64,000 nucleotides of DNA. Source: an uncultured Alphaproteobacteria bacterium (GTDB lineage Bacteria; Pseudomonadota; Alphaproteobacteria; Rhizobiales; Rhizobiaceae). The notes below the pieces were generated by a model that was not told where the DNA came from, did no database searches, and saw only the letters and a program-made list of their open reading frames with translations. Below are positions 1 to 64,000 of this stretch, in pieces; within the stretch, counting starts at the first letter, position 1, and every line of letters begins with the position of its first letter. The translations under genes and the position numbers were made by a program. Where the stretch lies: positions 266,632-330,631 of the forward strand of contig CAWBRU010000002.1 of NCBI GenBank assembly GCA_963791325.1, in the 5' to 3' direction.

Positions 1-975
1 CGGCACATAGGCGGTCTTCGCCCCGGGATCAGCGCCGGCCTGACCGGCCACCGTCATCGTCCCCGTGCACGGCTCGAGGCCGGCGAAGGAGCGGATCAGC
101 TCGCGCGAACCGGAGCCCTCGACGCCCATCAGCGCGATGATCTCGCCGGCCGCCCCGTCGAGCGCAATGCCGCGGAAGGCGCGCGGATGGCTCCAGTCGC
201 GCACCGAAAACAGCGGCACCTCGGTCCGCGCGGCCGCGGCGCGCAGCCGATCGCCCCGGCCCTCGCCGGCGGCGATCTCGGTGACCAGCTGGCGGGCGAT
301 GCCGTCCTCGGTCAGCGCCTCCCCCGCCAAAATGGCGCGGACCTTGCCGTCGCGCACGACCGCCACCCGCTTGCAGTGCTCGACCAGGTCGCCGAGCCGG
401 TGGGTGACCAGCAGAACGATGCGTCCCTCCGCCGCGATCGCGTGCATCTCGTGGAACAGCTGGTCGGATTCGTTCGCCGTCAGCGCCGAATTCGGCTCGT
501 CGAACAGGAACACGCGCGCCCGCCGGGCGACGGCCCGGGCAATCTCGGTGCGCTGCTGATTGGCGAGCGAGCAGTCGGACAAGAGCCGGTCCTTGAGCCC
601 GCCGATGCCGAGCGCCTCCATCACCTCGGCGTCGGCGTCGCTGAGCCCGGGCTTGGCAAACCGGGTGCCTTCGCGCCCGACGACGACGTTCTGGGCCACC
701 GTCAGATTGGGAAACAGCTGCGGCTCCTGATGAACCACCGCAACCTCGTGCCAGTCGGCCGACGGAGCCCACGGCCGGCCGTCGAAGGTCAGGCTGCCGG
801 CATCGGGCCGCTCTTCGCCGGCGATGATGCGCACCAGGGTGCTCTTGCCCGCGCCGTTCGGCCCGGCAATGCCCAACACCTCGCCCGGCAGAATGTCGAG
901 ATCGATGCCGTTGAGCGCAATCGTCGAGCCGTAGCGCTTGCTGACGCCGCGGATGCCGATGCCGGCGCCGCTCAT
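1..975 (-). CDS. sugar ABC transporter ATP-binding protein, two-domain type; partial, 3' end runs off the left edge
   Basis: Own translation of the minus strand from the ATG at 975-973 gives MSGAGIGIRGVSKRYGSTIALNGIDLDILPGEVLGIAGPNGAGKSTL (Walker A). A second nucleotide-binding domain follows (GEIIALMGVEGSGSRE). The start overlaps the permease stop (ATGA). It is absent from the ORF track because no stop lies in the window. Confidence 0.85.
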   Translation of the reverse strand, partial: MSGAGIGIRGVSKRYGSTIALNGIDLDILPGEVLGIAGPNGAGKSTLVRIIAGEERPDAGSLTFDGRPWAPSADWHEVAVVHQEPQLFPNLTVAQNVVVGREGTRFAKPGLSDADAEVMEALGIGGLKDRLLSDCSLANQQRTEIARAVARRARVFLFDEPNSALTANESDQLFHEMHAIAAEGRIVLLVTHRLGDLVEHCKRVAVVRDGKVRAILAGEALTEDGIARQLVTEIAAGEGRGDRLRAAAARTEVPLFSVRDWSHPRAFRGIALDGAAGEIIALMGVEGSGSRELIRSFAGLEPCTGTMTVAGQAGADPGAKTAYVP

Positions 976-2024
976 GCCGCGCGGCTCTTGCGCAGCTTGG
1001 TCAGGAACAGGTCGAGCGCCACCGCGCCGATGGTGACGGCGCCGAGGAAGATCTGCTGCACATGCGGTCCGGGCGACAGCAGCGCCAGCCCGATCTGCAG
1101 CTCCGCCAGGAGCAGGGCCCCGCCCAGCGTGCCGATGATGGTGCCCTTGCCGCCGCTCAGGCTGGCGCCGCCGATGATCACGGCGGCAAACACCGGAAAG
1201 GTCTGCGACAGGCCGATGTCGGGCTGGCTGGTCTGGATGAACGAGAAATCGAGGATGCCGGCGATCGCCGCCAGGATCGAGCACAGGATGAAGGCCAGGA
1301 TCTTGTAGCGGTTGACCGGCAGCCGGGCGAGCTTGCCGGCCTCGGGATTGCCGCCGATCGCCATCAGGCGGAAGCCGAACAGCGAGCGGTGAAGCAGGAA
1401 CCCGACGACCACGGCGATGCCGAGCATCCAGAAGATCTCGACCGACAGACTGTAGCGGCCGACATTGCGGGTGAGGCCGACGAAGAAGTCGAGCTCGCCG
1501 GGGTCGACGATGCCGTCGGGCGGCGGGTAGTTGGGGTTGAAGGTGCTGGTGTTGGTGATCCACAGCGACAGCCCGTAGAGCAGGTTGTAGCTGCCCAGCG
1601 TGACAATGAAGGAGGGAATCTTCAGCCGGGTCACCATCAACCCGTTGAACAGCCCGACCAGCGCACCGACCCCGATGGCCAGCGGGATCGCCAGATAGAC
1701 CGAAACCCCGAGCAGGATCCACAGCACCGCGAGCGTGTTGGCGGCAAGGCCGTACATGGCGCCGAAGGACAGGTCGATCTCGCCGACGACGATCACCAGC
1801 GTCAGCCCCATCGCCATGATGGCGACGGAGCTCATGCCGCGCAGCACCGAAACCGCAAGATTGGGATTGGCAAAATTGGGATTGATGAAGATGAACACCA
1901 GCGCGACCGCAATCACGGCGGCAAACAGCCCGCCGATCCGCAAGGCCGCATCGACCGTCTTGCGGCCGACGGCGCCAAATCCTCGCCGCGGCTCAGCCGG
2001 CTCGGTAGTCACGCCCGAACTCAT
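972..2024 (-). CDS. ABC transporter permease (ribose/xylose RbsC/AraH-like)
   Basis: 350-aa ORF, highly hydrophobic with multiple TM segments. It sits between the binding-protein and ATPase genes on the same strand. Confidence 0.85.
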   Translation of the reverse strand: MSSGVTTEPAEPRRGFGAVGRKTVDAALRIGGLFAAVIAVALVFIFINPNFANPNLAVSVLRGMSSVAIMAMGLTLVIVVGEIDLSFGAMYGLAANTLAVLWILLGVSVYLAIPLAIGVGALVGLFNGLMVTRLKIPSFIVTLGSYNLLYGLSLWITNTSTFNPNYPPPDGIVDPGELDFFVGLTRNVGRYSLSVEIFWMLGIAVVVGFLLHRSLFGFRLMAIGGNPEAGKLARLPVNRYKILAFILCSILAAIAGILDFSFIQTSQPDIGLSQTFPVFAAVIIGGASLSGGKGTIIGTLGGALLLAELQIGLALLSPGPHVQQIFLGAVTIGAVALDLFLTKLRKSRAA

Positions 2025-2052
2025 CCCCGTCCCGTCGCTCCCTTGCCCGTTG

Positions 2053-2151
2053 GAGCGGATCCCCGTTTTCCCGCATCGGTGCTCCGCTCCAAGTCCTTGT
2101 TTTCCCGCAATTCCGGACGGAAAACCGTTTCCACTTTTCCTGGAACTGCTC
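2053..2151 (+). repeat. ~95-bp intergenic repeat (RIME/REP-like), copy 1
   Basis: The core GGTGCTCCGCTCCAAGTCCTTGTTTTCCCGCAATTCCGGACGGAAAACCGTTTCCACTTTTCCTGGAACTGCTC is near-identical to 16111-16206 and to the reverse complement of 26215-26312. Confidence 0.7.
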
Positions 2152-2190
2152 GGGCGGCGCCGCCGCCCGGATGCGCCCTCCCGGCGAGCG

Positions 2191-3309
2191 TTATTTCGCC
2201 GACATCGTCTTGTCGAGCTCCTTGCGCGCCTGGGCCACGCCGTCCTTGGTCACGGCCTTCAGCGTCTGGGTGTTGGGCAGAATGACGCCGTTCTTCAGGA
2301 ACTGCGCGCAGGCGGGGCCGCCGAAAGCGGCCTGGTCGGGCCAGCGCTGGTCGAGCTGGGCCACCTGGATGCCCTTTTCGATCGCGTCGAGCTGTCCCTT
2401 GGACGAGTTCCAGCCGATGGTGAACACCTTGCCGGTGAGGCCGAGGCTCTCGATCGCCCGGTCGGCGTGCTCGGCGCCGATGTCGACATTCTGGATGAAC
2501 TGGACATCGGGGTTGGCGGTCAGGAACGAGCGGTAGACATCAAACGTCTTGGCAGGCTCGTAGCTGGTGTTCAGGCCGTTGGCGGCCGTGGTCACGAACT
2601 TGGCGTCGGGAATGGCCGCCTTGATGCCGTCCTCGAAGCCCTTCATGCGGCCCTGCGCCCAGAACTGGGTCGGGTCGCCGCCGGACACGGCGAACACCTT
2701 GATGTCGGCCTTGTTGTTGTCCTTGATCCACTTCAACACCGCCTCGGCGGCGGTATGGCCTTCCTTGTCGGGGATCTGCGTGAAGTTGGTGAACTCGTGG
2801 CCGCGCGAGGTGACGCCGGCGGTGAACACCGGAATGCCCTGGTCCATCAGCTTGTTGGTGATCGCGGTCATGGCGTCGGAGCTGACCGGCTCGATGCTGA
2901 TGCAGTCGATCTCGCCGGCGGCGAGCTTCGATTCGATCTGGCTGACCTGCTGGTTGGGGTCGTTCTGGACCGGCGCGATCGCCGCACACTCCATCGGGTA
3001 GATGTCCTTGCCCATCTTGCAGCCCATCTCGAAGCCCGCCTTGTACTGCGGCGAGAACAGCGGGATGCCGGAGGCCTGATAGGAGAAGACATAGTTGATC
3101 GGCTCGCCTTTCTTGATCTTTTCGGCGATCCGGTCGGCCAGCTTGAAGGTGCCCCAGTCGCGCTTCACCGCGAGCGGCGCACCGTCGACCTTGTCGCCGC
3201 TCTGCGGGATCTGACTCTCGCTGCCGTCCTGCGCCCAGGCGCCGCCGGCCAATGCCCATGTGGTGCAGCCGATGGCCGCCACGATCAATCGATGATGGAA
3301 CCTACGCAA
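2191..3309 (-). CDS. sugar ABC transporter periplasmic substrate-binding protein
   Basis: ORF 2191..3354 has a signal-peptide-like N-terminus (IVAAIGCTTWALAGGAWAQ) and periplasmic binding protein character. The likely start is the in-frame TTG at 3309, 7 nt after GGAGGAGGAG. The longest ORF starts at 3354. Confidence 0.8.
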   Translation of the reverse strand: MRRFHHRLIVAAIGCTTWALAGGAWAQDGSESQIPQSGDKVDGAPLAVKRDWGTFKLADRIAEKIKKGEPINYVFSYQASGIPLFSPQYKAGFEMGCKMGKDIYPMECAAIAPVQNDPNQQVSQIESKLAAGEIDCISIEPVSSDAMTAITNKLMDQGIPVFTAGVTSRGHEFTNFTQIPDKEGHTAAEAVLKWIKDNNKADIKVFAVSGGDPTQFWAQGRMKGFEDGIKAAIPDAKFVTTAANGLNTSYEPAKTFDVYRSFLTANPDVQFIQNVDIGAEHADRAIESLGLTGKVFTIGWNSSKGQLDAIEKGIQVAQLDQRWPDQAAFGGPACAQFLKNGVILPNTQTLKAVTKDGVAQARKELDKTMSAK

Positions 3310-3375
3310 ATGCTCCTCCTCCCGTTTTCCAGTGCATGCCGTTTCTCTTGCCACTCCAAGCGGGCGCCGGGCGGA

Positions 3376-4516
3376 TCACGCCCGGCCCAGCACCTTTTCG
3401 CTGCGATAGCCGTCGACGACCTCCTCGATCACCTCGATGCCGAGCCCAGGCCCGGTCGGCGGGTAGACCCAGCCGTCGACATGCTCGAACGGCTTGGTCA
3501 CCAGGTCGTGCTGCATCGGGTTGCGCAGCGGCTTGAACTCGAACAGCTTGCAGGCCGGCGAGTTGAACGAGATCGCCAGGCTGGCCGCGGTGACGATCGC
3601 CGACGACCAGGCATGGGCATTGGCCTGGCGGCGGTAGAACTCGCAGCGCTCGGTGACCTTCTTGAAGCCGGTGATGCCTTCCGCGCGGCCCGGATCGACG
3701 CCGACCACGTCGACGGTGCCGGTCGCCAGCACCCGCTCGAACTGCTCCAGCGTCCATTCGCGCTCGCCATAGGCGATCCGCGTCGTCGTCTTGGCGCGCA
3801 GATTGGCGTAGCCCTCGGGATCCCAGGCGCCGAGCGGCTCCTCGATCCAGGCGAGGTTGTACTCCTCCATCGCCCTCGCCCGGCGCACCGCGTCGGTGAC
3901 GTCCCATTTGATGTCGATGCCGTTGTCGATCATCAGCATCTTGTCGCCGAGCACCTCGCGCATCGCCTTGACATAGGCGACGTCGCGGTCGTGGTCGTAG
4001 CCGAGGCGGGCATTGCCGCGCTTGCCGAAGCCGGTCTTCAGCCCCTGCAGCCCGGTCGACAGCCATTCGGCCGTCTCCTCGGCCATCTCGGGGATCGACT
4101 CGTAGTGGGCGTGGCAGGAGGCGATCGCCGGCAGCCGCTCGTGCACCGCTCCGCCGAGCAGGTCGAGCACGCTGCGGCCGAGCGCCTTGCCCTTCAGATC
4201 CCACAGGGCGATGTCGATCGCCGCGATGGCATAGGATGCAATGCCGCCATGATAGCCGTACCACCAGGCCTGCTGCTTGTTCTGCCGCCACAGCGCCTCG
4301 GTGTGCGACCGGATCCTTGCCGATCAGGTTCGGCGCCATGCCCTCGATGATCGCCTTGGCGGCGAAATTGGCCTCGGGGAACTGGGTGATCGACTCGCCC
4401 CAGCCGACCTGGCCGTCGTCGGCGGTGATCTTGGCCAGGCAGAGATGCCGGAGCGCGTTGAAGTCGTTCGGCTCCGGATAGCTCACCGGAATGGCTTCGA
4501 TCTTGGCGATCCTCAT
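3376..4516 (-). pseudogene. enolase-superfamily enzyme (mandelate racemase/muconate lactonizing, sugar-acid dehydratase-like) with a 1-nt insertion near 4300
   Basis: The N-terminus MRIAKIEAIPVSYPEPNDFNALRHLCLAKITADDGQVGWGES is in one frame. After about 4300 the family-typical EALWRQNKQQAWWYGYHGGIASYAIAAIDIALWDLKGKALG...IEEPL continues in the frame of ORF 3376..4170. 1141 nt minus 1 gives 380 codons. Confidence 0.75.
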
Positions 4517-4526
4517 GACGCGCTCT

Positions 4527-5408
4527 CTAGCCGATCGCGCCGCGGAAGAGCGGCATGCCCTCGACGCCGACATCGACCTCGATCAGGCCGCCCGGTCATC
4601 GCCGCCCCGGTGGTGTCGAACGGCCCCATGTCGCAGCAGAACAGCTTGCCGCCCTTGCCGAAGCAGCAGTTGAGAATGGTGCCGCCCGTCTCGAGGAAGT
4701 CGATATGCTTGCCGTCCTTGGAGAAGATGGTCGACGCCGCCGGCCGCCACCGCGGTGATCCAGAAATTGCCGTTGGCGTCGATCTTGAGCCCGTCGGGGA
4801 TGTGGCCTTCCGGCATCGTGCAGAGCAGCGACTTGCTGCCGTCGGGTTTGCGGCGGATGACGTTCAGCGTGTAGGACTCGACCCAGACGAGCGACCCGTC
4901 CGGCTCGGCGACGATGCCGTTCGGATAGACGTAGTCGAGTTCTTCGAGGATCTTGGCGACGCCGTTTTTCTCGATCACCACGATGCGGCCGGGGTGCGGC
5001 TTGTCTTCCTGGTTCCAGTCGCCGGAATCGGTGAAATAGAGGCGGCCGTCCGGGCCGAAGGTGAGGTCGTTGGGGCCGTCGAAGGTCTTGCCGTCGGCCT
5101 CGGTGACCAGGATCTCGACCTTGCCGCCGGGCAGCGTCTTCTGGATCGAGGGCGGCCGGTGCTCCGGCGCGACCCATGCGCCGACATTGGGCGTCTGGGT
5201 CGAGTAGACGCTGCCGTCCGAGCCCAGCATGCAGGCATTCGGGCCGCCGCCGACGAAGGCGAACCGCCCCTGCTTGCCGGTTTTGGGATCCCAGACGCCG
5301 ATCTCGCTGGCATAGGTGTTGGCGTAGATCGACCCGGCCGTCGTCCAGCTCATAGGGGCCCTCGGGATGGCCGAGGCCGGTGGCGCGGATCTTCTGCGGC
5401 TTCTTCAT
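4527..5408 (-). pseudogene. SMP-30/gluconolactonase/LRE-family lactonase with three 1-nt insertions (about 5333, 4729, 4588)
   Basis: MKKPQKIRATGLGHPEGPYELDDGR shifts to IYANTYASEIGVWDPKTGK...NGNFWITAVAAGGVD. That shifts to IFSKDGKHIDFLETGGTILNCCFGKGGKLFCCDMGPFDTTGAAMTGR, then to LIEVDVGVEGMPLFRGAIG*. 882 nt minus 3 gives 293 codons. Confidence 0.7.
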
Positions 5409-5420
5409 GCTCGTCCTCCC

Positions 5421-6171
5421 TCACCAGGTCACCAGGCCGCCGGTGAAGTTGACCGCCTGGCCGGTCATGTATGCCGCCTCGTCGGACAGCAGAAACCAGA
5501 TGACCGCCGCGCATTCCTGCGGCGCCGAGGCACGGCCGAGCGGCACCGCCGTGTTGCGGGCGCCCTGCAGGGCCTCGGCCGACATGCCGCGCAGCCGCGA
5601 CACACGGTCGATGCACGACGTCCTGCATCGGCGTGTCGACGATGCCGGGGCAGATCGCGTTGACCCGCACCGGGCGGTCGGCCAGCGCATAGGCGAACGA
5701 GCGCGTGATCGACAGGATCGTGGTCTTGGACGCGGCGTAGGCGGCGACCTCGATCGTCGAGGCGAGCTTGGCCGAGCTCGACGACAGATTGACGATGGCG
5801 CCGCCGGGCCGGAGCCGCGGGCCGCACTGCTGACAGATGAAGAAGATCGACTCGGCATTGACCGTCTGGATCCGGCGCCATTCCTCGCGGTCGATCTCGA
5901 GGATCGGCTTGATCAGGATGATGCCGTGCGCGTTGACCAAATAATCGCAGCCGTCGGCGGCCGCGGCCAGCGCCGACCAGGCCGACGGCTCGGCAAGATC
6001 GAGCGTCAGCGTTTCGCAGCCGCTCTCACCGAGCGGGCGCAGCCGCTGGGCGTCGATGTCGACCGCGGTGACGGCAACCCTTTCGCGCAGCAGCCGCTCG
6101 GCCACGGCACGACCGATCCCGCTGCCCGCTCCCGTGACGATACCGCGGCGATTTCGCGCTGGCGAAGCCAT
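5421..6171 (-). pseudogene. SDR-family oxidoreductase with a 1-nt insertion near 5613
   Basis: N-terminus GIVTGAGSGIGRAV, then YAASK and NAICPGIVDTPM. The C-terminus (IDRVSRLRGMSAEALQGARNTAVPLGRASAPQECAAVIWFLLSDEAAYMTGQAVNFTGGLVTW*) continues in the frame of ORF 5421..5858. 751 nt minus 1 gives 250 codons. Confidence 0.75.
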
Positions 6172-6265
6172 TTCGGATTTGCGCCCTCCCGTTGCCGTCG
6201 CGCGGCAACTCCACCCTTAAGACATACGGCCTGCGCTCGGCGGGGGTGAATGCTCCTCGGGCCAA

Positions 6266-6285
6266 CTATATTGAAACGTTATCGA
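6266..6285. promoter_or_regulatory. operator-like element CTATATTGAAACGTTATCGA in a divergent promoter
   Basis: Repeated as CTATCAATTGAAACGATAT at 6407-6425. The AAACG(T)T core resembles LacI/GalR half-sites. It lies between the divergent SDR (6171) and tartrate-dehydrogenase-like (6466) starts. Confidence 0.3.
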
Positions 6286-6406
6286 GGCATGCAAGCGATT
6301 TTTGGACACGACACCGTCGCGTTCGCGCCCCGTCACCTCCGGTCAGCGGCGGCTATTCATCCGCCCGGCCGCTAAGCGCGCGACTTGCAATGCGCGGACG
6401 AGGTGT

Positions 6407-6425
6407 CTATCAATTGAAACGATAT
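6407..6425. promoter_or_regulatory. second copy of the TTGAAACG element, 41 bp upstream of the 6466 start
   Basis: CTATCAATTGAAACGATAT, a direct repeat of 6266-6285. Confidence 0.3.
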
Positions 6426-6465
6426 TTTTTGGGGCGGCGGCAGCCCGCCCGCGGAAAGGAACACC

Positions 6466-7548
6466 ATGCCGGCGACCACGATCGCAGTCATCGAAGGCGA
6501 TGGCATCGGCAAGGAAGTGGTGCCCGAGGGGCGCCGGGTGCTCGAGGCCGCGGCCCGCGTCTTCGGGCTCGATCTGCGCTTCGAGGCCTTCCCTTGGGGC
6601 TGCGACCATCACGCGCGCTTCGGACGGATGATGCCGGAGGACGGGCTTGCCCGGATCGCCGATCACGATGCGATATTTTTGGGGGCCGTCGGCTGGCCGA
6701 CCGTGTCGGATGTGGAGTCGCTTTGGACCCTGCTGATGCCGATCCGCCGCAGTTTTCAGCAATATGTCAATCTTCGGCCGGTGCGGCTGTTCGAGGGCGT
6801 TCCCTCGCCGCTCGCCAGACCGGGCGACATCGACCTTCTGATCGTGCGCGAGAACAATGAGGGCGAGTACTCCGAAATCGGCGGCCGCATGTTCCCCGGC
6901 ACCGACCAGGAGATGGTGATCCAGAACACGGTCCTGACCCGGTTCGGCTGCGACCGGGTGATGCGCTATGCCTTCGGCCTCGCCATGAAGCGCAAGCGCA
7001 AGCTTACCTCGGCGACCAAGTCGAACGGCATCATTCACACGATGCCGTTCTGGGACGAGCGTTTCCGCGCGGTCGCGGCCGAGTTCCCCGAGGTCGCAAC
7101 CGAGCAGTTCCACATCGACATCCTGGCGGCGCATTTCGTCGGCCGGCCGTCGCGTTTCGACGTGGTGGTGGCGAGCAATCTGTTCGGCGACATCCTTTCC
7201 GATCTCGGCCCGGCGGTGACGGGGACGATCGGCATCGCTCCCTCGGGCAACATCAACCCGGAACGGCGCTTTCCGTCGATGTTCGAGCCGGTGCACGGCT
7301 CGGCCCCCGACATCGCCGGCAAGAACATCGCCAATCCGATCGGCCAGATCTGGTCCGGTGCCATGCTGCTCGACCATCTCGGCGCCCCGGAGGCGGCGGC
7401 GGCCATCGTCGGCGCCATCGAGCGGGTGCTCGCCGCGGGCGATACCTTGACCCCCGACATGGGCGGACAGGCGTCGACCGCAGCTCTCGGCCAGGCGGTC
7501 GCCGAGGCGGTTTCATCGCACCCTGCGAAGGCACGTCGTCATGGCTGA
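6466..7548 (+). CDS. tartrate dehydrogenase/decarboxylase-like enzyme (isocitrate/isopropylmalate dehydrogenase family)
   Basis: 360 aa with IAVIEGDGIGKEV, NLRPVR, LIVRENNEGEYS and SNLFGDILSDLG, the family hallmark motifs. Confidence 0.8.
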   Translation: MPATTIAVIEGDGIGKEVVPEGRRVLEAAARVFGLDLRFEAFPWGCDHHARFGRMMPEDGLARIADHDAIFLGAVGWPTVSDVESLWTLLMPIRRSFQQYVNLRPVRLFEGVPSPLARPGDIDLLIVRENNEGEYSEIGGRMFPGTDQEMVIQNTVLTRFGCDRVMRYAFGLAMKRKRKLTSATKSNGIIHTMPFWDERFRAVAAEFPEVATEQFHIDILAAHFVGRPSRFDVVVASNLFGDILSDLGPAVTGTIGIAPSGNINPERRFPSMFEPVHGSAPDIAGKNIANPIGQIWSGAMLLDHLGAPEAAAAIVGAIERVLAAGDTLTPDMGGQASTAALGQAVAEAVSSHPAKARRHG

Positions 7549-8410
7549 GATCCCGTTCGTCGACACCCATTTCCACCTGCACGACATGAAGCACCCGCAG
7601 CTGCGCTACGGCTGGCTGGAGCCGGATGCCGTGCACGGCTTCCTGCCCGACACCGATCCGCTCAAATCGCAGCACTACTTCATCAAGGACTATCTGGCCG
7701 AGATCCGCTTTGCCAATGTGGTCAAGGCGATCCATGTGCAGGCCGCGGTCAACACCCCCGACCCGGTGGTCGAGACCGCCTGGCTGCAGGCCTTTGCCGA
7801 CGAGACCGGATACCCGCAGGGCATTGTCGCCGAATGCCATCTGGCCCGGCCGGACGCCGCCGCGGTGCTCGACCAGCACCTCGCCTACAACAATGTGCGC
7901 GGCATCCGCGATTTCGGCGACGGGCGCTACCTGATCGAGCCGGCCTGGCGGCGCGGGTTTGCCGAGCTTGCGCCGCGCACGCTGGTGTCCTGCATCGACA
8001 CGCGGGTGGAGCTTGCCGAGGACATCCGCGACTTGGCTCGGACGTTTCCGGAGACGCAGATCTGCATCGACCATTGCGCGATCCCGATGGGCCGCGATGC
8101 CGAGAGCTTCCGGCGCTGGCGCGCGGCCATGGACGTGATGGCCGGCTCACCGAACGTCACCATGAAGGTCTCGGGGCTCGGCATGTGTGACCCAAGGTGG
8201 ACGGTGGAGTCGATCCGGCCTTACGTCCTGGGCAGCATCGAAGCCTTCGGCGTGCCGCGGGTGGTGTTCGGCACCAACTGGCCGGTCGACCGGATGTACA
8301 GTTCCTATCCCGACGTCATCAACGCCTATGCCGAGATCATCTCCGGCTTTTCGCGCGACGAGCAGACGGCGCTGTTTTCCGGCAACGCCGAACGGCTGTT
8401 CAGGATCTGA
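7541..8410 (+). CDS. amidohydrolase-2 family metal-dependent hydrolase/decarboxylase
   Basis: 289 aa. The N-terminal FVDTHFHLHD metal-binding motif and a later IDHCA are present. It overlaps the upstream stop by 8 nt (operon). Confidence 0.8.
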   Translation: MAEIPFVDTHFHLHDMKHPQLRYGWLEPDAVHGFLPDTDPLKSQHYFIKDYLAEIRFANVVKAIHVQAAVNTPDPVVETAWLQAFADETGYPQGIVAECHLARPDAAAVLDQHLAYNNVRGIRDFGDGRYLIEPAWRRGFAELAPRTLVSCIDTRVELAEDIRDLARTFPETQICIDHCAIPMGRDAESFRRWRAAMDVMAGSPNVTMKVSGLGMCDPRWTVESIRPYVLGSIEAFGVPRVVFGTNWPVDRMYSSYPDVINAYAEIISGFSRDEQTALFSGNAERLFRI

Positions 8411-8422
8411 GGCGAACACACG

Positions 8423-8905
8423 ATGGCCAGTCCCGCCCCCGTCGAAAGCGTCCACCATGTCGGCATGACGGTGGCGAGCCTGGAGGCCGCGCTTGCCTTC
8501 TGGGAAGCGTTTCTCGGCAAGCCGGCGCGTTGGACGACGGTGCTCGACCGGCCCTATCTCAGCCGGGTGGTCGGCTATCCCGATGTGGCGATCAAGGCGG
8601 CATTCGTCGACTTGCCCGGCGGCGTGGTCCTCGAGCTTCTCGACTATCACCAGGTCGCCGGGCGCAGCGCCAATCCGCAGGCCACCGCCAATCCGGGCAA
8701 TATGCATCTCTGCCTCAAGGTCGCGGATGCACACGCGGCGTGGCAACACGCGGTCGGCTGCGGCGCGGTGCCGGTGTCTCCGGACGGGCCGGTGGCCATA
8801 GACGGCGGCCCCAATATCGGCGCCAAGGCCGCCTATCTGCGCATCCACGACGGCATCACCATCGAGCTGTTCCAGCCGCCGCCGCGCCGCGAGGCAGCGG
8901 GATGA
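8423..8905 (+). CDS. VOC (glyoxalase/bleomycin resistance/dioxygenase) family protein
   Basis: 160 aa with VHHVGMTVASLEAALAFWEAFLG ... NMHLCLKV ... ITIELFQ. Confidence 0.75.
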   Translation: MASPAPVESVHHVGMTVASLEAALAFWEAFLGKPARWTTVLDRPYLSRVVGYPDVAIKAAFVDLPGGVVLELLDYHQVAGRSANPQATANPGNMHLCLKVADAHAAWQHAVGCGAVPVSPDGPVAIDGGPNIGAKAAYLRIHDGITIELFQPPPRREAAG

Positions 8906-9234
8906 TCAAGCGGATCAGCTTCCTGCGGCGCAAGGACGGAATGAGCGCAGACGCCTTCTTCGCTCATTGGACCGGTCCGCATGCCGACATCGTCAAGCGG
9001 CTCCCCGGACTGCGCGGCCTGCGCTTCGGCCGGGTGGAAAGCTGGTCGCCCGAGGCGGCCGCCTGGGACGGCGTCGGCGAGATCTGGTTCGACAGCGTCG
9101 AGGCCGCGCTGGCCGCCTTTGCCAGCGAGCCGTGCCGCAGCCTGCTCGTCGAGGACCGCAAATTGTTCACGCGCGAGATCCAGTCGTGCTTCGTCACCGA
9201 GCACACCGCGGTCGCGCCGGTGCAGATCGCTTGA
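8902..9234 (+). CDS. EthD-domain protein
   Basis: The internal ATG at 8902 overlaps the VOC stop (ATGA). MIKRISFLRRKDGMSADAFFAHWTGPHADIVKRLPGLRG ... is typical of EthD/DUF-type small proteins. Confidence 0.7.
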   Translation: MIKRISFLRRKDGMSADAFFAHWTGPHADIVKRLPGLRGLRFGRVESWSPEAAAWDGVGEIWFDSVEAALAAFASEPCRSLLVEDRKLFTREIQSCFVTEHTAVAPVQIA

Positions 9235-9244
9235 GGAGGCGGGG

Positions 9245-10012
9245 ATGGCGTTCGAGCTCGGGGCGGGGCTGAAGGGCAAGGCCATTCTCGTTACCGGCGG
9301 CAGCGGCGGCATCGGCCGCGAAGTCTGCCTCGCCTTCGCCGGCGCCGGGGCGCGGGTGGCCGTCGTCGACCTCGACGTGGCGAGAGTCGAGGAGGTGGTC
9401 GCGGCGATGGAGGGCGGGCCGCATCTCGCGCTCGGGCACGACCTGAGACCGATCAGCGGCCATGCGGCGCTGGTCCAGCAGGTTCTCGACGCCTTCGGCA
9501 GTCTCGACGTTCTGGTCTGCGCCGCGGCCGTCCTGGTGCGCCGGCCCAGCGTGTTCGACGTCAGCGAGGCGGACTGGGATTTCCAGCACGACGTCAATCT
9601 GAAGGCCACCTTCTTCCTCAACCAGGCGGTCGCGCGGGTGATGAAGGATCAGGGCCGCGGCGGCCGGATCATCAATTTCACCTCGCAGGGCTGGCAGAGC
9701 GGCGGCTTCGGCGGCTCGGTCGCCTATGCCGCCACCAAGGGCGGCGTGGTGTCGATGACCCGCGGGCTGGCACGGTCCCTGGCCAAGGACAGGATCACCG
9801 TCAATGCCGTTTCGCCCGGCGCGGCCGATACGGCGATGATGCGCTCCGGCATGGACGAGGCCGCGCTCGCCGGGACCATTGCTCAGATCCCGCTGGGCTA
9901 CATGGCCGAGCCTGCGGAACTGGCCGGCTCGGTGCTGTTTCTCGCCTCCGACCATGCCGGCTACATCACCGGCGCCACCCTCAATGTGAGCGGCGGCTGG
10001 CTGATGTACTGA
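9245..10012 (+). CDS. SDR-family oxidoreductase
   Basis: ATG at 9245. KAILVTGGSGGIGREV, YAATKGG and NAVSPGAADT are present. Confidence 0.85.
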   Translation: MAFELGAGLKGKAILVTGGSGGIGREVCLAFAGAGARVAVVDLDVARVEEVVAAMEGGPHLALGHDLRPISGHAALVQQVLDAFGSLDVLVCAAAVLVRRPSVFDVSEADWDFQHDVNLKATFFLNQAVARVMKDQGRGGRIINFTSQGWQSGGFGGSVAYAATKGGVVSMTRGLARSLAKDRITVNAVSPGAADTAMMRSGMDEAALAGTIAQIPLGYMAEPAELAGSVLFLASDHAGYITGATLNVSGGWLMY

Positions 10013-10096
10013 GCCCGGGCGCGGAGCGCAAACTTTGTGTCGCCTCGCGATCCGGCCAGGGGGTCGAGGTGAGGATCGGCGTGAAGGGAGGCTGCC

Positions 10097-10873
10097 ATGA
10101 GCAAATCGCTGAGCGGAAAAGTGGCCGTCGTCACCGGTGCCGGCCGCGGCATCGGCGCGGCGATCGCCGCACGGCTGCTCGACGACGGTGCCGACGTGTT
10201 CGCGCTCGACAAGGCTGCGCCGGAGGAGCCGCATCCGGGCGTCAGCTATCTCGAGACCGACGTCACCGACCCGGCCAGCGTCGCCGACGCTTTCCGGGCA
10301 ATCGACAGCCGAGGCGGACGGCTCGATATCCTGGTCAGCAATGCCGGGATCCAGCGCGTCGGGCTGATCGGCAAGATCTCCTATGCCGACTTCTCGGCAG
10401 TGATCGCCACGCACCTCAACGGGCTCTTCCTGTGCGCCTCAGAAGCAGTGCCGCGCATGGTCGCGGCCGGCAACGGCGGCGCGATTGTCAGCATCGCCTC
10501 GACCGCAGCGTTCGTCGGCCTGCCGGGGCGCGGCCCGTACTGCGCGGCGAAGGCGGGGATCCTCGGCCTGACCCGTGCGCTGGCGCTCGAAGTGGCAAGC
10601 GCCGGCATCCGCGTCAATGCCGTCGCGCCTGGCTTCACCCGCACCAAATTCATCGAACAGGGGCTGAAGGACGGGTCGCTGCAGGAGGACTGGATGGTGG
10701 CCCGCGTGCCGATGAAGCGGCTCGCTGCGACCGACGAGATCGCCGAGGCGGTGCGCTTCCTGGCCGGCGGGGAATCCTCCTACATGACCGGCCAGAGCCT
10801 GGTCGTCGACGGCGGCTGGATCGTCCAGGGGATCCCGGAGGCGCCGACCTGGCTGAAGACACCGGCGACATGA
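10097..10873 (+). CDS. SDR-family oxidoreductase
   Basis: 258 aa with KVAVVTGAGRGIGAAIA, YCAAKAG and NAVAPGFT. The RBS GAAGGGAGG lies upstream. Confidence 0.85.
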   Translation: MSKSLSGKVAVVTGAGRGIGAAIAARLLDDGADVFALDKAAPEEPHPGVSYLETDVTDPASVADAFRAIDSRGGRLDILVSNAGIQRVGLIGKISYADFSAVIATHLNGLFLCASEAVPRMVAAGNGGAIVSIASTAAFVGLPGRGPYCAAKAGILGLTRALALEVASAGIRVNAVAPGFTRTKFIEQGLKDGSLQEDWMVARVPMKRLAATDEIAEAVRFLAGGESSYMTGQSLVVDGGWIVQGIPEAPTWLKTPAT

Positions 10874-12435
10874 TCCCAGGTCGGTTCAACCTGGCGGACC
10901 ATTGCGTCGGCCACGCAGCACGGGCCGTTCCCGGCAAGGCCGCGCTGCTGGTCGTCGACGACGTCGATCGGCCCGAAACGGCTGAGCGCTGGACTTACCA
11001 GGCGCTCGACCTCGCCGTCCGGCGCATTGCCGGCGGGCTGCTGGCGGAAGGACTGCTGCCGGGAGAACGCATCCTATTGCGGCTTCCCAACCGCAGCGAC
11101 GTCGCCCTGGTTTTCCTCGGCGCGATCGCGGCCGGGCTGGTGCCGGTGCCGACCTCGCCGCAGCTGACCGCAGCCGATTCCGCCTTCCTGCTGGCGGATG
11201 CCGCAGCGGCCGCGGTGGTCCATGGCGGCGGCGTGCCGCTCGGGCAGGTGCCGGCGCGCTGCAAGGTGCTCGGCGAAGCGGAGCTTGCCCGGCTCAAGGC
11301 CGCGACGCCGCTGCCGAGCTATGCGGCGACGATGGCCGAGGCCCCGGCCTTCATGATCTACACCTCGGGCACGTCGGCGCAGCCGAAGGGCGTGGTGCAT
11401 GCGCAGCGCACGGTGATCGGCCGGGTGCCGATGCAGCGGGAGTGGCAGGGCCTGTCGGCAGCCGACGTGATGCTCCACGCCGGCGCCTTCAACTGGAGCT
11501 TCACCCTGGGCGTCGGCCTGCTCGACCCGTGGTCGGCGGGGGCGACGGCCGTGCTCTACACGGGACCCAAGGACATCGCGATGTGGCCGCGGCTGATCGA
11601 TGCCGTCGGGGCGACGCTGTTCGCGGCCGTGCCGTCGCTCTACCGGCAGATCCTGAAATATTGCCTGCTGGAACCCGGCTGTCTTGCCACCCTACGCCAT
11701 GGGCTGGCCGCCGGCGAGGCGCTCGCCCCGGCGGTCTTGGAGGACTGGCGGCGGGCCACCGGCAAGGAGCTCTACGAAGCCTTCGGGATGAGCGAATGCT
11801 CGACCTTCGTGTCGAACGGCGCCGGGCGGCCGATCCGCCCGGGCAGCCCCGGCAAGCCGCAGGGCGGGCGGCCGATCGCCATCCTGCCTGTCGACGGCGG
11901 CACGACGCCGGCCGCGGCGGGCAGCGCCGGACTGCTTTCCATCGGCCGCGGCGACGCCGGCCTGATGCTCGGCTATTGGAACCGTCCCGAGGCGGAGGAG
12001 CAGGCTTTTCGCGGCGACTGGTTCGTCAGCGGCGATCTCGCCGTGTTCGACGATGACGGCTATCTTTGGCATCGCGGCCGCGCCGACGAGGTGCTCAATG
12101 CCGGCGGGTACCGAGTGTCGCCGCGGGACGTGGAGAGCGCGCTTTCGGCCTGCCCGGGCGTGGCCGAGGTGGCGGTGGCGGAGTATCGGCCGCGGCCCGA
12201 CGTCACCGTCCTCGCCGCCTTCGTCGTCCGGGCCGAAGGGTGTGCCGTGACGGCAGACGAGATCCTCGCCGCCGCGGCGGAACGGCTCGCCGGCTACAAG
12301 CGGCCGAAACAGCTGTTCTTCGTGCGCAGCTTGCCGCGCAGTGCCAACGGCAAGCTGCTCCGCCGGGCGCTGCCCGGCTTGGCCGAGACCGCCGAAGCTA
12401 CACCTCAAGCACCAGTGTCGGCGCCCCCGTCCTGA
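10870..12435 (+). CDS. AMP-dependent synthetase/ligase (acyl/aryl-CoA ligase)
   Basis: The ATG at 10870 overlaps the SDR stop. The AMP-binding motif IYTSGTSAQPKGVVH, a later GDWFVSGD and the C-terminal GKLLRR are present. Confidence 0.85.
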   Translation: MIPGRFNLADHCVGHAARAVPGKAALLVVDDVDRPETAERWTYQALDLAVRRIAGGLLAEGLLPGERILLRLPNRSDVALVFLGAIAAGLVPVPTSPQLTAADSAFLLADAAAAAVVHGGGVPLGQVPARCKVLGEAELARLKAATPLPSYAATMAEAPAFMIYTSGTSAQPKGVVHAQRTVIGRVPMQREWQGLSAADVMLHAGAFNWSFTLGVGLLDPWSAGATAVLYTGPKDIAMWPRLIDAVGATLFAAVPSLYRQILKYCLLEPGCLATLRHGLAAGEALAPAVLEDWRRATGKELYEAFGMSECSTFVSNGAGRPIRPGSPGKPQGGRPIAILPVDGGTTPAAAGSAGLLSIGRGDAGLMLGYWNRPEAEEQAFRGDWFVSGDLAVFDDDGYLWHRGRADEVLNAGGYRVSPRDVESALSACPGVAEVAVAEYRPRPDVTVLAAFVVRAEGCAVTADEILAAAAERLAGYKRPKQLFFVRSLPRSANGKLLRRALPGLAETAEATPQAPVSAPPS

Positions 12436-12634
12436 CATCGTCGCCAACCTTGATCAGGATCTCGGCAACCGTGCCGGCAAACGGCGCCGGCACCTCGACC
12501 TGGGTCTTGTCGGTCTCGACCACGAACAGGGTCTGCCCCTCGCCCACCTTGGCACCGATTTCGACCTGGATGGCATTGATGACGACTTCGTCGATGGCGT
12601 CGCCGACCTTCGGCATCTTGAGTGTGGACCGCAT
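12398..12634 (-). CDS. stand-alone lipoyl-attachment domain protein (78 aa)
   Basis: MRSTLKMPKVGDAIDEVVINAIQVEIGAKVGEGQTLFVVETDKTQVEVPAPFAGTVAEILIKVGDDV contains an E2-type lipoyl-lysine motif (ETDK). GGGAGGG lies 6 nt upstream of the ATG at 12634. No E2 catalytic domain follows. Confidence 0.75.
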   Translation of the reverse strand: MRSTLKMPKVGDAIDEVVINAIQVEIGAKVGEGQTLFVVETDKTQVEVPAPFAGTVAEILIKVGDDVRTGAPTLVLEV

Positions 12635-12797
12635 CTGCCGCCCTCCCTGGATGTGATCGCCGGAGGGTGGTTGCGAGACGCCCCGGCTGAGATTTCTGGC
12701 CCGGACATTTGTAAATAAAAACGTTTCCAAATTTCAAGGCTTACGCTAGCTTTCCGGGACGATACCGGTAGCATCGCGGCGGATTGGGAGGTTTGTC

Positions 12798-13805
12798 TTG
12801 GCGAAGATCTGGATCCGGCAGGCTGTGCTGCGCGCCCTCGACGACGCGATGGCGGACGATCCGACGGTGATTCTGATGGGCGAGGACATCGCCGCGGCAG
12901 GCGGCCCGTTCAAGGTCACCGAGGGGCTGCTTGCTGCGCACGGTCCCGAACGCGTCATCGACACGCCGATTTCGGAGATGGCGTTTATGGGTGCGGCCGT
13001 CGGCGCCGCCGTCTGCGGGCTGAAGCCGGTCGTCGAGATCATGTTCATCGAATTTCTCGGCGTGGCGCTCGACCAGCTGACCACGCAGGCGGCGACGATG
13101 CGCTATCTGTCGCGCGGCCGCCTGACGACGCCGCTGGTGGTGCGCGCCTCGGCCGGCGCCGGCCAGGGTTTCGGCTGCCAGCATTCGCAGATGCTCGACC
13201 ATTGGCTGCGCGGCACGCCCGGGCTGAAGCTCTGCGTCACCAGCAATGCGCGGACCACTTACGGGCTGCTGCGCTCGGCGATCGAAGACCCGGATCCGGT
13301 CGTGGTGCTTGAGCCGCGCATCCTCTATTCCGAACGTGAGGAATACGAGTTCGACCGCAACTACCGGATCCCGCTCGGTCAGGCCGAGATCGTCAAGCCG
13401 GGCACGGACGTCACCCTGCTCGCCTGCGGGGCGATGGTCCGCGTGGCCCGCGAAGCGGCAGAACGCAGCGAGGCCGATGTCGAGGTGATCGATATGCTGA
13501 CGCTATGGCCCTGGGACCGGACGGCGGTGCTCGACTCGGTCGCGCGCACCGGCCGCCTGGTGACGCTGGAGGAGGCGCCGGCCGGCAGCGGCTGGGGCGG
13601 CGACGTAGTCGCATTGGTCGCCACGGAGGCCTTCGGAACGCTCAAGGCGCCGCCGCACCGCATCACGCTGCCGGATGCGCCGGTTCCTTACAGCGGCCAG
13701 CTCGAGGCGCGCTATCTGCCGAGCCCCGACTACGTCGCCGGGCAGATCGCGACCCTGGTGTCGACCAACAAAGCGCCGCTGCCCTGGTGGAGGAATGCCG
13801 CATGA
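12798..13805 (+). CDS. 2-oxoacid (pyruvate/acetoin-type) dehydrogenase E1 component, beta subunit
   Basis: 335 aa with a TTG start after GGGAGG. ILMGEDIAAAGGPFKVTEGL..GPERVIDTPISE is the transketolase-like pyrimidine-binding domain. Confidence 0.85.
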   Translation: MAKIWIRQAVLRALDDAMADDPTVILMGEDIAAAGGPFKVTEGLLAAHGPERVIDTPISEMAFMGAAVGAAVCGLKPVVEIMFIEFLGVALDQLTTQAATMRYLSRGRLTTPLVVRASAGAGQGFGCQHSQMLDHWLRGTPGLKLCVTSNARTTYGLLRSAIEDPDPVVVLEPRILYSEREEYEFDRNYRIPLGQAEIVKPGTDVTLLACGAMVRVAREAAERSEADVEVIDMLTLWPWDRTAVLDSVARTGRLVTLEEAPAGSGWGGDVVALVATEAFGTLKAPPHRITLPDAPVPYSGQLEARYLPSPDYVAGQIATLVSTNKAPLPWWRNAA

Positions 13806-14836
13806 CCCTTTCCAACTCCAATTCCCCGCTCGCCCGCCGCGAGGCGCTCAAGGACCGGGTCGAGCAGCTGCGCCGCATGATCGAGATCCGTTCGGTCGAG
13901 GAGCGCATCCAGAAGCTGTTTGCCGAAGGCCATATTCGCGGCAGCACCCACCTCGCCAGCGGACAGGAGGCGGTCTCGGTCGGCATTGCCCGCGCGATCG
14001 ATCCCGACGACATCGTCACCTGCACCTATCGCGGCCACGGCCATGCCCTGGCGCTGGGCGTCACCCCGACCGGGGTGATCGGCGAAATCTGTGGACGGGT
14101 CGTCGGCTGCGCCGGCGGCCTTGGCGGCTCGATGCACCTGGTCGAGCCCGCGGTCGGCCTCTTGCCCACTGCCGCGATCATCGGCGCCGGCCTGCCGATC
14201 GCCTGCGGTGTAGCGATGGCAGCGCGCGCCCGCGGCAAGGACCGCGTCGCGGTCGCCGTGTTCGGCGACGGCTCGGCCAATATCGGCGCGTTTCACGAGG
14301 CCCTGAACTTCGCCGCCATCCAGAAGCTGCCGGTGGTGTTTGTCTGCGAGAACAACCTCTACGGCGAGTATACGAGGATCCAGCTCTCGACCCCGGTCGA
14401 GGACATCGCCGTGCGGGCGTCGAGCTACAACATTCCGGGCGTCATCGTCGATGGCCAGGACGTCGACAAGGTCGCCGAGGCGATGGCAGCGGCGGTGGAG
14501 CGGGCGCGCCGCGGCGATGGGCCGTCGCTGGTCGAAATGAAGACCTACCGCTATTCGGGACACTCGCGCTCCGATCCGGCGACCTACCGGCCGGCGGGCG
14601 AGCTCGATGCCTGGCTGAAGCGCGATCCGATCGACATCCTCGCCGGACGGCTGGTCGAAGAAAAGCTGCTGGCGCCGGATGGGCTCGACCCGCTCAAGGC
14701 AGAGGTCCGCGAGAGTGTCGAAGGCGCCACGGCCGAGGTGCTGGCCGCGCCGGCACCGGACCTCGAGGAGATCACTGCCCATGTCGGAGGGCACTCCGGA
14801 AGCCCCGACGCCCGCCACACGTTCTGGCCGGGCTGA
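13802..14836 (+). CDS. 2-oxoacid dehydrogenase E1 component, alpha subunit (TPP-binding)
   Basis: The ATG at 13802 overlaps the beta-subunit stop. GSTHLASGQEAVSVG, YRGHGHAL, GDGSANIGAFHEALNFAA and VCENNLYG are present. Confidence 0.85.
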   Translation: MTLSNSNSPLARREALKDRVEQLRRMIEIRSVEERIQKLFAEGHIRGSTHLASGQEAVSVGIARAIDPDDIVTCTYRGHGHALALGVTPTGVIGEICGRVVGCAGGLGGSMHLVEPAVGLLPTAAIIGAGLPIACGVAMAARARGKDRVAVAVFGDGSANIGAFHEALNFAAIQKLPVVFVCENNLYGEYTRIQLSTPVEDIAVRASSYNIPGVIVDGQDVDKVAEAMAAAVERARRGDGPSLVEMKTYRYSGHSRSDPATYRPAGELDAWLKRDPIDILAGRLVEEKLLAPDGLDPLKAEVRESVEGATAEVLAAPAPDLEEITAHVGGHSGSPDARHTFWPG

Positions 14837-14875
14837 GCCGGCGGTCGCCGCTATCGGCGGCAAGAGGACTGCCCG

Positions 14876-16087
14876 ATGGCCGTGGGCATTTTGGCGGGGA
14901 TGAGCATCGTCGAGGGCTCGGCCTTCATCGCCGCCCCGCTCGGCGGCATGACCTTGGCGCAGCTCGGCGCCGACGTGATCCGCTACGACCCGATCGGCGG
15001 CGGCCTCGATTACGGCCGCTGGCCGCTGGCGCCGAACGGTGCCAGCCTGTTCTGGGCCGGCATGAACAAGGGCAAGCGCTCGATCCGGCTCGACCTGCGC
15101 TCGCGCCACGCGCAGGAGATCATCGCCGCGCTGATCACCCGCCCCGGCCCCGATCATGGCTTCTACCTCACCAATCTGCCGGCCAAAGGCGCGCTGTCCT
15201 TCGCGGCATTGCGGCAGCAGCGCCGCGATCTGGTGATGGTGGCGCTGTCGGGCAATGCCGACGGCTCAAGCGAGGTGGACTATACGGTCAATGCCGCGGC
15301 CGGCTTCCCGGCGATCACCGGGCCGTCCGGCTCGGACGAGCCGGTGAACAGCGTCCTGCCGGCCTGGGACATCGCCATGGGCGAACTCGCGGCGGTCGGG
15401 CTCTTGGCCGCCGACCGCCGGCGCAGCCGGACCGGGGAAGGCGCGCTGGTCGAGCTGGCGCTGTCGGACGTCGCCTTCGCCACCGTCGGCCATCTCGGGC
15501 GCATCGCCCAGGCCGAGCTCGGCGACCAGCCGAGCAAGGACGGCAACTATCTGTTCGGCGCGTTCGGCCGGGATTTTGCCACCGCCGATGAGGGGCGCGT
15601 GATGGTCGTCGCGCTGACTTCGCGACAGTGGCGGGCGTTGCAAGAAGCCACCGGCCTCGATGTTCCGGCGATCGCCGCCGGCACCGCCGCCGACCTCGCC
15701 GATGAGGGTGGCCGCTATGCCGCCCGCGAAGCCATCGCCGCCGCCCTGGCGCCGTGGTTCATGGCCCGCGACCTGGCGCAGGTGACGGCGGCGCTGCGTG
15801 CGCACCAGGTCTGTTTCGGCCCTTACCGGAATTTCCGGCAGCTGGTGGAGGAGGACGAGCGCTGCTCAACCGCCAACCCGCTGTTTCAAGACGTCGACCA
15901 TCCCGGCATCGGCCCGCTGCGGACCCCAGGATCGCCGCTGCGCTTCAGCAGCGCCGATGCCGTGCCGCCCTTGGCGGCCCCGCGGCTCGGACAGCATACC
16001 GACGAGATCCTCACCGAACTGGGGCTCGGCGACCGCGAGATCGGCCGCCTCCACGACCGCGGCATCGTGGCCGGGCCGGTTGATTGA
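14876..16087 (+). CDS. family III CoA-transferase (CaiB/BaiF-like)
   Basis: 403 aa with IAAPLGGMTLAQLGADVIRYDP ... NKGKRSIRLDL. Confidence 0.85.
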   Translation: MAVGILAGMSIVEGSAFIAAPLGGMTLAQLGADVIRYDPIGGGLDYGRWPLAPNGASLFWAGMNKGKRSIRLDLRSRHAQEIIAALITRPGPDHGFYLTNLPAKGALSFAALRQQRRDLVMVALSGNADGSSEVDYTVNAAAGFPAITGPSGSDEPVNSVLPAWDIAMGELAAVGLLAADRRRSRTGEGALVELALSDVAFATVGHLGRIAQAELGDQPSKDGNYLFGAFGRDFATADEGRVMVVALTSRQWRALQEATGLDVPAIAAGTAADLADEGGRYAAREAIAAALAPWFMARDLAQVTAALRAHQVCFGPYRNFRQLVEEDERCSTANPLFQDVDHPGIGPLRTPGSPLRFSSADAVPPLAAPRLGQHTDEILTELGLGDREIGRLHDRGIVAGPVD

Positions 16088-16110
16088 GCCGAGGTCGGCT
16101 TGACCAGCGC

Positions 16111-16206
16111 GGATCACCGAGTGTTCGAATCGGTGCTCCGCTCCAAGTCTTTGTTTTTTCGCAATTCCGGACGGAAAACCGTCGCCGCTTTTCCTGGAAT
16201 TGCTCT
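16111..16206 (+). repeat. ~95-bp intergenic repeat, copy 2
   Basis: GGATCACCGAGTGTTCGAATCGGTGCTCCGCTCCAAGTCTTTGTTTTTTCGCAATTCCGGACGGAAAACCGTCGCCGCTTTTCCTGGAATTGCTCT. Its right end abuts or overlaps the TAG stop (16205-16207) of the minus-strand E1-like gene. Confidence 0.7.
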
Positions 16207-18598
16207 AATCGAGCGCGCGCAGATAGCGCACCGGCCGCCCCGCCGAGATCCGTTCGGCAGCGGTGGCAATCGAGTTGGCGTCGATGCCGAAGTGACGGTA
16301 GAGATCGGCGATCGAAGCGGACTGGCCGAAATGCTCGACGCCGAGGCTGCGGGTCCGGTGGCCGAACACCGAGCCCAGCCAGCCAAGCCCGGCCGGATGG
16401 CCATCGATGACGGTGACCAGCGCGCAATGGCTGGGCACATCGGCAAGCAGCCGCTCGATGTGGCTTCGCGCATGCACCAAACCGCGCTCGCGGGCGCGGC
16501 TCGCGGCGGTCCAGCCGGCATTCAGCCGGTCGGCCGAGGTCACCGCGAGCAGGCCGACGTCGCGGCGGTCTTCGGCGAGCAGGCCGACGGCGGCGATTGC
16601 CTCGGGCGCCACGGCGCCCTGATAGGCGATCACGACCTCGGCGTTGGGGCCGGGCCGTCGCAGCCAATAGCCACCGTCGACGATCGCCTCTTCGAGCTCC
16701 GCCGTCATCGTCCGGGCAATCTGCTCCACCGGCCGGGTCGACAGGCGCAGATATACCGATCCGCCGGTTTCTTCCCTCAGCCAAGTGCGCTCGGACTGCA
16801 CCGCTTCGCCGTCGCGCTGCATATAATCGAGCGCAAAGCGCATCATCACCGCAAGCTCGTCGACAAAGGCGGGCTCGAAGGCTGCGAGCCCGTCCTGCGC
16901 CATGCCGATTAGCGGCGTGGCAATCGACTGATGCGCCCCACCCTCCGGCGCAAGCGTGACGCCGGACGGGGTGGCGACCAGCAGGAAGCGCGCATCCTGA
17001 TAGCAAGCATAGTTGAGCGCATCGAGGCCGCGCTGGATGAACGGATCGTAGAGCGTGCCGATCGGCAGCAGGCGGCGCCCGAACAGGCTATGCGACAGGC
17101 CAAGCGCGGAGAGCAGGATGAACAGGTTGTTCTCGGCGATGCCGAGCTCCAGATGCTGCCCCGCGGTGCCGAACTCCCACTTCTGCGCCGAGGCGATGCG
17201 CTCCTTGCGGAACGTGTCGGCGAGCGCCGCGCGCGCGAACAGGCCGCGGCGGTTGACCCAGGGACCGAGATTGGTGGACACGGTGACATCGGGCGAGGCG
17301 GTCACGATCGCATCGGCAAGCGCACTGCCCGAGCGCGCCAGCTCATCGAGGATCCGGCCGAAGCCGGCCTGCGTCGACAGCACCCCTTTGGCCTCGACGG
17401 CGAGCCGCTCAGGCACCGGCACCGGGTCGGCCTGATGGCGGCGCTGCCCCTTGGCGCCGAACGGCACCTGACGGAGAAAGGCGCCAAGCGCGCCGTGGTC
17501 GAGCGCGAGGCCTTCGAAGGGCTCCCATTCGCGGCCCTCGCCGATCGCCATTTCGGCCCGCAGAGCCTCGATCTGCGCCGTGGTCATCAGCCCGGCATGA
17601 TTGTCCTTGTGCCCGGCCAGCGGCAGGCCGCGGCCCTTGATGGTATAGGCGATGAAGCAGGTCGGCCGGTCGCTGGCGCGCGCCTGCTCGAAAGCGGCGA
17701 GCAGGCTCGGCAGATCATGGCCGCCGAGATTGGTCATCAGTTCGGCCAACTCGGCATCGGAATGCCGCTCGATCAGCGCCCGGACGGCGGCGCCTTGGCC
17801 GAGATCGGCCAGCAGCCGCTTACGCCAGGCGCTGCCGCCCTGGAAGGTCAGGGCCGAATAGAGCTGGTTGGGACAGTCATCGATCCACGCCTTGAGAGCG
17901 TCGCCCCCAGGCCGAGCGAAAGCCGCTTCGAGCAGAGTTCCATATTTGAGGACGACGACGTCCCAGCCGAAATTGCGAAAGATGCTCTCGAACCGCTGCC
18001 ACAGGCCTTCGCGCACCACCGCGTCGAGGCTCTGGCGATTGTAGTCAACCACCCACCAGCAGTTGCGCACGCCATGCTTCCAGCCTTCGAGCAGCGCCTC
18101 GAAGATATTGCCTTCATCCATTTCGGCATCGCCGACGACGGCGACCATCCGCCCGATGGGCATGGTCGCGTCGCGTGCCGCCAGATAGTCCTGGACCAAG
18201 GCGGCAAACAGGGTCTGCGCCACGCCAAGTCCGACCGACCCGGTCGAGAAATCGACATCGTCGCTGTCCTTGGTGCGGGAGGGATAGCTCTGGGCGCCGC
18301 CGAGAGCGCGGAATCGCTCCAGCTTGGAGCGGTCCTGGTTGCCGAGCAGGTATTGAATCGCGTGAAAAATCGGCGAGGCGTGCGGCTTCACCGCGACCCG
18401 GTCTTCAGGCCTGAGCGCTGAAAAATAGAGCGCGGTCAGGATGGTCGCCACCGAGGCCGAGGACGCCTGGTGGCCGCCGACCTTCAGCCCATCGGCGCTG
18501 TCGCGCAGATGGTTGGCATTGTGGATCGTCCAAGTCGACAGCCACAGCGCTTTTCGCTCCAGCGCCGAAAGCATGCGCAAGGTTCGGCTGTCGACCAT
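16205..18598 (-). CDS. homodimeric-type 2-oxoacid dehydrogenase E1 / transketolase-like protein (AceE-like, 797 aa)
   Basis: LWLSTWTIHNANHLRDSADGLKVGGHQASSASVATILTALYF ... GDAEMDEGN is typical of the AceE-like TPP enzyme N-terminus. The ORF is intact. Confidence 0.8.
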   Translation of the reverse strand: MVDSRTLRMLSALERKALWLSTWTIHNANHLRDSADGLKVGGHQASSASVATILTALYFSALRPEDRVAVKPHASPIFHAIQYLLGNQDRSKLERFRALGGAQSYPSRTKDSDDVDFSTGSVGLGVAQTLFAALVQDYLAARDATMPIGRMVAVVGDAEMDEGNIFEALLEGWKHGVRNCWWVVDYNRQSLDAVVREGLWQRFESIFRNFGWDVVVLKYGTLLEAAFARPGGDALKAWIDDCPNQLYSALTFQGGSAWRKRLLADLGQGAAVRALIERHSDAELAELMTNLGGHDLPSLLAAFEQARASDRPTCFIAYTIKGRGLPLAGHKDNHAGLMTTAQIEALRAEMAIGEGREWEPFEGLALDHGALGAFLRQVPFGAKGQRRHQADPVPVPERLAVEAKGVLSTQAGFGRILDELARSGSALADAIVTASPDVTVSTNLGPWVNRRGLFARAALADTFRKERIASAQKWEFGTAGQHLELGIAENNLFILLSALGLSHSLFGRRLLPIGTLYDPFIQRGLDALNYACYQDARFLLVATPSGVTLAPEGGAHQSIATPLIGMAQDGLAAFEPAFVDELAVMMRFALDYMQRDGEAVQSERTWLREETGGSVYLRLSTRPVEQIARTMTAELEEAIVDGGYWLRRPGPNAEVVIAYQGAVAPEAIAAVGLLAEDRRDVGLLAVTSADRLNAGWTAASRARERGLVHARSHIERLLADVPSHCALVTVIDGHPAGLGWLGSVFGHRTRSLGVEHFGQSASIADLYRHFGIDANSIATAAERISAGRPVRYLRALD

Positions 18599-18693
18599 CT
18601 GCTCCCCCCGATCAGGCTGTTGCGCAGGTTAGTGCGCCAGCCCCGTCAACGTCAAAGATGTTGATCGCTCAAAGGGCTCTTCCAGACTATCTC

Positions 18694-19020
18694 TCAAATG
18701 CCTGAACCGAACAGCTCCTCGGCATCGTCGCCGTCCCAGGCACTCGGCATTTCGTCGCTGGACGGGCTGCCGGCCTTGCCAAGATCGGCGCTCGGCAGCG
18801 GCATCCAGCATTTCAGCTCGGTGTCGGCATAGGCGATGACTTGGCCGGGATGGGAATCGGCTGCCCGCCAGCCTTCCATGCCGAACTGGTCGGCGCGCGC
18901 CCAATAGGCGACGTCGACCTCGGCAGGACCTTGCTCGGATGAGCGGACGGTGACCAGGATGCGGCTGCCGTCGCGGGGTGCGGCCGTCATGTGACGCCAG
19001 CGAGCAGGCTCGTTCACCAC
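18694..19020 (-). CDS. hypothetical protein (108 aa)
   Basis: The ORF has coding-like composition and sits in a gene-sized gap. I recognise no family. Confidence 0.45.
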   Translation of the reverse strand: MVNEPARWRHMTAAPRDGSRILVTVRSSEQGPAEVDVAYWARADQFGMEGWRAADSHPGQVIAYADTELKCWMPLPSADLGKAGSPSSDEMPSAWDGDDAEELFGSGI

Positions 19021-19072
19021 AACGGTTCCTCCTCCCGGTTTTCCACGTCTCCTGGAATTGCTCTCGTGCCGC

Positions 19073-19765
19073 CTAGCCCTCGCCCGGCTGCGGCTCCTTG
19101 GCTTTCAGCGACGACAGCTTGGCAAACACCGCGCTCGGATCGAGCTCCTTGTCCTCGTCGCGCGGCTGCTGGGTATCGGCCGGCAACCTTTCCGTCATCG
19201 AGGCCGGCAGCAGCGTATCGCCGGTCGGCTGGGCCGGCTGCTGGCCGCGCGAGGCGCGCTGCACCTCGAGGTCGAGGTCGATCTGCGAGCACAGCCCGAG
19301 CGTCACCGGGTCCATCGGCACCAGATTGGCCGAATTCCAGTGCTTGCGTTCGCGGATCTGCTCGATCGTCGACTTGGTCGTGCCGACCAGACGGGAAATC
19401 TGCGCGTCCTTGAGCTCGGGATGGTTGCGCACCAGCCACAGGATGGCGTTCGGCCGGTCCTGCCGCTTCGACAGCGGCGTATAGCGCGGTCCCTTGCGCT
19501 TCTGGTCGGGCACCCGCACCTTGGGATCCGAAAGCTTCAGCCGGTGGTTGGGATCAGCCTCGCCGCGGGCAATCTCCTCGCGCGTCAGCTGGCCGGTGAT
19601 CACCGGGTCCATGCCCTTGATGCCTTGCGCCGATTCACCGTCGGCGATGGCCTTCACCTCGAGCGGGTGAAGCGTGCAGAACTGGGCGATCTGCTCGAAG
19701 GTCAGCGCCGTATTGTCGACCAGCCAGACGGCGGTCGCCTTCGGCATCAAGAGTGTGTTGGCCAT
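19073..19765 (-). CDS. DUF1013-domain protein (TrcR-like cell-cycle regulator family)
   Basis: MANTLLMPKATAVWLVDNTALTFEQIAQFCTLHPLEVKAIADGE ... PLSKRQDRPNAILWLVRNHPELKDAQISRLVGTTKSTI is the characteristic alphaproteobacterial DUF1013 sequence. Confidence 0.8.
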   Translation of the reverse strand: MANTLLMPKATAVWLVDNTALTFEQIAQFCTLHPLEVKAIADGESAQGIKGMDPVITGQLTREEIARGEADPNHRLKLSDPKVRVPDQKRKGPRYTPLSKRQDRPNAILWLVRNHPELKDAQISRLVGTTKSTIEQIRERKHWNSANLVPMDPVTLGLCSQIDLDLEVQRASRGQQPAQPTGDTLLPASMTERLPADTQQPRDEDKELDPSAVFAKLSSLKAKEPQPGEG

Positions 19766-20021
19766 GGCAATATCCTCTCGTTCGCCCGTGTCCCCCGCAC
19801 GGGCGGTGGTTCAAGCCACCGAATTGGGAAATCGAGAGCGTATATAGCGATCTTCAGGGGGCCGAGCAAGCCAATGTGCGGCCGCCAAATCCGGGTGCCG
19901 TTCAGTGGCATGCACCGCCATTTCCGCCGTCTCCACCGGTGCCGCAGTCCCGTTTCTTCGATCCCGGTCGCCTGCAGTCCGAAAACGGCCGGCACCGCCG
20001 CTGCGTTCCAGCCTTTCGCCC

Positions 20022-21062
20022 TCAGCCCACCTCGAGCACGATATTGCCGATATGGTGCCCGTCCTCCATGCGCTCATGGGCGCGCCAAGCCTCACGCAGC
20101 GGATAAGCCTTGTCCATCACCGGCGCGACACGGCGGGTCGACAGCAGCGGCCAGACCTCGGCCTCGAGAGAAGCTGCGATCTGCCCTTTGAACTCGGTGG
20201 TGCGCGGCCGCAGCGTCGAGCCGGTGTGGGTCAGCCGTTTCACCATCAGCTTGGCGAAATCGGCCTGCGCCACGGCACCCGCCTGGGTGGCGATCTGGAT
20301 GATGCGGCCTTCGACCGCGGCGGCGTCGTAGTTGCGCAAAACATAGGTGCCGCCGACCATGTCGAGAATGACGTCGGCGCCGCGGCCCCCGGTCAAGTCT
20401 TTGACAGCACTGACGAAATCCTCGCGGTGGTAGTTCACCGCCCGCTTGGCGCCGAGCCTCAGGCAGGCGGCACATTTTTCCTCCGACCCGGCCGTGGCGA
20501 TCACGGTTGCGCCGAACGCCTCGGCGAGCTGGATCGCCGTGGTCCCGATGCCGGAGGAGCCGCCATGCACCAACAGCGTCTCGCCGGCCTTCAGGCCGCC
20601 GCGCTGGAACACATTGTGCCAAACGGTGAAAAATGTCTCCGGCACCGCTGCGGCCTCGTTGAAGGACAATCCCGTCGGCACCGGCAGGGCGTTGCTTTCA
20701 TGCACCACGCTGTACTCGGCATAGCCGCCGCCGGGCGTGAGCGCGCAGACGGCGTCTCCGACCTGCCAGCGCCGCGCCTCCGCGCCGACGGCGGCAACCT
20801 CGCCAGCGACCTCCAGGCCGGGCAGATCGGAAGCGCCTTTGGGCGGCGGATAGACGCCGCGCCGCTGCAGCACGTCCGGACGGTTGACGCCGGCGGCGCG
20901 CACCTTGATAAGGATCTCGCCGGAACCTGGCGCAGGCAGCGGGCGCTGTTCGGCCTTGAGCACCAACGGACCGCCGGGCTTGGAGATGGCGACCGCGGTC
21001 ATGGTCTCGGGAATGGCGCGGTTCTGCCCGTCTTTGGCCATGCTGGTGGCCTCCTTTGGCAA
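20022..21062 (-). CDS. NAD(P)H:quinone oxidoreductase (zinc-type ADH superfamily, PIG3/Qor-like)
   Basis: ILIKVRAAGVNRPDVLQRRGVYPPPKGASDLPGLEVAGEV ... VHGGSSGIGTTAIQLA. The true start may be the internal ATG at 21002 (MTAVAISKPGG). Confidence 0.85.
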   Translation of the reverse strand: MPKEATSMAKDGQNRAIPETMTAVAISKPGGPLVLKAEQRPLPAPGSGEILIKVRAAGVNRPDVLQRRGVYPPPKGASDLPGLEVAGEVAAVGAEARRWQVGDAVCALTPGGGYAEYSVVHESNALPVPTGLSFNEAAAVPETFFTVWHNVFQRGGLKAGETLLVHGGSSGIGTTAIQLAEAFGATVIATAGSEEKCAACLRLGAKRAVNYHREDFVSAVKDLTGGRGADVILDMVGGTYVLRNYDAAAVEGRIIQIATQAGAVAQADFAKLMVKRLTHTGSTLRPRTTEFKGQIAASLEAEVWPLLSTRRVAPVMDKAYPLREAWRAHERMEDGHHIGNIVLEVG

Positions 21063-21134
21063 GCCTTTGGCGATTTGCCTCCAACCTATCCTGCTATGTA
21101 TTGTGCGGGCAAATCACGTGACGGGAGCCGGCCG

Positions 21135-21332
21135 ATGGCGATCTTCGAGGACGAACCCAAGAAGCCGGCGAAGAGCCATGAGATCGGCCAGGATCTGTCG
21201 CTGCTCTCGGTCGCTGAACTTCAGGACCGCATTCTCCTGCTGACGGCCGAGATCGCGCGCTTGGAGGCCGAACTGGCGGCCAAGGGCAGCACCAAGGCCG
21301 CGGCCGAGGCGCTGTTTCGCCGCGGCGGCTGA
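21135..21332 (+). CDS. DUF1192-family small protein (65 aa)
   Basis: MAIFEDEPKKPAKSHEIGQDLSLLSVAELQDRILLLTAEIARLEAELAAKGSTKAAAEALF is the typical DUF1192 coiled-coil protein. It lies inside an artefactual longer ORF. Confidence 0.7.
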   Translation: MAIFEDEPKKPAKSHEIGQDLSLLSVAELQDRILLLTAEIARLEAELAAKGSTKAAAEALFRRGG

Positions 21333-21391
21333 TGGCAGGCCGGCCATCCGGTTGCCCGCCGCGATAACTCTCCTCCAAGATCCGGAAGCCG

Positions 21392-22639
21392 ATGTTTGCC
21401 AGCTATCGTCCGATTCTGTCCCTGCTGCGCGGCACGGCCTTCCTGCTCGCCGCCTCGGGCCTGCACGGCCTGCTTTTGCCCCTGCGCGGGCAGGCCGAGG
21501 GCTTCACCACCGCTACCCTTGGCCTGCTCGGCACCGCCTGGGCGGCGGGCTTCGTCGCCGGCTGCTTTTTCGCGCCGCGCCTGGTGCGGCGCGTCGGCCA
21601 TGTGCGGGCCTTCGGCGCCTTCGCCGCATCGGGCGCGATCATTGCGCTGCTCACCGGCCTGCTGATCAGCGGGCCGATCTGGATTGCGCTCAGGATGGGC
21701 ACCGGCTTCACCATGGCCGGCGCGTTCATGGTCATCGAGAGCTGGCTGAACGAACGCGCTACCAACGAGAACCGCGGAACGGTCTTCGGGCTCTATATGA
21801 TGGTGACCTACGCCTCGATCATGGCCGGCCAGATGATCGTGGCAGCCGGCAATGTGCTCTCCGACAATCTGTTCATGGTCGCCGGCATCTTCTTCTGCTG
21901 TTCGCTGCTGCCGACGGCGGTGTCCTCGGCCGCCTCGCCCAAGCCGCTCCAGGATGTATCGCTCGACCTGCGCGGCCTCTATGCCAATTCGCCGGTATCG
22001 GTTGTCGGCTGCCTGCTGATCGGGGTGGCCAACGGCGCCTGGGGCACGCTCGGTGCCGTCTACGGAGCGCGGATCGGCATCACCACCGCCGAGATCGCCC
22101 TGATGATGAGCCTGGTGGTGGTCGCCGGCGCGGCCATGCAGATGCCGGTCGGCAAGCTTTCGGACCGCACCGACCGTCGCTACGTGCTGGCCGGCGCCTC
22201 GCTCGGATCAACCCTGTTCGGCCTGCTGGTGTTTCTGGTGACGCCGCGCGCAGGGGCCATCGTCATCACCATGACCGCGCTCTACGGCGCGCTCGCCTAC
22301 ACCCTTTACTCGCTCGCCGTGGCGCACGCCAACGACCACGCCAGGTCGGAGGATTTCGTCAAGGTGTCGAGCGGCCTGCTCCTGCTCTATGGCTTCGGAA
22401 CGATGATCGGCCCGATGCTGGGCGCGCTGCTGATGGGCTTGCTGCGCCCCGAAAGCCTGTTCCTCGCCACGGCCCTGGCGCACGGGTCGCTTGCCGGCTA
22501 CACGGCGCTGCGCGTCACCAAGCGGGCGCCGATACCGCCCGAAGAGCGCGAAGCGTTCCAGGGGCTGCCGGCCGACCGCGCGGTGACGCCGGAGGCGCTG
22601 CGCCTCGACCCGCGCGGCGAGGTCGAACAAGCCGGTTGA
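21392..22639 (+). CDS. MFS transporter
   Basis: 415 aa with about 12 hydrophobic segments and an MFS-like loop (RLVRRVGHVRAF). Confidence 0.85.
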   Translation: MFASYRPILSLLRGTAFLLAASGLHGLLLPLRGQAEGFTTATLGLLGTAWAAGFVAGCFFAPRLVRRVGHVRAFGAFAASGAIIALLTGLLISGPIWIALRMGTGFTMAGAFMVIESWLNERATNENRGTVFGLYMMVTYASIMAGQMIVAAGNVLSDNLFMVAGIFFCCSLLPTAVSSAASPKPLQDVSLDLRGLYANSPVSVVGCLLIGVANGAWGTLGAVYGARIGITTAEIALMMSLVVVAGAAMQMPVGKLSDRTDRRYVLAGASLGSTLFGLLVFLVTPRAGAIVITMTALYGALAYTLYSLAVAHANDHARSEDFVKVSSGLLLLYGFGTMIGPMLGALLMGLLRPESLFLATALAHGSLAGYTALRVTKRAPIPPEEREAFQGLPADRAVTPEALRLDPRGEVEQAG

Positions 22640-22670
22640 GATTGCCGCGGCTTTGCCGCACAACAGTGCG

Positions 22671-22937
22671 ATGAACGCCCACGATGCCTTCATCGCCATC
22701 GCCGACGCCAACCGCCGCCATCTGCTGGAGGAGCTGCGCCGCGGCGAAAAGACGGTGAACCAGCTGGCGGCCGGCCTGCCGGTGTCGCGTCCGGCGGTGT
22801 CCCAGCATCTCAAGGTGCTGCTCGATGCGGGGCTGGTCAGCGCCCGGGCCGAGGGCACCAAGCGCTTCTACACCGTCGATGCGGCGGGCTTCACCCACCT
22901 CAATCTCTGGCTCGACCAGTTCTGGGCCGGACCCTAG
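22671..22937 (+). CDS. ArsR/SmtB-family transcriptional regulator
   Basis: FIAIADANRRHLLEELRRGEKTVNQLAAGLPVSRPAVSQHLKVLLDAGLV is a winged HTH. ATG at 22671; the ORF track uses a TTG at 22653. Confidence 0.8.
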   Translation: MNAHDAFIAIADANRRHLLEELRRGEKTVNQLAAGLPVSRPAVSQHLKVLLDAGLVSARAEGTKRFYTVDAAGFTHLNLWLDQFWAGP

Positions 22938-23228
22938 TCCAGAGGAAAGCGCCGCTTGCCGACCTGGGCTGGCTGTGCCGCCCGGTCGGCTCGACTGCAG
23001 GAGCGTGTTGTTTACTGCATCGTCAGCGATAACTGCTGCGCTATCGGCATGAAAGCCTGAGAGAACGGTGAGGCGGGAGAGGCACGCAACGGCTTGGCGC
23101 CGAGAGCGGGCGTCGGATAGAGCTTAAGATGGCAACCGCGCGTCGGACAGGTTTGAGATCCCGATGATGATCCCGGTGGAGATGAAGAATGCCGAATAAG
23201 TCTGCGGGAGGAAGCAGCACCCTCGACC

Positions 23229-24185
23229 ATGCCCCTGCTGAATGCTCTCAGGGTATTCTGCGCGGCGGGCCAGGCAAGTAGTGTCGGCAAGGCTGCCGAA
23301 AGGCTTGGAATTACGTCATCGGCGGTAAGCCAGCAGATCAAGAACCTGGAAGATTGGCTCGGTATGCCGTTGTTTGACCGCGAGCCCGGCGGGGTGTCGC
23401 TGAACGAGGTCGGTCAGCGGTATTATGACAAAGTCTGGCAGGCGCTTGCGCTCATCGGGAGCGCAACCTCTGAGATCCGAGGCAACGGCGAGCAGGGAAC
23501 GCTTCGGGTCTCCATCCTGCCTTCCTTCGCATCGCTCTGGCTGTTGCCGCGACTGCCGACCTTTCAGGACGCCTATCCCGACGTGACGATCGCCATCGAG
23601 ACAAGCAACCAGCTCGTCGACTTCAGCCACGGATACTCTGATGTCGCCATTCGTTTCGGATCGGGCAAGTACCCGGGTTTGCGAGCCGAGCGGCTGCTGT
23701 GCGAGAGTTCGAATGTCGTTTGCACGCCCTCGACCTTGTCCAGTCATCTTCACGACAATGGAGAAGTCGACGACCTCGATATAGCGCGGCTGCGGTTCGT
23801 GAACGACCGTGGCAAAACCGGGACGGCACTCAAGCCGGAGCTGTCCGATTGGCTGCGGGCAAACGAACGCGAGGAGAGCGAGCCGAAAATGGACACCGCG
23901 TTCTCCGACAGCAGCCACGCCATCCAGCACGTGCTGCGAAACGGCAGCTTCATGCTTGCGCGGCGCAGCCTGGTGGACGCCCAGCTTCGTGATGGACGCC
24001 TTGTTGCTCCGCTTGGCAAGTGGATTCCGGAAACCTCTGCGTATTTTGCAGTCTATCCCGAGCACCGCGAGCTGCGTCCCGTTGGGCGATTGTTTCTTCG
24101 ATGGCTGAAAAAGGCCTGTGCCGATGATCATCTCGGGTGCCCGACGCAGGATGACGAGGTGAAGTACGGCCTTCCTGGCCAGTAA
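23229..24185 (+). CDS. LysR-family transcriptional regulator (GcvA-like)
   Basis: LNALRVFCAAGQASSVGKAAERLGITSSAVSQQIKNLEDWLGMPLFDR is the HTH; a LysR substrate-binding domain follows. Confidence 0.85.
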   Translation: MPLLNALRVFCAAGQASSVGKAAERLGITSSAVSQQIKNLEDWLGMPLFDREPGGVSLNEVGQRYYDKVWQALALIGSATSEIRGNGEQGTLRVSILPSFASLWLLPRLPTFQDAYPDVTIAIETSNQLVDFSHGYSDVAIRFGSGKYPGLRAERLLCESSNVVCTPSTLSSHLHDNGEVDDLDIARLRFVNDRGKTGTALKPELSDWLRANEREESEPKMDTAFSDSSHAIQHVLRNGSFMLARRSLVDAQLRDGRLVAPLGKWIPETSAYFAVYPEHRELRPVGRLFLRWLKKACADDHLGCPTQDDEVKYGLPGQ

Positions 24186-24416
24186 GGCCCGTCCGAGCTG
24201 AGGGACGAGCTCATAATTTTGTGAGTTCGCTTTCACCAAAGGCAACAGAGACCTTTGGTGGGGTGTTATGTGCGCTGTCTGCCGGCAGCTCCTGGTTCGC
24301 AGGGACGCGCTAGAACCCCTCGTGCGACTGATATCGCCTCCACCGGGCTCAGCGGGAGCCTAGGGGGCGCAGCACGCCATGCCAGAAGACAAGAGTGCCG
24401 GCAAATTCGCTCCCAT

Positions 24417-24800
24417 ATCATCGCTCTGGTTCAGGTCACCATCGACGTGGTGATGCTCGCGCCGCTGGCCGACTTCAGCGCCGTGCCGGCGATCAACGGG
24501 GTGCAGTGGAGCTATCTGGTGATCCTGGGCGGCGTTCACACCTGCCTGATGTATATTCTGATGTATTCGGCCTTTCAAAAGCTCCCAACTCCGCTCATCG
24601 CTGTCATGTCCTTTATCTATCCGGTCGTTGCGATCATCGTAGACCGGGTGTTCTTCGGACACGTGCTGTTGCCGTTGCAGTTTTTCGGGATCGCTTTGAT
24701 TCTGCTGGGCGGCTTCGGCGTCAACCAGAACTTGGGTCTTCGCATCCTGTCGTGGCGCCGCGCGGCCAATGCTGCGGCATCTCAAGGGCGATCCAAGTAG
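24417..24800 (+). pseudogene. 5'-truncated EamA/DMT-family transporter remnant (C-terminal half only)
   Basis: Only the last ~125 aa are transporter-like (WSYLVILGGVHTCLMYILMYSAFQKLPTPLIAVMSFIYPVVAIIVDRVFFGHVLLPLQFFGIALILLGG). The upstream part of the ORF is Arg-rich nonsense. Confidence 0.6.
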
Positions 24801-24828
24801 TCGAGCCTCCAGCCCGGTCGGGTCCGCG

Positions 24829-25855
24829 CTAAGGTCGTGCCTGCCTGGTCGAGCCGCGGACCGTAAGGGTCAGTCCGAGGACGAGCGGCTTCTGCCGGCG
24901 CGGCCGGGCGCTCTTCAGCTGCTTCAGGAGAAGCTCGATCGAGGCGCGGCCGATAGTTTCGGCGGGAATGGCGACCGTGGTCAGTTCCGGCGTCAGCATG
25001 CGGGCAAAGGCGATATCGTTGAAGCCGACCACCGACAGCTCGTCCGGAATGGCGCGACCGAGCTTGTGGGCGGCACGATAGGCTGCCGCAGCCAGCAGAT
25101 CGTCGTCGCAGAACAGCGCGGTGATCGGCTGTGCCGCAAGCAGCGCCTCGGCTGCGCGCATGGCGCTGTCGAGATCAAAGGTGGTGACCGCCCGCCAGGC
25201 CGGATCGAAGCAAAGGCCGTGACGGGCCAAATTCTGCAGGAAGCCGTCGAAGCGGCGGCTGAACGTGGCCCTCTCATAGGCGGCGGCCAGATAGCCGATG
25301 CGGGTGTGGCCGAGGCCCGCCAGGTGATCGACGATCGCCTCCATCGCCCCGGCAAGGTCGAGATCGATGCCGCTCGCCTTCAGATCCTTCGAACTCGACG
25401 AGCAGGATCTTGCGTCGAACGGCAACCGGCCGCCGTTCGATCGCGCCGTCGCTGGCATAGACGATGCAGCCGGCGATCAGCCGGCTGTCGATCATGCCGA
25501 GCAGGCGATCGACCCAAGCCGGGTCGTTGCTGATGTCGATCAGCAGCACACCATGATTGTTCTCTCGCGCGGCGAGTTCGGCGGCAACCAGCACCTGACC
25601 GAAGAAAGGCTGCTGCACATCCGGAACGGCGAGCCCCAACAGCTTGAGCACGCCGGTGCGTAGCATCTGCGCCGAAGCGTTGGGGTGGTACCCCAGTTGC
25701 CGGGCGGTCTTCTCGACCAGCGTCTGGGTCGCTTTCGACACGCGGCCCTCGGCCTTGCCCGACATCACCAGCGAGACTGTGGATTGCGAGACACCGGCAG
25801 CCTTGGCCACCGAGAAGCTGGTGATCGAACGCGGGGGTCGGACTGCCTTGGTCAT
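24829..25855 (-). pseudogene. LacI-family transcriptional regulator with a 1-nt frameshift near 25390
   Basis: The HTH is ITSFSVAKAAGVSQSTVSLVMSG...ARQLGYHPNASAQMLR. The ligand-binding domain continues in the frame of ORF 24829..25458 (HLAGLGHTRIGYLAAA ... SVVGFNDIAFARMLTPELTTV). 1027 nt minus 1 gives 342 codons. Confidence 0.75.
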
Positions 25856-25926
25856 GGATCCGGTGCTCGTATGCTGTTGCTCATACGTACTCCGGCCAAG
25901 CCGATCAAGCGCGGAGATGATGGACA

Positions 25927-26022
25927 TCATACGAATGACACGATGGCGCCGGCCGGTGCGCCGCAGTCCTTTCCCAGACGGGTAGTCATACGTATGACAA
26001 AATCGTTCGTCATACCTATGAC
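25927..26022. promoter_or_regulatory. three CG-centred palindromic operator-like sites upstream of the LacI-family gene
   Basis: TCATACGAATGAC (25927-25939), the perfect palindrome GTCATACGTATGAC (25985-25998) and GTCATACCTATGAC (26009-26022). They lie 72-167 bp upstream of the start at 25855. Confidence 0.45.
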
Positions 26023-26096
26023 TAATTTGAAAGTGTTTCTTATTTTTTTGAGGCAATGCCGGGTTGCAATATAAAGCCGTATGATGGCATGAAAGG

Positions 26097-26123
26097 TTGA
26101 CTGTCCTATGAGAGGACAGTCAA
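26097..26123. other. perfect 11-bp-stem hairpin/inverted repeat TTGACTGTCCT-ATGAG-AGGACAGTCAA
   Basis: Read directly from the sequence. There is no flanking T-run, so the function (operator, RNA structure or terminator) is unknown. Confidence 0.4.
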
Positions 26124-26214
26124 GCAGCCTGACCTGGAGCACGAGCCGGAAACGCGGTCCGATTGCCGAACAAACGCGAAACGTTTTTGGGCGACGATGG
26201 CGCTCAATCGAAGG

Positions 26215-26312
26215 ATGAGCAACTCCGGGAAAAGTGGAAACGGTTTTCCGTCCGGAATTACAGAAAAGCAAAGACTTAGAGGGGAGCACCGGTTCGAGGA
26301 AACGGTGATCCG
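26215..26312 (-). repeat. ~95-bp intergenic repeat, copy 3 (inverted orientation)
   Basis: The reverse complement reads GGATCACCGTTTCCTCGAACCGGTGCTCCCCTCTAAGTCTTTGCTTTTCTGTAATTCCGGACGGAAAACCGTTTCCACTTTTCCCGGAGTTGCTC. Confidence 0.7.
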
Positions 26313-26460
26313 CTCGAGCAGCTTCAATGCGAAACGCCCGTCCGTCCGCTGTGTCGCACTGCGCTGCAACTCTATGCGCGCGCTCGGACGGAAAGCCTCG
26401 GCCCTCGCCGTCCGCGGCGATCGCAAGGCCACCAAATCGTGCTCCTCGAGGAGGACTTGA

Positions 26461-27932
26461 GTGATGGAGACTCGCGCCGCCCTTAGCCTTCGTATCCCCA
26501 GCGCAGCTACCCCTTGCGCCATGCTCGGGCCGCTGCCGAGGCCGGTCGGCCTGGCTCAACGTCATTTGTTCGGCGAGCGCATGCGCGCTCTGCTCGGACC
26601 CGGCCGGGCCTGGCGTCCGACAGACGACTGCGGCGGTGTCGTCAAGCATATCCTCACTCTCGAGCCGCCCGCCGCGCGATCGTTGGGCGTTGCGCGCCCG
26701 TGTTCGACCGCCGAAGTGGCGGCAGTGATCGGCCTCTGCAGCGAGTTCGGCGTTCCGGTCGTCCCGAATTGCGGCCTCGGCGGCGACAGCACCCACATCG
26801 ATCGGGGAGATGCTGGGCCGGGCATTGGGTTGTCGCTTGCCCGCATGAATTGCATCGAGGCGATCGATCCAATCAACTTCACTGTCACCGTCGAGGCAGG
26901 TGTCACGCTGGAAGCGCTGACCGAGGCTCTTTCCGGCGAAGGCCTGGCGCTGCCGGCGAGCATCGATGCCGACCGCGGCGCTCAGATCGGCACCCTGATC
27001 GGTGTCGATGCCGGCGATCAGCGCGCACGCATGCACGACATCGTGCTAACTCTCGACGTGGTTCTGCCCGACGGGAAGCGCTGGGAAGGCGTCGACGCCC
27101 CGGCCGGGGCGGATTCGACGGACCACCTGCGGCATCTCTTCTGTGGCGCGCACGGCGCGCTGGGCATCGTCACCCGGGCCGTCCTGCGCGTGGCGCCCGC
27201 CCCCGTCTGCCGGGCCGCCGTCCTGGTTGCCGTCGACGACCTCGCAGCGGCGGTCAAGATCGCGGTGCTGTTGCGCATCTGGGCGAACGACTTCCTGCGC
27301 AGCATAGATTTCTTCTGCGAAGACAGCCTGGCCTCGGTGCTCGCCGCAACGCCCGCACGGGTGCGGCCGCTGACAACCACGTCCCATATCTATCTGCTCG
27401 CCGAACTGGCGAGTTGCTTGAAGACGCTCCGCTGGCCGGCCTCCTCGACAAAGTCTTGGCCTTCGCCGAGACCGACGGCGCAATCTTGGATGCTGCGGTC
27501 GCCTTGGATGATCCGCAAATCGCTGACTGGCGGCAGTTGCTCGAACTTATGTCGAAACCCGATGACGCCGCCGGGGTCGGCTCCCTTGCTCGTACCATCA
27601 TGGTGCCGCTGGCCGAGCTTCCGGCCTGCATGAACGCCATCCGCGCCGCCGTCAACGGCGTGCTGCCGGGGGTGCGCGTCCATGGTTTCGGCCAGCTCGA
27701 CGGCGCCGTCCGGGTGCGCCTGCTGCCGCCAAGTGGGCAACACGACTTCGCCGGGCGCGACCGGCTGCTGGCCGGAGCCCTCGACTGCGCCGCCCGCGTC
27801 GGCAAGGGGCGGCTGATCGGCAGCGATGACGCCGCAGCCGACGGCGCGACCACGATCGACCGCAGCCTGATGCGGCAGATCAAGGCGACGCTCGACCCCA
27901 AGAACATCCTTCAATCCGCTCAGGTCCGATGA
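26461..27932 (+). pseudogene. FAD-linked oxidase (GlcD/D-lactate dehydrogenase-like), divergent, with a frameshift near 27410
   Basis: The FAD-binding-domain-like part (STAEVAAVIGLCSEFGVPVVP ... VTVEAGVTLEAL ... LFCGAHGALGIVTRAVLRV) is in frame 1. The C-terminal domain (LLEDAPLAGLLDKVLAFAETDGAILDAAVA ... IKATLDPKNIL) is in frame 0. Several canonical motifs look degenerate. Confidence 0.6.
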
Positions 27933-28082
27933 CCGCGAGCTGATCCCCCGGCACGGAAACGTCCGCCGGTCGCGTTGCTGGCTGCAGCGGCGCCGCCCCT
28001 ATGGCTCGTGCATAAGCGCTGCAACCTTGCATAGAGGCGGCCAGCAACAACTGCACGGCACAGTTGGTGGCAATTAGTCTGC

Positions 28083-28108
28083 CATATGATCTAATCATAT
28101 GATTGTCA
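28083..28108. promoter_or_regulatory. AT-rich palindrome cluster upstream of autotransporter 1
   Basis: CATATGAT (28083-28090), the perfect palindrome AATCATATGATT (28093-28104) and TGATTGTCA (28100-28108). They lie 44-69 bp upstream of the 28152 start. Related sites occur at 43380, 54065, 58378, 59406, 60979 and 60990. Confidence 0.35.
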
Positions 28109-29099
28109 GAAACCGGGCATACCAAGCGTCTCTGCATTTGATGCCGCCACATTGAAAGACATTGACTTCAACGAGAGGGTGCGTTTGACCGCCGGCTTCA
28201 ACACTCCCAGGCGCTGTCCGCGTCGGTTGTCGGGCCGGCGCAACCTGTCTCGCCGTCAACACCTATGGTGGCACAGCACGGCGCTCGTGCTCGTAGCCGC
28301 GATGCTCGGCCATCCGCAAGCGGCCAGCGCGCAAAGCACGTCGGGATTTACCTTTGGCTACGATTTCGTTGGCGTTGGCGACCAAAGCGGCGGAACAGGA
28401 TCAACCGCGGAGCCGGCGGCGACTTATCAAGGATCGTATGCATTCGCGTTTCCTGTTTTTGACTATTCAGGCGGTCACCTTCTGGCAGAATATGGCATTC
28501 CTCAGGCCTGGGACAAAGGATTTGTGCCGACCGATGGGCAGACCGCGATCTTTACCAGTATGAGTGTTGGAGCGCCCTACAATTACATAAGGGTGAGCCA
28601 GACTTATTATCCGGGTGAGTTTTCTTATACATCTGACGCACCGTCTTATCATATCTTTGTTGAAAGCGGGCTCGTGTTTACGGGCTCCGGAATCGACAAT
28701 CAATCATGGGAATCAAAGCAGTATCTGACGGCGGAAGGAGCTGGCTCACTTATCCTCTTCGCGAACCATGCATCGGCTGGCGACGCCTACCTATCGACGT
28801 TCGGCACGAATTCGCAGATCGCATTTATCGGCAGCAGCAATGCCGAAGATGCACACATCAACCTCGCGTCGGGTACCGCCCTCATCGTCTCGACCAGCGA
28901 CGGTGCCCTGACAATCGGCGACCTCAGCGGAACCGGTTTTGTCTACGCAGACAATGAGTTCGGCGGCGCGCAGACCCAAGTCCTCTCCTTTGGCGCCGCC
29001 GGGTCCAGCTTTCATGAATTCGACGGCAACCTCCGAGACAATCCCACGAACGGCGCGATACTGTCGTTGAAGAAGGTCAGCATCGGCGGACTGAACCTC

Positions 29100-31650
29100 G
29101 GCGGCGTCAATCTCTATACCGGCCCTACGACGATCAGCCGCGGCCGGTTGGCGTTGGTAGGAGGCGGATCGATCGCGGATTCGAGCGAAGTCGACTTGGC
29201 CAATGCCGGTGTGACGTTCGCAATCGGGAACACGACAGCCGGAGCCTCGATCAGGACGCTGCGCGGGGTCGGCGGCTCGACGGTGGATCTGGGCGCGCAG
29301 ACGCTGACCGTTACCCAAGCGTCGAGCGGTTTTTCAGGTGTGATCCTGGGCACCGGCGGCCTGACCGTTGCAGGCGGCACCGAGACACTCGGCGGCGTCA
29401 ATACCTATACCGGGCAAACCGCGATCGCGGGTGGGACACTGGTGCTCAGCGGCGCCGGCTCGATCGCCGGTTCGAGCGACGTCGGTCTCAGCGGCGCAGA
29501 CGCCAAGTTCGACATTTCGCAGACGAACAGCGGCGCTTCGATCACGACGCTGGACGGCGTTGCCGGCTCGGCGGTCGAGCTGGGAACGCAGTCGCTGACC
29601 GTGGCCAATGGATCGCCTGCATCGGCATTCGCAGGGGCGATCCATGGCTCGGGCGGCTTGACCCTGTCGGGCGGCACCCAGACACTCGCGGGCGTCAACA
29701 CCTACACTGGGCAAACCACCATTTCCGGTGATGGACTGGCGCTCAGCGGCGACGGCTCGATCGCCGGTTCGAGCCGAAATCAACCTGGCCAGCGGCGCAA
29801 CGTTCGACATCTCGGGCACGCGTGGCGGGGCTTCGATCACGACGTTGAACGGGTCTGCCGGTTCGACGGTGTCGCTGGGCGCGCAAACATTGACGCTCAC
29901 CGATTCATCTACCCTCTTTGCAGGAACGGTCGAGGGCTCGGGCGGCCTGACGCTCGCTCAAGGCGAGATGTTCCTCGCCGGCGTCAACACCTATACCGGC
30001 GTCACCATGATCGATCATGGCCGGCTCGACCTGGGCGGAACCGCCTCGATCGCCGAACTCGAGCACACTCTTCCTCGGCAATTCCGACGCCACCTTCGAC
30101 ATCAGCCAGACCACCAACGGCGCGTCGATCGGATCGCTCTCCAGCTTCGGCGGATCGGTCGAGCTCGGCACTCAAACCCTGACCATCACCAATGCGAAAT
30201 CCGGATTGTTCCGGGGCACCATCAGCGGCGATGGCGGGCTCAGGCTGGCGGGCGGCAACCAGAATTCTTGCCGGATTCAACACCTACCAGGGCGGCACGG
30301 TCATCGACGCCGGAGCGACCCTTGCGCTCGGCTTCGGCGACACGGCCGGCGCCATCATCGGCGACGTCATCGACAATGGCACGTTCACGTTCAACCGTTC
30401 GAACGCCTTCACGCTTTCCGGCCCGATCTCGGGTTCCGGCGGGGTAAGCCAAGTCGGCTCCGGCACGACGACGCTCTCCGCAGCAAACGTCTTCACCGGG
30501 CGAACCGCGGTGAGCAAGGGTACGCTGGCGCTCTCCGGCCAAGGATCGATCGCGAGCTCCAACGCCGTCAACCTCAGTGCCGGCACCACCTTCGACATTT
30601 CCGGGACGACGGCGGGCACATCGATCACGACGCTCGACGGCGCTGCCGGCGCGACCGTGGCGCTGGGGACGCAGCCGCTGACCATCACCCGCGGGTCGAC
30701 GACCTTCGCAGGCAACATCCAGGGCTCCGGAGGCCTCTCGGTCTCGGGCGGCACGCAGACGCTCGCCGGCGAAAACAGCTACAGCGGAGCAACGACGGTG
30801 AGCGGCGGCAAATTGGCGCTCTCCGGAAGCGGCTCGATCGCCGGCTCGAACCGGCTCACCCTCAACAATCCGGGCACCACGTTCGACATTTCCGAGACGA
30901 CGGCGGGCACATCGATCACGACGTTGAACGGTGCCGCCGGCTCGACGGTGGCGCTGGGCGCGCAGACGCTGACGCTGACCAACGCGTCGAACACGTTTCA
31001 AGGCGCGATCCAGGGCTCGGGCGGGCTGACACTGTCGGGCGGCAGCGAGCGCCTGTCGGGGGCCAACAGCTACACCGGCGCGACCACGATCGATAACGGC
31101 ACACTGGATTTGCTCCAAACCGGTTCGATTGCGAGCTCGAGCGAGGTCGACCTCCCCAACTCGAACGCCACCTTCGACATCTCGCGGGCGACGGCCAAGG
31201 CCGCGATCACGTCGCTCGCCGGCATCGCCGGCTCGAGTGTCGACCTCGGCACGCAGACATTGGCGATCACCAACGGGTCGACAGGCTTTGCCGGCGTGAT
31301 CGACGGCCTTGGCGGTCTGGAGGTGTCGGGCGGCACCCAGACGCTCGCCGGCGTCAACCGCTACCTGGGAGCGACCACGGTGAGCGGCGGCACGCTGGTC
31401 CTGGCAGGCACCGGCGCGATCGCCGGCTCGAGCGAGGTCGACCTCGGCGGTTCGGGAGCGACCTTCGATATCGCAAGGACGGCCAATGGTGCGTCGATCC
31501 AGACGCTCGACGGCGTCGGCGGCACGACCGTTTCGCTGGGCTCCGAAACATTGACCATCGCCAATGCTTCCACGACCTTCGGCGGCGCCATCCAAGGGCC
31601 CGGCGGCCGTCTGGCAATCGCCCGCGGCACCCAGGTCCTCACCGGCGTCA
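29100..31650 (+). repeat. tandem ~297-bp (99-aa) coding repeats inside AT1, about 8-9 copies
   Basis: GVNTYTGQT... recurs at 29395, 29692 and about 29987. The unit consensus is NTYTG-TT-GG-L-LSG-GSIA-SS-V-L---ATFDIS-T--GASITTL-G-AGS-V-LG-QTLT-T--S--FAG-I-GSGGL-LSGGTQTLAG. Confidence 0.7.
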
Positions 31651-32129
31651 GCACCTATGGCGGCGGAACATCGATCGCCACCGGGGCAACCCTTCAGCTC
31701 GGCAATGGCGGCGCGGGCGGCTCGATCGCCGGCGACGTCACCGACAATGGCATGCTGATTTCCGACCGATCGGATTCCGCCCAGCTTTCGGACGTGATCT
31801 CGGGTTCGGGCAGTCTCAAGAAAATCGGCTCCGGCGACCTCCTGCTCGCCGGCAGCAACACCTACGCCGGCGGCTCCTCCCTCGGGACCGGAAGCCTGAG
31901 CCTCGGTTCGAACACGGCGCTCGGCTCCGGGCAACTGACCATGCAGGCCGGGACGACCCTTGACGCGGCCGCACCTGGTCTCGCGGTCGCCAATTCCATC
32001 AGCCTCGCCGGCGATGTCGTTTTCGACAGCGGAGCCAATCTTTGGCAGCTGGCCGGCAACATCGGCGGGCCGGGTGGTTTCACCAAAGAGGGAACGGGAA
32101 GCCTGTCGCTGACCGGCCGCGAGAGCTAT

Positions 32130-34960
32130 CGGGGAGCGACCACGATCAGCAACGGCACCTTGGTGGGCGCGGGTCCCGATTTCGGCTTTGCCCGGGGAAG
32201 CGCCTTCACGCTTCAGTCAGCCGGCCGGCTGTCCGTCGAAAGCTCCGAGGAGATCGGCTCGCTCGCCGGCAGCGGCGAAGTCAACATCGCCGGCGATACC
32301 GAGTTGATCCACGGCGGCAACGATCAGAGCACGATTTTCTCGGGCCTGCTCTCCGGCACGGGCAGCTTCGACAAGACGGGAGCCGGCACCTTCACCTTCA
32401 GCGGCGACGGTTCCGGCTTCACCGGCCAAACCGATGTCGAGGACGGTACGCTGCTGGTCGACGGGTCGCTCAGCAGCGCAGCCGTCTCGGTTTCGGCCGG
32501 CGCGCTGGGCGGCAACGGCCGCATCGCCGGCGCTGTCTCCGTCGGCGCCGCTTCACTGCAAGGCCTTCAAGGCCGGACGCTGACGATGGGCAGCCTGAAA
32601 CTGAGCAGCTCGGCTCACGCCGACGTCACTTTGGGCGCACCCGGCACGATGCCGCTGTTCGATGTCCTCGGAAATCTGAAGCTCGACGGGACCTTGAACG
32701 TCACCGACGCCGGCGGCTTCGGTGCGGGCGTGTACAGGCTTATCAACTACGGCGGTGTCTTGACCAACAGCGGCATGGTCATCGGCACGGCACCCGATCA
32801 GGGCGAGCTCGCCGTGCAGACCGCAGTTCCCAACCAGGTCAATCTGGTCAACCGGGCCGGCCAAAACCTGACCTTCTGGGATGGCGGCAATCCGATCGAC
32901 TGGAGCAACGGCCGCGTCGATGGAGGCACCGGGACCTGGGACCTGACCACGGAAGCTTGGACGGGTCAGGATGGTGCCGTCGATGGACCGATGACCCCTC
33001 ACCCCGCCTTTGAGATATTCCAGGGCGCGCCGGGACAGGTCACCGTCAGCGACCGGAATGGCGACGTCGGCGTGACCGGCATGCAGTTCTTCGTCGACGG
33101 CTACAGCGTTGTCGGCGATCCGATTACTTTGGCAGACCCGCAAACGGCGATCGTCGTCGGCGACGGCACCTCGGCCAGCGCCGGCATGAGCGCCGTGATC
33201 TCCGCGCCGCTGACCGGCATCGGCGGGCTCGTCAAGCGCGACCTCGGCACGCTCACCCTCGCCGGCCAAAACAGCTACGCCGGCGGCACGGTGATCGAGG
33301 CCGGCACGCTTGCGGTCTCGAGCGATGGCGGGCTCGGGGACAGCTTGGGCGGGCTGACCTTCGACGGCGGCACGCTCCGGTTCGGGGCCGACGTCACCAG
33401 CGACCGCACCGTCAGCCTGGACGATGGGGGCGGCACCGTCGACACAGACGGCTTCCGAGCGACGCTCGGCGGCTCGATCGACGGTGTGGGCGCCTTGACC
33501 AAGGTCGGCAGAGATAGGCTGCGGCTGACCGGCACCGGCAGCTATTCGGGGCCGACCCTCATCGACGCCGGCACCCTGCAGGCCGGCATCGCCGATGCCT
33601 TCTCGGCGAGCAGCGCCTACACCGTCGGCTCCGGCGCAACCCTCGACCTCGCCGATCTCGACCAGACTATCGGCTCGCTTGCCGGCAGCGGCAACGTGAC
33701 GTTCGGCTCGGCGACGCTGACCACTGGCGGAGACAATCGAAGCACCGCCTTCGATGGCATCCTATCCGGGCAAGGTGGCCTCACCAAGGTCGGCACAGGC
33801 ACCTTCACGCTCGACGGCGACGGCTCCGGTTTCGACGGCCAAACCGCTGTCGACGCCGGCACCTTGCTGGTCGGTGGGCCGCTCGGCACCGGTTCCGTCT
33901 CCGTTCAGGACGGGGCGACGCTTGGCGGCAGCGGCATCATCGGCGGCGATGTCTCTGTTTCCGGCACGCTGCAGGGCATACAGGGCCAGACGCTGACAAT
34001 GGGCAGCCTGACGCTGGGCAGCCCAGCTCGGACCGACGTGACGCTCGGGACACCGGGCGGCGCCTCGCTGTTCGATGTCGGCGGCGATCTCACCCTCGAC
34101 GGCACCTTGAACATCGCCGATGCCGGCGGCTTCGGCGCCGGGGTCTACCGGCTGTTCGACTATGGCGGCGCGCTCGCCGATGAGGGGCTCGCCATCGGCA
34201 CGGCGCCAAATCCCACCGACCTGGCGATCCAGACCGCCATCGCCACCGAGGTGAACCTCGTGAACCGAGCCGGCCAGAACCTCACCTTCTGGGACGGCGG
34301 CAACCCGGCCGACTGGAACAACGGCCGTATCGACGGCGGCGCGGGGACCTGGGATCTTCTCGCCGAAGCCTGGACGGGCGAGAACGGCACGATCAACGGG
34401 CCGGCCCTTCAGCCCGCCTTTCCCGTATTCCAAGGCTCGCCTGGCGTGGTCACCGTGAGCGACCGCAACGGCGATGTGGCGGTGACCGGGATGCAGTTCT
34501 TCGTCGACGGCTATCATGTGGCCGGCGACCCGCTCACTTTGGCCGATGCGCAGACCGCGATCATCGTCGGCGACGGATCCTCGGCCGGTGCCGGCATGGC
34601 AGCCACCATCTCCGCACCGCTCACCGGCGCCGGCGGCCTGTTGAAGCGCGATCTCGGCACGCTCACCCTCGCCGGCCCGAACACCTATTCCGGCGGCACG
34701 GTGGTCGAGGCAGGTACGCTGGCTCTGACCAACGGTCAGGCGATCGGCACCGGGTCACTGTCGCTCGATCCCGGCACGGCACTCGGCCTCGCCGGCTCTT
34801 TCACGCTCGCCAACGCCGTCAGCCTCGCCGGCGATCCCTCAGTCGAGGTCACCGCCGGCAATGCCGCGGTGCTCGGCGGCGCCATCAGCGATGCGCCGGG
34901 TGCAGCCGGCGAGCTGGAGAAGACCGGGGAAGGGACACTGACGCTCACCGGGCAGAACAG
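32130..34960 (+). repeat. ~1.41-kb (471-aa) tandem duplication inside AT1
   Basis: GTGSFDKTGAGTFTFSGDGSGFTGQTDVEDGTLLVDG (about 32355) matches GQGGLTKVGTGTFTLDGDGSGFDGQTAVDAGTLLVGG (about 33768). Both are followed by the same ...NLVNRAGQNLTFWDGGNP-DW-NGR-DGG-GTWDL--EAWTG... module. Confidence 0.65.
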
Positions 34961-36882
34961 CTATTCCGGCGGCACGGTGGCGGCGGCCGGCACGCTGGTC
35001 GGCTCGTCCGGGAGCCTGGGCAGCGGTGCCATTCTGGACAACGCCGCGCTGGTTTTCGATCAGCAGGCAGACGGGACCTTTGCCGCCCCGATCTCCGGCA
35101 GCGGTACGCTGGAAAAGAGCGGCACCGGGCAGCTCTTCCTCACGGCGATGAGCGCGCTTTCCGGTGCGACCACGGTGAGCGCCGGCACGCTGGTGGTCGA
35201 GGGTTCGCTGGCCGGCTCCGCGGCAACCGTCCTGTCGGGCGCCACACTCGGCGGCTCAGGCACGGTCGGCGCACTGACGGCCGAGAGCGGCGCAACGGTC
35301 GCCCCCGGCGCGGCGGTGCCGTTCTCCACCTTGAACGTCGCCGGCAATGCCAACTTCGCGCCCGGCTCGATCCTTGCCGTCTATGTCGGCCCGGGAGGCC
35401 AGAACGACAAGCTCGCCGTCGGCGGCACGGCAACGCTGTCGGGCGGCACAGTGGTGGTGACGCCCCAGTCCGGCACCTATACGCCGCTCAGCCGCTACAC
35501 GCTGGTGTCGGCGACCGGCGGTGTGTCGGGCCGTTTCGCCGGTCTGACCACCCCATCCGACGTTGCCGACAGTTTCGCCTTTCTGTCGCCGGAGCTTGTC
35601 TATGGCCCCGAGAGTGTGACGCTCGGCTTTACCCAGACCGCCGACTTCCCGACATTTGCCGGGACCGGCAACCAAGCCGCTGTCGCCGAGGCACTGCAAG
35701 CGCTCGGCCTCGGCAACCCGCTTTATGATGCGGTGATCGGCCAGAGCCAAGCCGGTGCCGAACAGGCCTTCAATGCGCTGTCGGGCGAGGTGCATGGCAG
35801 TCTCGCAACGGCCACCTTGCAGGACTCCGGTCTCGTCCGCGCTGCCATCCTCGATCGGCTGAGCGGGACAGGCTCGGCGCCGGCTGCCGACACCGAGCCG
35901 CCGGCGACCACCGCAGCGCTTGCGCCTGGGATGGCGCCGGCTTTCTGGACCCAGGCCTTCGGTGTTGACGGCCGCGGCGACGGCAATGGCGATGCCGCCG
36001 CGATGACGCGCTCAACGAGCGGCGTCCTCATCGGCGGCGATGTCGGCGGCCTCGATCTTTTCCGCGGCGAGGCCCGGCTGGGAGCGGCCGGCGGCTATCT
36101 CCACGACAGCCTCGACGTGCCGGAGCGTAAGTCGACTGCCACCGCCGAGCAAATCTTCGCAGCAGTTTACGGCGGTGCCCGGTTCGGCCAGGTCGTGACA
36201 AGCCTCGGCGCCGCTTACAGCCATCTCAATCAAGACAGCAGCCGGCAAGTCTTGTTTCCCGGCTTTGCCGAAGGCGTCTCGGCCGACGGTGACGGCTGGC
36301 TCGGCCAGATGTTCGGTGAGATCGGCTATCGCGTCGACCTCGACGATCCGCTGGGCGGCAGCGGGGCGGTCACCAGCGCGATGATCGAGCCGTTTCTGGG
36401 CGGTGCCGCCATCCACCTCCACCAGGACGGCTTTGCCGAGACCGGCGGGACGGCGGCGCTCACCGCCGCCGGGCAGAGCCAGGATCTGGAAACCACCACC
36501 CTCGGGGTCAGGCTCGAGAGCGAGCTCGCCATCGCCGTGCCGTTTACCTTCCACGGCCTCTTCGGCTGGCGCCATGCCTATGGCGATGTCAGCCCCGAGG
36601 CGAGCCTTGCGTTTGCCGGCGGTGCGCCCTTCACCGTCGCCGGGGTGCCGCTCGACCGCGATGCCTTCGTCGCTGAGGCCGGGCTCGAGGCAAAGCTCGG
36701 TGGGCGTGCCGGCTTCGGCCTGTCCTATACCGGCCAGTTCGGCAGCCGGGGGTCCGAAAACGCCATCAATGCGCGGCTCACCGTGAACTTTTGAGGGTGT
36801 GCTGACCCGTCAGCGTTTCAGGTCGTGCCGTGGTCGGCATCTCGGCGGCCAGAACATCGGATCAACGCGCCGCAAGCCGGCT

Positions 36883-37535
36883 TTAGTCGACGCGGGTGAA
36901 GCCGTCGGGAGACCAGGCCTCGCTGCCCACCCCGTGATGGACAAAGAACAAGCCGGCGGGATCGTATTTCTTCTTCACGGCGAGCAGTCGGCGATAGTTC
37001 GGCCCCAAAAGGACTGCTGCCATTGGGCGTCGAAATAGTCTCCCTCCGAGACATAGGAGCCGCAATCGGGTGCCACTCGTCTCAGCTTGTCTGCTGCATC
37101 GCCGATCGCCTTGGCGTCACGTCGCGCAGCGCCAAGGTCCGGCGCGCGATCGACAAGGTAGCGATAGGCGTCGGGCTCACCCCCGGCGATGATGGCGAGT
37201 GCGAAGGCGTCGAGTACGGCGTGGTTCATGGCGGTATCCTTGGCGGCCGCCAGATCGGCAGCGTCGGCGCCGGCCAGCCCTTTGTTGACGTGGAGAGCGA
37301 CAGCCCAGTGATCCGTGGCAGCAAACAGCGCCTCGGCTAGACGTCCGCGCTGGCCGGGCTCCAGCAACGAGGCAGGCAGCCAGACCGATTGGTAGCCATG
37401 AATGAAAACGCCGAGTTCGGACTCCTGTTCGGCGAACCAGAGATTGTCTGCCGGTGCGAGCGGTGAGAGGTTCGCGCCGCATGTCATAAGTCGCAGGTCA
37501 ACAGTTGCCGATGATGCGAGCTCCAAGCAAGGCAC
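36883..37535 (-). pseudogene. remnant of a BBE-type FAD-linked oxidase (C-terminal part only; 1-nt deletion near 37001)
   Basis: The C-terminus FWGPNYRRLLAVKKKYDPAGLFFVHHGVGSEAW is a berberine-bridge-enzyme-like domain. It is reached only after a frame change from ...DYFDAQWQQSFWG. The N-terminal FAD-binding domain is missing. Confidence 0.6.
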
Positions 37536-37806
37536 TTCTATCAGAAGTGGTGAAGAAGTTCATGTTCGCGTCGCTACGGCAGACGCTGCAGCCCAGCGTC
37601 GGCGGCTCCGCTTCGATTCCTTCGCATCATGAACAAGCGGTGAGGACGTGCAATGGAACGAGATGATGGCATGAAGGCATGACAGGATGATGTTCCTGCT
37701 GCATGACAGTCAGCCACATCGCCGCTGGCATCCATCGACATCCCTACCGCATCTCGGACCAGCAACGGCGGCTGCCGCACCGATGCTGCGCCGCGGCGGA
37801 ACCGGT

Positions 37807-40800
37807 CTACCACCTGACCGTCAGGCCGAGATTGGCCTCGAGGACCCGCTCCTTCGCGCCGCCCAGACCTAAGGTGTAGTCGCCGGTGGCATGGATGCTG
37901 ACATGCTTGCCCAGCGCAGCCACCACGCCGCCGCCGAGGTCCAAGGCGGTGCCGCCGATTTCGGTCGTAAACGGGTTGCCGTCGAAACGCACGGTGTCGG
38001 TGGTCGGGAAATAGTCCCAGACATTGGCCTTGAGGTAGGGCTGCAGCTTACCGTAGGGCGTTTCGAAGTTGCCCGCCAATCGCAGCCCTACCCTGCCGGT
38101 CAAGCTGTTGCCGGGCTCGAGCGATACCGTCGAAAACTCCGTCCGGGTGTCGTCGAACCAGAAACGCTGCCAGATCAGCTGAGCTTGCGGCTCCAGCTGC
38201 CAGCGCGGCGACAGCACGAACGGATAACCGGCCTCGAGGGAGGCGGTCAGCCCTCTGCCGTCGGCGTCGATGCCGACGCCGCGGTCGGAATATGCCTCGC
38301 CGCCGTAGAAATCGGCACTGGCGATGGCATCGATGTAGCCGCCCGTCGGCCCGACATTGGTGTAGTAGGCGCCGACGCTGTCGGTGTTGAGATGCACGCC
38401 GCCCAGCGTGCCGAGCCCCGGCAGCAAGTTCGGTTCGGAGATGCCGGCATCGGCCGTGACGTGCCCGTAGAACAGGCCTGCGGTGTGGATGTGCCCATCG
38501 CTGGTCTCGGCGCGCAGCATATCGAGCCCGGTCTGCAGCCCCCACAGATGGCCGTCGAGCGCGGGCGAGATCTCGCCTTGCCAACCCTGATCGAACTGGC
38601 GGCCGAAGAGACGCCCCCAGGCGGCCGAGAAATCGTCCCCGGGAACGAGCACGTCCTGATCGCCGCGGCGCTCGTGGAAGGTACTGGTCAGGCGCGCCGC
38701 CAAGGCGATCGATTCGGCGACGGGGACTTCCGGGCTGATCGAAGTGGTTCTGAGGTACCAGTCCTGCGGCGTGCCGCCGCCCAACCCGCCCTTGAACAGA
38801 TTGTAGTCGTAGCCGCCTGCCGACACGGTGTTGCCGAGCGCAAACCCGTCGGCGCTGGCGCCGTTCAGCGCTTCGACGACAAGAATGCCGTCGCTTGCGG
38901 TGCGCGCGCCGTGTCCCCCTCGGTTGGTGACGAAGAGGCTGGTTTGGCCGCTCGCCGCGCCGCCGTCGATGACGATCCGGTCGGAGGGTGAGCCGTCGGC
39001 GCCGAGCACGGTGTTGATCGCCGCCGTGGAGCCGGGTCGGCCGACGAGGTTGCCAATCACGACGAGCCGGTTGCCGACGCCTTGCCCGCCGATCTGCAGC
39101 AGGCCGCCATTGTCGAGGGTTCCGTCGACCGTGAAGGTGCCGTTGGCGCTGCCGGCAAAGACTGGCAGGGCGTCGGCGACCGCGACCGTGCCCTGGTTGG
39201 CGACCATGCCGGCAACGCTGCCGTAGCCGCCGAGCGTCGCGCCGGCGACGACATCAACGGGACCGCCGCCGGACAACGCCGCACCGGAATGGGCCGGATC
39301 GCCGACCGCGAGCGTTCCGGCCAGCACGGCGGTGCCGCCGGAATAGGGATCGTCGGCGGTGAGGATTGTGGTGCCGGATCGGATCTGTGCCACGGCGCCG
39401 GCACCGGAGATGACACCGCCGAAGGTCACGGTGTCGGAGCGGTCGAAAGCGAGCACACCATTGTCGAGCACGTTGCCCATAACGCTGCCGCTGGTGCCGC
39501 CGTTGCCGAGATGCAGGGCGCCGGCCGAGATCGTCGTGCCGCCGCTGTAGGTGTTGTCGGCGGTGAGCACCGTGGTGCCGGTGCCGATGTGGGCCAGGGA
39601 GCCGGTCCCAGAGATGATGCCGGGGAAGGTCACGGTGTCGGAGCGGTCGAAGGCGAGCACACCGTTGTCGAGCACGTTGCCGACGATGCTGCCTGAGGTA
39701 CCGCCGTCGCCGAGCTGAAGCGTGCCGGCCGAGATCGTCGTGCCGCCCGCATAAGTGTTGTCGGCGGTGAGCACGGTGGTGCCGGGACCGATCTGGGCCA
39801 GGGACCCGGTTCCCGAGACCAGGCCTGCAAAGGTCACGGTGTCGGACCGGTCGATGGTGAACTGGCCGTTGTCGAGCACATCGCCCAAAATGCTGCCGGT
39901 GGTGCCGCCGGTGCCGAGCTGCAGCGTGCCGGCCGAGATCGTCGTGCCGCCGCTGTAGGTATGGTCGGCGGTGAGCACCGTGGTGCCGGTGCCGATCTGG
40001 GCGACGCTGCCGGTGCCGAAGATCGTGCCGCCGAAGCTCAACGTGTCGGCACGGTCGAAGACGAGCCGGCCGTCGTCGCTGACATCGCCCACAATGCTGC
40101 CGCTGGTGCCGCCATTGCCGAGCTGAAGCGTGCCGTTCACGACCGTGGTGCCGCCGGTTTAGGTGCTGTCGGCGGCGAGCACCGTGGTGCCCGTCCCGAT
40201 CTGCGCCACGTAGCCGGTGCCCGAGATCACGCCGGGAACGCTGAACCGATCGGAACGGTCGAAGGCGAGCACACCATTGTCGAGCACGTCGCCGATGATG
40301 CTGCCGCTGGTGCCGCCGTTGCCGAGCCACAACGTGCCGTCGGCAATCGTGGTGCCGCCGGTATAGGTGCTGTCGCCGGTGAGCACGGTGTCGCCGTCGC
40401 CGAATTGCAAGACGCGCCCGCTCCCGGAAATGACGCCGGGCACGACCAGCATATCGGCGCGGTCGATGCCGAGCACGCCGTTGTCGAGCACGTTGCCGAC
40501 GATGCTGCCCGAGGTGCCGCCGTCGCCGAGCTGCAAGGCGCCGGCCGAGATCGTCGTGCCGCCGGTATAGGCATTGTCGGCGGTGAGCACGGTGGTGCCG
40601 GTGCCGATCTGGGCCAGGGACCCGGTTCCCGAGACCAGGCGGGGGAAGGTCACGGTGTCGGAGCGGTCGAAGGCGAGCTGGCCGTTGTCGAGCACATCGC
40701 CCAAAATGCTGCCGGTGTCGCCGCCGTCGCCGAGCTGCAGGGTGCCGGCCGAGATCGTCGTACCGCCGGTGTATGTGTTGTCGGCGGTGAGCACGGTGGT

Positions 40801-43346
40801 GCCGGGACCGATCTGAGCGACGCTTCCGGCGCCGAAGATCGTGCCGCCGAAGCTCAACGTGTCGGAGCGTTCGAAGGCCAGCCGGCCCTCGTCGAGCACA
40901 TCGCCCACAATGCTGCCGCTGGTGCCGCCATTGCCGAGCTGCAAGGTGCCGTCCGAGATGGTCGTGCCGCCATCATAAGAATTGTCGCCGGTGAGCACGG
41001 TGGTGCCGGTGCCGTATTGCCCGACGTAACCGCTCCCGGAAATGACGCCGGGCAGGACGAGCGTATCGGAGCGGTCGAAGCCGAGCAGGCCGTCGTCGAC
41101 CACGTCGCCGACGATGCTGCCGCTGGTGCCGCCATTGCCGAGAATTAACTTTCCGCCCGCAATCGTGGTGCCGCCGGTATAGCTGCCGGTACCCGTCAGA
41201 ACCAAGACCCCGAAGCCGGTTGCGGTGAGCCCGCCGGGACCATCGCCGTTGGCGATCGGTCCCGAAAGCGTCAACGTATATCCCGATGTGTCGACGGTGC
41301 CGCCGGCTGTGTTCACGAAGAACGGGTTGGCGAAAGACAGGTTGTCGCTGACGGACTGGAAGGTGCCGCCATCGAAGACGCCGGCACCGGTGCCGATCGA
41401 AGCGTTGTCGGTGACCTGAAGCGTGCCGCCGGTCATCGTCGTGCCGCCGGAATAGCTGTTGGCAGACACCAGCGTCAAGGTGCCGGCGCCGAGCTTGGTC
41501 AGCTGGCCTGGTCCGTCGAGCATCTGCCCGACGGTGAAGATGTTGGTCGGGTCGGCGATGTCGAAACCGCCGCCGCCGGGACCCCAGTTGAAGACGCGCG
41601 GCGTCGCGGTAAAGGTGGTGCCGGTCACCTGCAAGGTGCCGCCGTTGAAGGTGATTGCCCCCGCGGGGCTGCCGAGATTGTTGTCGGCCGAAACCGACAC
41701 CGTGCCGCGGGTCAGAGTGGTGCCGCCGGTATAGGTGTTGACCCCGGCGAGCGTCGTCGTTCCGTCGCCGTTCTTCTCGATCGCCAGCATTCCGCCGGTG
41801 CCGCCGACGCCGTCGGAAGCGGCACTGCCGCCCGACCCGTCGAGGTCGGCGATCGCATCGGCAACGGTGTTGGTGCCGGTGCCGAAGGCGAGCGTGCCGC
41901 TCTGCATGAAGAAGCCCGAGCCGAACGCCTGCCCGCCGTTGCCGCCGGCGACGCTGCCGCCGCTGGTCACGCCGCTGCCGTTGATGGTGAGCGTGCCGCC
42001 GGAAACCACGAACACGGCGCCGCCGAGCCCGCCGCCGCCGCCGCCCGCTGTCGTGGCTCCGTTGCCGCCGGCGAAGCCGCCGACATTGTCGGTGGAACCG
42101 CCGCCGCCGAAGCCGCCGGCGCCGCCTGTGCCGTGGTTAGGGAGATCCGGGAGCGGTTGCCGAGCACCGCCGCCGCCGCCGAAGCCACCATCGGCGCCAA
42201 AATTGCCACCGCCGCCACCGCCGCCGAAGCCGCCCTCGGCGCCATTTCCGTACGGCACCGGATGACACCCTTCGCCACCGCAGCTCTCCACCGGATAGCC
42301 GCCGCCACCGCCCCCACCGAAGCCGCCATGGCCGCCATCGGCGAAGATACCGCCTCCGCCCCCGCCGCCGAAGCCACCATCGCCGCCGGTGCCAGACAGG
42401 CCGTTGGAGCTGCCGGCCAAGCCGCCAAAGCCGCCGCCACCGCCGCCCACGCCCCTTGTAGTCCCGCCGCCGCCCGTAGTGCCGCCATTGCCGCCGCCGC
42501 TGCCGCTCAGGCCCGAAATCGGCAGATTGCCGGCACCGTCCTCACCATCGCCGCTATAGCCCCCCCGGCAATCGACAAGCCGTTGCCGAACAGGCCGCCG
42601 CCTCCCCCCGGGTTGTCCAACGGGGAGGACTTGGTCGCGGACCCAAAAATGCCGCCGCCGCCACTCCCGCGGGGGCCGGAGCCACCATTGCCACCCAAGC
42701 CGCCGCCGCCACCGCCGAGCAGGTTCACCTTGCCGGTGCCGCCGTTGCCGCCCCTCGCCTGATTGCCGGTGAAATTGACGTCGGTCAGGGTGACGTCGGC
42801 GGATTGGTTGACGAACAGAGCGCCGCCGGCGCCAAGTCCGCCGCCGGCGCCGGCCCCGCCCGCACCGCCCTGGGCGACGCCCGACTCAAGCGTCAGCCCG
42901 CTGATCGCCACCTGCTGGCGCTGGGCGAGGATCGAATCGGTCGTCGGCGGGTTTCCTTGGGCGGTCGTCCGCGTCGCCTCGTCGACGCCGATCATGAAGA
43001 TGCGCGTGTTGTTGGCGGTGATCGTGTTGCCGTTGCCGACGATCGTCACCGAGTTGAAGATCGGCGACGGCGGCCCGTTCAGGGTCACGTTGCCGGTGAT
43101 CTGAATGGTGTAGGGCGGCCCGTTGCCGCCGCCTGCATTGACCTCGGCGATCGCCGCGCTGAGGCTGCCGGGCTGGGTGGTGCCGTTGGAGGCCGTGCCC
43201 GGATCGGTGCCGCCTGCCACGATAATCGTCGTCTGCGCCCACACCCCGTCCGTAAGACATGTCACCAAGATCACAACTGCAGCGCGGAGGCACCAGCCGC
43301 GGACATGTGCTCGCATAAAACTCATAACCGTCTCCTGCCTCCGCAA
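37807..43346 (-). pseudogene. type Va autotransporter (AT2, 1,846 aa if repaired) with a frameshift in a G7 tract (42560-42566) and an in-frame TAA (40159-40161)
   Basis: Signal peptide MRAHVRGWCLRAAVVILVTCLTDGVWAQ. It has a beta-helix-like head, a Gly-rich region, nine 68-aa repeats and a classical autotransporter beta-barrel ending LGLTVRW*. 5540 nt plus 1 gives 1847 codons. Confidence 0.8.
39300..41165 (-). repeat. tandem 204-bp (68-aa) coding repeats in AT2, 9 copies
   Basis: The unit is GTLQLGNGGTSGSIVGDVLDNGVLAFDRSDTVTFPGVISGTGSLAQIGTGTTVLTADNTYTGGTTISA. Copies 2-4 and 6-8 pair up, which indicates a higher-order ~816-bp duplication. Confidence 0.75.
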
Positions 43347-43364
43347 ATACTTTAATGCACACTA

Positions 43365-43393
43365 GTCATACGTATGGCTAAATCAAATGATTT
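43365..43393. promoter_or_regulatory. operator-like palindromes upstream of AT2
   Basis: GTCATACGTATGGC (43365-43378) is followed by AAATCAAATGATTT (43380-43393). They lie 19-47 bp upstream of the AT2 ORF start (43346). Confidence 0.4.
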
Positions 43394-43436
43394 AGTCGCT
43401 GGTTGAATGACCATAGCCGAAGATTCGACCGCTCAT

Positions 43437-43472
43437 AAAAACCCCGGCCGAGGCTGGAGTGCTTCGGCCGGG
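43437..43472 (-). terminator. rho-independent terminator of AT3
   Basis: On the minus strand, the 9-bp GC stem CCCGGCCGA/TCGGCCGGG (43443-43451 and 43464-43472) is followed by a T5 run (A5 at 43437-43441 on the plus strand). It begins 16 nt after the AT3 stop codon. Confidence 0.6.
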
Positions 43473-43487
43473 CTTGTTGTGGTGGGT

Positions 43488-46400
43488 TTAGAACTGGACC
43501 TTGAGGAAGGCCGAGAAGGTATTGTCGGTGGCTGTCCTGCCGAACTGTCCGGCATAGGCGACACCGATCGCGGCGTTGGTGGTCAGCGCATAGTCGAGGC
43601 TGGCTTCGGCGACGAAGGCATCGCGGCTGCCCGCCGCGCCCTCGACGGTGAACGGACTGCCGCCCTGGAAGGCGAGCGCGGCGGTCGGGGCGGCATCGCC
43701 ATAGGCATGGCGCCAGCCGAGCATGGTGCGGGCGGTGAGCGGCAGGGCGCCGGTGAGCGCGGCTTCGGCGCGCAGGCCGAGCGTGGTGGTGGCGACGTCC
43801 TGGCTGGCCGCCAGCGCGGAGAGCGCGGCGAGGCCGCCGTCTTCGCCGAAGCCGTCCTGATGGAGGTGGACGACGGCCCCGCCGGCGAACGGCTGGAGCC
43901 AGGCGTGGCCGAGCGGCAGGCCGCCGAGCGCCGGGGCGGCGAGGTCGAAGCGATAGCCGGCCTCGCCGAACGCCTGTGCGGTGGTGCCGTGGCCCTCGGA
44001 AGCGGCCGCCTCGCCGAAGCCCGGGAAGACGATCCGGCGGTCGAGCCGGGTGGTGTTGCGGCTGTAGGCAGCCCCGGCGGAGAGCTGGACGGGACCATAG
44101 GCGGCACTGCCGTAAAGCGCGGCAAAGACGCTGTCGACACGGCCCGAAGAGGCGCGCTCGTCGACGTCGAAATTGTCGTGGAGATAGCCGCCGGCAGCCC
44201 CCAGGCGGGCGGTGCCGCCGGGGACGTCGAGGCCGCCGACATCGCCGCCGAAGATCACGCCGGCGGTCTGATGGGAGAGGGCGGCCACCTCGGCGTCACC
44301 GCGGTTGGTGCCGGTGTCGCCGATGGCTTGGCTCCAGAAGCCGAGCGTGTCGTCGGGAGCTTCGGCCGCGGCGCCGAAGCCGTGCCGGCCGGCGAGCGCC
44401 ATCGTCTGCCCGGCGGCGGGCGCGGCGGCCGGCCGGCTCAGGCGGTCGAGGATGGCGTCGCGGATCAGACGCTGGTCGCTCAGGCCGGCGGTGATCGCGC
44501 TGGCATGCGCCTCGCCCGAGAGCGCGTTGAAGGCCTGGCGGGCGCCGCCGGCATCCTGGCCGATCACCGCATCGTAGAGCGGGCTTGCGCTGCCGAGCGC
44601 CTGAAGGGCGTCGGCGACGGCCCGCTGGTTGCGGTTGTTGCCGGCGCTGGCGAGCTCGGCGGTCTGGGTGAAGCCGAGGGTGATGCCGCCGGCGCCATAG
44701 GCGAGCGACGGCGTCAGGAAGGCGAGGTTGGAGGTGACGTTGCCGAAGCTGCCGGTGACGCCGCCGCCGGCGGTCAGGATGGTGGCGTGGGTCGTCGGAT
44801 TGAACTTGCCGGCGCCGGCGGTGACGGCAAGGGTGCTGCCGCCGAGCGTGATGGTGCCGGTGGCGGCCAGGCGGTCGCTGCGGCCGTCGGGCAGGACGGT
44901 GACGGCCAGGGTCGAGCCGGAGGCGAAGCTGACATCGCCGGCGACCGACAGCGTGGTGATGGGCGTCACCAGGCCGGGCGCGACGGTGCCGCCGGCATCG
45001 ACGGTGAGGTCGCCGACGGTGCCGCCGCCGGCCAGCGTGGCGCCGGACTGGATGGTGAACGGCGAATGGGCCAGCGAGCCGTCGACCACCAGGGTGCCGG
45101 CGCCGACCGTGGTCGGACCGGAGAGCGGGCTGTCGCCGGAGAGCGTCAGCGTGCCGGCGCCCTGCTTGCTGAGTTCGCCGGTGCCGGAGATGACGCCGGC
45201 ATAGGTCAGCGCATCGCTGCGCTCGAAGATGAGCGCGGCATCGTCGACGATGTCGCCGGCGAGGCTGCCCGTGGTGCCGCCGTCGCCGATCTTGAGCGTG
45301 CCGCCGCTGATCGTGGTGATGCCGGTGAACGGGCTGTCGCCGGAGAGCGTCAGCGTGCCGGCGCCCTGCTTGGTGAGTGCGCCGGTGCCGGAGATGACGC
45401 CGGCATAGGTGAAGCTGTCGCTGCGGTCGAAGGTGAGCGCGGCGTCGTCGGCGATGTCACCGACGACCGAGCCGGTGGTGCCGCCGTCGCCGATCTGAAG
45501 CGTGCCGCCGGCAATCACGGTGCCGCCGGTATAGGTGTCGGTGCCGGAGAGCACCAGGGTGCCGAGATCGTCCTTGACCAGCGTGGCGGCGCCGGTGAGG
45601 TCGACGGCGATGGTGGCGGTGACGTCGGCGCCGTCCGAGCTGCCGTCGCCGACCCGGATGACCGATTGCGGGCCGCTCAGGGTGAGCGGGTCGCCGTCGA
45701 TGCGGTAGCCGTCGACGGTGAACTGCATGCCGGTGACGGCGACGGCGCCGCCGCTGTCGTCGACGGTGACCACGCCGGGCGCGGCCTGGAAGATGGCGAA
45801 GCTCGGCTCATAGGCCGAATTGACGGCGCCGTTGACGTCGGTCCAATTGTCGTCGGCCAGGGTCCAGGCGCCATCGCCGCCGTCGACCCTGTCGTTGTCG
45901 TGGTTGGCGGGCAGGCCGCCGTCCCAGAAGGTGAGCGTCTCGCCGCCGGCATTGACCAGATTGACCTCGTCGGCGACCGCCGTCTGCACCAGGAGGCCGG
46001 ACACCGGGGCGGCGCCGATGGTCATGCCGTTGTCGGCCAAGCTGCCGCTGTAGTCGAACAGCCGGTAGACGCCGACGCCGCCGATGCTCTCGACATTGAG
46101 CACGCCGTCGAGGGTGAGGTCGCCGGCGACGTCGAAGAGGGCGCCGCCGCCGGGGGCGCTCAGGCCGACATCGACCTGCGCATCCTCGCTGAGGCCGAGA
46201 GAGCCGGTGTGCAGGGTCTGCCCTTGGGTGCCCAGGAGATGGCCGCCGTCGTCGATCTCGACGGGGCCGCCGATGCTGCCCTTGCCGCCGAGTGCGGCAC
46301 CGCTGTCGACGATGACGGGGCCGATGGCGCCGTCGACCTGCAAGGTGCCGTCGGCGACCTCGGTCAGGCCGGTATAGGTGCTGGCGCCGGTCACGGTGAA

Positions 46401-49400
46401 AGTGCCGCTGCCGGCCTTGGTCAGCCCGCCGTCTCCGGAGATGACGCCGGAGAAGGTGGTGCTGGTGTTGTCCGAACCGGTGGTGAGATCGCCGCTGGCG
46501 ATCACCTGACCGGCGCCCGACAGCGAGCCGATCTGCTCGGCGAAGCCGTTGAGGTCGAGCACCGCGCCGGCCGCGACGGAGAAGGCGCTTCGGCCGGAGA
46601 AGACATAGTCGCCGCCGGCCGTGAGCGTTCCAGCCGCCACCGTGGTCGCCCCGGTATAGGTGTCAAGGCCGGAGAGCCTGAGCGTGCCGGCACCGAGCTT
46701 GGTGAGGCCGCCGACCGGCTCGAAGACATACCCGTCGGCGATCGGGCCGGACAGCGTGGCGAGGCCGGTATTGATGTTGATTTTGGTCTGGCCGGCGGTC
46801 AGCATCGCGTTGGCAAGGCCGCCTGAGCCGGTGAGGTCAAGGGTGCTGCCGCCCAACAGCGACAGCGTGCCGGTGCCGATGGTGCCGTCACCGGTGACCG
46901 CCAGCGTGCCCTCCGTGACCACGGTCTTGCCGGAATAGCTGTTGGCGCCCGACAGTGTGAAGGTGCCGCTGCCCATCTTGGTCAGGGAGCCGGTGCCGGA
47001 GATGATACCGGAGAAGGTCGTGCTGGTGTTGTCCAAGCCGGTCAGAAGGTTGTCGCCGGTGATGACCGAGCCGGCGCCGGCGAGCGAGCCGATCCATTCG
47101 ACATAATGGTTGAGGTCGAGCACCGCGCCGGCATCGACCGTATAGGCGCTGGCTCTGGAGAAGACATAGTCGCCGCCGGCCGTGAGCGTTCCAGCCGCCA
47201 CCGTGGTCGCCCCGGTATAGGTGTCAAGGCCGGAGAGCCTCAGCGTGCCGCCACCGGTCTTGGTGAGGCCGCCGACCGGCTCGAAGACATATCCGTCGGC
47301 GATCGGGCCGGACAGCGTGGCGAGGCCGGTATCGATGTTGATTTTGGTCTGGCCGGCGGTCAGCATCGCGTTGGCGAGGCCGGCCGAGCCGGTGAGGTCG
47401 AGGGTCGTGCCGCCCAACAGCAACAGCGTGCCGGTGCCGATGGTGCCGTCACCGGTGACCGCCAGCGTCCCGCCGCCCACTGCCGTGTTGCCGGAATAGC
47501 TGTTGGCGCCCGACAGTGTGAAGGTGCCGCTGCCCATCTTGGTCAGCGAGCCGGCGCCGGAGATGACGCCGGAGAAGGTCGTGCTCGTGTTGTCCAAGCC
47601 GGTCAGAAGGTTGCCGCTGTCGTGCACCTGGCCGGCGCCGGCGAGCGAGCCGATCCATTCGATGGAATTGTTGAGGTCGAGCACCGCGCCGCTACCGACC
47701 GTATAGGCGCTGTCTCTCGAGAAGACATAGTCGCCGCCGGCCTGCAGCGTGCCGGCCGCGACATTGGTCGGCCCGGTATAGGTGCCATTGCCGGAGAGCT
47801 TCAGCGTGCCGGCACCCGTCTTGGTGAGGCCGCCGACACCGCTGATCGGACCTGAGAGCGTCGCATTGTTGGCGCGGGTGTCGATGGTGCTGTCGGCATC
47901 GAGCCGGATCGGCAGATCGCTGGTGATCTGCGGTCCGGCGAGCTGTAGCGTGCCGCCCGTGAGCACCGGCCCCGGCGCGCCGCCGAGGCCGGACGCCATG
48001 GTGCAGCGCAGCGCGCCTCCCGTGTGCGCGACAAAGACCAAGCCGCTGGCCAGCATGGCATTGCCGTTAGAGCAGGCGCCGAGGTTGAATGGCTCGCTGC
48101 CGACGGCGATGGCCTTGCCGTTAGTGCCGGTCGTGAGGTCGATAGGCCTCACCGTGTTGCCCGCATAGCTCACGTAAAGGGTCTTGCCGTCCGGCGCCAG
48201 GGCGACGCCCGTCGGCGAAGAGCCGCCGCCAATATCGCCGACGCCGCTCAGAGTTTGAGTATCGAATTTTCTCACGAGGCCGAGTGCGTTTTGCGCGACG
48301 TAGAGGATCTTGCCGTCTTGCGACACCGCCAAGCCGTACGGCTCGCTCTTGTCAAGATAGGTGGATTTCGTGTCACCGGTCGATATGTCAATGGCATAGA
48401 TGTAGCTGTCGGTAGAGCTCTGTTGAATGCCCGAAGCGTAGACGGTCTTGCCGTCTGGGGAAATCGCAAGGCCGAAGACCATATGGTTATCGCCGCCGAC
48501 GTTGATGGGGGTTCCGGCCTCACCCGCCGCCAGGTCGACTGGGGTGACGATGCCGGTGAGCAAACTGGCCACATAGGCCGTCTCGCCGTCCGGTGCGATG
48601 ACTATCCTGCCCGAGCCGTCCATCGGGATAGACTTTCCGAACGTGCGGGCTTGAGTGCCGATCGGCACGATTCCGTTGTCAAATCCGACGTAAATGGTGC
48701 GGCCGTCGGGGGTAACGGCGATGCTCCTCGGTTTTGGGTCGCCAGGATTTACGGCGGTCCACTGCGTTACCACATTCGTGGCGGTATCGATCGCGAAGAC
48801 CCCGGTATCGCTTGCCACATAGACATGCGCCTGGTCGCTGCTGACCGAAACGGTCGATGGGATCTGACCGACGGAGTTGATGGTGGCAATCGTGGTATTG
48901 CTGGCGCTGTCGATGATTGATACCGAGTTGCCTTCGCTGTTGGGAACATAGATCAGCGTCCCCCGGTCGGCCGCCTGAGCCGCCGCCGTGCATAGCGCCG
49001 CCACACAGGCGACCGTGCTCAAATACCAGGCTTTGCGGCTGGCCCGGCGGCGGGCGCGATACCCCACGGGCTGTGCAATGGCCGGCAGCCACGGGGCGGC
49101 GAGCAGGCTGGCGGCGTTCGCTCGGGACCGGGTACAACCGGAACCGTCGCTCGCGCCGGCGCTCATGGCGGAGGCTGAATGTGTGTCACCCCGCCGTCCC
49201 GGCGCGCGTTCATTGATCAGCGATGCCAAGTCGATTGCCGTGCCTTTGGCTCCTTGCGACCGGCGCCGTCCTCTGAACGCGCCGGCACCCACTCTCATTT
49301 GCCCCATGGATTTGCCCCTCTTCCACCAAACAACTGTTCCGTTGTGCGGCTGTGACTTGACACAGGCACCGCCCACGGATGCTCTTCGCCCAAAAACAGT

Positions 49401-49424
49401 CTTACTGACGAGTGATTTCGTCAT
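43488..49424 (-). CDS. giant type Va autotransporter (AT3) with an N-terminal YVTN-type beta-propeller head
   Basis: Intact 1,978-codon ORF. The signal peptide KAWYLSTVACVAALCTAAAQA lies about 130 aa in, so the real start is probably the ATG at 49166 or 49307. Beta-propeller repeats are present (SPDGKTVYAS, DGKILYVAQN, DGKTLYVSY). PATR repeats and a beta-barrel ending FLKVQF* follow. Confidence 0.85.
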   Translation of the reverse strand: MTKSLVSKTVFGRRASVGGACVKSQPHNGTVVWWKRGKSMGQMRVGAGAFRGRRRSQGAKGTAIDLASLINERAPGRRGDTHSASAMSAGASDGSGCTRSRANAASLLAAPWLPAIAQPVGYRARRRASRKAWYLSTVACVAALCTAAAQAADRGTLIYVPNSEGNSVSIIDSASNTTIATINSVGQIPSTVSVSSDQAHVYVASDTGVFAIDTATNVVTQWTAVNPGDPKPRSIAVTPDGRTIYVGFDNGIVPIGTQARTFGKSIPMDGSGRIVIAPDGETAYVASLLTGIVTPVDLAAGEAGTPINVGGDNHMVFGLAISPDGKTVYASGIQQSSTDSYIYAIDISTGDTKSTYLDKSEPYGLAVSQDGKILYVAQNALGLVRKFDTQTLSGVGDIGGGSSPTGVALAPDGKTLYVSYAGNTVRPIDLTTGTNGKAIAVGSEPFNLGACSNGNAMLASGLVFVAHTGGALRCTMASGLGGAPGPVLTGGTLQLAGPQITSDLPIRLDADSTIDTRANNATLSGPISGVGGLTKTGAGTLKLSGNGTYTGPTNVAAGTLQAGGDYVFSRDSAYTVGSGAVLDLNNSIEWIGSLAGAGQVHDSGNLLTGLDNTSTTFSGVISGAGSLTKMGSGTFTLSGANSYSGNTAVGGGTLAVTGDGTIGTGTLLLLGGTTLDLTGSAGLANAMLTAGQTKINIDTGLATLSGPIADGYVFEPVGGLTKTGGGTLRLSGLDTYTGATTVAAGTLTAGGDYVFSRASAYTVDAGAVLDLNHYVEWIGSLAGAGSVITGDNLLTGLDNTSTTFSGIISGTGSLTKMGSGTFTLSGANSYSGKTVVTEGTLAVTGDGTIGTGTLSLLGGSTLDLTGSGGLANAMLTAGQTKININTGLATLSGPIADGYVFEPVGGLTKLGAGTLRLSGLDTYTGATTVAAGTLTAGGDYVFSGRSAFSVAAGAVLDLNGFAEQIGSLSGAGQVIASGDLTTGSDNTSTTFSGVISGDGGLTKAGSGTFTVTGASTYTGLTEVADGTLQVDGAIGPVIVDSGAALGGKGSIGGPVEIDDGGHLLGTQGQTLHTGSLGLSEDAQVDVGLSAPGGGALFDVAGDLTLDGVLNVESIGGVGVYRLFDYSGSLADNGMTIGAAPVSGLLVQTAVADEVNLVNAGGETLTFWDGGLPANHDNDRVDGGDGAWTLADDNWTDVNGAVNSAYEPSFAIFQAAPGVVTVDDSGGAVAVTGMQFTVDGYRIDGDPLTLSGPQSVIRVGDGSSDGADVTATIAVDLTGAATLVKDDLGTLVLSGTDTYTGGTVIAGGTLQIGDGGTTGSVVGDIADDAALTFDRSDSFTYAGVISGTGALTKQGAGTLTLSGDSPFTGITTISGGTLKIGDGGTTGSLAGDIVDDAALIFERSDALTYAGVISGTGELSKQGAGTLTLSGDSPLSGPTTVGAGTLVVDGSLAHSPFTIQSGATLAGGGTVGDLTVDAGGTVAPGLVTPITTLSVAGDVSFASGSTLAVTVLPDGRSDRLAATGTITLGGSTLAVTAGAGKFNPTTHATILTAGGGVTGSFGNVTSNLAFLTPSLAYGAGGITLGFTQTAELASAGNNRNQRAVADALQALGSASPLYDAVIGQDAGGARQAFNALSGEAHASAITAGLSDQRLIRDAILDRLSRPAAAPAAGQTMALAGRHGFGAAAEAPDDTLGFWSQAIGDTGTNRGDAEVAALSHQTAGVIFGGDVGGLDVPGGTARLGAAGGYLHDNFDVDERASSGRVDSVFAALYGSAAYGPVQLSAGAAYSRNTTRLDRRIVFPGFGEAAASEGHGTTAQAFGEAGYRFDLAAPALGGLPLGHAWLQPFAGGAVVHLHQDGFGEDGGLAALSALAASQDVATTTLGLRAEAALTGALPLTARTMLGWRHAYGDAAPTAALAFQGGSPFTVEGAAGSRDAFVAEASLDYALTTNAAIGVAYAGQFGRTATDNTFSAFLKVQF
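46350..47840 (-). repeat. tandem 561-bp (187-aa) coding repeat in AT3, about 2.6 copies
   Basis: The antisense ORFs 46660..46938 and 47221..47499 are near-identical and offset by 561 bp. The protein unit is GGLTKTGxGTLxLSG...GDYVFSRxSAYTV...TTFSGxISGxGSLTKMGSGTFTLSGANSYSG...LATLSGPIADGYVFEPV. Confidence 0.7.
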
Positions 49425-49587
49425 ATGATCAGATCTTACGATCTAGTCAGATGATCAACGATGGAGCAACAAATCACAGCTTGCAATAAATGATGGCTAT
49501 GATCGCACTGGTTGCGTGCGGCGCGAATCGATCTGTGAATGGATGGAACGCACCCGTTGAGGGGAGAGGAGCCGTTGGCGCCTGATC

Positions 49588-49657
49588 CGAAAAAGTGGCT
49601 GCCGGCTGTTCAAAAAGGGCGGGCAATCAAAGGATTAAAGTAGACACACGATTCCAG
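49588..49657. repeat. possible degenerate fourth copy of the intergenic repeat family
   Basis: CCTGATCCGAAAAAGTGGCTGCCGGCTGTTCAAAAAGGGCGGGCAATCAAAGGATTAAAGTAGACACACGATTCCAGG aligns loosely, block by block, with copy 3 (CCGGGAAAAGTGGAAACGG... / CAAAGACTTAGAGG / CACCGGTTCGAGG). Confidence 0.3.
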
Positions 49658-49689
49658 GGCCTGTTGAGAACCAGAATTCTCAACAGGCC
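49658..49689 (-). terminator. 13-bp-stem hairpin 22 nt downstream of the NTF2-like gene stop (no clear U-tract)
   Basis: GGCCTGTTGAGAA-CCAGAA-TTCTCAACAGGCC is a perfect inverted repeat. Its terminator function is inferred from position only. Confidence 0.4.
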
Positions 49690-49710
49690 TTAGCCGTCCC
49701 GCCGTGCCCT

Positions 49711-50193
49711 CTATTTGCCAAGCAAGGCGTTCGGCGTGGTTGTGAAAGCGATGAAGCGGATGATCGACCACTTGCCGTCGGGCTGACGATGGAAGACATC
49801 CATACCCTCCTCGGTCGAAACATCCCTGTCGCTTTTTATCCGGGTGGTCAGCGTCCAGGTTAGGCGGACCACCGCCAGATCGCCCGACACGATGATGTCA
49901 TGAATGTCGGGATCGGCATAGCTGACGTGGAGATCGGACCGCGCCAACAACTTGGCAAGGTTGGCGCACATCGTGTCCCGCGTGCCCCTCGGGACTTCCG
50001 GGATCGCATAGACGAGGTCGGAGGCAAAAAGGTCGCAAACACCGTCCGCATTCCGGGCGTTGAAGGCGGCCGTCCAGTCCTGAAAGCGTTCGATGATGGC
50101 CGCCTTATCGGCGGCCGGATCGGCCATAGCCGGGACGGCCGCCGCCGCCAGCGTGCCGGCGACGGCATGTGCCGCAAACCATCGGTGAGCCAT
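49711..50193 (-). CDS. secreted NTF2-like/SnoaL-like (DUF4440-type) protein
   Basis: Signal peptide MAHRWFAAHAVAGTLAAAAVPAMA, then AAIIERFQDWTAAFNARNADGVCDLFASDLVY ... GKWSIIRF. The ATG at 50193 follows GGGAGG; the ORF track uses a TTG at 50196. Confidence 0.7.
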   Translation of the reverse strand: MAHRWFAAHAVAGTLAAAAVPAMADPAADKAAIIERFQDWTAAFNARNADGVCDLFASDLVYAIPEVPRGTRDTMCANLAKLLARSDLHVSYADPDIHDIIVSGDLAVVRLTWTLTTRIKSDRDVSTEEGMDVFHRQPDGKWSIIRFIAFTTTPNALLGK

Positions 50194-50263
50194 CAAAATC
50201 CTCCCGAAGCAGCAATAGCCGGACGGGAGCGCATGGACAATCTATCGGGAATTCAAGAGCTCC

Positions 50264-53200
50264 CTAGAACCCGACGGTGACGGTTGCGGAGATTGCATGG
50301 TCGGCCGCGGTTTTGCCGAACTGGCCGGAATAGCTGAGGCCGAGGCTTGACTGGCGGCCGAGCGGCAGAGCGAGGCCGGCCTCGGCGACCAGTGCGTCGC
50401 GATCGACCGGAACGCCGGCGACGGAGAACGGCTGGCCGCCCTGGAAGGCAAGGGCCGCGGTCGGCACGATATCGCCATAGGCATGGCGCCAGCCGACGAG
50501 GCCACGGATCTCGAGCGGCAGGGGTCCGGCGAGGGTCGCTGCGGCCCTGACGCCCAGCGTGGTGGTGGCGAGGTCCTGGCTGCCGGCAAGGCCGGTGAGC
50601 GCGGCCGGGCCGCCGGCCGCGCCGAAATCGTCCTGGTGCAGGCGGATCAGCGCCGCGCCGAGGATCGGCTGCCAGAACGCCGCCTCCAGCGCCGCCGGGC
50701 CGAGATCACGGCCGGAGAGGTCGAAGCGATATCCCGCCTCGCCAAAGGCCTGCGCCGTCCAGCCATGGCGGTCGGAGGAGGCGGCCTCGTCGAAGCCCGG
50801 AAAGGCGATCCGCCGGTCGATGCCGGTGCTCATCGAGCCGTAGGCGGCCCCGGCGCTGAGCTCGACGGCGCCGAACGAGGCGCCGCCATAGAGCGCGCCG
50901 AACAGCTGATCGAGATGGCCCGACGCGCCGCGCGCGTCGACGGCGAGGCTGTCATGCAAGGCGCCGGCGGCGGCTCCGAGCCTGAGGCTGCCGCCGGCGA
51001 AGGCGATGCCGCCGAGATCGCCGCCGAGGATCAGTCCGCCGCTGTCGCGCGACAGCGTCGCGGCATTGCCGTCGCCGCGGCTCGTGCCGGCATCGCCGAG
51101 CACCCGGGCCCACAGGCCGGCCGCCGCGCCGGAGGGCGGGCCGAATTTTTGGCGGCCGGGCAGATCGGCGTCATGGCCGGCGGTGAGCGCAAGGCCATCA
51201 GTGCCGCCGCCGGCGATGCCGGCGGTGGTGAACTCGCTGCCGGGCCCGGTGAGCGGGGCCGATGCCCGGCTCAGGCGGTCGAGCACGGCCTCGCGCACCA
51301 GGCGGCTGTCCTCGAAGGCGGCCGTCAAGACGCCGGCATGGACCTCGCCCGACAGCGCATCGAAGGCCTGGCGGGCGCCGCCAAAGCTCTGGCCGACGAC
51401 GGCGTCATAGAGCGGATTGCCGAGGCCGAGCGCCTGCAGGGCAGAAGCCGTCGCCGCCTGGTTGGCGGTGGCGGCGGCGGCGGCAAAGTCGGTGGTCTGG
51501 GCAAAGCCGAGGACCACACCGCCGGCATCGTAGCTCAGCGTGGGCGTCAGAAAGGCGAAGGCCTGGGAAAAGTCGGCCGGCGTGGAGAGGCTGGCAAAGC
51601 TGCCGGAGAGCCCTCCGGCGGCGGTGAGAAAAGTGTAGCGCGAGGCCGGCGTGTAGGCGCCGGGCGCCGGCGCCACCACGACAGTGCCGCCGGCCAGCGT
51701 GGCGGTGCCGGCGACGGCGAGGCGGTCGCTGCGGCCGTCGGGGGCAATGGCGACCGCGAAGGTCGAGCCGGCGGCGAAGCGGGCATCGCCGGCGACGCCA
51801 AGCGTGGTGAAGCGTGTCGCCAGGCCGGGGGCGACGGTCGCGCCGGCGCCGGCCGAGATCGCGCCGACCTGGCCGCGGCCGCCGAGCACGGCGCCCGGCA
51901 TCAGGCTGACGGCCGAGCCGCTGAGCGACCCGTCGACCACCAGCGCACCGGCGGCAACCGTGGTGCCGCCGGAGAAGGAGCTGTTGTCGCCGGAAAGCGT
52001 CAGCGTGCCGGTGCCTTGCTTGGTCAGGCCGCCGGCGCCGGCGATGACCCCGGAGAAGATCCTGCTGGAGTTGTCGCCGCCTGCCGTCAGCGTCGCAGCG
52101 CCCAGCATCACTGCACCGGCGCCGGTGAGCGAGCCGATCGTCTGATTGCGGTTGGCGAGATCGAGCGTGGCACCGGCAGCAAGCGTGTAGGCGCTCGCCG
52201 CGGAAAAGGCATCGGCGGCACCGGCCCGCAAGGTGCCGGCGTTGACCTGCGTAGCACCGCGATAGTTGTCGATACCGGACACGATCAGAACGCCGGTGCC
52301 CTCTTTGGTCAGGCCGCCGGCGCCTGCGATGGCACTCGACAGGGTTGCCGTGTTGGTGCCGGTGTCGATGGTGCCGCCGCCCGTGGCGAGCGTGATGGCC
52401 CGTCCGGTCGAGAAGCCGGTTAGCAACTGCAGGGTGCCGCCGGCGAAGCTGAGCCCGCCGGTCGAGCGGCCGAGATTGGCATCGGCCGATACGGCCAGCG
52501 TCCCGGCATCGAGGGTGGTGCCGCCGGTATAGGTGTTGGTGCCGGTCAAGGTCAGCGTGCCGGGTCCGGCCTGGGTGACGGAGCCGCTGCCGGTGATGAC
52601 GCCGCCATAGGTCATGGCATCGCTGCGGTTGAAGGTGAGCGCGGCATTGTCGACGACCGCACCGGTGATGCTGCCGTTGGTACCGCCGTCGCCGATCTGC
52701 AGCGTGCCGGCATCGATGGTGGTGCCGCCCGCATAGGTATTCACACCCGTCAAGGCCAGCGTGCCGGGACCGGCCTGTATGACCGAACCGGTGCCGGTGA
52801 TCGCGTTCGACAGGGTGACGGCAATCGCCTGGTCGAAGGTCAGGCTGCCGGTCACACCGATGTCACCGGTGAGAGACCAGCCTTGCTGCAAGGTCAGAGT
52901 GTTGGCGCCGCCGGTGAAGGTGATGGCATTGGCCTGAGTGCCGCCACTGGAGAGGCCGCCGGCGATCGTGCCGCTGTCGATCACCCTCAGCCCTGCACCC
53001 ACCACCCCGGCGCCACCGGAACCGCCGGCGCCGTCGTGGCCATTGTCCGAGCCCGCTCCTGTTGCTGTCGTCCCACCGGAACCTGCCTCCCCACCGGCTC
53101 CGCCCTGGATCGTTCCCGTATTGGTCAACTTCGCGCCGGCAGCCGAGGCGCTGAAGCCGGTTCCACCGTCGCCGCCATTGCCGCCATCGCCGCCGTAGCC

Positions 53201-54031
53201 GCCATAGTCATTGATTTTGCGGTAGCCATCGCCGCCATTGCCGCCTATCCCGCCCGTGCCGCCGGTGATGGTCGCGGTGTTGGTGACCGAGGCGGCACCG
53301 GTTTCGAGAAATCCGATCCCGCCGGCGCCACCGCCGCCACCGCCGCCACCGCCGCCACCGTCAGACGAGCCGCCGGCCCCGCCGGCTTCCCCGTTCTCTC
53401 CTGCCGTCGGCGCGGAAACGGTGAACGGCCCATCACTGGTGCCGCCGTTGGCGCCGCCATTGCCGCCGCCGCCGCCGCCGCCGCCACTGCTCTGGTCGTT
53501 GCCGGGTGTGCCATCCAGTCCCGGCCCGCCGCCGAAGGGAGGTGCGCCGCCTAGTCCGGGGCCGCCCTCACCGCCAGTGCCGCCGACCCCACCGCCGGAA
53601 CCGCCGCCGCCACCGCCGCCACCGCCACTGTTGTTAAAAAAGTCTTCGCCGTTTCGGCCGGACTGTCCGTCGCCGCCGCCGTTCCCGCCGAGGCCGCCGC
53701 CTTCTATCAAGGTACCACCGGCGCCCATGCCGCCCTTGCCGCCATCAGCGAAGGCGGGAGCCGCCGACAACGTCAGGGCAGCCGCGATGGCAATGAGGGA
53801 GACATGGCCGAAATGGATCGCGCCCCGGGCCGCGCGAGGTCGCATGCGTGTCGGTAGGGACCAAGACGGCGCCGACATGGCCGCGCCCCCATCACCGGGC
53901 GGGGCAGGTCGAAGAGCGGTGATGCAAGTCCCCCAATCCCTCGGCTTCAAGGGCGTCCCCCACCTGACCGCCAATTTCCCTCGTCCGTGCGGCAATCTCC
54001 TGCCGATCAGTCGCTGAAGGCCAAACGGCAA
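50264..54031 (-). CDS. type Va autotransporter (AT4) with a glycine-rich N-terminal passenger region
   Basis: Intact ORF. The probable start is the ATG at 53878 (MSAPSWSLPTRMRPRAARGAIHFGHVSLIAIAAALTLSAAPAFA). About 330 aa of Gly-rich sequence follow, including a G11 run. PATR repeats and a beta-barrel ending ISATVTVGF* complete it. Confidence 0.85.
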   Translation of the reverse strand: MPFGLQRLIGRRLPHGRGKLAVRWGTPLKPRDWGTCITALRPAPPGDGGAAMSAPSWSLPTRMRPRAARGAIHFGHVSLIAIAAALTLSAAPAFADGGKGGMGAGGTLIEGGGLGGNGGGDGQSGRNGEDFFNNSGGGGGGGGGSGGGVGGTGGEGGPGLGGAPPFGGGPGLDGTPGNDQSSGGGGGGGGNGGANGGTSDGPFTVSAPTAGENGEAGGAGGSSDGGGGGGGGGGGAGGIGFLETGAASVTNTATITGGTGGIGGNGGDGYRKINDYGGYGGDGGNGGDGGTGFSASAAGAKLTNTGTIQGGAGGEAGSGGTTATGAGSDNGHDGAGGSGGAGVVGAGLRVIDSGTIAGGLSSGGTQANAITFTGGANTLTLQQGWSLTGDIGVTGSLTFDQAIAVTLSNAITGTGSVIQAGPGTLALTGVNTYAGGTTIDAGTLQIGDGGTNGSITGAVVDNAALTFNRSDAMTYGGVITGSGSVTQAGPGTLTLTGTNTYTGGTTLDAGTLAVSADANLGRSTGGLSFAGGTLQLLTGFSTGRAITLATGGGTIDTGTNTATLSSAIAGAGGLTKEGTGVLIVSGIDNYRGATQVNAGTLRAGAADAFSAASAYTLAAGATLDLANRNQTIGSLTGAGAVMLGAATLTAGGDNSSRIFSGVIAGAGGLTKQGTGTLTLSGDNSSFSGGTTVAAGALVVDGSLSGSAVSLMPGAVLGGRGQVGAISAGAGATVAPGLATRFTTLGVAGDARFAAGSTFAVAIAPDGRSDRLAVAGTATLAGGTVVVAPAPGAYTPASRYTFLTAAGGLSGSFASLSTPADFSQAFAFLTPTLSYDAGGVVLGFAQTTDFAAAAATANQAATASALQALGLGNPLYDAVVGQSFGGARQAFDALSGEVHAGVLTAAFEDSRLVREAVLDRLSRASAPLTGPGSEFTTAGIAGGGTDGLALTAGHDADLPGRQKFGPPSGAAAGLWARVLGDAGTSRGDGNAATLSRDSGGLILGGDLGGIAFAGGSLRLGAAAGALHDSLAVDARGASGHLDQLFGALYGGASFGAVELSAGAAYGSMSTGIDRRIAFPGFDEAASSDRHGWTAQAFGEAGYRFDLSGRDLGPAALEAAFWQPILGAALIRLHQDDFGAAGGPAALTGLAGSQDLATTTLGVRAAATLAGPLPLEIRGLVGWRHAYGDIVPTAALAFQGGQPFSVAGVPVDRDALVAEAGLALPLGRQSSLGLSYSGQFGKTAADHAISATVTVGF

Positions 54032-54261
54032 ATTTGATCATCGGACCTAATCACGCGATCGTGTTGATTGTCAATCGCCCAGGCGCCGATGAGGTTCGGC
54101 CAACGGCAAAGCCGCAGCCAAGGACGGGGCTCATGGCGCGCCCACTGGATTGCGGAACGCCGGGTTGTTGCCAGTCATGCGCGATGGTTCAAACGCATAT
54201 TGCAACTACAAATGAACACATGGCGAGATCTGCATCTTCTGATCGGTTGATTTTGCATTGG

Positions 54262-54287
54262 TCATCCGATTTAGTCATACGTATGAA
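54262..54287. promoter_or_regulatory. operator-like palindrome upstream of AT4
   Basis: TCATCCGATTTAGTCATACGTATGAA contains the same core as 25985-25998 and 43365-43378. Confidence 0.4.
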
Positions 54288-54808
54288 CTGGTAACATTCA
54301 CCCTTAGGAACATCAGGTATGGCCGGTATGCGTAGCTCTTCACTTCTCACTCGATGCGTGGCTCTCGCAGCGGGCGCCGAGCGTGGGTCTCAGGCCGAAC
54401 GAGCCGATCAAGCGGGCCCGGTGCTCGCCGCCGGTCACGGCCTCTTGGCGCCGCAGATCGCGCAGGGGCGATCCTGGCCCGAGGTGCAGCCCATCGGCAC
54501 GATGCCCGCAGCTGAGATCCCGCCCCGGCTGTGGCTTGCGGTCGACTAAGAGCCGAGGGGACAGGGCGCTTCATCCGGCCCGGCCGGCCGACTGAAGATT
54601 GCATTGCCGCCTACCGTCGCATGGTTGAACGCAGCCATTGCGGGCGTCCGCCCCAGTTCCCGCTGCAGCTGCCGACGGTCCCCTCGCCATTTGCCAGGGC
54701 CGCGGAGCAGCCGACGATTTGAGGTACGCGTCGCGATCGGTCGGTGCGACGGACGGTCGAGAATGAAAGCCGGCTCGTCAGGTCGAGCCATCAACGAAAG
54801 AGGCTCGC

Positions 54809-55834
54809 ATGAAAACTCTGCAAACCGTGGTAGCGACGCATAACGATGCTGAAGGACCGGAACCGGTCAATACGGTTCTTGTCGCCGGCGGTGCCGGCTT
54901 TCTCGGGTCACATCTGTGCGAACGGCTGCTTGTGGAAGGCCGTCGGGTCATCTGCGTCGACAATCTGCTGACCGGCAGCATCGCCAATATCGCGGCACTC
55001 CTGTCGAACCGGAATTTCAGCTTTCTTCGCCACGACATCGTGTTGCCGTTCGAGCCGGGGGAGCCGCTCGGTCAAGTCTACAATCTGGCTTGCGCAGCGT
55101 CGCCGAAGCGCTACCAAGCGAACCCCATCCACACGATGCAGACGAACGTCAACGGAGCGATAAACCTGCTCGACCTTGCGACGCGCGATCAAGCGAAGTT
55201 CTTCCAGGCTTCGACAGCGGAAGTCTATGGCGACCCGATGATCCACCCGCAACCGGAATGGTACCGCGGCAGCGTCAATCTCTCAGGCCCGCGTGCCTGC
55301 CACGATGAAGGCAAGCGGGCGGCGGAGGCCCTGTGCTGCGACTATCGGCGTTGCAGCGGCACCGATGTGCGGATAGCCCGCATCTTCAACACCTATGGTC
55401 CCCGGATGCCGTGCGACGATGGTGGGGTCATCTCGAATTTCATCGTCCAAGCCCTGCGCAGCCAGGACCTGACGGTTTACGGCGATGGCAGCCAGACCCG
55501 TTCGTTCTGCTTCGTCGACGACTTGCTCGACGGCATCGCCTGCCTGATGGCAGCCGAACCTCGTTCAAGCGGACCGATCAACCTCGGCAATCCCGAGGAG
55601 ATCCAGATCGACGACCTCGCCAACCTGATCATCGAGATCGTCGGGTCGAGCTCTCGAGTGGTCTACAAGTCGTTGCCGGTCGATGATCCGAGACAGCGGC
55701 GCCCCGACATTGCGCGGGCACGGCGCGAGCTGGCCTGGGCGCCGCGCGTGGAGCTCAGCGCCGGATTGTGGGCGACCATCCGGCACTTCGAGGATCTTCT
55801 GACGGCTGCCGACCAAGGCCGGCGCGTGCCATGA
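54809..55834 (+). CDS. UDP-glucuronate decarboxylase (UDP-xylose synthase)-like NAD-dependent epimerase/dehydratase
   Basis: VLVAGGAGFLGSHLCERLL..GRRVICVDNLLTGS ... QASTAEVYGDP ... ACHDEGKRAAE ... RIFNTYGPRM is the UXS/ArnA-decarboxylase pattern. The RBS GAAAGAGG is present. Confidence 0.85.
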   Translation: MKTLQTVVATHNDAEGPEPVNTVLVAGGAGFLGSHLCERLLVEGRRVICVDNLLTGSIANIAALLSNRNFSFLRHDIVLPFEPGEPLGQVYNLACAASPKRYQANPIHTMQTNVNGAINLLDLATRDQAKFFQASTAEVYGDPMIHPQPEWYRGSVNLSGPRACHDEGKRAAEALCCDYRRCSGTDVRIARIFNTYGPRMPCDDGGVISNFIVQALRSQDLTVYGDGSQTRSFCFVDDLLDGIACLMAAEPRSSGPINLGNPEEIQIDDLANLIIEIVGSSSRVVYKSLPVDDPRQRRPDIARARRELAWAPRVELSAGLWATIRHFEDLLTAADQGRRVP

Positions 55835-56820
55835 CAACGCGTGCCGTGCTGGTCACCGGCGGCGGCGGCTTCGTCGGCAGCCACACGTGCAAGGCGCTGC
55901 ACCGCGCCGGCTATTTGCCGGTCACCTTCGACAGCCTGGTGCGCGGCAACGAAGAGGCCGTCCTCTGGGGGCCGCTGGTGTGCGCGGATGTGCGCGACCG
56001 CATGGCGCTTCGTGCAGCCATCGAATTCTATGCCCCCGTGGCGGTCATCCATCTTGCCGGGCTTGCTTGTGTCGGCGAGTCGATGACCCGCCCCGCAAGT
56101 TACTATGACAACAACGTAACAGGCACCCTGGCGCTTCTCGATTCGTGTCTGGCGGCCGGGCTGAAGACGGTCATCTTCTCAAGCAGCTGCGCCACCTATG
56201 GCCTACCGGAGACGCTGCCGATCGCCGAAACCGCAGCGCAGCGCCCGATCAATCCTTACGGCCGGAGCAAATTGGCGTGCGAACAGGTCATTCGGGACTA
56301 CGCGGCCGCCTATGGGTTTCGGTTCGCGATCCTGCGCTATTTCAATGCCTGTGGTGCCGACCCGGACCGCGAGCTCGGCGAATGGCATCGGCCGGAGACG
56401 CATCTCATTCCCCGCGCGCTGATGGCAAGCACGGGCCGGCTGCCGTATCTGAAGGTGTTTGGCCGCGACCACGACACCCCGGACGGCACTTGCGTGCGCG
56501 ATTACATTCATGTTGTCGACCTGGCGGCAGCCCACTGCGCAGCCCTGGCCAAACTGGAGGAGAGTGCAGAGTGCCTGACACTCAATCTGGGCACCGGTCA
56601 TGGCTCCTCGGTGAAGGACGTCCTCAGTGCCGTCGAACACCATGTCGGAAGGTCTGTGGCGGTCAGGTATCGCGCCCGCCGGGCCGGGGACCCGCCGGCC
56701 CTGGTGGCCGACGGGTCGTTGGCCAAACGGCTGTTGGCATTCGCGCCGGCATACTCGCACCTCGACTATATCATCGCGACCGCCGCGCCGTTCTTTTGTC
56801 GTGCAGGCGAAGCGGTATGA
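55831..56820 (+). CDS. UDP-hexose/UDP-pentose 4-epimerase (GalE/Uxe-like)
   Basis: The ATG at 55831 overlaps the upstream stop. VLVTGGGGFVGSHTCKAL ... NPYGRSKLACE ... LRYFNACGADP ... DGTCVRDYIHVVDLA. Confidence 0.85.
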   Translation: MTTRAVLVTGGGGFVGSHTCKALHRAGYLPVTFDSLVRGNEEAVLWGPLVCADVRDRMALRAAIEFYAPVAVIHLAGLACVGESMTRPASYYDNNVTGTLALLDSCLAAGLKTVIFSSSCATYGLPETLPIAETAAQRPINPYGRSKLACEQVIRDYAAAYGFRFAILRYFNACGADPDRELGEWHRPETHLIPRALMASTGRLPYLKVFGRDHDTPDGTCVRDYIHVVDLAAAHCAALAKLEESAECLTLNLGTGHGSSVKDVLSAVEHHVGRSVAVRYRARRAGDPPALVADGSLAKRLLAFAPAYSHLDYIIATAAPFFCRAGEAV

Positions 56821-57170
56821 GTGCAATTTGCGGGCCTATCGTCTCTGTCAACGGCCCGGTTTATGCCCGACCGGTGCTCAATCGACCTCAACAGGCGCTT
56901 TTCGCTTGGGGCTTTTATTCTGCAGGCAGCCGGTGCCCCCGTCAGTCTCTAAGCAGGGACACATTCGCCGCCGAGACGAGGCATTAGGATAACGGCGATC
57001 CGAACCTGGCTCTCTGCGCACAAGGGGGTACGGGCGAGCATTCGCACCGCAATCCCTCGCCCTTCTGCGTGGCTTCGCGGCATCACCATGCGCAGTTGAA
57101 AGCACGGATTGCGATGTTTTCGAACCGCACGTTCGTTCCAGAACGACAGGATCTGCATACCCCGAGCCTC

Positions 57171-58295
57171 CTAGAAGCTTCGCTGCGGTATTTTGACGGG
57201 GGTGGCGAAAAAAGCGCTCGACGCCTCAGCGGGGGCGAAGCCGAGCGCTCTGCGTGTCGCTTGCCAGATGACGGCCAACGCCTTCAGGCCAGCGCCGTAG
57301 AGCGTATGCGCGTCGTCATGCGGCGGTCCGCCGTTTTCGCTGCAGGGGCGGTCGAGAATGTCCCGGGCGATCAGGACATTGCCGAGGCCAAGCAATGCTG
57401 AGCTGTTCGGACAAAGACCAAGGCGGAAGGGAGATTGGCCGATCGGTAAGGGATCGCCCGGCTCCTGGGTGACAAGGTCGATCGGAGTGGTCACCGGAGC
57501 GAAGCGATCGGCGACGTAGAGCGTCTTGCCTTCGGGGGACAACGCCATGTCGAAAGGTGCTCCCGCGGCGCTGATCTCGGAACCGAAGCCGGAGGTGCGC
57601 GTGTTGAGCGGCAGGACGGTGTCGTTGGAGGTCAGCGCCACGAACACGGTCCCGCCGTCGGCAGAGACGGTGATGCCGCGAGGCGCCGTTCCGGCCTTGA
57701 GATCGAACACCGCATCGACGGTGTCGGCGATGCAATCGATTCGATAGATGAAGCTTGCCGAACTCAGGTCTTGTACGACCGCCGCATAGACGGACCTGCT
57801 GTCCGGTGTGACGGCAAGGCCGAATATCGAAAAGCCCGGCCCGCCGACCGCAACGGGCTTTCGCGCCCGGCCGCTGCGCAGGTCGAACGGCGTGACCTCA
57901 CCCGCGATCGATCCAGCGACGTAGGCGGTCGCGCCGTCCGGCGCGATGGCAATGCTGCCGGAGCCGTCGAGCGCGACGATCGGCTTGGCCCTCAACGACT
58001 GGGTATCGATGGCCACGACGCCCGGGTCATAGGAGACCAAAAGCTGGCCGCCGTCCGGCGTCATCGCCAGCCCTCTTGGGGTGCCCGAAACGGCGGTCGG
58101 CACCAACTGCAATCCGGGCTGTCGAGTATCGCGGACGAAGACGCCGTCCGTTCCGGCGAGAAAAGCGCGCACGCTGCCGTTGCCGGCCTGCGCGGCCACG
58201 CACAGCAAAGCCGCCAGCATGACCCCGCTCAACCGGCCAAGCCGGCAAAGCCGAGCCGAAGCACCAAGACGGACCTGCATAGTTGTCGAAGACAT
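57171..58295 (-). CDS. secreted YVTN-type beta-propeller protein, paralogous to the AT3 head
   Basis: Signal peptide GVMLAALLCVAAQAGNG. Blades include LAMTPDGGQLLVSY, IAIAPDGATAYVAGS, LAVTPDSRSVYAA, ITVSADGGTVFVAL and MALSPEGKTLYVAD. It is collinear with AT3 residues ~155-485. The last ~70 aa are unrelated. Confidence 0.75.
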   Translation of the reverse strand: MSSTTMQVRLGASARLCRLGRLSGVMLAALLCVAAQAGNGSVRAFLAGTDGVFVRDTRQPGLQLVPTAVSGTPRGLAMTPDGGQLLVSYDPGVVAIDTQSLRAKPIVALDGSGSIAIAPDGATAYVAGSIAGEVTPFDLRSGRARKPVAVGGPGFSIFGLAVTPDSRSVYAAVVQDLSSASFIYRIDCIADTVDAVFDLKAGTAPRGITVSADGGTVFVALTSNDTVLPLNTRTSGFGSEISAAGAPFDMALSPEGKTLYVADRFAPVTTPIDLVTQEPGDPLPIGQSPFRLGLCPNSSALLGLGNVLIARDILDRPCSENGGPPHDDAHTLYGAGLKALAVIWQATRRALGFAPAEASSAFFATPVKIPQRSF

Positions 58296-58580
58296 CTCTT
58301 TCCATCAGACGCTATGTGGAAGCTGAACCGACACGTGACCAACGCATCACGCCGCCACTGATCGGGCCTATGATTAGGTCAATTGACTAATGTTAGCAAC
58401 AAATCTGAACTTGTATTCCGGCGAGCTGAAACGTGGGGTTGCAGAAGCTTGAACGAGGCTGTTTTTCAGCTCGAGAGCGTCGGGCTGCGTCGATGTGATG
58501 GCGGAGGCCCCCCATCTGCATCCGGCTGAGAGCTCAGGCCGGATGAACTGCCGGGCGGCCGCGGGCGGACCGAAGCGCGT

Positions 58581-59150
58581 TCAGAGCTTGGCTATGGCGG
58601 CGCTGAAACCGGACAAGGAGATCGGCAGGTCGATCTCGCCGCCTGTGGCGGCGGTGACGCGCACGTCGAAGGTCGAACCGCGCTTCATTGTGGCGAGCAT
58701 CGCCGCGTCGAGCTTCACTGTTGCATAGCTGCCGTTCTGATCGGCGGTGGTGATCGGGAATGTCGTGCGCTGGCCCTGGTCGACAGCGATCTTGACACCG
58801 TCTGTGAGCAGAATGCCATGCGGCAAAGCCAGCGTAGCAGCCAGCGCTCCGCCATCGGCCTTGGCGACGCTGACCGTGAGCACCCGCTGCCCGGTGCCTT
58901 TGGCAACCAGGGTCTGCGAGGCCGCGCAAGTCAGGTCCCCCTCGGCGCCTTCGCCGGCACAGGTGACCGTCCATGGCTGCTTCTTGGCCGGCGGGGCCGG
59001 CGTCGCGGCCTGCGCTGCGGTGGCGCTGTTGTCCTCGGCCGCAGCCGCGGCCGGGATAGCAAGCGCCAGCGTGACCGCAGTGGCTACCCCTGTCAGCGCC
59101 CGACAGACGCGCTTGTCCGATGCCGCTGCGAAGAGCCCTGTCATTGGCAT
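58581..59150 (-). CDS. invasion-associated locus B (IalB)-family periplasmic protein
   Basis: 189 aa with a signal peptide. WTVTCAGEGAEGDLTCAASQTLV...GQRVLTVSV... and a C-terminal ...ISLSGFSAAIAKL are the IalB-family pattern. Confidence 0.7.
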   Translation of the reverse strand: MPMTGLFAAASDKRVCRALTGVATAVTLALAIPAAAAAEDNSATAAQAATPAPPAKKQPWTVTCAGEGAEGDLTCAASQTLVAKGTGQRVLTVSVAKADGGALAATLALPHGILLTDGVKIAVDQGQRTTFPITTADQNGSYATVKLDAAMLATMKRGSTFDVRVTAATGGEIDLPISLSGFSAAIAKL

Positions 59151-59775
59151 CCCCCACGCGATGCGAGTCGACCAGACATTTCCCTCGTCGCCGCCCAGTT
59201 ACTGTAATCTCAGCCCAGAGTTTTGGCCACTGCCAATCCGAGGAAACGATGCGGACCAGCAAGGAAAGCACGACAAGATTGCTTTGCCTGTGCTTTGCCG
59301 CAGGCCCATTGAGTTGTTGCGAATCGCTAAGACATGGCCTCCAGGCCAGTCGAAGCCGGGTTCAACGGACGTTGCATCGACTTTAGGGCAAAGGCCACGC
59401 TGTTGAAATCATATGACCGATTGACAGCGGGCTCACACGGTCTATCCTGAACCGGACGCAGTGGTCCGATGGCAGCAATCCGATGGATATGGCTGCCGCA
59501 GCAAGTGACGCTGAATCTGAGTGAATCGCGCATCGTTGTGTGCTTTTCTACCTGTCACAGCCGGTTTTCGGGTATCGGCGGCAATTATTTTTGCGGATTA
59601 ACTTGACAGTGTGGCGCTACTATTTATGTGATTGTAGATCTCTCTGGATTGGCCTGTGTGCGGCACCGGCATGGTAGGACTGTATAAAGCCTTATACTGG
59701 TAGGGTGGCATAGTACCGAACGAAGAAGGTTTCATGTCCTGCTCGCATTGGCGGCGTTGCTAGAAGGATAGTCGA

Positions 59776-60519
59776 GTGTACGGGGCACGCATGGTAGATC
59801 GAGAGGCGGAGCAGAGCCGAGACGTCAAGACGGCGATCCTGGAGGCGGCGGAAACGGTGTTCGCGGTCTACGGGTTTCATGGCGCGACCACCCGGGCCAT
59901 CGCCGAGGAAGCCGACGTCAACCTGGCGATGATCCACTACCATTTCGGCAGCAAGGAACAGCTGCACGAGAAGATCTTGACGACGCGCGCGGGACAGTTG
60001 GTCGCCAGGCGCCTCGAACTGCTTGACGCTGCACTCGCCAATCCCAAGACATTGACGCCCGACGGCGTGCTGGATGCGCTGATGCGTCCGCTCTATGAAT
60101 TCGCCCAGGCCGACCCGGTCGGTGCCCGCCACTACGCCTTGCTCGCCAACCAGTTGGTCTCCGGCGCCGACGAGCGCTCGCGCCGCATGGCTGCCGACCT
60201 GTTCGATGAACTCGGCCGCCGGTTCAGCCTCGCCTTCGAGAAGAGCCTGCCGGCGCTCGGCCGCATCAACGCGGTCTGGGCCTACCAGTATGCGATCGCA
60301 CTGGGCACCCAGATGCTGGTGCGCACCGAGCGTGCCAACCGCCTCGCCGGCAACAGCCATGCCGCCGGCCTGGACCAAAGCTATCGGATCACCTTCCAGC
60401 TGTTGTCCTCCGGCATCCGCGCATTGACGGAACTGCCGCGCAAGACCCGCAGGAAGACGCCGGCGCGTCCCGCGGCAGGCGCCAAGAAGGCGAAGACCAA
60501 GGCTACCGCCAACCGCTAG
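59776..60519 (+). CDS. TetR/AcrR-family transcriptional regulator
   Basis: ILEAAETVFAVYGFHGATTRAIAEEADVNLAMIHYHFGSKEQL is the HTH. GTG at 59776; an alternative ATG lies at 59791. The C-terminal tail is basic. Confidence 0.85.
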   Translation: MYGARMVDREAEQSRDVKTAILEAAETVFAVYGFHGATTRAIAEEADVNLAMIHYHFGSKEQLHEKILTTRAGQLVARRLELLDAALANPKTLTPDGVLDALMRPLYEFAQADPVGARHYALLANQLVSGADERSRRMAADLFDELGRRFSLAFEKSLPALGRINAVWAYQYAIALGTQMLVRTERANRLAGNSHAAGLDQSYRITFQLLSSGIRALTELPRKTRRKTPARPAAGAKKAKTKATANR

Positions 60520-61157
60520 ACGCCGCGCGACAGGCAGGTCCCGTCCGGCAGCGTGCCCCAGGCACGCATTCTATAGTCATGCACCTGCTCAGGCGGGAGG
60601 CCGGGTCGCGGCGGACCCAGCACTTCCTCAGTCGACCTTCAGTGTTAATTTGCAGAACGCGAGATGCGCCCTCGACAACTCCATTCGGGCCCAGGACCAG
60701 GGGCCGGGTGCGAGCCAACTGCGGCCGCAACGGTCGACCCAAAAAGAGATGTGACTGCCGGTCGCCATGTCGACAAAGGCAAAGCCATTGAAGTTCATCG
60801 GGCGGCCGCCGAGAACAAATGCGAGAAGATGGCGCATGGAGCTTGCTCCTAGGTCGGGAAGCCTTTCATTGCGATAATTGTCGGCTCGGGACGAAGCCTC
60901 ACCCGCTCATGAAGGAGCATGTGATGGTGTCTTACATCGCCCCAGGTTTCTCATAAATTGCTCGACAGTACTGTATTTGTCAATTGACCAAATCATATGA
61001 TTTTTTGGCTCGCCATTCGGCTGTGCTCCCCGGCCTAAGATCAGTCAAGAACTGCAGCTCGGCGAAAATGTCAGGTGCAGACAGGTCCTCGACAGGTGAG
61101 CCGGGCGAGTGAAGCGTCGGCAGCCGTGACCGCCCAAATCGAACAGGAGACGACCTC

Positions 61158-61439
61158 GTGAAGAACACCCTCATTGCAGCTCTGGCCCTCCTCGCATCCG
61201 TGCCGATGGCGGCGCACGCGGAGGAAGAAAAAAACGACTGTACCCGCGTGCCGAAAGCGCAGTGGATGAGCGAGAGCGCAATCAAGTCGAGCGTCGAGAA
61301 GGCCGGCTACACCAATCTGCGAAGCATCGAAGTCAAAGGCTCGTGCTATGAAATCTATGCGTTTAGGGACGGCCAGCGCACCGAGATCCACGTTGATCCT
61401 GCGACCGGAATGATCTTTTCCGCCGGCGAGAGCGACTGA
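61158..61439 (+). CDS. PepSY-domain periplasmic protein
   Basis: GTG start after AGGAGA. Signal peptide MKNTLIAALALLASVPMAAHA, then a PepSY-like SIEVKGSCYEIYAFRDGQRTEIHVDPATGMI. Confidence 0.75.
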   Translation: MKNTLIAALALLASVPMAAHAEEEKNDCTRVPKAQWMSESAIKSSVEKAGYTNLRSIEVKGSCYEIYAFRDGQRTEIHVDPATGMIFSAGESD

Positions 61440-61443
61440 TCCG

Positions 61444-62031
61444 ATGTGGCGCTCACGCTTTGAAGGCGGAGGGCCGGAAACATTCCGCCTCGACGTGCCC
61501 GATGCCCGCCATTGCGCTGTAAGAGTGTGGGATCCTGTGGTGCGAATCTTTCACTGGGGCGTTGTCCTCGGCTGCACACTCAACCTTTTCATCCTCGAAG
61601 AGGGAAAGTGGCTTCATCGGTGGGTCGGGTACACGGTCATGGGGCTGCTCGCCGTCCGATTCGTCTGGGGTTTTGCCGGGTCGCCCTTTGCCCGTTTCTC
61701 TTCGTTCTTTCCGACGCCCGGCCGGCTTGCCGAATACACGCATGACCTTCTGCACGGCCGCGACAAACGTCATCTTGGGCACAATCCGCTGGCCGCCCTC
61801 ATGATGTTCACCCTGATGGCGCTCCTTGCGGTCACCACGGCAAGCGGCTACATGCAGACCCTCGACGCTTTTTGGGGCGTGAAATGGGTCAAGCGACTCC
61901 ATGAATTTTCGGCCGACTTCATCATGGTGTTCGCCGGCTTGCACGCTGCAGCGGCACTCGCTGAGAGTTGGCGGCACCGCGAGAATCTGATTTGGTCGAT
62001 GGTTACGGGGCGGAAGCGTCGGATCGACTGA
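61444..62031 (+). CDS. cytochrome b561-family membrane protein
   Basis: VWDPVVRIFHWGVVLGCTLNLF ... HNPLAALMMFTLMALLAVTTASG ... LHEFSADFIMVFAGLHAAAAL carries 4 TM segments with conserved His. Confidence 0.8.
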   Translation: MWRSRFEGGGPETFRLDVPDARHCAVRVWDPVVRIFHWGVVLGCTLNLFILEEGKWLHRWVGYTVMGLLAVRFVWGFAGSPFARFSSFFPTPGRLAEYTHDLLHGRDKRHLGHNPLAALMMFTLMALLAVTTASGYMQTLDAFWGVKWVKRLHEFSADFIMVFAGLHAAAALAESWRHRENLIWSMVTGRKRRID

Positions 62032-62032
62032 C

Positions 62033-62710
62033 ATGCGACTTCTGCTTGTTGAAGACAGCCGGCGACTGACCGAACTGATCGTCGAAAGCGTGCACGGCGC
62101 CGGCTGGCGCATCGATGGTGTCGGCACCCTGGCCGAGGCTTTCGTGGCGCTTCAATGCGAAGAGCACGATCTTCTGGTCCTCGATCTAGGCTTGCCCGAT
62201 GGCAACGGGGTCGACCTGCTCCGGCAGCTGCGCAAAAACGGGTCAACGATTCCTGTGCTGATCGTAACGGCCGCAGGCGATGTCGACGCGCGCATTTCCG
62301 GGCTCGACGCAGGCGCCGACGACTATCTTGTCAAGCCGTTCCACCATCACGAATTCCTGGCGCGATGCCGGGCGCTCGCGCGGCGGCGCGGCGGCGCGGC
62401 GGCGCCTATTCTGGCCGCGGGAAACTTGCGTTACGATCCGGCGACGGGACGGCTTACATGCGCAGGCAAGCGCATCGCCGTAGCGCCGCGCGAGCGGCAG
62501 CTTGTCGAACTCCTGATGCGCGACGTTGACCGCGTCGTCCCAAAGCGCCGGCTCGAGCACGCGCTTTCCGAGTTCGGGAACCTTCTTTCGGCCAATGCGC
62601 TGGAGCTTGCCGTGTCGCGGGTTCGCAAGAAGTTCGGCGAGGTCCCTTCGGGCGCGGAGGTCGAGACTGTGCGCGGCATCGGCTATCTCCTGCGCACGGT
62701 CGATACGTGA
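62033..62710 (+). CDS. OmpR/PhoB-family response regulator
   Basis: MRLLLVEDS...DLLVLDLGLPDGNG is the receiver domain. A winged-helix C-terminus follows (VETVRGIGYLLR). Confidence 0.9.
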   Translation: MRLLLVEDSRRLTELIVESVHGAGWRIDGVGTLAEAFVALQCEEHDLLVLDLGLPDGNGVDLLRQLRKNGSTIPVLIVTAAGDVDARISGLDAGADDYLVKPFHHHEFLARCRALARRRGGAAAPILAAGNLRYDPATGRLTCAGKRIAVAPRERQLVELLMRDVDRVVPKRRLEHALSEFGNLLSANALELAVSRVRKKFGEVPSGAEVETVRGIGYLLRTVDT

Positions 62711-64000
62711 AGCCGGCGAAATCGCTCCGGTCGATCGTCGCCCGGCGAATCCTGCTCTTCGCCGTGCTTGCAAGCGTTCTGGAGATCTGTGTCGTCTTCG
62801 CCGACTACTGGTTCGACGAAGGCGAACTCGGACGCCTCCTCATCGAGCACGAGACGGTGCGAATCGCGGATGCTTATCGCGCCAGCCTGCGTGACCACGC
62901 GCCATTTCCCGACCCGGCGCTGTCAGAGCGCTATGAACTTGAGGGTTCAGCCGCGGCGCGCGAGAAGGGCAGCGCCGTTGAGCGGCGGGAAGAAGAAGCG
63001 GTGGCGCCCGGATATTTCTTGCGCGTCAGGCTGGCCGAAGGAAAGGTTCTCTATTCAAACTGCGGAGACGAGTGCAACGAGCACTTCCTCCCACTCGATC
63101 TGAACCCTCCGAGCTTCTGGGACCGGATGATCGAGCCTGTGAAGCCCCTCACGGTGGCGGGTGGGCGCACCTTCTCCGGTGAGGACGTCGAGGCGAGCCC
63201 ACTGATCGTCGACTTCGCAAGCGTCGCAGATCCGGCGCGACTTGTGAACAATGTGCTGTTCGGCGAGATGGTCGACCACATGATCGTGCCGATGGGTCTG
63301 ATGCTGTTTTTGGTGATCGGCGCAAGCATTCTGTCGATCGGTCAAGCCCTTCGGCCGGTTGCCGAGGCGGCACGAGCGGCCGACGCGATGGAGCCCCGCA
63401 GCATGGGCAGCGAACTGCCGACGGCAGCCTTGCCGCGCGAAATCGCCGACCTGACGAGGGCCGTCAACCGCGCCCTGGCCCGGGTCGGTGAACTGGTGCG
63501 TTCGCAGAAGCTCTTTGCAGCCGCCATCGCCCACGAGATCCGCACGCCGGTCGCAATCGTCAAGTTGGAGCTCGAACGGATCGATCATCCACGCGCACGC
63601 CGAGCCGAACGCGACCTCGACAACCTGACGCACACGCTGGAGCAACTGACCGCGCTTGCCCGCCTGGATGCGGTGGAAGGCGAGGCCTTCTCACACCGGA
63701 GTCTTGCCTCGCTTGCCCTCGACACTGTCGAGCAGCTTGCTCCCCTCGTTTATGCGAGCGGCCGCTCGATCGAGCTTCGCGTCGACCAAGACGTCGAGAT
63801 CGACGTTGTCCCGGCTCTCATCGTTATCCTTATTCGCAATCTCGTTGAAAACGCCGTCAAGCACACGAGGCCGGGCACGGCCATCACCGTCTCGGTGGAC
63901 GCTCCCGCAGTTCTTTCGGTCACCGACACAGGCGACGGTTTTGCAATGAGCGAACGCCCGGCGGACAAAGAGGTCGGTGCGGTTCGGCAGTCAGGCTCGC
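62707..64000 (+). CDS. sensor histidine kinase (partial, runs off the right edge)
   Basis: Own translation from the GTG at 62707, which overlaps the regulator stop. It has two TM segments, the H-box FAAAIAHEIRTPVA and the N-box LIRNLVENAVKHT. No stop occurs before 64000, so it is not in the ORF track. Confidence 0.85.
   Translation, partial: MKPAKSLRSIVARRILLFAVLASVLEICVVFADYWFDEGELGRLLIEHETVRIADAYRASLRDHAPFPDPALSERYELEGSAAAREKGSAVERREEEAVAPGYFLRVRLAEGKVLYSNCGDECNEHFLPLDLNPPSFWDRMIEPVKPLTVAGGRTFSGEDVEASPLIVDFASVADPARLVNNVLFGEMVDHMIVPMGLMLFLVIGASILSIGQALRPVAEAARAADAMEPRSMGSELPTAALPREIADLTRAVNRALARVGELVRSQKLFAAAIAHEIRTPVAIVKLELERIDHPRARRAERDLDNLTHTLEQLTALARLDAVEGEAFSHRSLASLALDTVEQLAPLVYASGRSIELRVDQDVEIDVVPALIVILIRNLVENAVKHTRPGTAITVSVDAPAVLSVTDTGDGFAMSERPADKEVGAVRQSGS

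Follow-up and report, generated by a model that had tools for sequence, protein, structure and literature searches.

The palindrome GTCATACGTATGAC, found in the 64-kb stretch of alphaproteobacterial DNA analyzed here (64,000 nucleotides; the window), very probably serves as the cognate operator for the LacI-family repressor encoded beside it, whose gene it would subject to autoregulation. This assignment of GTCATACGTATGAC to a LacI orthologous group, as an autoregulatory operator, is drawn from a phylogenetic footprint, an invariant recognition helix, a weight matrix made of foreign sites only and the known properties of the family. Our best explanation of the observations as a whole, which we consider probable, is that three sites upstream of the LacI-family gene (A1 to A3) would serve autoregulation of that gene, that a fourth site (B) would repress the autotransporter gene AT2, and that the role of a fifth (C) is doubtful.

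Copies of the palindrome in the window

An earlier note, made from the letters of this DNA alone, had described a perfect palindrome at 25985–25998 and near copies elsewhere, and all of these are present. The window has a GC content of 66.7%, and a TrcR gene at 19073–19765 marks it as alphaproteobacterial. The 14-bp motif is of even length, with half-sites GTCATAC and GTATGAC meeting at a central CG. At ≤2 mismatches, five GTCATACGTATGAC-type matches were detected in the 64-kb window (25926–25939, 25985–25998, 26009–26022, 43365–43378 and 54274–54287), when compared to 0.04 expected from dinucleotide-preserving shuffles. Raising the mismatch limit to 3 yielded zero additional sites in the window; thus, the five sites form a sharp class.

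Three of the sites lie 71–167 bp upstream of the LacI-family gene start at 25855, where the earlier note had counted three copies within 170 bp. Site A1 (25926–25939; ATCATACGAATGAC, which reads GTCATTCGTATGAT on the minus strand) is centered 77 nt upstream of the LacI ATG, and the perfect site A2 (25985–25998) 136 nt upstream. Site A3 (26009–26022; GTCATACCTATGAC), with CC rather than CG at its center, is centered at −160. The center-to-center spacing is 59 bp between A1 and A2, and 24 bp between A2 and A3. A1 and A2, as well as B with its center at −46 relative to AT2, fall inside the interval of ∼30 to 140 bp upstream of a regulated start codon that is expected for LacI-family sites, and A3 lies just outside it.

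A weight matrix was built from 11 foreign sites only, taken from the orthologous loci of contigs L002, L004, L006, L008 and L034. With this matrix the five sites rank at the top of the window (A2, 26.0 bits; A1, 24.0; C, 21.9; A3, 20.5; B, 19.5), and the next best match scores 12.0 bits. A score of 18 bits was reached at least once in only 14 of 500 window shuffles. From the shuffles, the chance of finding two extra sites of ≥18 bits, as B and C are, is ∼4e-4; hence B and C are not accidents.

The sites at 25985, 43365 and 54274 share the 19-nt extension TCATACGTATGNCNAAATC (on the reverse strand at 54274), as had been claimed for three loci. A2, B and C also have in common a flank on one side only, GATTT(A/T)G, which points the same way at each of them with respect to the ORF downstream; it does not belong to the operator as found in other species. 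This flank suggests, at the level of sequence, that a small promoter module was copied or that a further functional element is present. The likeness among the sites stops after ∼20 bp, beyond which the loci are unrelated, and the sites are therefore not parts of a longer repeat. A ∼95-bp dispersed repeat is present in the window, with one copy in the intergenic region between the LacI-family and FAD-linked oxidase genes (26217–26315), and could be taken to indicate that the palindromes are chance matches or pieces of a MITE or REP element devoid of any regulatory role. This repeat, however, holds no operator, no sequence beyond ∼20 bp is shared as copies of a MITE would share it, and both the 0.04 sites expected and the ∼4e-4 chance for B and C speak against coincidence. 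We regard such an origin as extremely improbable, and retain the operator assignment.

GTCATACGTATGAC probably forms the center of a longer palindrome of 16 bp, AGTCATACGTATGACT. A search with the extended motif GATTTWGYCATACGTATGAM gave 6 matches in GTDB species genomes, a set of representatives to which the organism of the window does not belong, and 12 in JGI metagenomes; these numbers are about chance level and the matches are mostly in low-GC genomes. The listed papers in which a 12-mer of the motif occurs treat unrelated subjects and give it no regulatory context. No consensus sigma-70 promoter was matched around the three operator loci, and the geometry of operator and promoter is therefore one that we infer. 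An Rfam scan of the window gave no match.

Two other elements were noted between the LacI-family and FAD-linked oxidase genes. The PurR/RbsR-like sequence GCGAAACGTTTTTG near 26178 was considered as an operator and dropped, having no comparative support, whereas the GTCATACGTATGAC type recurs at orthologous loci. A 27-bp near-perfect inverted repeat, TTGACTGTCCT...AGGACAGTCAA, lies at 26097–26123, and several of its positions differ in the same-species contig L001.

The LacI-family regulator and its orthologues

The LacI-family gene (24829–25855, minus strand) is read in two frames. The N-terminal piece (25274–25855) contains the LacI HTH domain (Pfam PF00356), and the C-terminal piece (24829–25476) the Peripla_BP_3 domain (PF13377) and PF00532. 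A search with the frame-repaired protein returned as best match P0001, an intact protein of 341 aa with 99% identity, encoded on L001 in the same arrangement. The frameshift is a single extra C at 25391 that is absent from the same-species assemblies L001 and L030; the LacI region of L030 has another 1-bp deletion, at 25065. Between the window and L001, 21 gap openings and 25 substitutions were counted in 11.2 kb, so that ∼45% of the differences are indels. Such an indel share is typical of long-read consensus errors. The frameshift reported in the earlier note is thus in the window, but the derepression of targets by a broken regulator that had been deduced from it is unsupported, because the extra C is missing from L001 and L030 and the differences are rich in indels.

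All 10 aligned orthologues have the recognition helix VSQSTVSLV and the hinge GYxPNxSAxxLRTG without variation, from which a shared operator is expected. The hinge NASAQMLRTG aligns, at the sequence level, with the RbsR hinge PSALARSLKLN, and its Leu-Arg-Thr-Gly is invariant in the 10 orthologues. As judged by this alignment, the regulator has a hinge helix with the leucine for insertion at a central CpG. The best NCBIfam models, CytR (169.9 bits vs. a cut-off of 436) and RbsR (167.5 vs. 382), score far below their cut-offs; hence the regulator is not an equivalog of CytR, RbsR or any named protein, and is a member of an uncharacterised LacI-family orthologous group. No close orthologue was found in a plasmid collection by tblastn with the regulator.

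Orthologues with 60–65% identity come from two alphaproteobacterial MAGs, one of them of the Rhizobiaceae, and from two metagenome lineages; in these, the LacI gene is divergent from a conserved operon. This operon comprises an SBP_bac_1 ABC transporter, a cytidine deaminase and an AdoHcy-hydrolase-like gene, the latter two passing the NCBIfam cut-offs of NF004064 and NF004005, respectively. The motif is present in each short LacI/operon intergenic region examined: GTCATTCGTATGAT and ATACTACGTATGAC in L002, ATCAAACGTATGAC and ATACTACGTATGAC in L004, and GTCATTCGTATGAC in both L006 and L008. A1 of the window is identical to a site in the L002 intergenic region.

In Salmonella enterica (L034), the gene of the orthologue (50% identity) is preceded by GTCAATCGTATGAC and GTCAATCGTAAGAC, and a nearby AdoHcyase-like gene by three more sites (operator coordinates 6938–6992 and 10873–10964). 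Two of these three are perfect copies of GTCATACGTATGAC placed 24 bp apart, which is the spacing of A2 and A3 in the window. By their arrangement, the five Salmonella sites look like an uncharacterised small enterobacterial regulon. At this locus, the regulator gene and a NUDIX hydrolase gene overlap, at the 3′-end of the former.

The footprint therefore covers the promoter regions of LacI orthologues in five lineages, four alphaproteobacterial ones and Salmonella, and at most of these loci the palindrome also precedes the ABC-transporter/cytidine-deaminase/AdoHcy-hydrolase-like operon. The same CG-centered palindrome at orthologous LacI promoters, together with the invariant recognition helix, bears out the reading of the motif as a LacI/GalR-type operator; an autoregulated repressor, also proposed in the earlier note, is very probable given that the orthologues carry the palindrome in their own promoter regions. 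Both features fit the family: LacI-family motifs are palindromes of even length, centered on CG in 1173 of 1303 regulators, and more than three quarters of the local LacI-family regulators are autoregulated (PMC4052901). The premise that this would be a sugar-type regulator does not hold, since the conserved neighbors of the orthologues are nucleoside-type genes. These neighbors point to a nucleoside-type role, not to sugar catabolism, and such a role is a known minority one in the LacI family (PMC4052901). In the species of the window, the regulator does not have the ancestral partner operon as its neighbor, nor was that operon found in the 64-kb window; beyond the LacI promoter region come the dispersed repeat, the split FAD-linked oxidase gene and then AT1.

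A regulator of another family (e.g., of the TetR or GntR type) might bind the palindrome, its proximity to the LacI-family gene being coincidental. Palindromes of the GT...AC form also suit GntR-type sites, and the window encodes ArsR, LysR and TetR regulators as well. On an unrelated 66% GC metagenome contig (L025, 3323–3370), GATTTAGTCATACGTATGAC lies over the start codon of a TetR-family gene that adjoins a TolC-like gene; 10 bp from this palindrome is another copy, ATACAGACGTATGAT, which is imperfect. The L025 palindrome may be a TetR operator resembling the LacI one, and the sequence of the motif by itself is thus not exclusive to LacI proteins. The motif, however, accompanies the LacI orthologue in five lineages belonging to two classes of Proteobacteria, in which the other neighboring regulators differ, and a central CG with even length is the LacI hallmark (PMC4052901). 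We consider a regulator of another family very unlikely. For the preferred reading, binding of the LacI-family repressor, the following scheme can be proposed: a repressor dimer would bind each palindrome, inserting the hinge-helix leucine at the central CpG, and in the absence of its ligand, probably a nucleoside-like molecule, would block transcription. Sites A1 to A3, which remain before the LacI gene, should then autoregulate it.

The regulator resembles local LacI-family nucleoside regulators (E. coli CytR, and the AdeR, HpxR and UriR groups) in its LacI HTH and periplasmic-binding-protein-like sensor domains, its nucleoside-type gene neighbors, its predicted autoregulation and its palindromic operator (Ravcheev et al., 2014; PMC4052901). 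It differs from CytR in its model score (170 bits vs. the cut-off of 436) and in that its operator is a contiguous CG-centered palindrome of 14–16 bp. CytR, in contrast, uses octamer repeats separated by a spacer and acts jointly with CRP. Among solved structures, E. coli PurR (1pnr) and RbsR (9ny7), and CcpA, are the nearest; they share the architecture, the hinge-helix leucine at the central CpG and the even CG-centered palindrome. The similarity to them is distant only (E ∼1e-28, 100–104 bits), the RbsR recognition helix is VSTSTVSHV rather than VSQSTVSLV, and the half-site here is GTCATAC, whereas those of the three comparators are xxGAAAC or GCAAAC. The presence of several operators in one control region recalls lac O1/O2/O3 and gal OE/OI, and the 24-bp tandem is shared with Salmonella.

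The operator and its predicted autoregulation are an ordinary example of a known LacI kind. The motif and the core regulon of the orthologous group appear to be undescribed in the literature searched. A well-supported operator, GTCATACGTATGAC, and a core regulon consisting of the regulator, the ABC transporter, the cytidine deaminase and the AdoHcy-hydrolase-like gene can thus be assigned to a group that spans Alpha- and Gammaproteobacteria, Salmonella included, and should be useful for regulon annotation.

Operator copies B and C and the autotransporter genes

Apart from the sites in the LacI promoter, B and C alone reach operator scores, and no site at AT1 or AT3 exceeds 12 bits. AT1 (28152–36794, plus strand) has an in-frame stop at 30180–30182. 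AT2 runs on the minus strand from 43325 to 37807 and is read as three ORFs: an N-terminal piece of 272 aa with a signal peptide (43325–42507), a second with PATR repeats (42450–40159), and a third with PATR repeats, the autochaperone and the beta-barrel (40140–37807; Pfam assignments). A frame change separates the first two pieces (∼42450–42507) and an in-frame stop the last two (40159–40161). Given these breaks in this assembly, AT2 may be a pseudogene. The FAD-linked oxidase gene is split as well (27633). The share of 1-bp indels among the differences between the window and L001 (∼45%) suggests that the breaks in AT1, AT2 and the oxidase gene are long-read consensus errors rather than marks of pseudogenes.

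AT3 (49424 to 43488, minus strand) ends in KVQF followed by its stop codon, with a terminator at 43443–43472. AT4 is also on the minus strand (∼53878 to 50264; ∼1203 aa; Pfam Autotransporter and PATR). Its start is probably near 53878, not at 54031, as indicated by the signal peptide MRPRAARG...AFA and by the gene calls of 1203 and 1202 aa in L028 and L029.

Site B (43365–43378, GTCATACGTATGGC) lies 39 nt upstream of the AT2 ATG at 43325, within the 110 bp that separate the AT3 terminator from the AT2 start. The core at 43365 that the earlier note had placed before AT2 is real, but the plus-strand ORF given as its target is not: the ORF at 43407 was rejected as an antisense artefact of the minus-strand AT3, whose stop and terminator adjoin the site, and the true target side is the minus-strand ATG at 43325. 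AT2 thus has a strong operator in its promoter region, at a position (−46) typical of LacI-family sites. Any AT2 promoter must overlap or abut B, which provides the best argument for direct repression of AT2: with only 110 bp open to the promoter, occupancy of B should repress the gene. From this positional evidence, we judge direct control of AT2 by the LacI protein to have an even chance of being correct.

Site C (54274–54287, GTCATACGTATGAA) had been assigned to AT4. The site is genuine, but the link to AT4 does not stand, as C lies ∼400 nt upstream of the real AT4 start and in a strain-variable segment. It is 31 nt upstream (center at −38) of a 76-codon plus-strand ORF (54319–54549) with a signal-peptide-like start that is called as a gene in L028. 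Among 1.84 billion representatives only one convincing homologue of this ORF was found, a 91%-identical protein, and no NCBIfam model matched; by these searches the ORF is probably not a conserved gene. With a variable 483-bp segment, an unconserved small ORF and a distant AT4 as its surroundings, both the target and the function of C are doubtful, and direct control of AT4 by the LacI protein appears improbable. A spacer-less variant, GTCATATGATC, claimed at 49420 at the 5′-end of AT3, has no operator score with either matrix and is part of a second palindrome, AATCAWATGATT. By the geometry of LacI–DNA complexes, a site that lacks the central 4 bp does not fit a LacI dimer. The LacI protein can be discounted as a direct regulator of AT3.

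The proposal that the regulon includes autotransporters is thus partly supported by the high-scoring operator of AT2, and not by AT4 or AT3, nor by conservation in homologues of the AT2 N-terminal region. Homologues of the N-terminal AT2 ORF occur in Xanthobacteraceae, Bradyrhizobium and Reyranella. Upstream of the closest ones (L032, 80% identity; L033, 67%; L031, 60%), whose orthology is uncertain, no operator match exceeded 10.4 bits; the best in L032 is a half-site, GTCATTCGAAATTT, ∼40 bp upstream, which scores 10.4 bits and is within noise. Among relatives, the operator is kept at the LacI orthologues and is absent upstream of the AT2 N-terminal homologues in three organisms. The autotransporter operators were seen in one species only, and control of autotransporters by the LacI repressor is put forward as a hypothesis specific to this species.

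Contigs of the same species differ in structure around B and C. The 483-bp segment holding C (53994–54476) is present in the window and L028 and absent from L029; its junctions share only GGC, no terminal inverted repeat is apparent at its two ends, and no other copy or homology was found among the sequences compared. In L029, which is 99.7–99.9% identical to the window, the 3′-end of AT3 is joined to a MoeA gene and the dispersed repeat in place of B and AT2. In L030 the AT2 region is duplicated in inverted orientation and holds two copies of B; it adjoins the FAD-linked oxidase gene at 26898, and AT1 is absent. The structural differences from L029 and L030 map in the window to 53994–54476 and 43431. 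Either the autotransporter cluster is truly plastic, or the metagenomes were misassembled at repeats.

This variability bears on whether B and C, although true LacI operators in sequence, are by-products, that is, promoter pieces of ∼20–35 bp scattered by recombination within the cluster, with incidental effects. The one-sided GATTT[A/T]G flank at A2, B and C, in one orientation and foreign to the operators of other species, is suggestive of copying; contigs of the species differ in the structure of the cluster (L029 and L030); and neither conservation in other species nor a conserved ORF behind C was observed. Against this, B sits exactly in the 110-bp AT2 promoter gap, at a spacing from the ATG that is canonical, a transferred fragment would show as a longer stretch of homology, of which none was detected, and some of the structural differences may be artefacts of metagenome assembly. 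We consider such a scattering of promoter pieces possible but rather unlikely. Direct repression of AT2 from site B, as set out above, admits a further and tentative extension: a LacI repressor of a nucleoside-type uptake and catabolism operon might have been rewired in this species, with a small-molecule signal switching at least one large surface autotransporter (AT2) from a composite promoter in which B abuts AATCAWATGATT. With AATCAWATGATT lying upstream of AT1 and AT3 and next to a TetR gene as well, the adhesin-like cluster would on this reading be under two-input control.

If the AT2 site is functional, a metabolic LacI repressor would have been recruited to a surface autotransporter, linking metabolite sensing to adhesin-like proteins, as judged for one species from the position of a site. 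No paper was found in a literature search that combined LacI family, autotransporter and operator. The autotransporter adhesin Ag43 of E. coli is controlled by OxyR and Dam. The predicted repressor site overlapping the promoter of a large surface autotransporter resembles that system, although the regulator here is of another family and there is no methylation switch.

A second palindrome and a dispersed repeat

The second palindrome is significantly enriched: its core TCATATGA occurs four times when compared to 0.22 expected, and the longer form AATCAWATGATT four times at ≤1 mismatch when compared to 0.014 expected (shuffles of pooled low-GC tiles). Copies of AATCAWATGATT lie upstream of AT1 (28093–28104, with a second, half-overlapping copy at 28084–28092), upstream of AT2 (43381–43392, two bases from operator B), upstream of AT3 (49625–49636), and between a TetR-family gene and a PepSY/cytochrome b561 operon (60991–61002). 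AATCAWATGATT thus occurs at more of the autotransporter promoters than the LacI operator does; upstream of the AT2 N-terminal homologues in other species it is lacking. A weaker copy with 2 mismatches (59407–59418) is found upstream of the TetR-family gene (59776–60519), which is therefore flanked on both sides. By its distribution, AATCAWATGATT may serve as operator for a further regulator acting on the autotransporter cluster, and the neighboring TetR-family protein is a candidate to bind it.

The dispersed repeat has copies at 26217–26315, between the LacI operators and the FAD-linked oxidase gene, and at 2053–2151 and 16109–16205, with a partial copy at 19040–19063; another, at 300–372 of L029, lies at the rearrangement junction of that contig. 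The copies are 78–86% identical, with the pattern GGTGCTCC.CTC.AA...TTTTCC.GGAATTGCTC, and the repeat looks like a REP or MITE element.

Follow-up and report, generated by a model that had tools for sequence, protein, structure and literature searches.

The window analysed here, a 64,000-nucleotide stretch of DNA, contains on its minus strand the gene of a large autotransporter, AT3, the features of which are given in Table 1. In the ORF list its reading frame extends over 1978 codons without interruption (43488..49424), and the residue numbers used below follow this frame, in which 47970-48965 corresponds to residues 154-485. A product identical to the 1939-residue gene call is present in the public protein collection, encoded on a 530,208-bp contig. 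M40 was taken as the start, an uncertain assignment with M87 and GTG-120 as alternatives; a GAGGGG sits 7 nt upstream of the ATG at 49307 and the MG[QK]MRVGAGAFRGRRRSQGAKG at this start is kept in the divergent L003 allele, while the open frame continues upstream of M40 as far as 49424. Depending on the start codon, the signal-like segment may lie some 80-110 residues into the protein. This segment, RARRRASRK followed by WYLSTVACVAALCTAAAQA and AD, looks canonical for a Sec signal peptide when judged by eye, with a putative cleavage between AQA and AD, and is almost unchanged in the L007/L003 allele. Signal-like segment, propeller, Cys-x22-Cys junction, PATR stalk and PF03797 barrel follow each other in a single intact ORF, in line with an earlier interpretation made from the letters alone (the sequence-only reading), which had placed a propeller head between the signal peptide and the stalk and barrel. 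Long antisense ORFs over the gene (e.g. 43407..46826 on the plus strand) were set aside as artefacts of the high GC content; one of them, read through after an inversion in L001, a sequence from the same strain, accounts for the odd C-terminal tail of protein P0001.

Table 1. Positions of the AT3 features and of the propeller paralogue within the window
Feature	Position	Strand	Residues or motif	Basis
Whole autotransporter gene AT3 (M40 start to stop)	43488..49307	-	1939 aa	Public gene call
Signal-peptide-like segment	48972..49067	-	aa 120-151, (V/M)GYRARRRASRKAWYLSTVACVAALCTAAAQA	Read by eye from sequence
Predicted seven-bladed YVTN beta-propeller head	48075..48971	-	aa 152-450, cysteine-free	TIGR02276, propeller Pfam matches, AF2 model, 1L0Q
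Conserved junction	47865..48074	-	aa 451-520, C451-SNGNAMLASGLVFVAHTGGALR-C474 then GPVLTGGTLQLAG...NNATLSG	7-sequence alignment
Distal stalk, three tandem 561-bp (~187-aa) PATR-bearing repeats	46329..47864	-		Repeat finding, tblastn self-matches, PATR matches
Proximal part of the stalk (PATR beta-helix) with a 204-bp repeat pair and the passenger C-terminal region	44625..46328	-		PATR, TIGR02601, TRF
Alpha-helical linker and 12-stranded type Va beta-barrel	43491..44624	-		PF03797, sequence
Stand-alone secreted propeller paralogue	57171..58295	-	349 aa (public call)	tblastn, blastp

The match to PF03797 (residues 1696-1957, 43554-44339, E 5.2e-49, 167.7 bits against a cut-off of 26) covers profile positions 1-254 of 255, and the C-terminus ...SAFLKVQF ends in the aromatic residue of an outer-membrane beta-signal. 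With this barrel, a beta-helix passenger and the C-terminal aromatic, AT3 would be classed by sequence as a type Va autotransporter. The stalk comprises about 1080 residues overall, with nine matches each to PATR (E 1.4e-68) and TIGR02601 (E 5.8e-75), and the 561-bp repeats of its distal part are 75-77% identical to each other at the DNA level. Residues 1408-1588 match residues 428-613 of PDB 8E7F, which form the passenger base in a serine-protease autotransporter of known structure (E 7e-21), and positions 449-979 of the EprS profile are matched as well. The Pfam autochaperone AC_1 was not detected in AT3, even at E<=5 on the proximal stalk, where the 8E7F-like segment resembles a passenger base.

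The propeller head and its junction

The YVTN repeat model TIGR02276 matches AT3 with 42 bits (cut-off 27.85, E 6.8e-11). All six blade motifs quoted in the sequence-only reading were recovered and a seventh, HVYVASDTGVFAID, was located at residues 200-213. In a phmmer search of the head against the PDB the YVTN propeller 1L0Q was best (E 2.7e-26). An AlphaFold2 model made with a 64-sequence alignment, which replaces a single-sequence AlphaFold run (pLDDT 68.5), has a mean pLDDT of 83.9 and values above 90 in most 10-residue blocks between model residues ~20 and 310 (residues ~159-449), with about 28 predicted strands, i.e. seven blades. Foldseek with this model again gave 1L0Q as top match (E 6e-22, TM 0.68, 32% identity), while seven-bladed designer propellers reached a target-normalised TM of 0.80-0.88. 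The head is thus predicted to be a closed seven-bladed YVTN propeller. Profile search and structure prediction, the checks that the sequence-only reading had named for its propeller, are both in agreement with it, but the extent of the domain (~155-485) has to be revised, as the propeller ends near residue 450 and residues 451-485 belong to the cysteine-containing junction.

At E<=1e-5 the propeller has 1493 homologues. Surface proteins bearing PKD, Ig or T9SS sorting domains are nearest to it by sequence, and among GTDB representative genomes the only match to the head was a Marinicella propeller with 27% identity. Some of the similarities are to enzymes, and the propeller might accordingly be a catalytic head on a stalk (lactonase, gluconolactonase-like or other hydrolase), paralleling the protease and lipase heads; 'type 2' autotransporter passengers do bear enzymatic heads (PMC9289746). 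The whole-sequence scores for Lactonase PF10282 (31.5, cut-off 21.7) and SGL PF08450 (29, cut-off 26.3) are marginally over threshold, and the 6-phosphogluconolactonases 6NAU and 1RI6 are among the structural neighbours (TM ~0.65), as is the cobalamin-binding propeller lipoprotein BT2095. However, not one stretch passes individually for Lactonase (one does for SGL), and the best sequence and fold matches are a non-enzymatic S-layer YVTN propeller and designer or WD40 propellers. The enzyme- and cofactor-associated equivalogs all score far under their cut-offs: 93.6 against 287.3 for the PQQ-dependent catabolism-associated propeller TIGR03866, 75.2 against 560 for hydrazine synthase beta NF052340, and likewise for quinohemoprotein amine dehydrogenase. 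Among family heads that are 30-45% identical, invariant polar residues outside the YVTN motif were also not evident by eye. We therefore regard a catalytic head as unlikely. A surface-displayed, non-catalytic module for ligand binding or adhesion appears to be the most likely role, with a protein, a polysaccharide or some other molecule as the possible ligand. Archaeal S-layer proteins use YVTN propellers in this way, as do the PKD-, Ig- and T9SS-anchored surface proteins to which the head is closest in sequence.

Cysteine is absent from the mature head, and the passenger has only two cysteines, C451 and C474 of the junction, 22 residues apart. The junction, whose NNATLSG end runs into the first PATR, has a mean column identity of 72% over seven sequences from six families including AT3, with both cysteines invariant. 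No Pfam model matched it at E<=5. Searching with the single sequence returned two fragments of the same gene and nothing else, and searching with a profile returned only metagenomic fragments of short length. Roughly a dozen of these clearly span the junction, which gives no more than an approximate size for the family. The junction may be an adaptor or cap that couples the globular ring to the beta-helix, a role that we infer, as the AF2 model is poor in this region (pLDDT <50).

About 8 kb from AT3 lies the stand-alone paralogue. It aligns with the head at 41% identity, from blade 2 up to and including the first cysteine of the junction (C295), and a further cysteine, C318, follows at the distance seen in the AT3 pair. 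It belongs to cluster P0214/P0299 and is called 'YncE' in the JGI naming.

Relatives, alleles and the age of the fusion

The sequence-only reading knew no other autotransporter with a propeller head. An exhaustive search at the 50% identity level found the combination of propeller, PATR and PF03797 in eight other protein clusters, so the head is not unique to AT3. One member, WP_269583371.1 (1070 residues), is encoded in the complete chromosome of Roseibium sp. Sym1, and a second intact member of 954 residues lies on a 2.28-Mb contig; the metagenomic members are P0158, P0245, P0261, P0281/P0296, P0186, P0216 and P0222. The Roseibium protein and the metagenomic relatives have the same order as AT3, with signal peptide, YVTN/lactonase-type propeller, PATR and PF03797 barrel, but are mostly ~920-1070 residues long with one or two PATRs, whereas the 1939 residues of AT3 reflect a stalk enlarged by the 561-bp tandem repeats. 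The Cys-x22-Cys junction is common to AT3 and six relatives from five families, while P0186 and P0222 lack it. The heads are 30-45% identical to each other (31-42% to that of AT3), and the higher conservation of the junction (72%) marks the fusion as old. No conserved gene neighbourhood that might point to a ligand was found around the family members. IalB, a GC content of 67% and the Roseibium relative suggest that the window DNA itself is alphaproteobacterial. As judged from their sequences, propeller-headed autotransporters are a small, uncharacterised protein family and not a one-off fusion.

The head has a GC content of 0.605 and a GC3 of 0.763, the stalk and barrel 0.68-0.74 and 0.88-0.94, respectively. 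The head DNA is hence more AT-rich than the stalk, as had been noted from the sequence, where this was taken as a sign of domain acquisition. For a recent gain of the propeller in this genome, whether by domain capture or by horizontal transfer onto an autotransporter already present, one could cite this GC3 difference and the paralogue 8 kb away, which would in principle be a donor. On the other hand, the adjacent genes have a GC3 of 0.75-0.78, equal to that of the head, which makes the stalk the unusual part, and in other family members the GC3 step from head to stalk is slight or absent. A recent duplication would have left far more than 41% identity to the paralogue. The fusion, together with its conserved junction, occurs in at least six families including Roseibium, with heads only 30-45% identical, and so predates those lineages; the orthologous L003/L007 allele also has the AT3 architecture, with propeller, junction and PATR within a single 648-residue ORF in L007. 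Moreover, over 3.8 kb the AT3 stalk and barrel show 100% identity to a lineage with ~85% identity elsewhere, and the recently exchanged piece appears to be this block and not the head. Recent acquisition of the propeller is for these reasons very unlikely.

Compared with AT3, L003/L007 has 62-75% DNA identity in the head and ~85% in the flanks, and the divergence of its head is of the same order as that of the flanks or somewhat greater. Against the L007 allele the head has 58% amino acid identity (52% in loops, 63% in strands) and a dN/dS of 0.51; the corresponding values for the junction are 90% and 0.16. A pattern of hypervariable head and constant stalk, suggested by tblastn identities of 52-61%, was rejected as partly an artefact, it being the stalk and barrel that are anomalously identical. 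The low tblastn identity of L004, which is collinear with the window at ~97% DNA identity, is due to frameshifts.

Several observations bear on whether the fusion is a misassembly or sequencing artefact, or AT3 a decaying pseudogene. The closest database entries are fragments of 185-469 residues, the repeat zone of the same-strain sequence L001 (99.7-99.9% identity) shows an inversion of 458 bp and has lost 1.8 kb, an exact 3.8-kb repeat across lineages invites chimeric assembly, and a neighbouring autotransporter gene holds an in-frame TAA. Against this, the AT3 frame runs through its 1978 codons unbroken, and the join of head, junction and PATR is unique sequence which recurs in the separate assemblies L004, L003 and L007. 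The fragmentation of those contigs also hits housekeeping genes (LexA, TrpD, IGPS) and thus reflects error-prone assemblies. The family has intact members in a finished genome, and the junction is, from its dN/dS, under purifying selection. We consider an artefact or a pseudogene highly improbable.

Export and possible function

Overall, our data favour, with some reserve, the reading of AT3 as a functional type Va autotransporter that bears a seven-bladed YVTN propeller at the tip of a PATR beta-helix stalk, and the most likely path of export is the ordinary type Va route. The precursor would reach the periplasm via Sec and its C-terminal barrel would be inserted by BAM, after which the unfolded passenger would thread outward with its C-terminus leading. 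The beta-helix would fold externally, starting at the barrel-proximal end, and the cysteine-free propeller would exit and fold last, its ring closing atop the stalk some tens of nanometres off the cell surface, with the two-cysteine junction serving as adaptor or cap between the globular ring and the beta-helix. How a globular head could pass the barrel had been raised as a puzzle, but this is weaker than it was made to seem. Autotransporter passengers tolerate closely spaced disulfides only (PMC3546941), and a head without cysteines and a lone cysteine pair 22 residues apart are within what type Va secretion is known to tolerate.

Fast evolution of the head is what would be expected for an exposed recognition surface, although a dN/dS of ~0.5 could indicate relaxed constraint instead of diversifying selection. 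Alphaproteobacteria of environmental and symbiont type, Roseibium among them, harbour the family, and attachment to a surface or a partner therefore seems likelier than classical virulence. A more far-reaching proposal, which is tentative and which we think rather doubtful, is that propeller, Cys-x22-Cys junction and PATR stalk make up a distinct, undescribed class of type Va passengers, in which the junction would be a dedicated adaptor, the fast-evolving propeller a specific extracellular receptor, and the identity of stalk and barrel a trace of cassette-like head shuffling. If so, the junction would allow a beta-helix to carry a closed-ring globular fold and this fold to be secreted ahead of it, and the identical stalk-and-barrel block would represent real recombination placing different heads on a common export module. 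Candidate ligands would then be extracellular DNA (cf. YncE), a cofactor (cf. BT2095) or a surface molecule of a host or partner.

Comparison with known propellers and passengers

YncE, a soluble protein that is either secreted or periplasmic, is not known as an autotransporter head and has been linked to extracellular DNA as a ligand. The Escherichia coli protein is a stand-alone seven-bladed propeller of the same superfamily as the AT3 head; the match of AT3 to its equivalog NF052280 is weak (43.8 bits, cut-off 400), and AT3 is not a member. Like AT3, the Methanosarcina mazei surface-layer protein (1L0Q) uses a seven-bladed YVTN propeller as an extracellular surface module, but it is archaeal, combines tandem YVTN propellers with PKD domains and S-layer anchoring, and has no beta-helix stalk or barrel of the AT3 type.

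Among autotransporters, the 'type 2' passenger is defined as a globular head carried on a beta-helix stalk (PMC9289746). Its members (Hbp and other SPATEs, EprS-like proteins, 8E7F) share with AT3 the type Va barrel and an N-terminal globular all-beta domain borne by a beta-helix. The SPATE and EprS-like heads are proteases; AT3 has a propeller instead, and its head shows no signature of a protease, lipase or esterase. That a type Va barrel can export a fully globular, non-beta-helical domain is known from EstA of Pseudomonas aeruginosa (PMC9289746), in which, unlike in AT3 with its long stalk, an alpha/beta GDSL lipase sits directly on the linker. The published passenger structures fall into three types, i.e. 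beta-helix only, enzymatic head on a beta-helix, and stalkless enzyme (PMC9289746); if the reading of AT3 holds, a stalk that carries a closed-ring propeller without enzymatic function would be a fourth design.

No description of a propeller-headed stalked passenger was found in the searched literature, nor did two autotransporter reviews mention any propeller passenger. The sole precedent found is XatA of Xylella fastidiosa (AT-1), for which a propeller passenger of six 50-residue LGxL repeats is predicted only (PMC3426408); compared with AT3 by description only, it lacks YVTN repeats, and no PATR stalk with a junction is described (PMC3426408). The architecture, though shared by other clusters, is hence uncharacterised. 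The family would offer a natural test case for type Va export and folding of large all-beta globular folds, which is relevant to the engineering of surface display, and the conserved, unannotated junction is a concrete and testable element. The advance is solid but modest, the building blocks being well known, the combination already auto-named in databases and the standard pathway sufficient for its export. The automatic name in question, carried by one JGI protein of the family, is 'autotransporter-associated beta strand protein/YVTN family beta-propeller protein'.

Anatomy and fold of AT3

The interval 47970-48965 encodes residues 154-485 of a single ORF, AT3. AT3 is a so far uncharacterised form of type Va autotransporter, one of a small family already present in databases, whose junction is conserved and unannotated. 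The public gene call, found on a 530,208-bp contig, is the exact 1939-aa product from M40 (residues are numbered here from the 1978-codon ORF). The start codon is uncertain: ATG 49307 (M40), M87 and GTG-120 are all possible, ATG 49307 has GAGGGG 7 nt upstream, and the first ~20 residues from M40 are kept in the divergent allele on metagenome contig L003. The order of signal peptide, propeller, PATR stalk and barrel proposed in the sequence-only reading is correct. The putative signal peptide (RARRRASRK-WYLSTVACVAALCTAAAQA, followed by AD) is canonical-looking as judged from its sequence, the PATR repeats number nine (E 1.4e-68, Pfam), and the C-terminus ends in KVQF. Residues 1408-1588, in the barrel-proximal stalk, align with the C-terminal part of the passenger in 8E7F, a solved serine-protease autotransporter (E 7e-21), and are also matched by the EprS profile.

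A possible extension of 80-110 residues precedes the signal-peptide-like segment; compared with the L003 allele both of its ends are conserved and the middle is variable. Candidate explanations are a signal region of unusual length and a conserved 5' leader.

Features of AT3 and its surroundings in the window
Feature	Position	Strand	AT3 residues	Remarks
AT3	43488..49424	-	1-1978	one ORF, 1978 codons
Possible pre-signal extension	49164-49307	-	40-119	
Putative signal peptide			ends at 151	
Head			152-450	YVTN beta-propeller
Junction			451-520	Cys-x22-Cys module
Distal stalk	46330-47900			three 561-bp tandem repeats
Stalk				204-bp repeat pair
Barrel			1696-1957	full PF03797 beta-domain, E 5.2e-49 (Pfam)
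Block shared with L007	43431-47215		~737 to stop	3.8 kb
Stand-alone propeller paralogue	57171..58295	-		349 aa in the public call, with its own signal peptide; automatic name YncE
Autotransporter	30192..36794	+		2200 aa
Autotransporter	37807..42450	-		1547 codons, broken by in-frame TAA
Autotransporter	50264..54031	-		1255 aa

The YVTN-type propeller was borne out by profiles, motifs and structure prediction. Weak to moderate beta-propeller Pfam matches run along residues ~140-460, and the YVTN repeat model TIGR02276 passes its curated cut-off (42 vs 27.85 bits, NCBIfam), while the NCBIfam models for YncE, PQQ-associated propeller, hydrazine synthase beta and quinohemoprotein amine dehydrogenase beta all stay sub-threshold. 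The six blade motifs noticed previously were all found, together with a seventh, HVYVASDTGVFAID. AlphaFold2 gave a mediocre model from the single sequence (pLDDT 68.5) and a mean pLDDT of 83.9 with a 64-sequence homologue alignment, in which most 10-residue blocks of residues ~159-449 exceed 90 and the ~28 predicted strands form seven four-stranded blades. In the model the propeller proper stops near residue 450; pLDDT is below 50 for residues 454-485. The best PDB fold match (Foldseek) is 1L0Q, an archaeal S-layer protein with tandem YVTN propeller and PKD (E 6e-22, TM 0.68, RMSD 2.4 A, 32% identity), which is in line with phmmer against PDB sequences (1L0Q, E 2.7e-26); the runners-up are hydrazine synthase beta and seven-bladed WD40 or designer propellers.

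Distribution of the architecture

The join of head, junction and PATR is reproduced independently in separate assemblies. The closest proteins in the database come from ENA metagenome assemblies and are fragmentary (185-469 aa); on their contigs the propeller sits immediately upstream of PATR and autotransporter ORFs in every case. Contig L004, a separate assembly with the same gene layout, is ~97% identical in DNA to the window and collinear over head, junction and stalk. In the divergent lineage, L007 carries propeller, junction and PATR in one 648-aa ORF, followed in another frame by a 1237-aa ORF with PATR and barrel, and L003 is collinear with the window and fragmented. Since LexA, TrpD and IGPS are also split on these contigs, the breaks reflect error-prone assemblies, and the uninterrupted ORF of the window is therefore the best copy.

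We searched 1.84 billion cluster representatives exhaustively with a query that combined the head with the final ~140 residues of the barrel. Pfam was then run on matches to both query parts and on those whose N-terminal propeller was followed by a long stretch of further sequence. Propeller, (PATR) and PF03797 occur together in eight other clusters, so that the apparent uniqueness of a propeller head had been overstated: P0158 (939 aa, JGI auto-name [quoted passage not shown]), P0186 (954 aa, intact in a 2.28-Mb contig), P0259 (1070 aa; RefSeq WP_269583371.1, annotated "autotransporter domain-containing protein"; uninterrupted on CP114786.1, the finished 6.69-Mb chromosome of Roseibium sp. 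Sym1), P0222 (581 aa), P0245 (1535 aa), P0261 (1039 aa), P0281 (921 aa) and P0216 (1032 aa). Other strong relatives of the head bear PKD, Ig or T9SS sorting domains instead, which indicates that YVTN propellers are general surface modules on varied anchors. Literature searches for YVTN autotransporters, and from 2021 on for propellers in passengers together with AlphaFold, turned up no relevant work, and broad autotransporter surveys (PMC9289746 among them) do not mention a propeller; the sole precedent found is XatA of Xylella, in which six LGxL repeats are predicted to form one.

Conserved junction and history of the segments

The junction is common to AT3, the L007 allele, P0158, P0245, P0259, P0261 and P0281/P0296, and reads C-(S/A/G)-x-G-(N/D)-x-x-L-A-x-G-...-C-T, then (G)PVFTGGTLQ...NNATLSG, into the first PATR; no Pfam family covering it was found. 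Its mean column identity is 72% with both cysteines invariant, the heads being only 30-45% identical. Between AT3 and the L007 allele, amino acid identity and dN/dS are 90% and 0.16 for the junction, 58% and 0.51 for the propeller (loops 52%, strands 63% identical), and 58% and 0.77 for the first stalk repeat. With the AT3 head the stand-alone paralogue shares 41% identity, in an alignment extending through the paralogue's first cysteine, and it has a second cysteine at junction-like spacing. It follows that the fusion is old and that the junction is under functional constraint. The paralogue is closer to the AT3 head than any non-orthologous match listed in the database search.

The head has a lower GC content than the stalk and barrel (GC 0.605 vs 0.68-0.74; GC3 0.763 vs 0.88-0.94), which confirms the AT-richness noticed from the sequence alone. 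The deficit is partly due to amino acid composition, since GC1 and GC2 are lower too, and partly synonymous. In GC3 the head is level with the genes next to it (DUF4440, two epimerases and the paralogue; GC 0.62-0.66, GC3 0.75-0.78), which makes the stalk the outlier, and the head-to-stalk step in GC3 is small or absent in other family members (Roseibium 0.74 vs 0.81, L009 0.82 vs 0.83, L007 0.84 vs 0.80). The 3.8-kb stalk-barrel block is 100% identical to L007, gap-free, and 99.6% identical to L003, and the identity between L001 and L003 reaches ~430 bp further; the heads of the L003/L007 lineage show 62-75% DNA identity and the flanking housekeeping genes ~85% (L003 vs L001). By these comparisons, the stalk and barrel appear to be the segment with a recent history. 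The shared block has two candidate origins: the export module recombined or underwent gene conversion very recently, or the metagenome assembly is chimeric across the shared repeat. Domain acquisition was suggested previously; as a recent event in this genome it is not supported, given an old fusion with conserved junction, a head with the GC3 of its neighbours and an apparently recent exchange of stalk and barrel instead.

Contig L001 represents the window's own strain (99.7-99.9%); in its repeat zone a 458-bp piece is inverted and 1.8 kb is missing (L001 11095-11586 vs window 46329-48117). The database protein P0001 crosses this inversion and then reads an antisense frame. After the autotransporter stop L001 runs into MoeA/MoaC/TrpC; the window has orf279 and further autotransporters.

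Secretion, function and neighbouring genes

Nothing calls for a non-standard secretion route. With the passenger threaded C-to-N, the N-terminal propeller would emerge and fold last, as do the likewise N-terminal protease heads of "type 2" passengers (a class defined in PMC9289746). The only cysteines past the signal peptide are C451 and C474, and a cysteine-free head with a single pair 22 residues apart fits the consensus that passengers tolerate only closely spaced disulfides (PMC3546941). A role in binding or adhesion is probable from the S-layer and surface-protein relatives, scores below the NCBIfam enzyme-family cut-offs and the fast evolution of the head; an enzymatic head is a less likely but live alternative.

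The region 30192-54031 is rich in autotransporters, the four genes being 35-50% identical in stalk and barrel segments. The gene at 37807-42450 has a single in-frame TAA (40159-40161) within a PATR motif (LAADST*TGGTTV; other copies ..TYTGGT..). The two resulting ORFs have 763 aa (PATR) and 777 aa (PATR, AC_1 and barrel); either the gene is a nonsense pseudogene or the TAA is a sequencing error. The N-terminal ~330 aa of the 50264-54031 gene, before its PATR repeats, are an extremely glycine-rich low-complexity passenger, with long GGGGGG runs and N, D, S and T between. The strand opposite the autotransporter genes contains very long Gly/Ala/Arg-rich ORFs, the longest 1139 aa (e.g. 43407-46826, plus strand); we rejected them as genes, the best explanation being that antisense frames in repetitive, high-GC DNA happen to lack stops.
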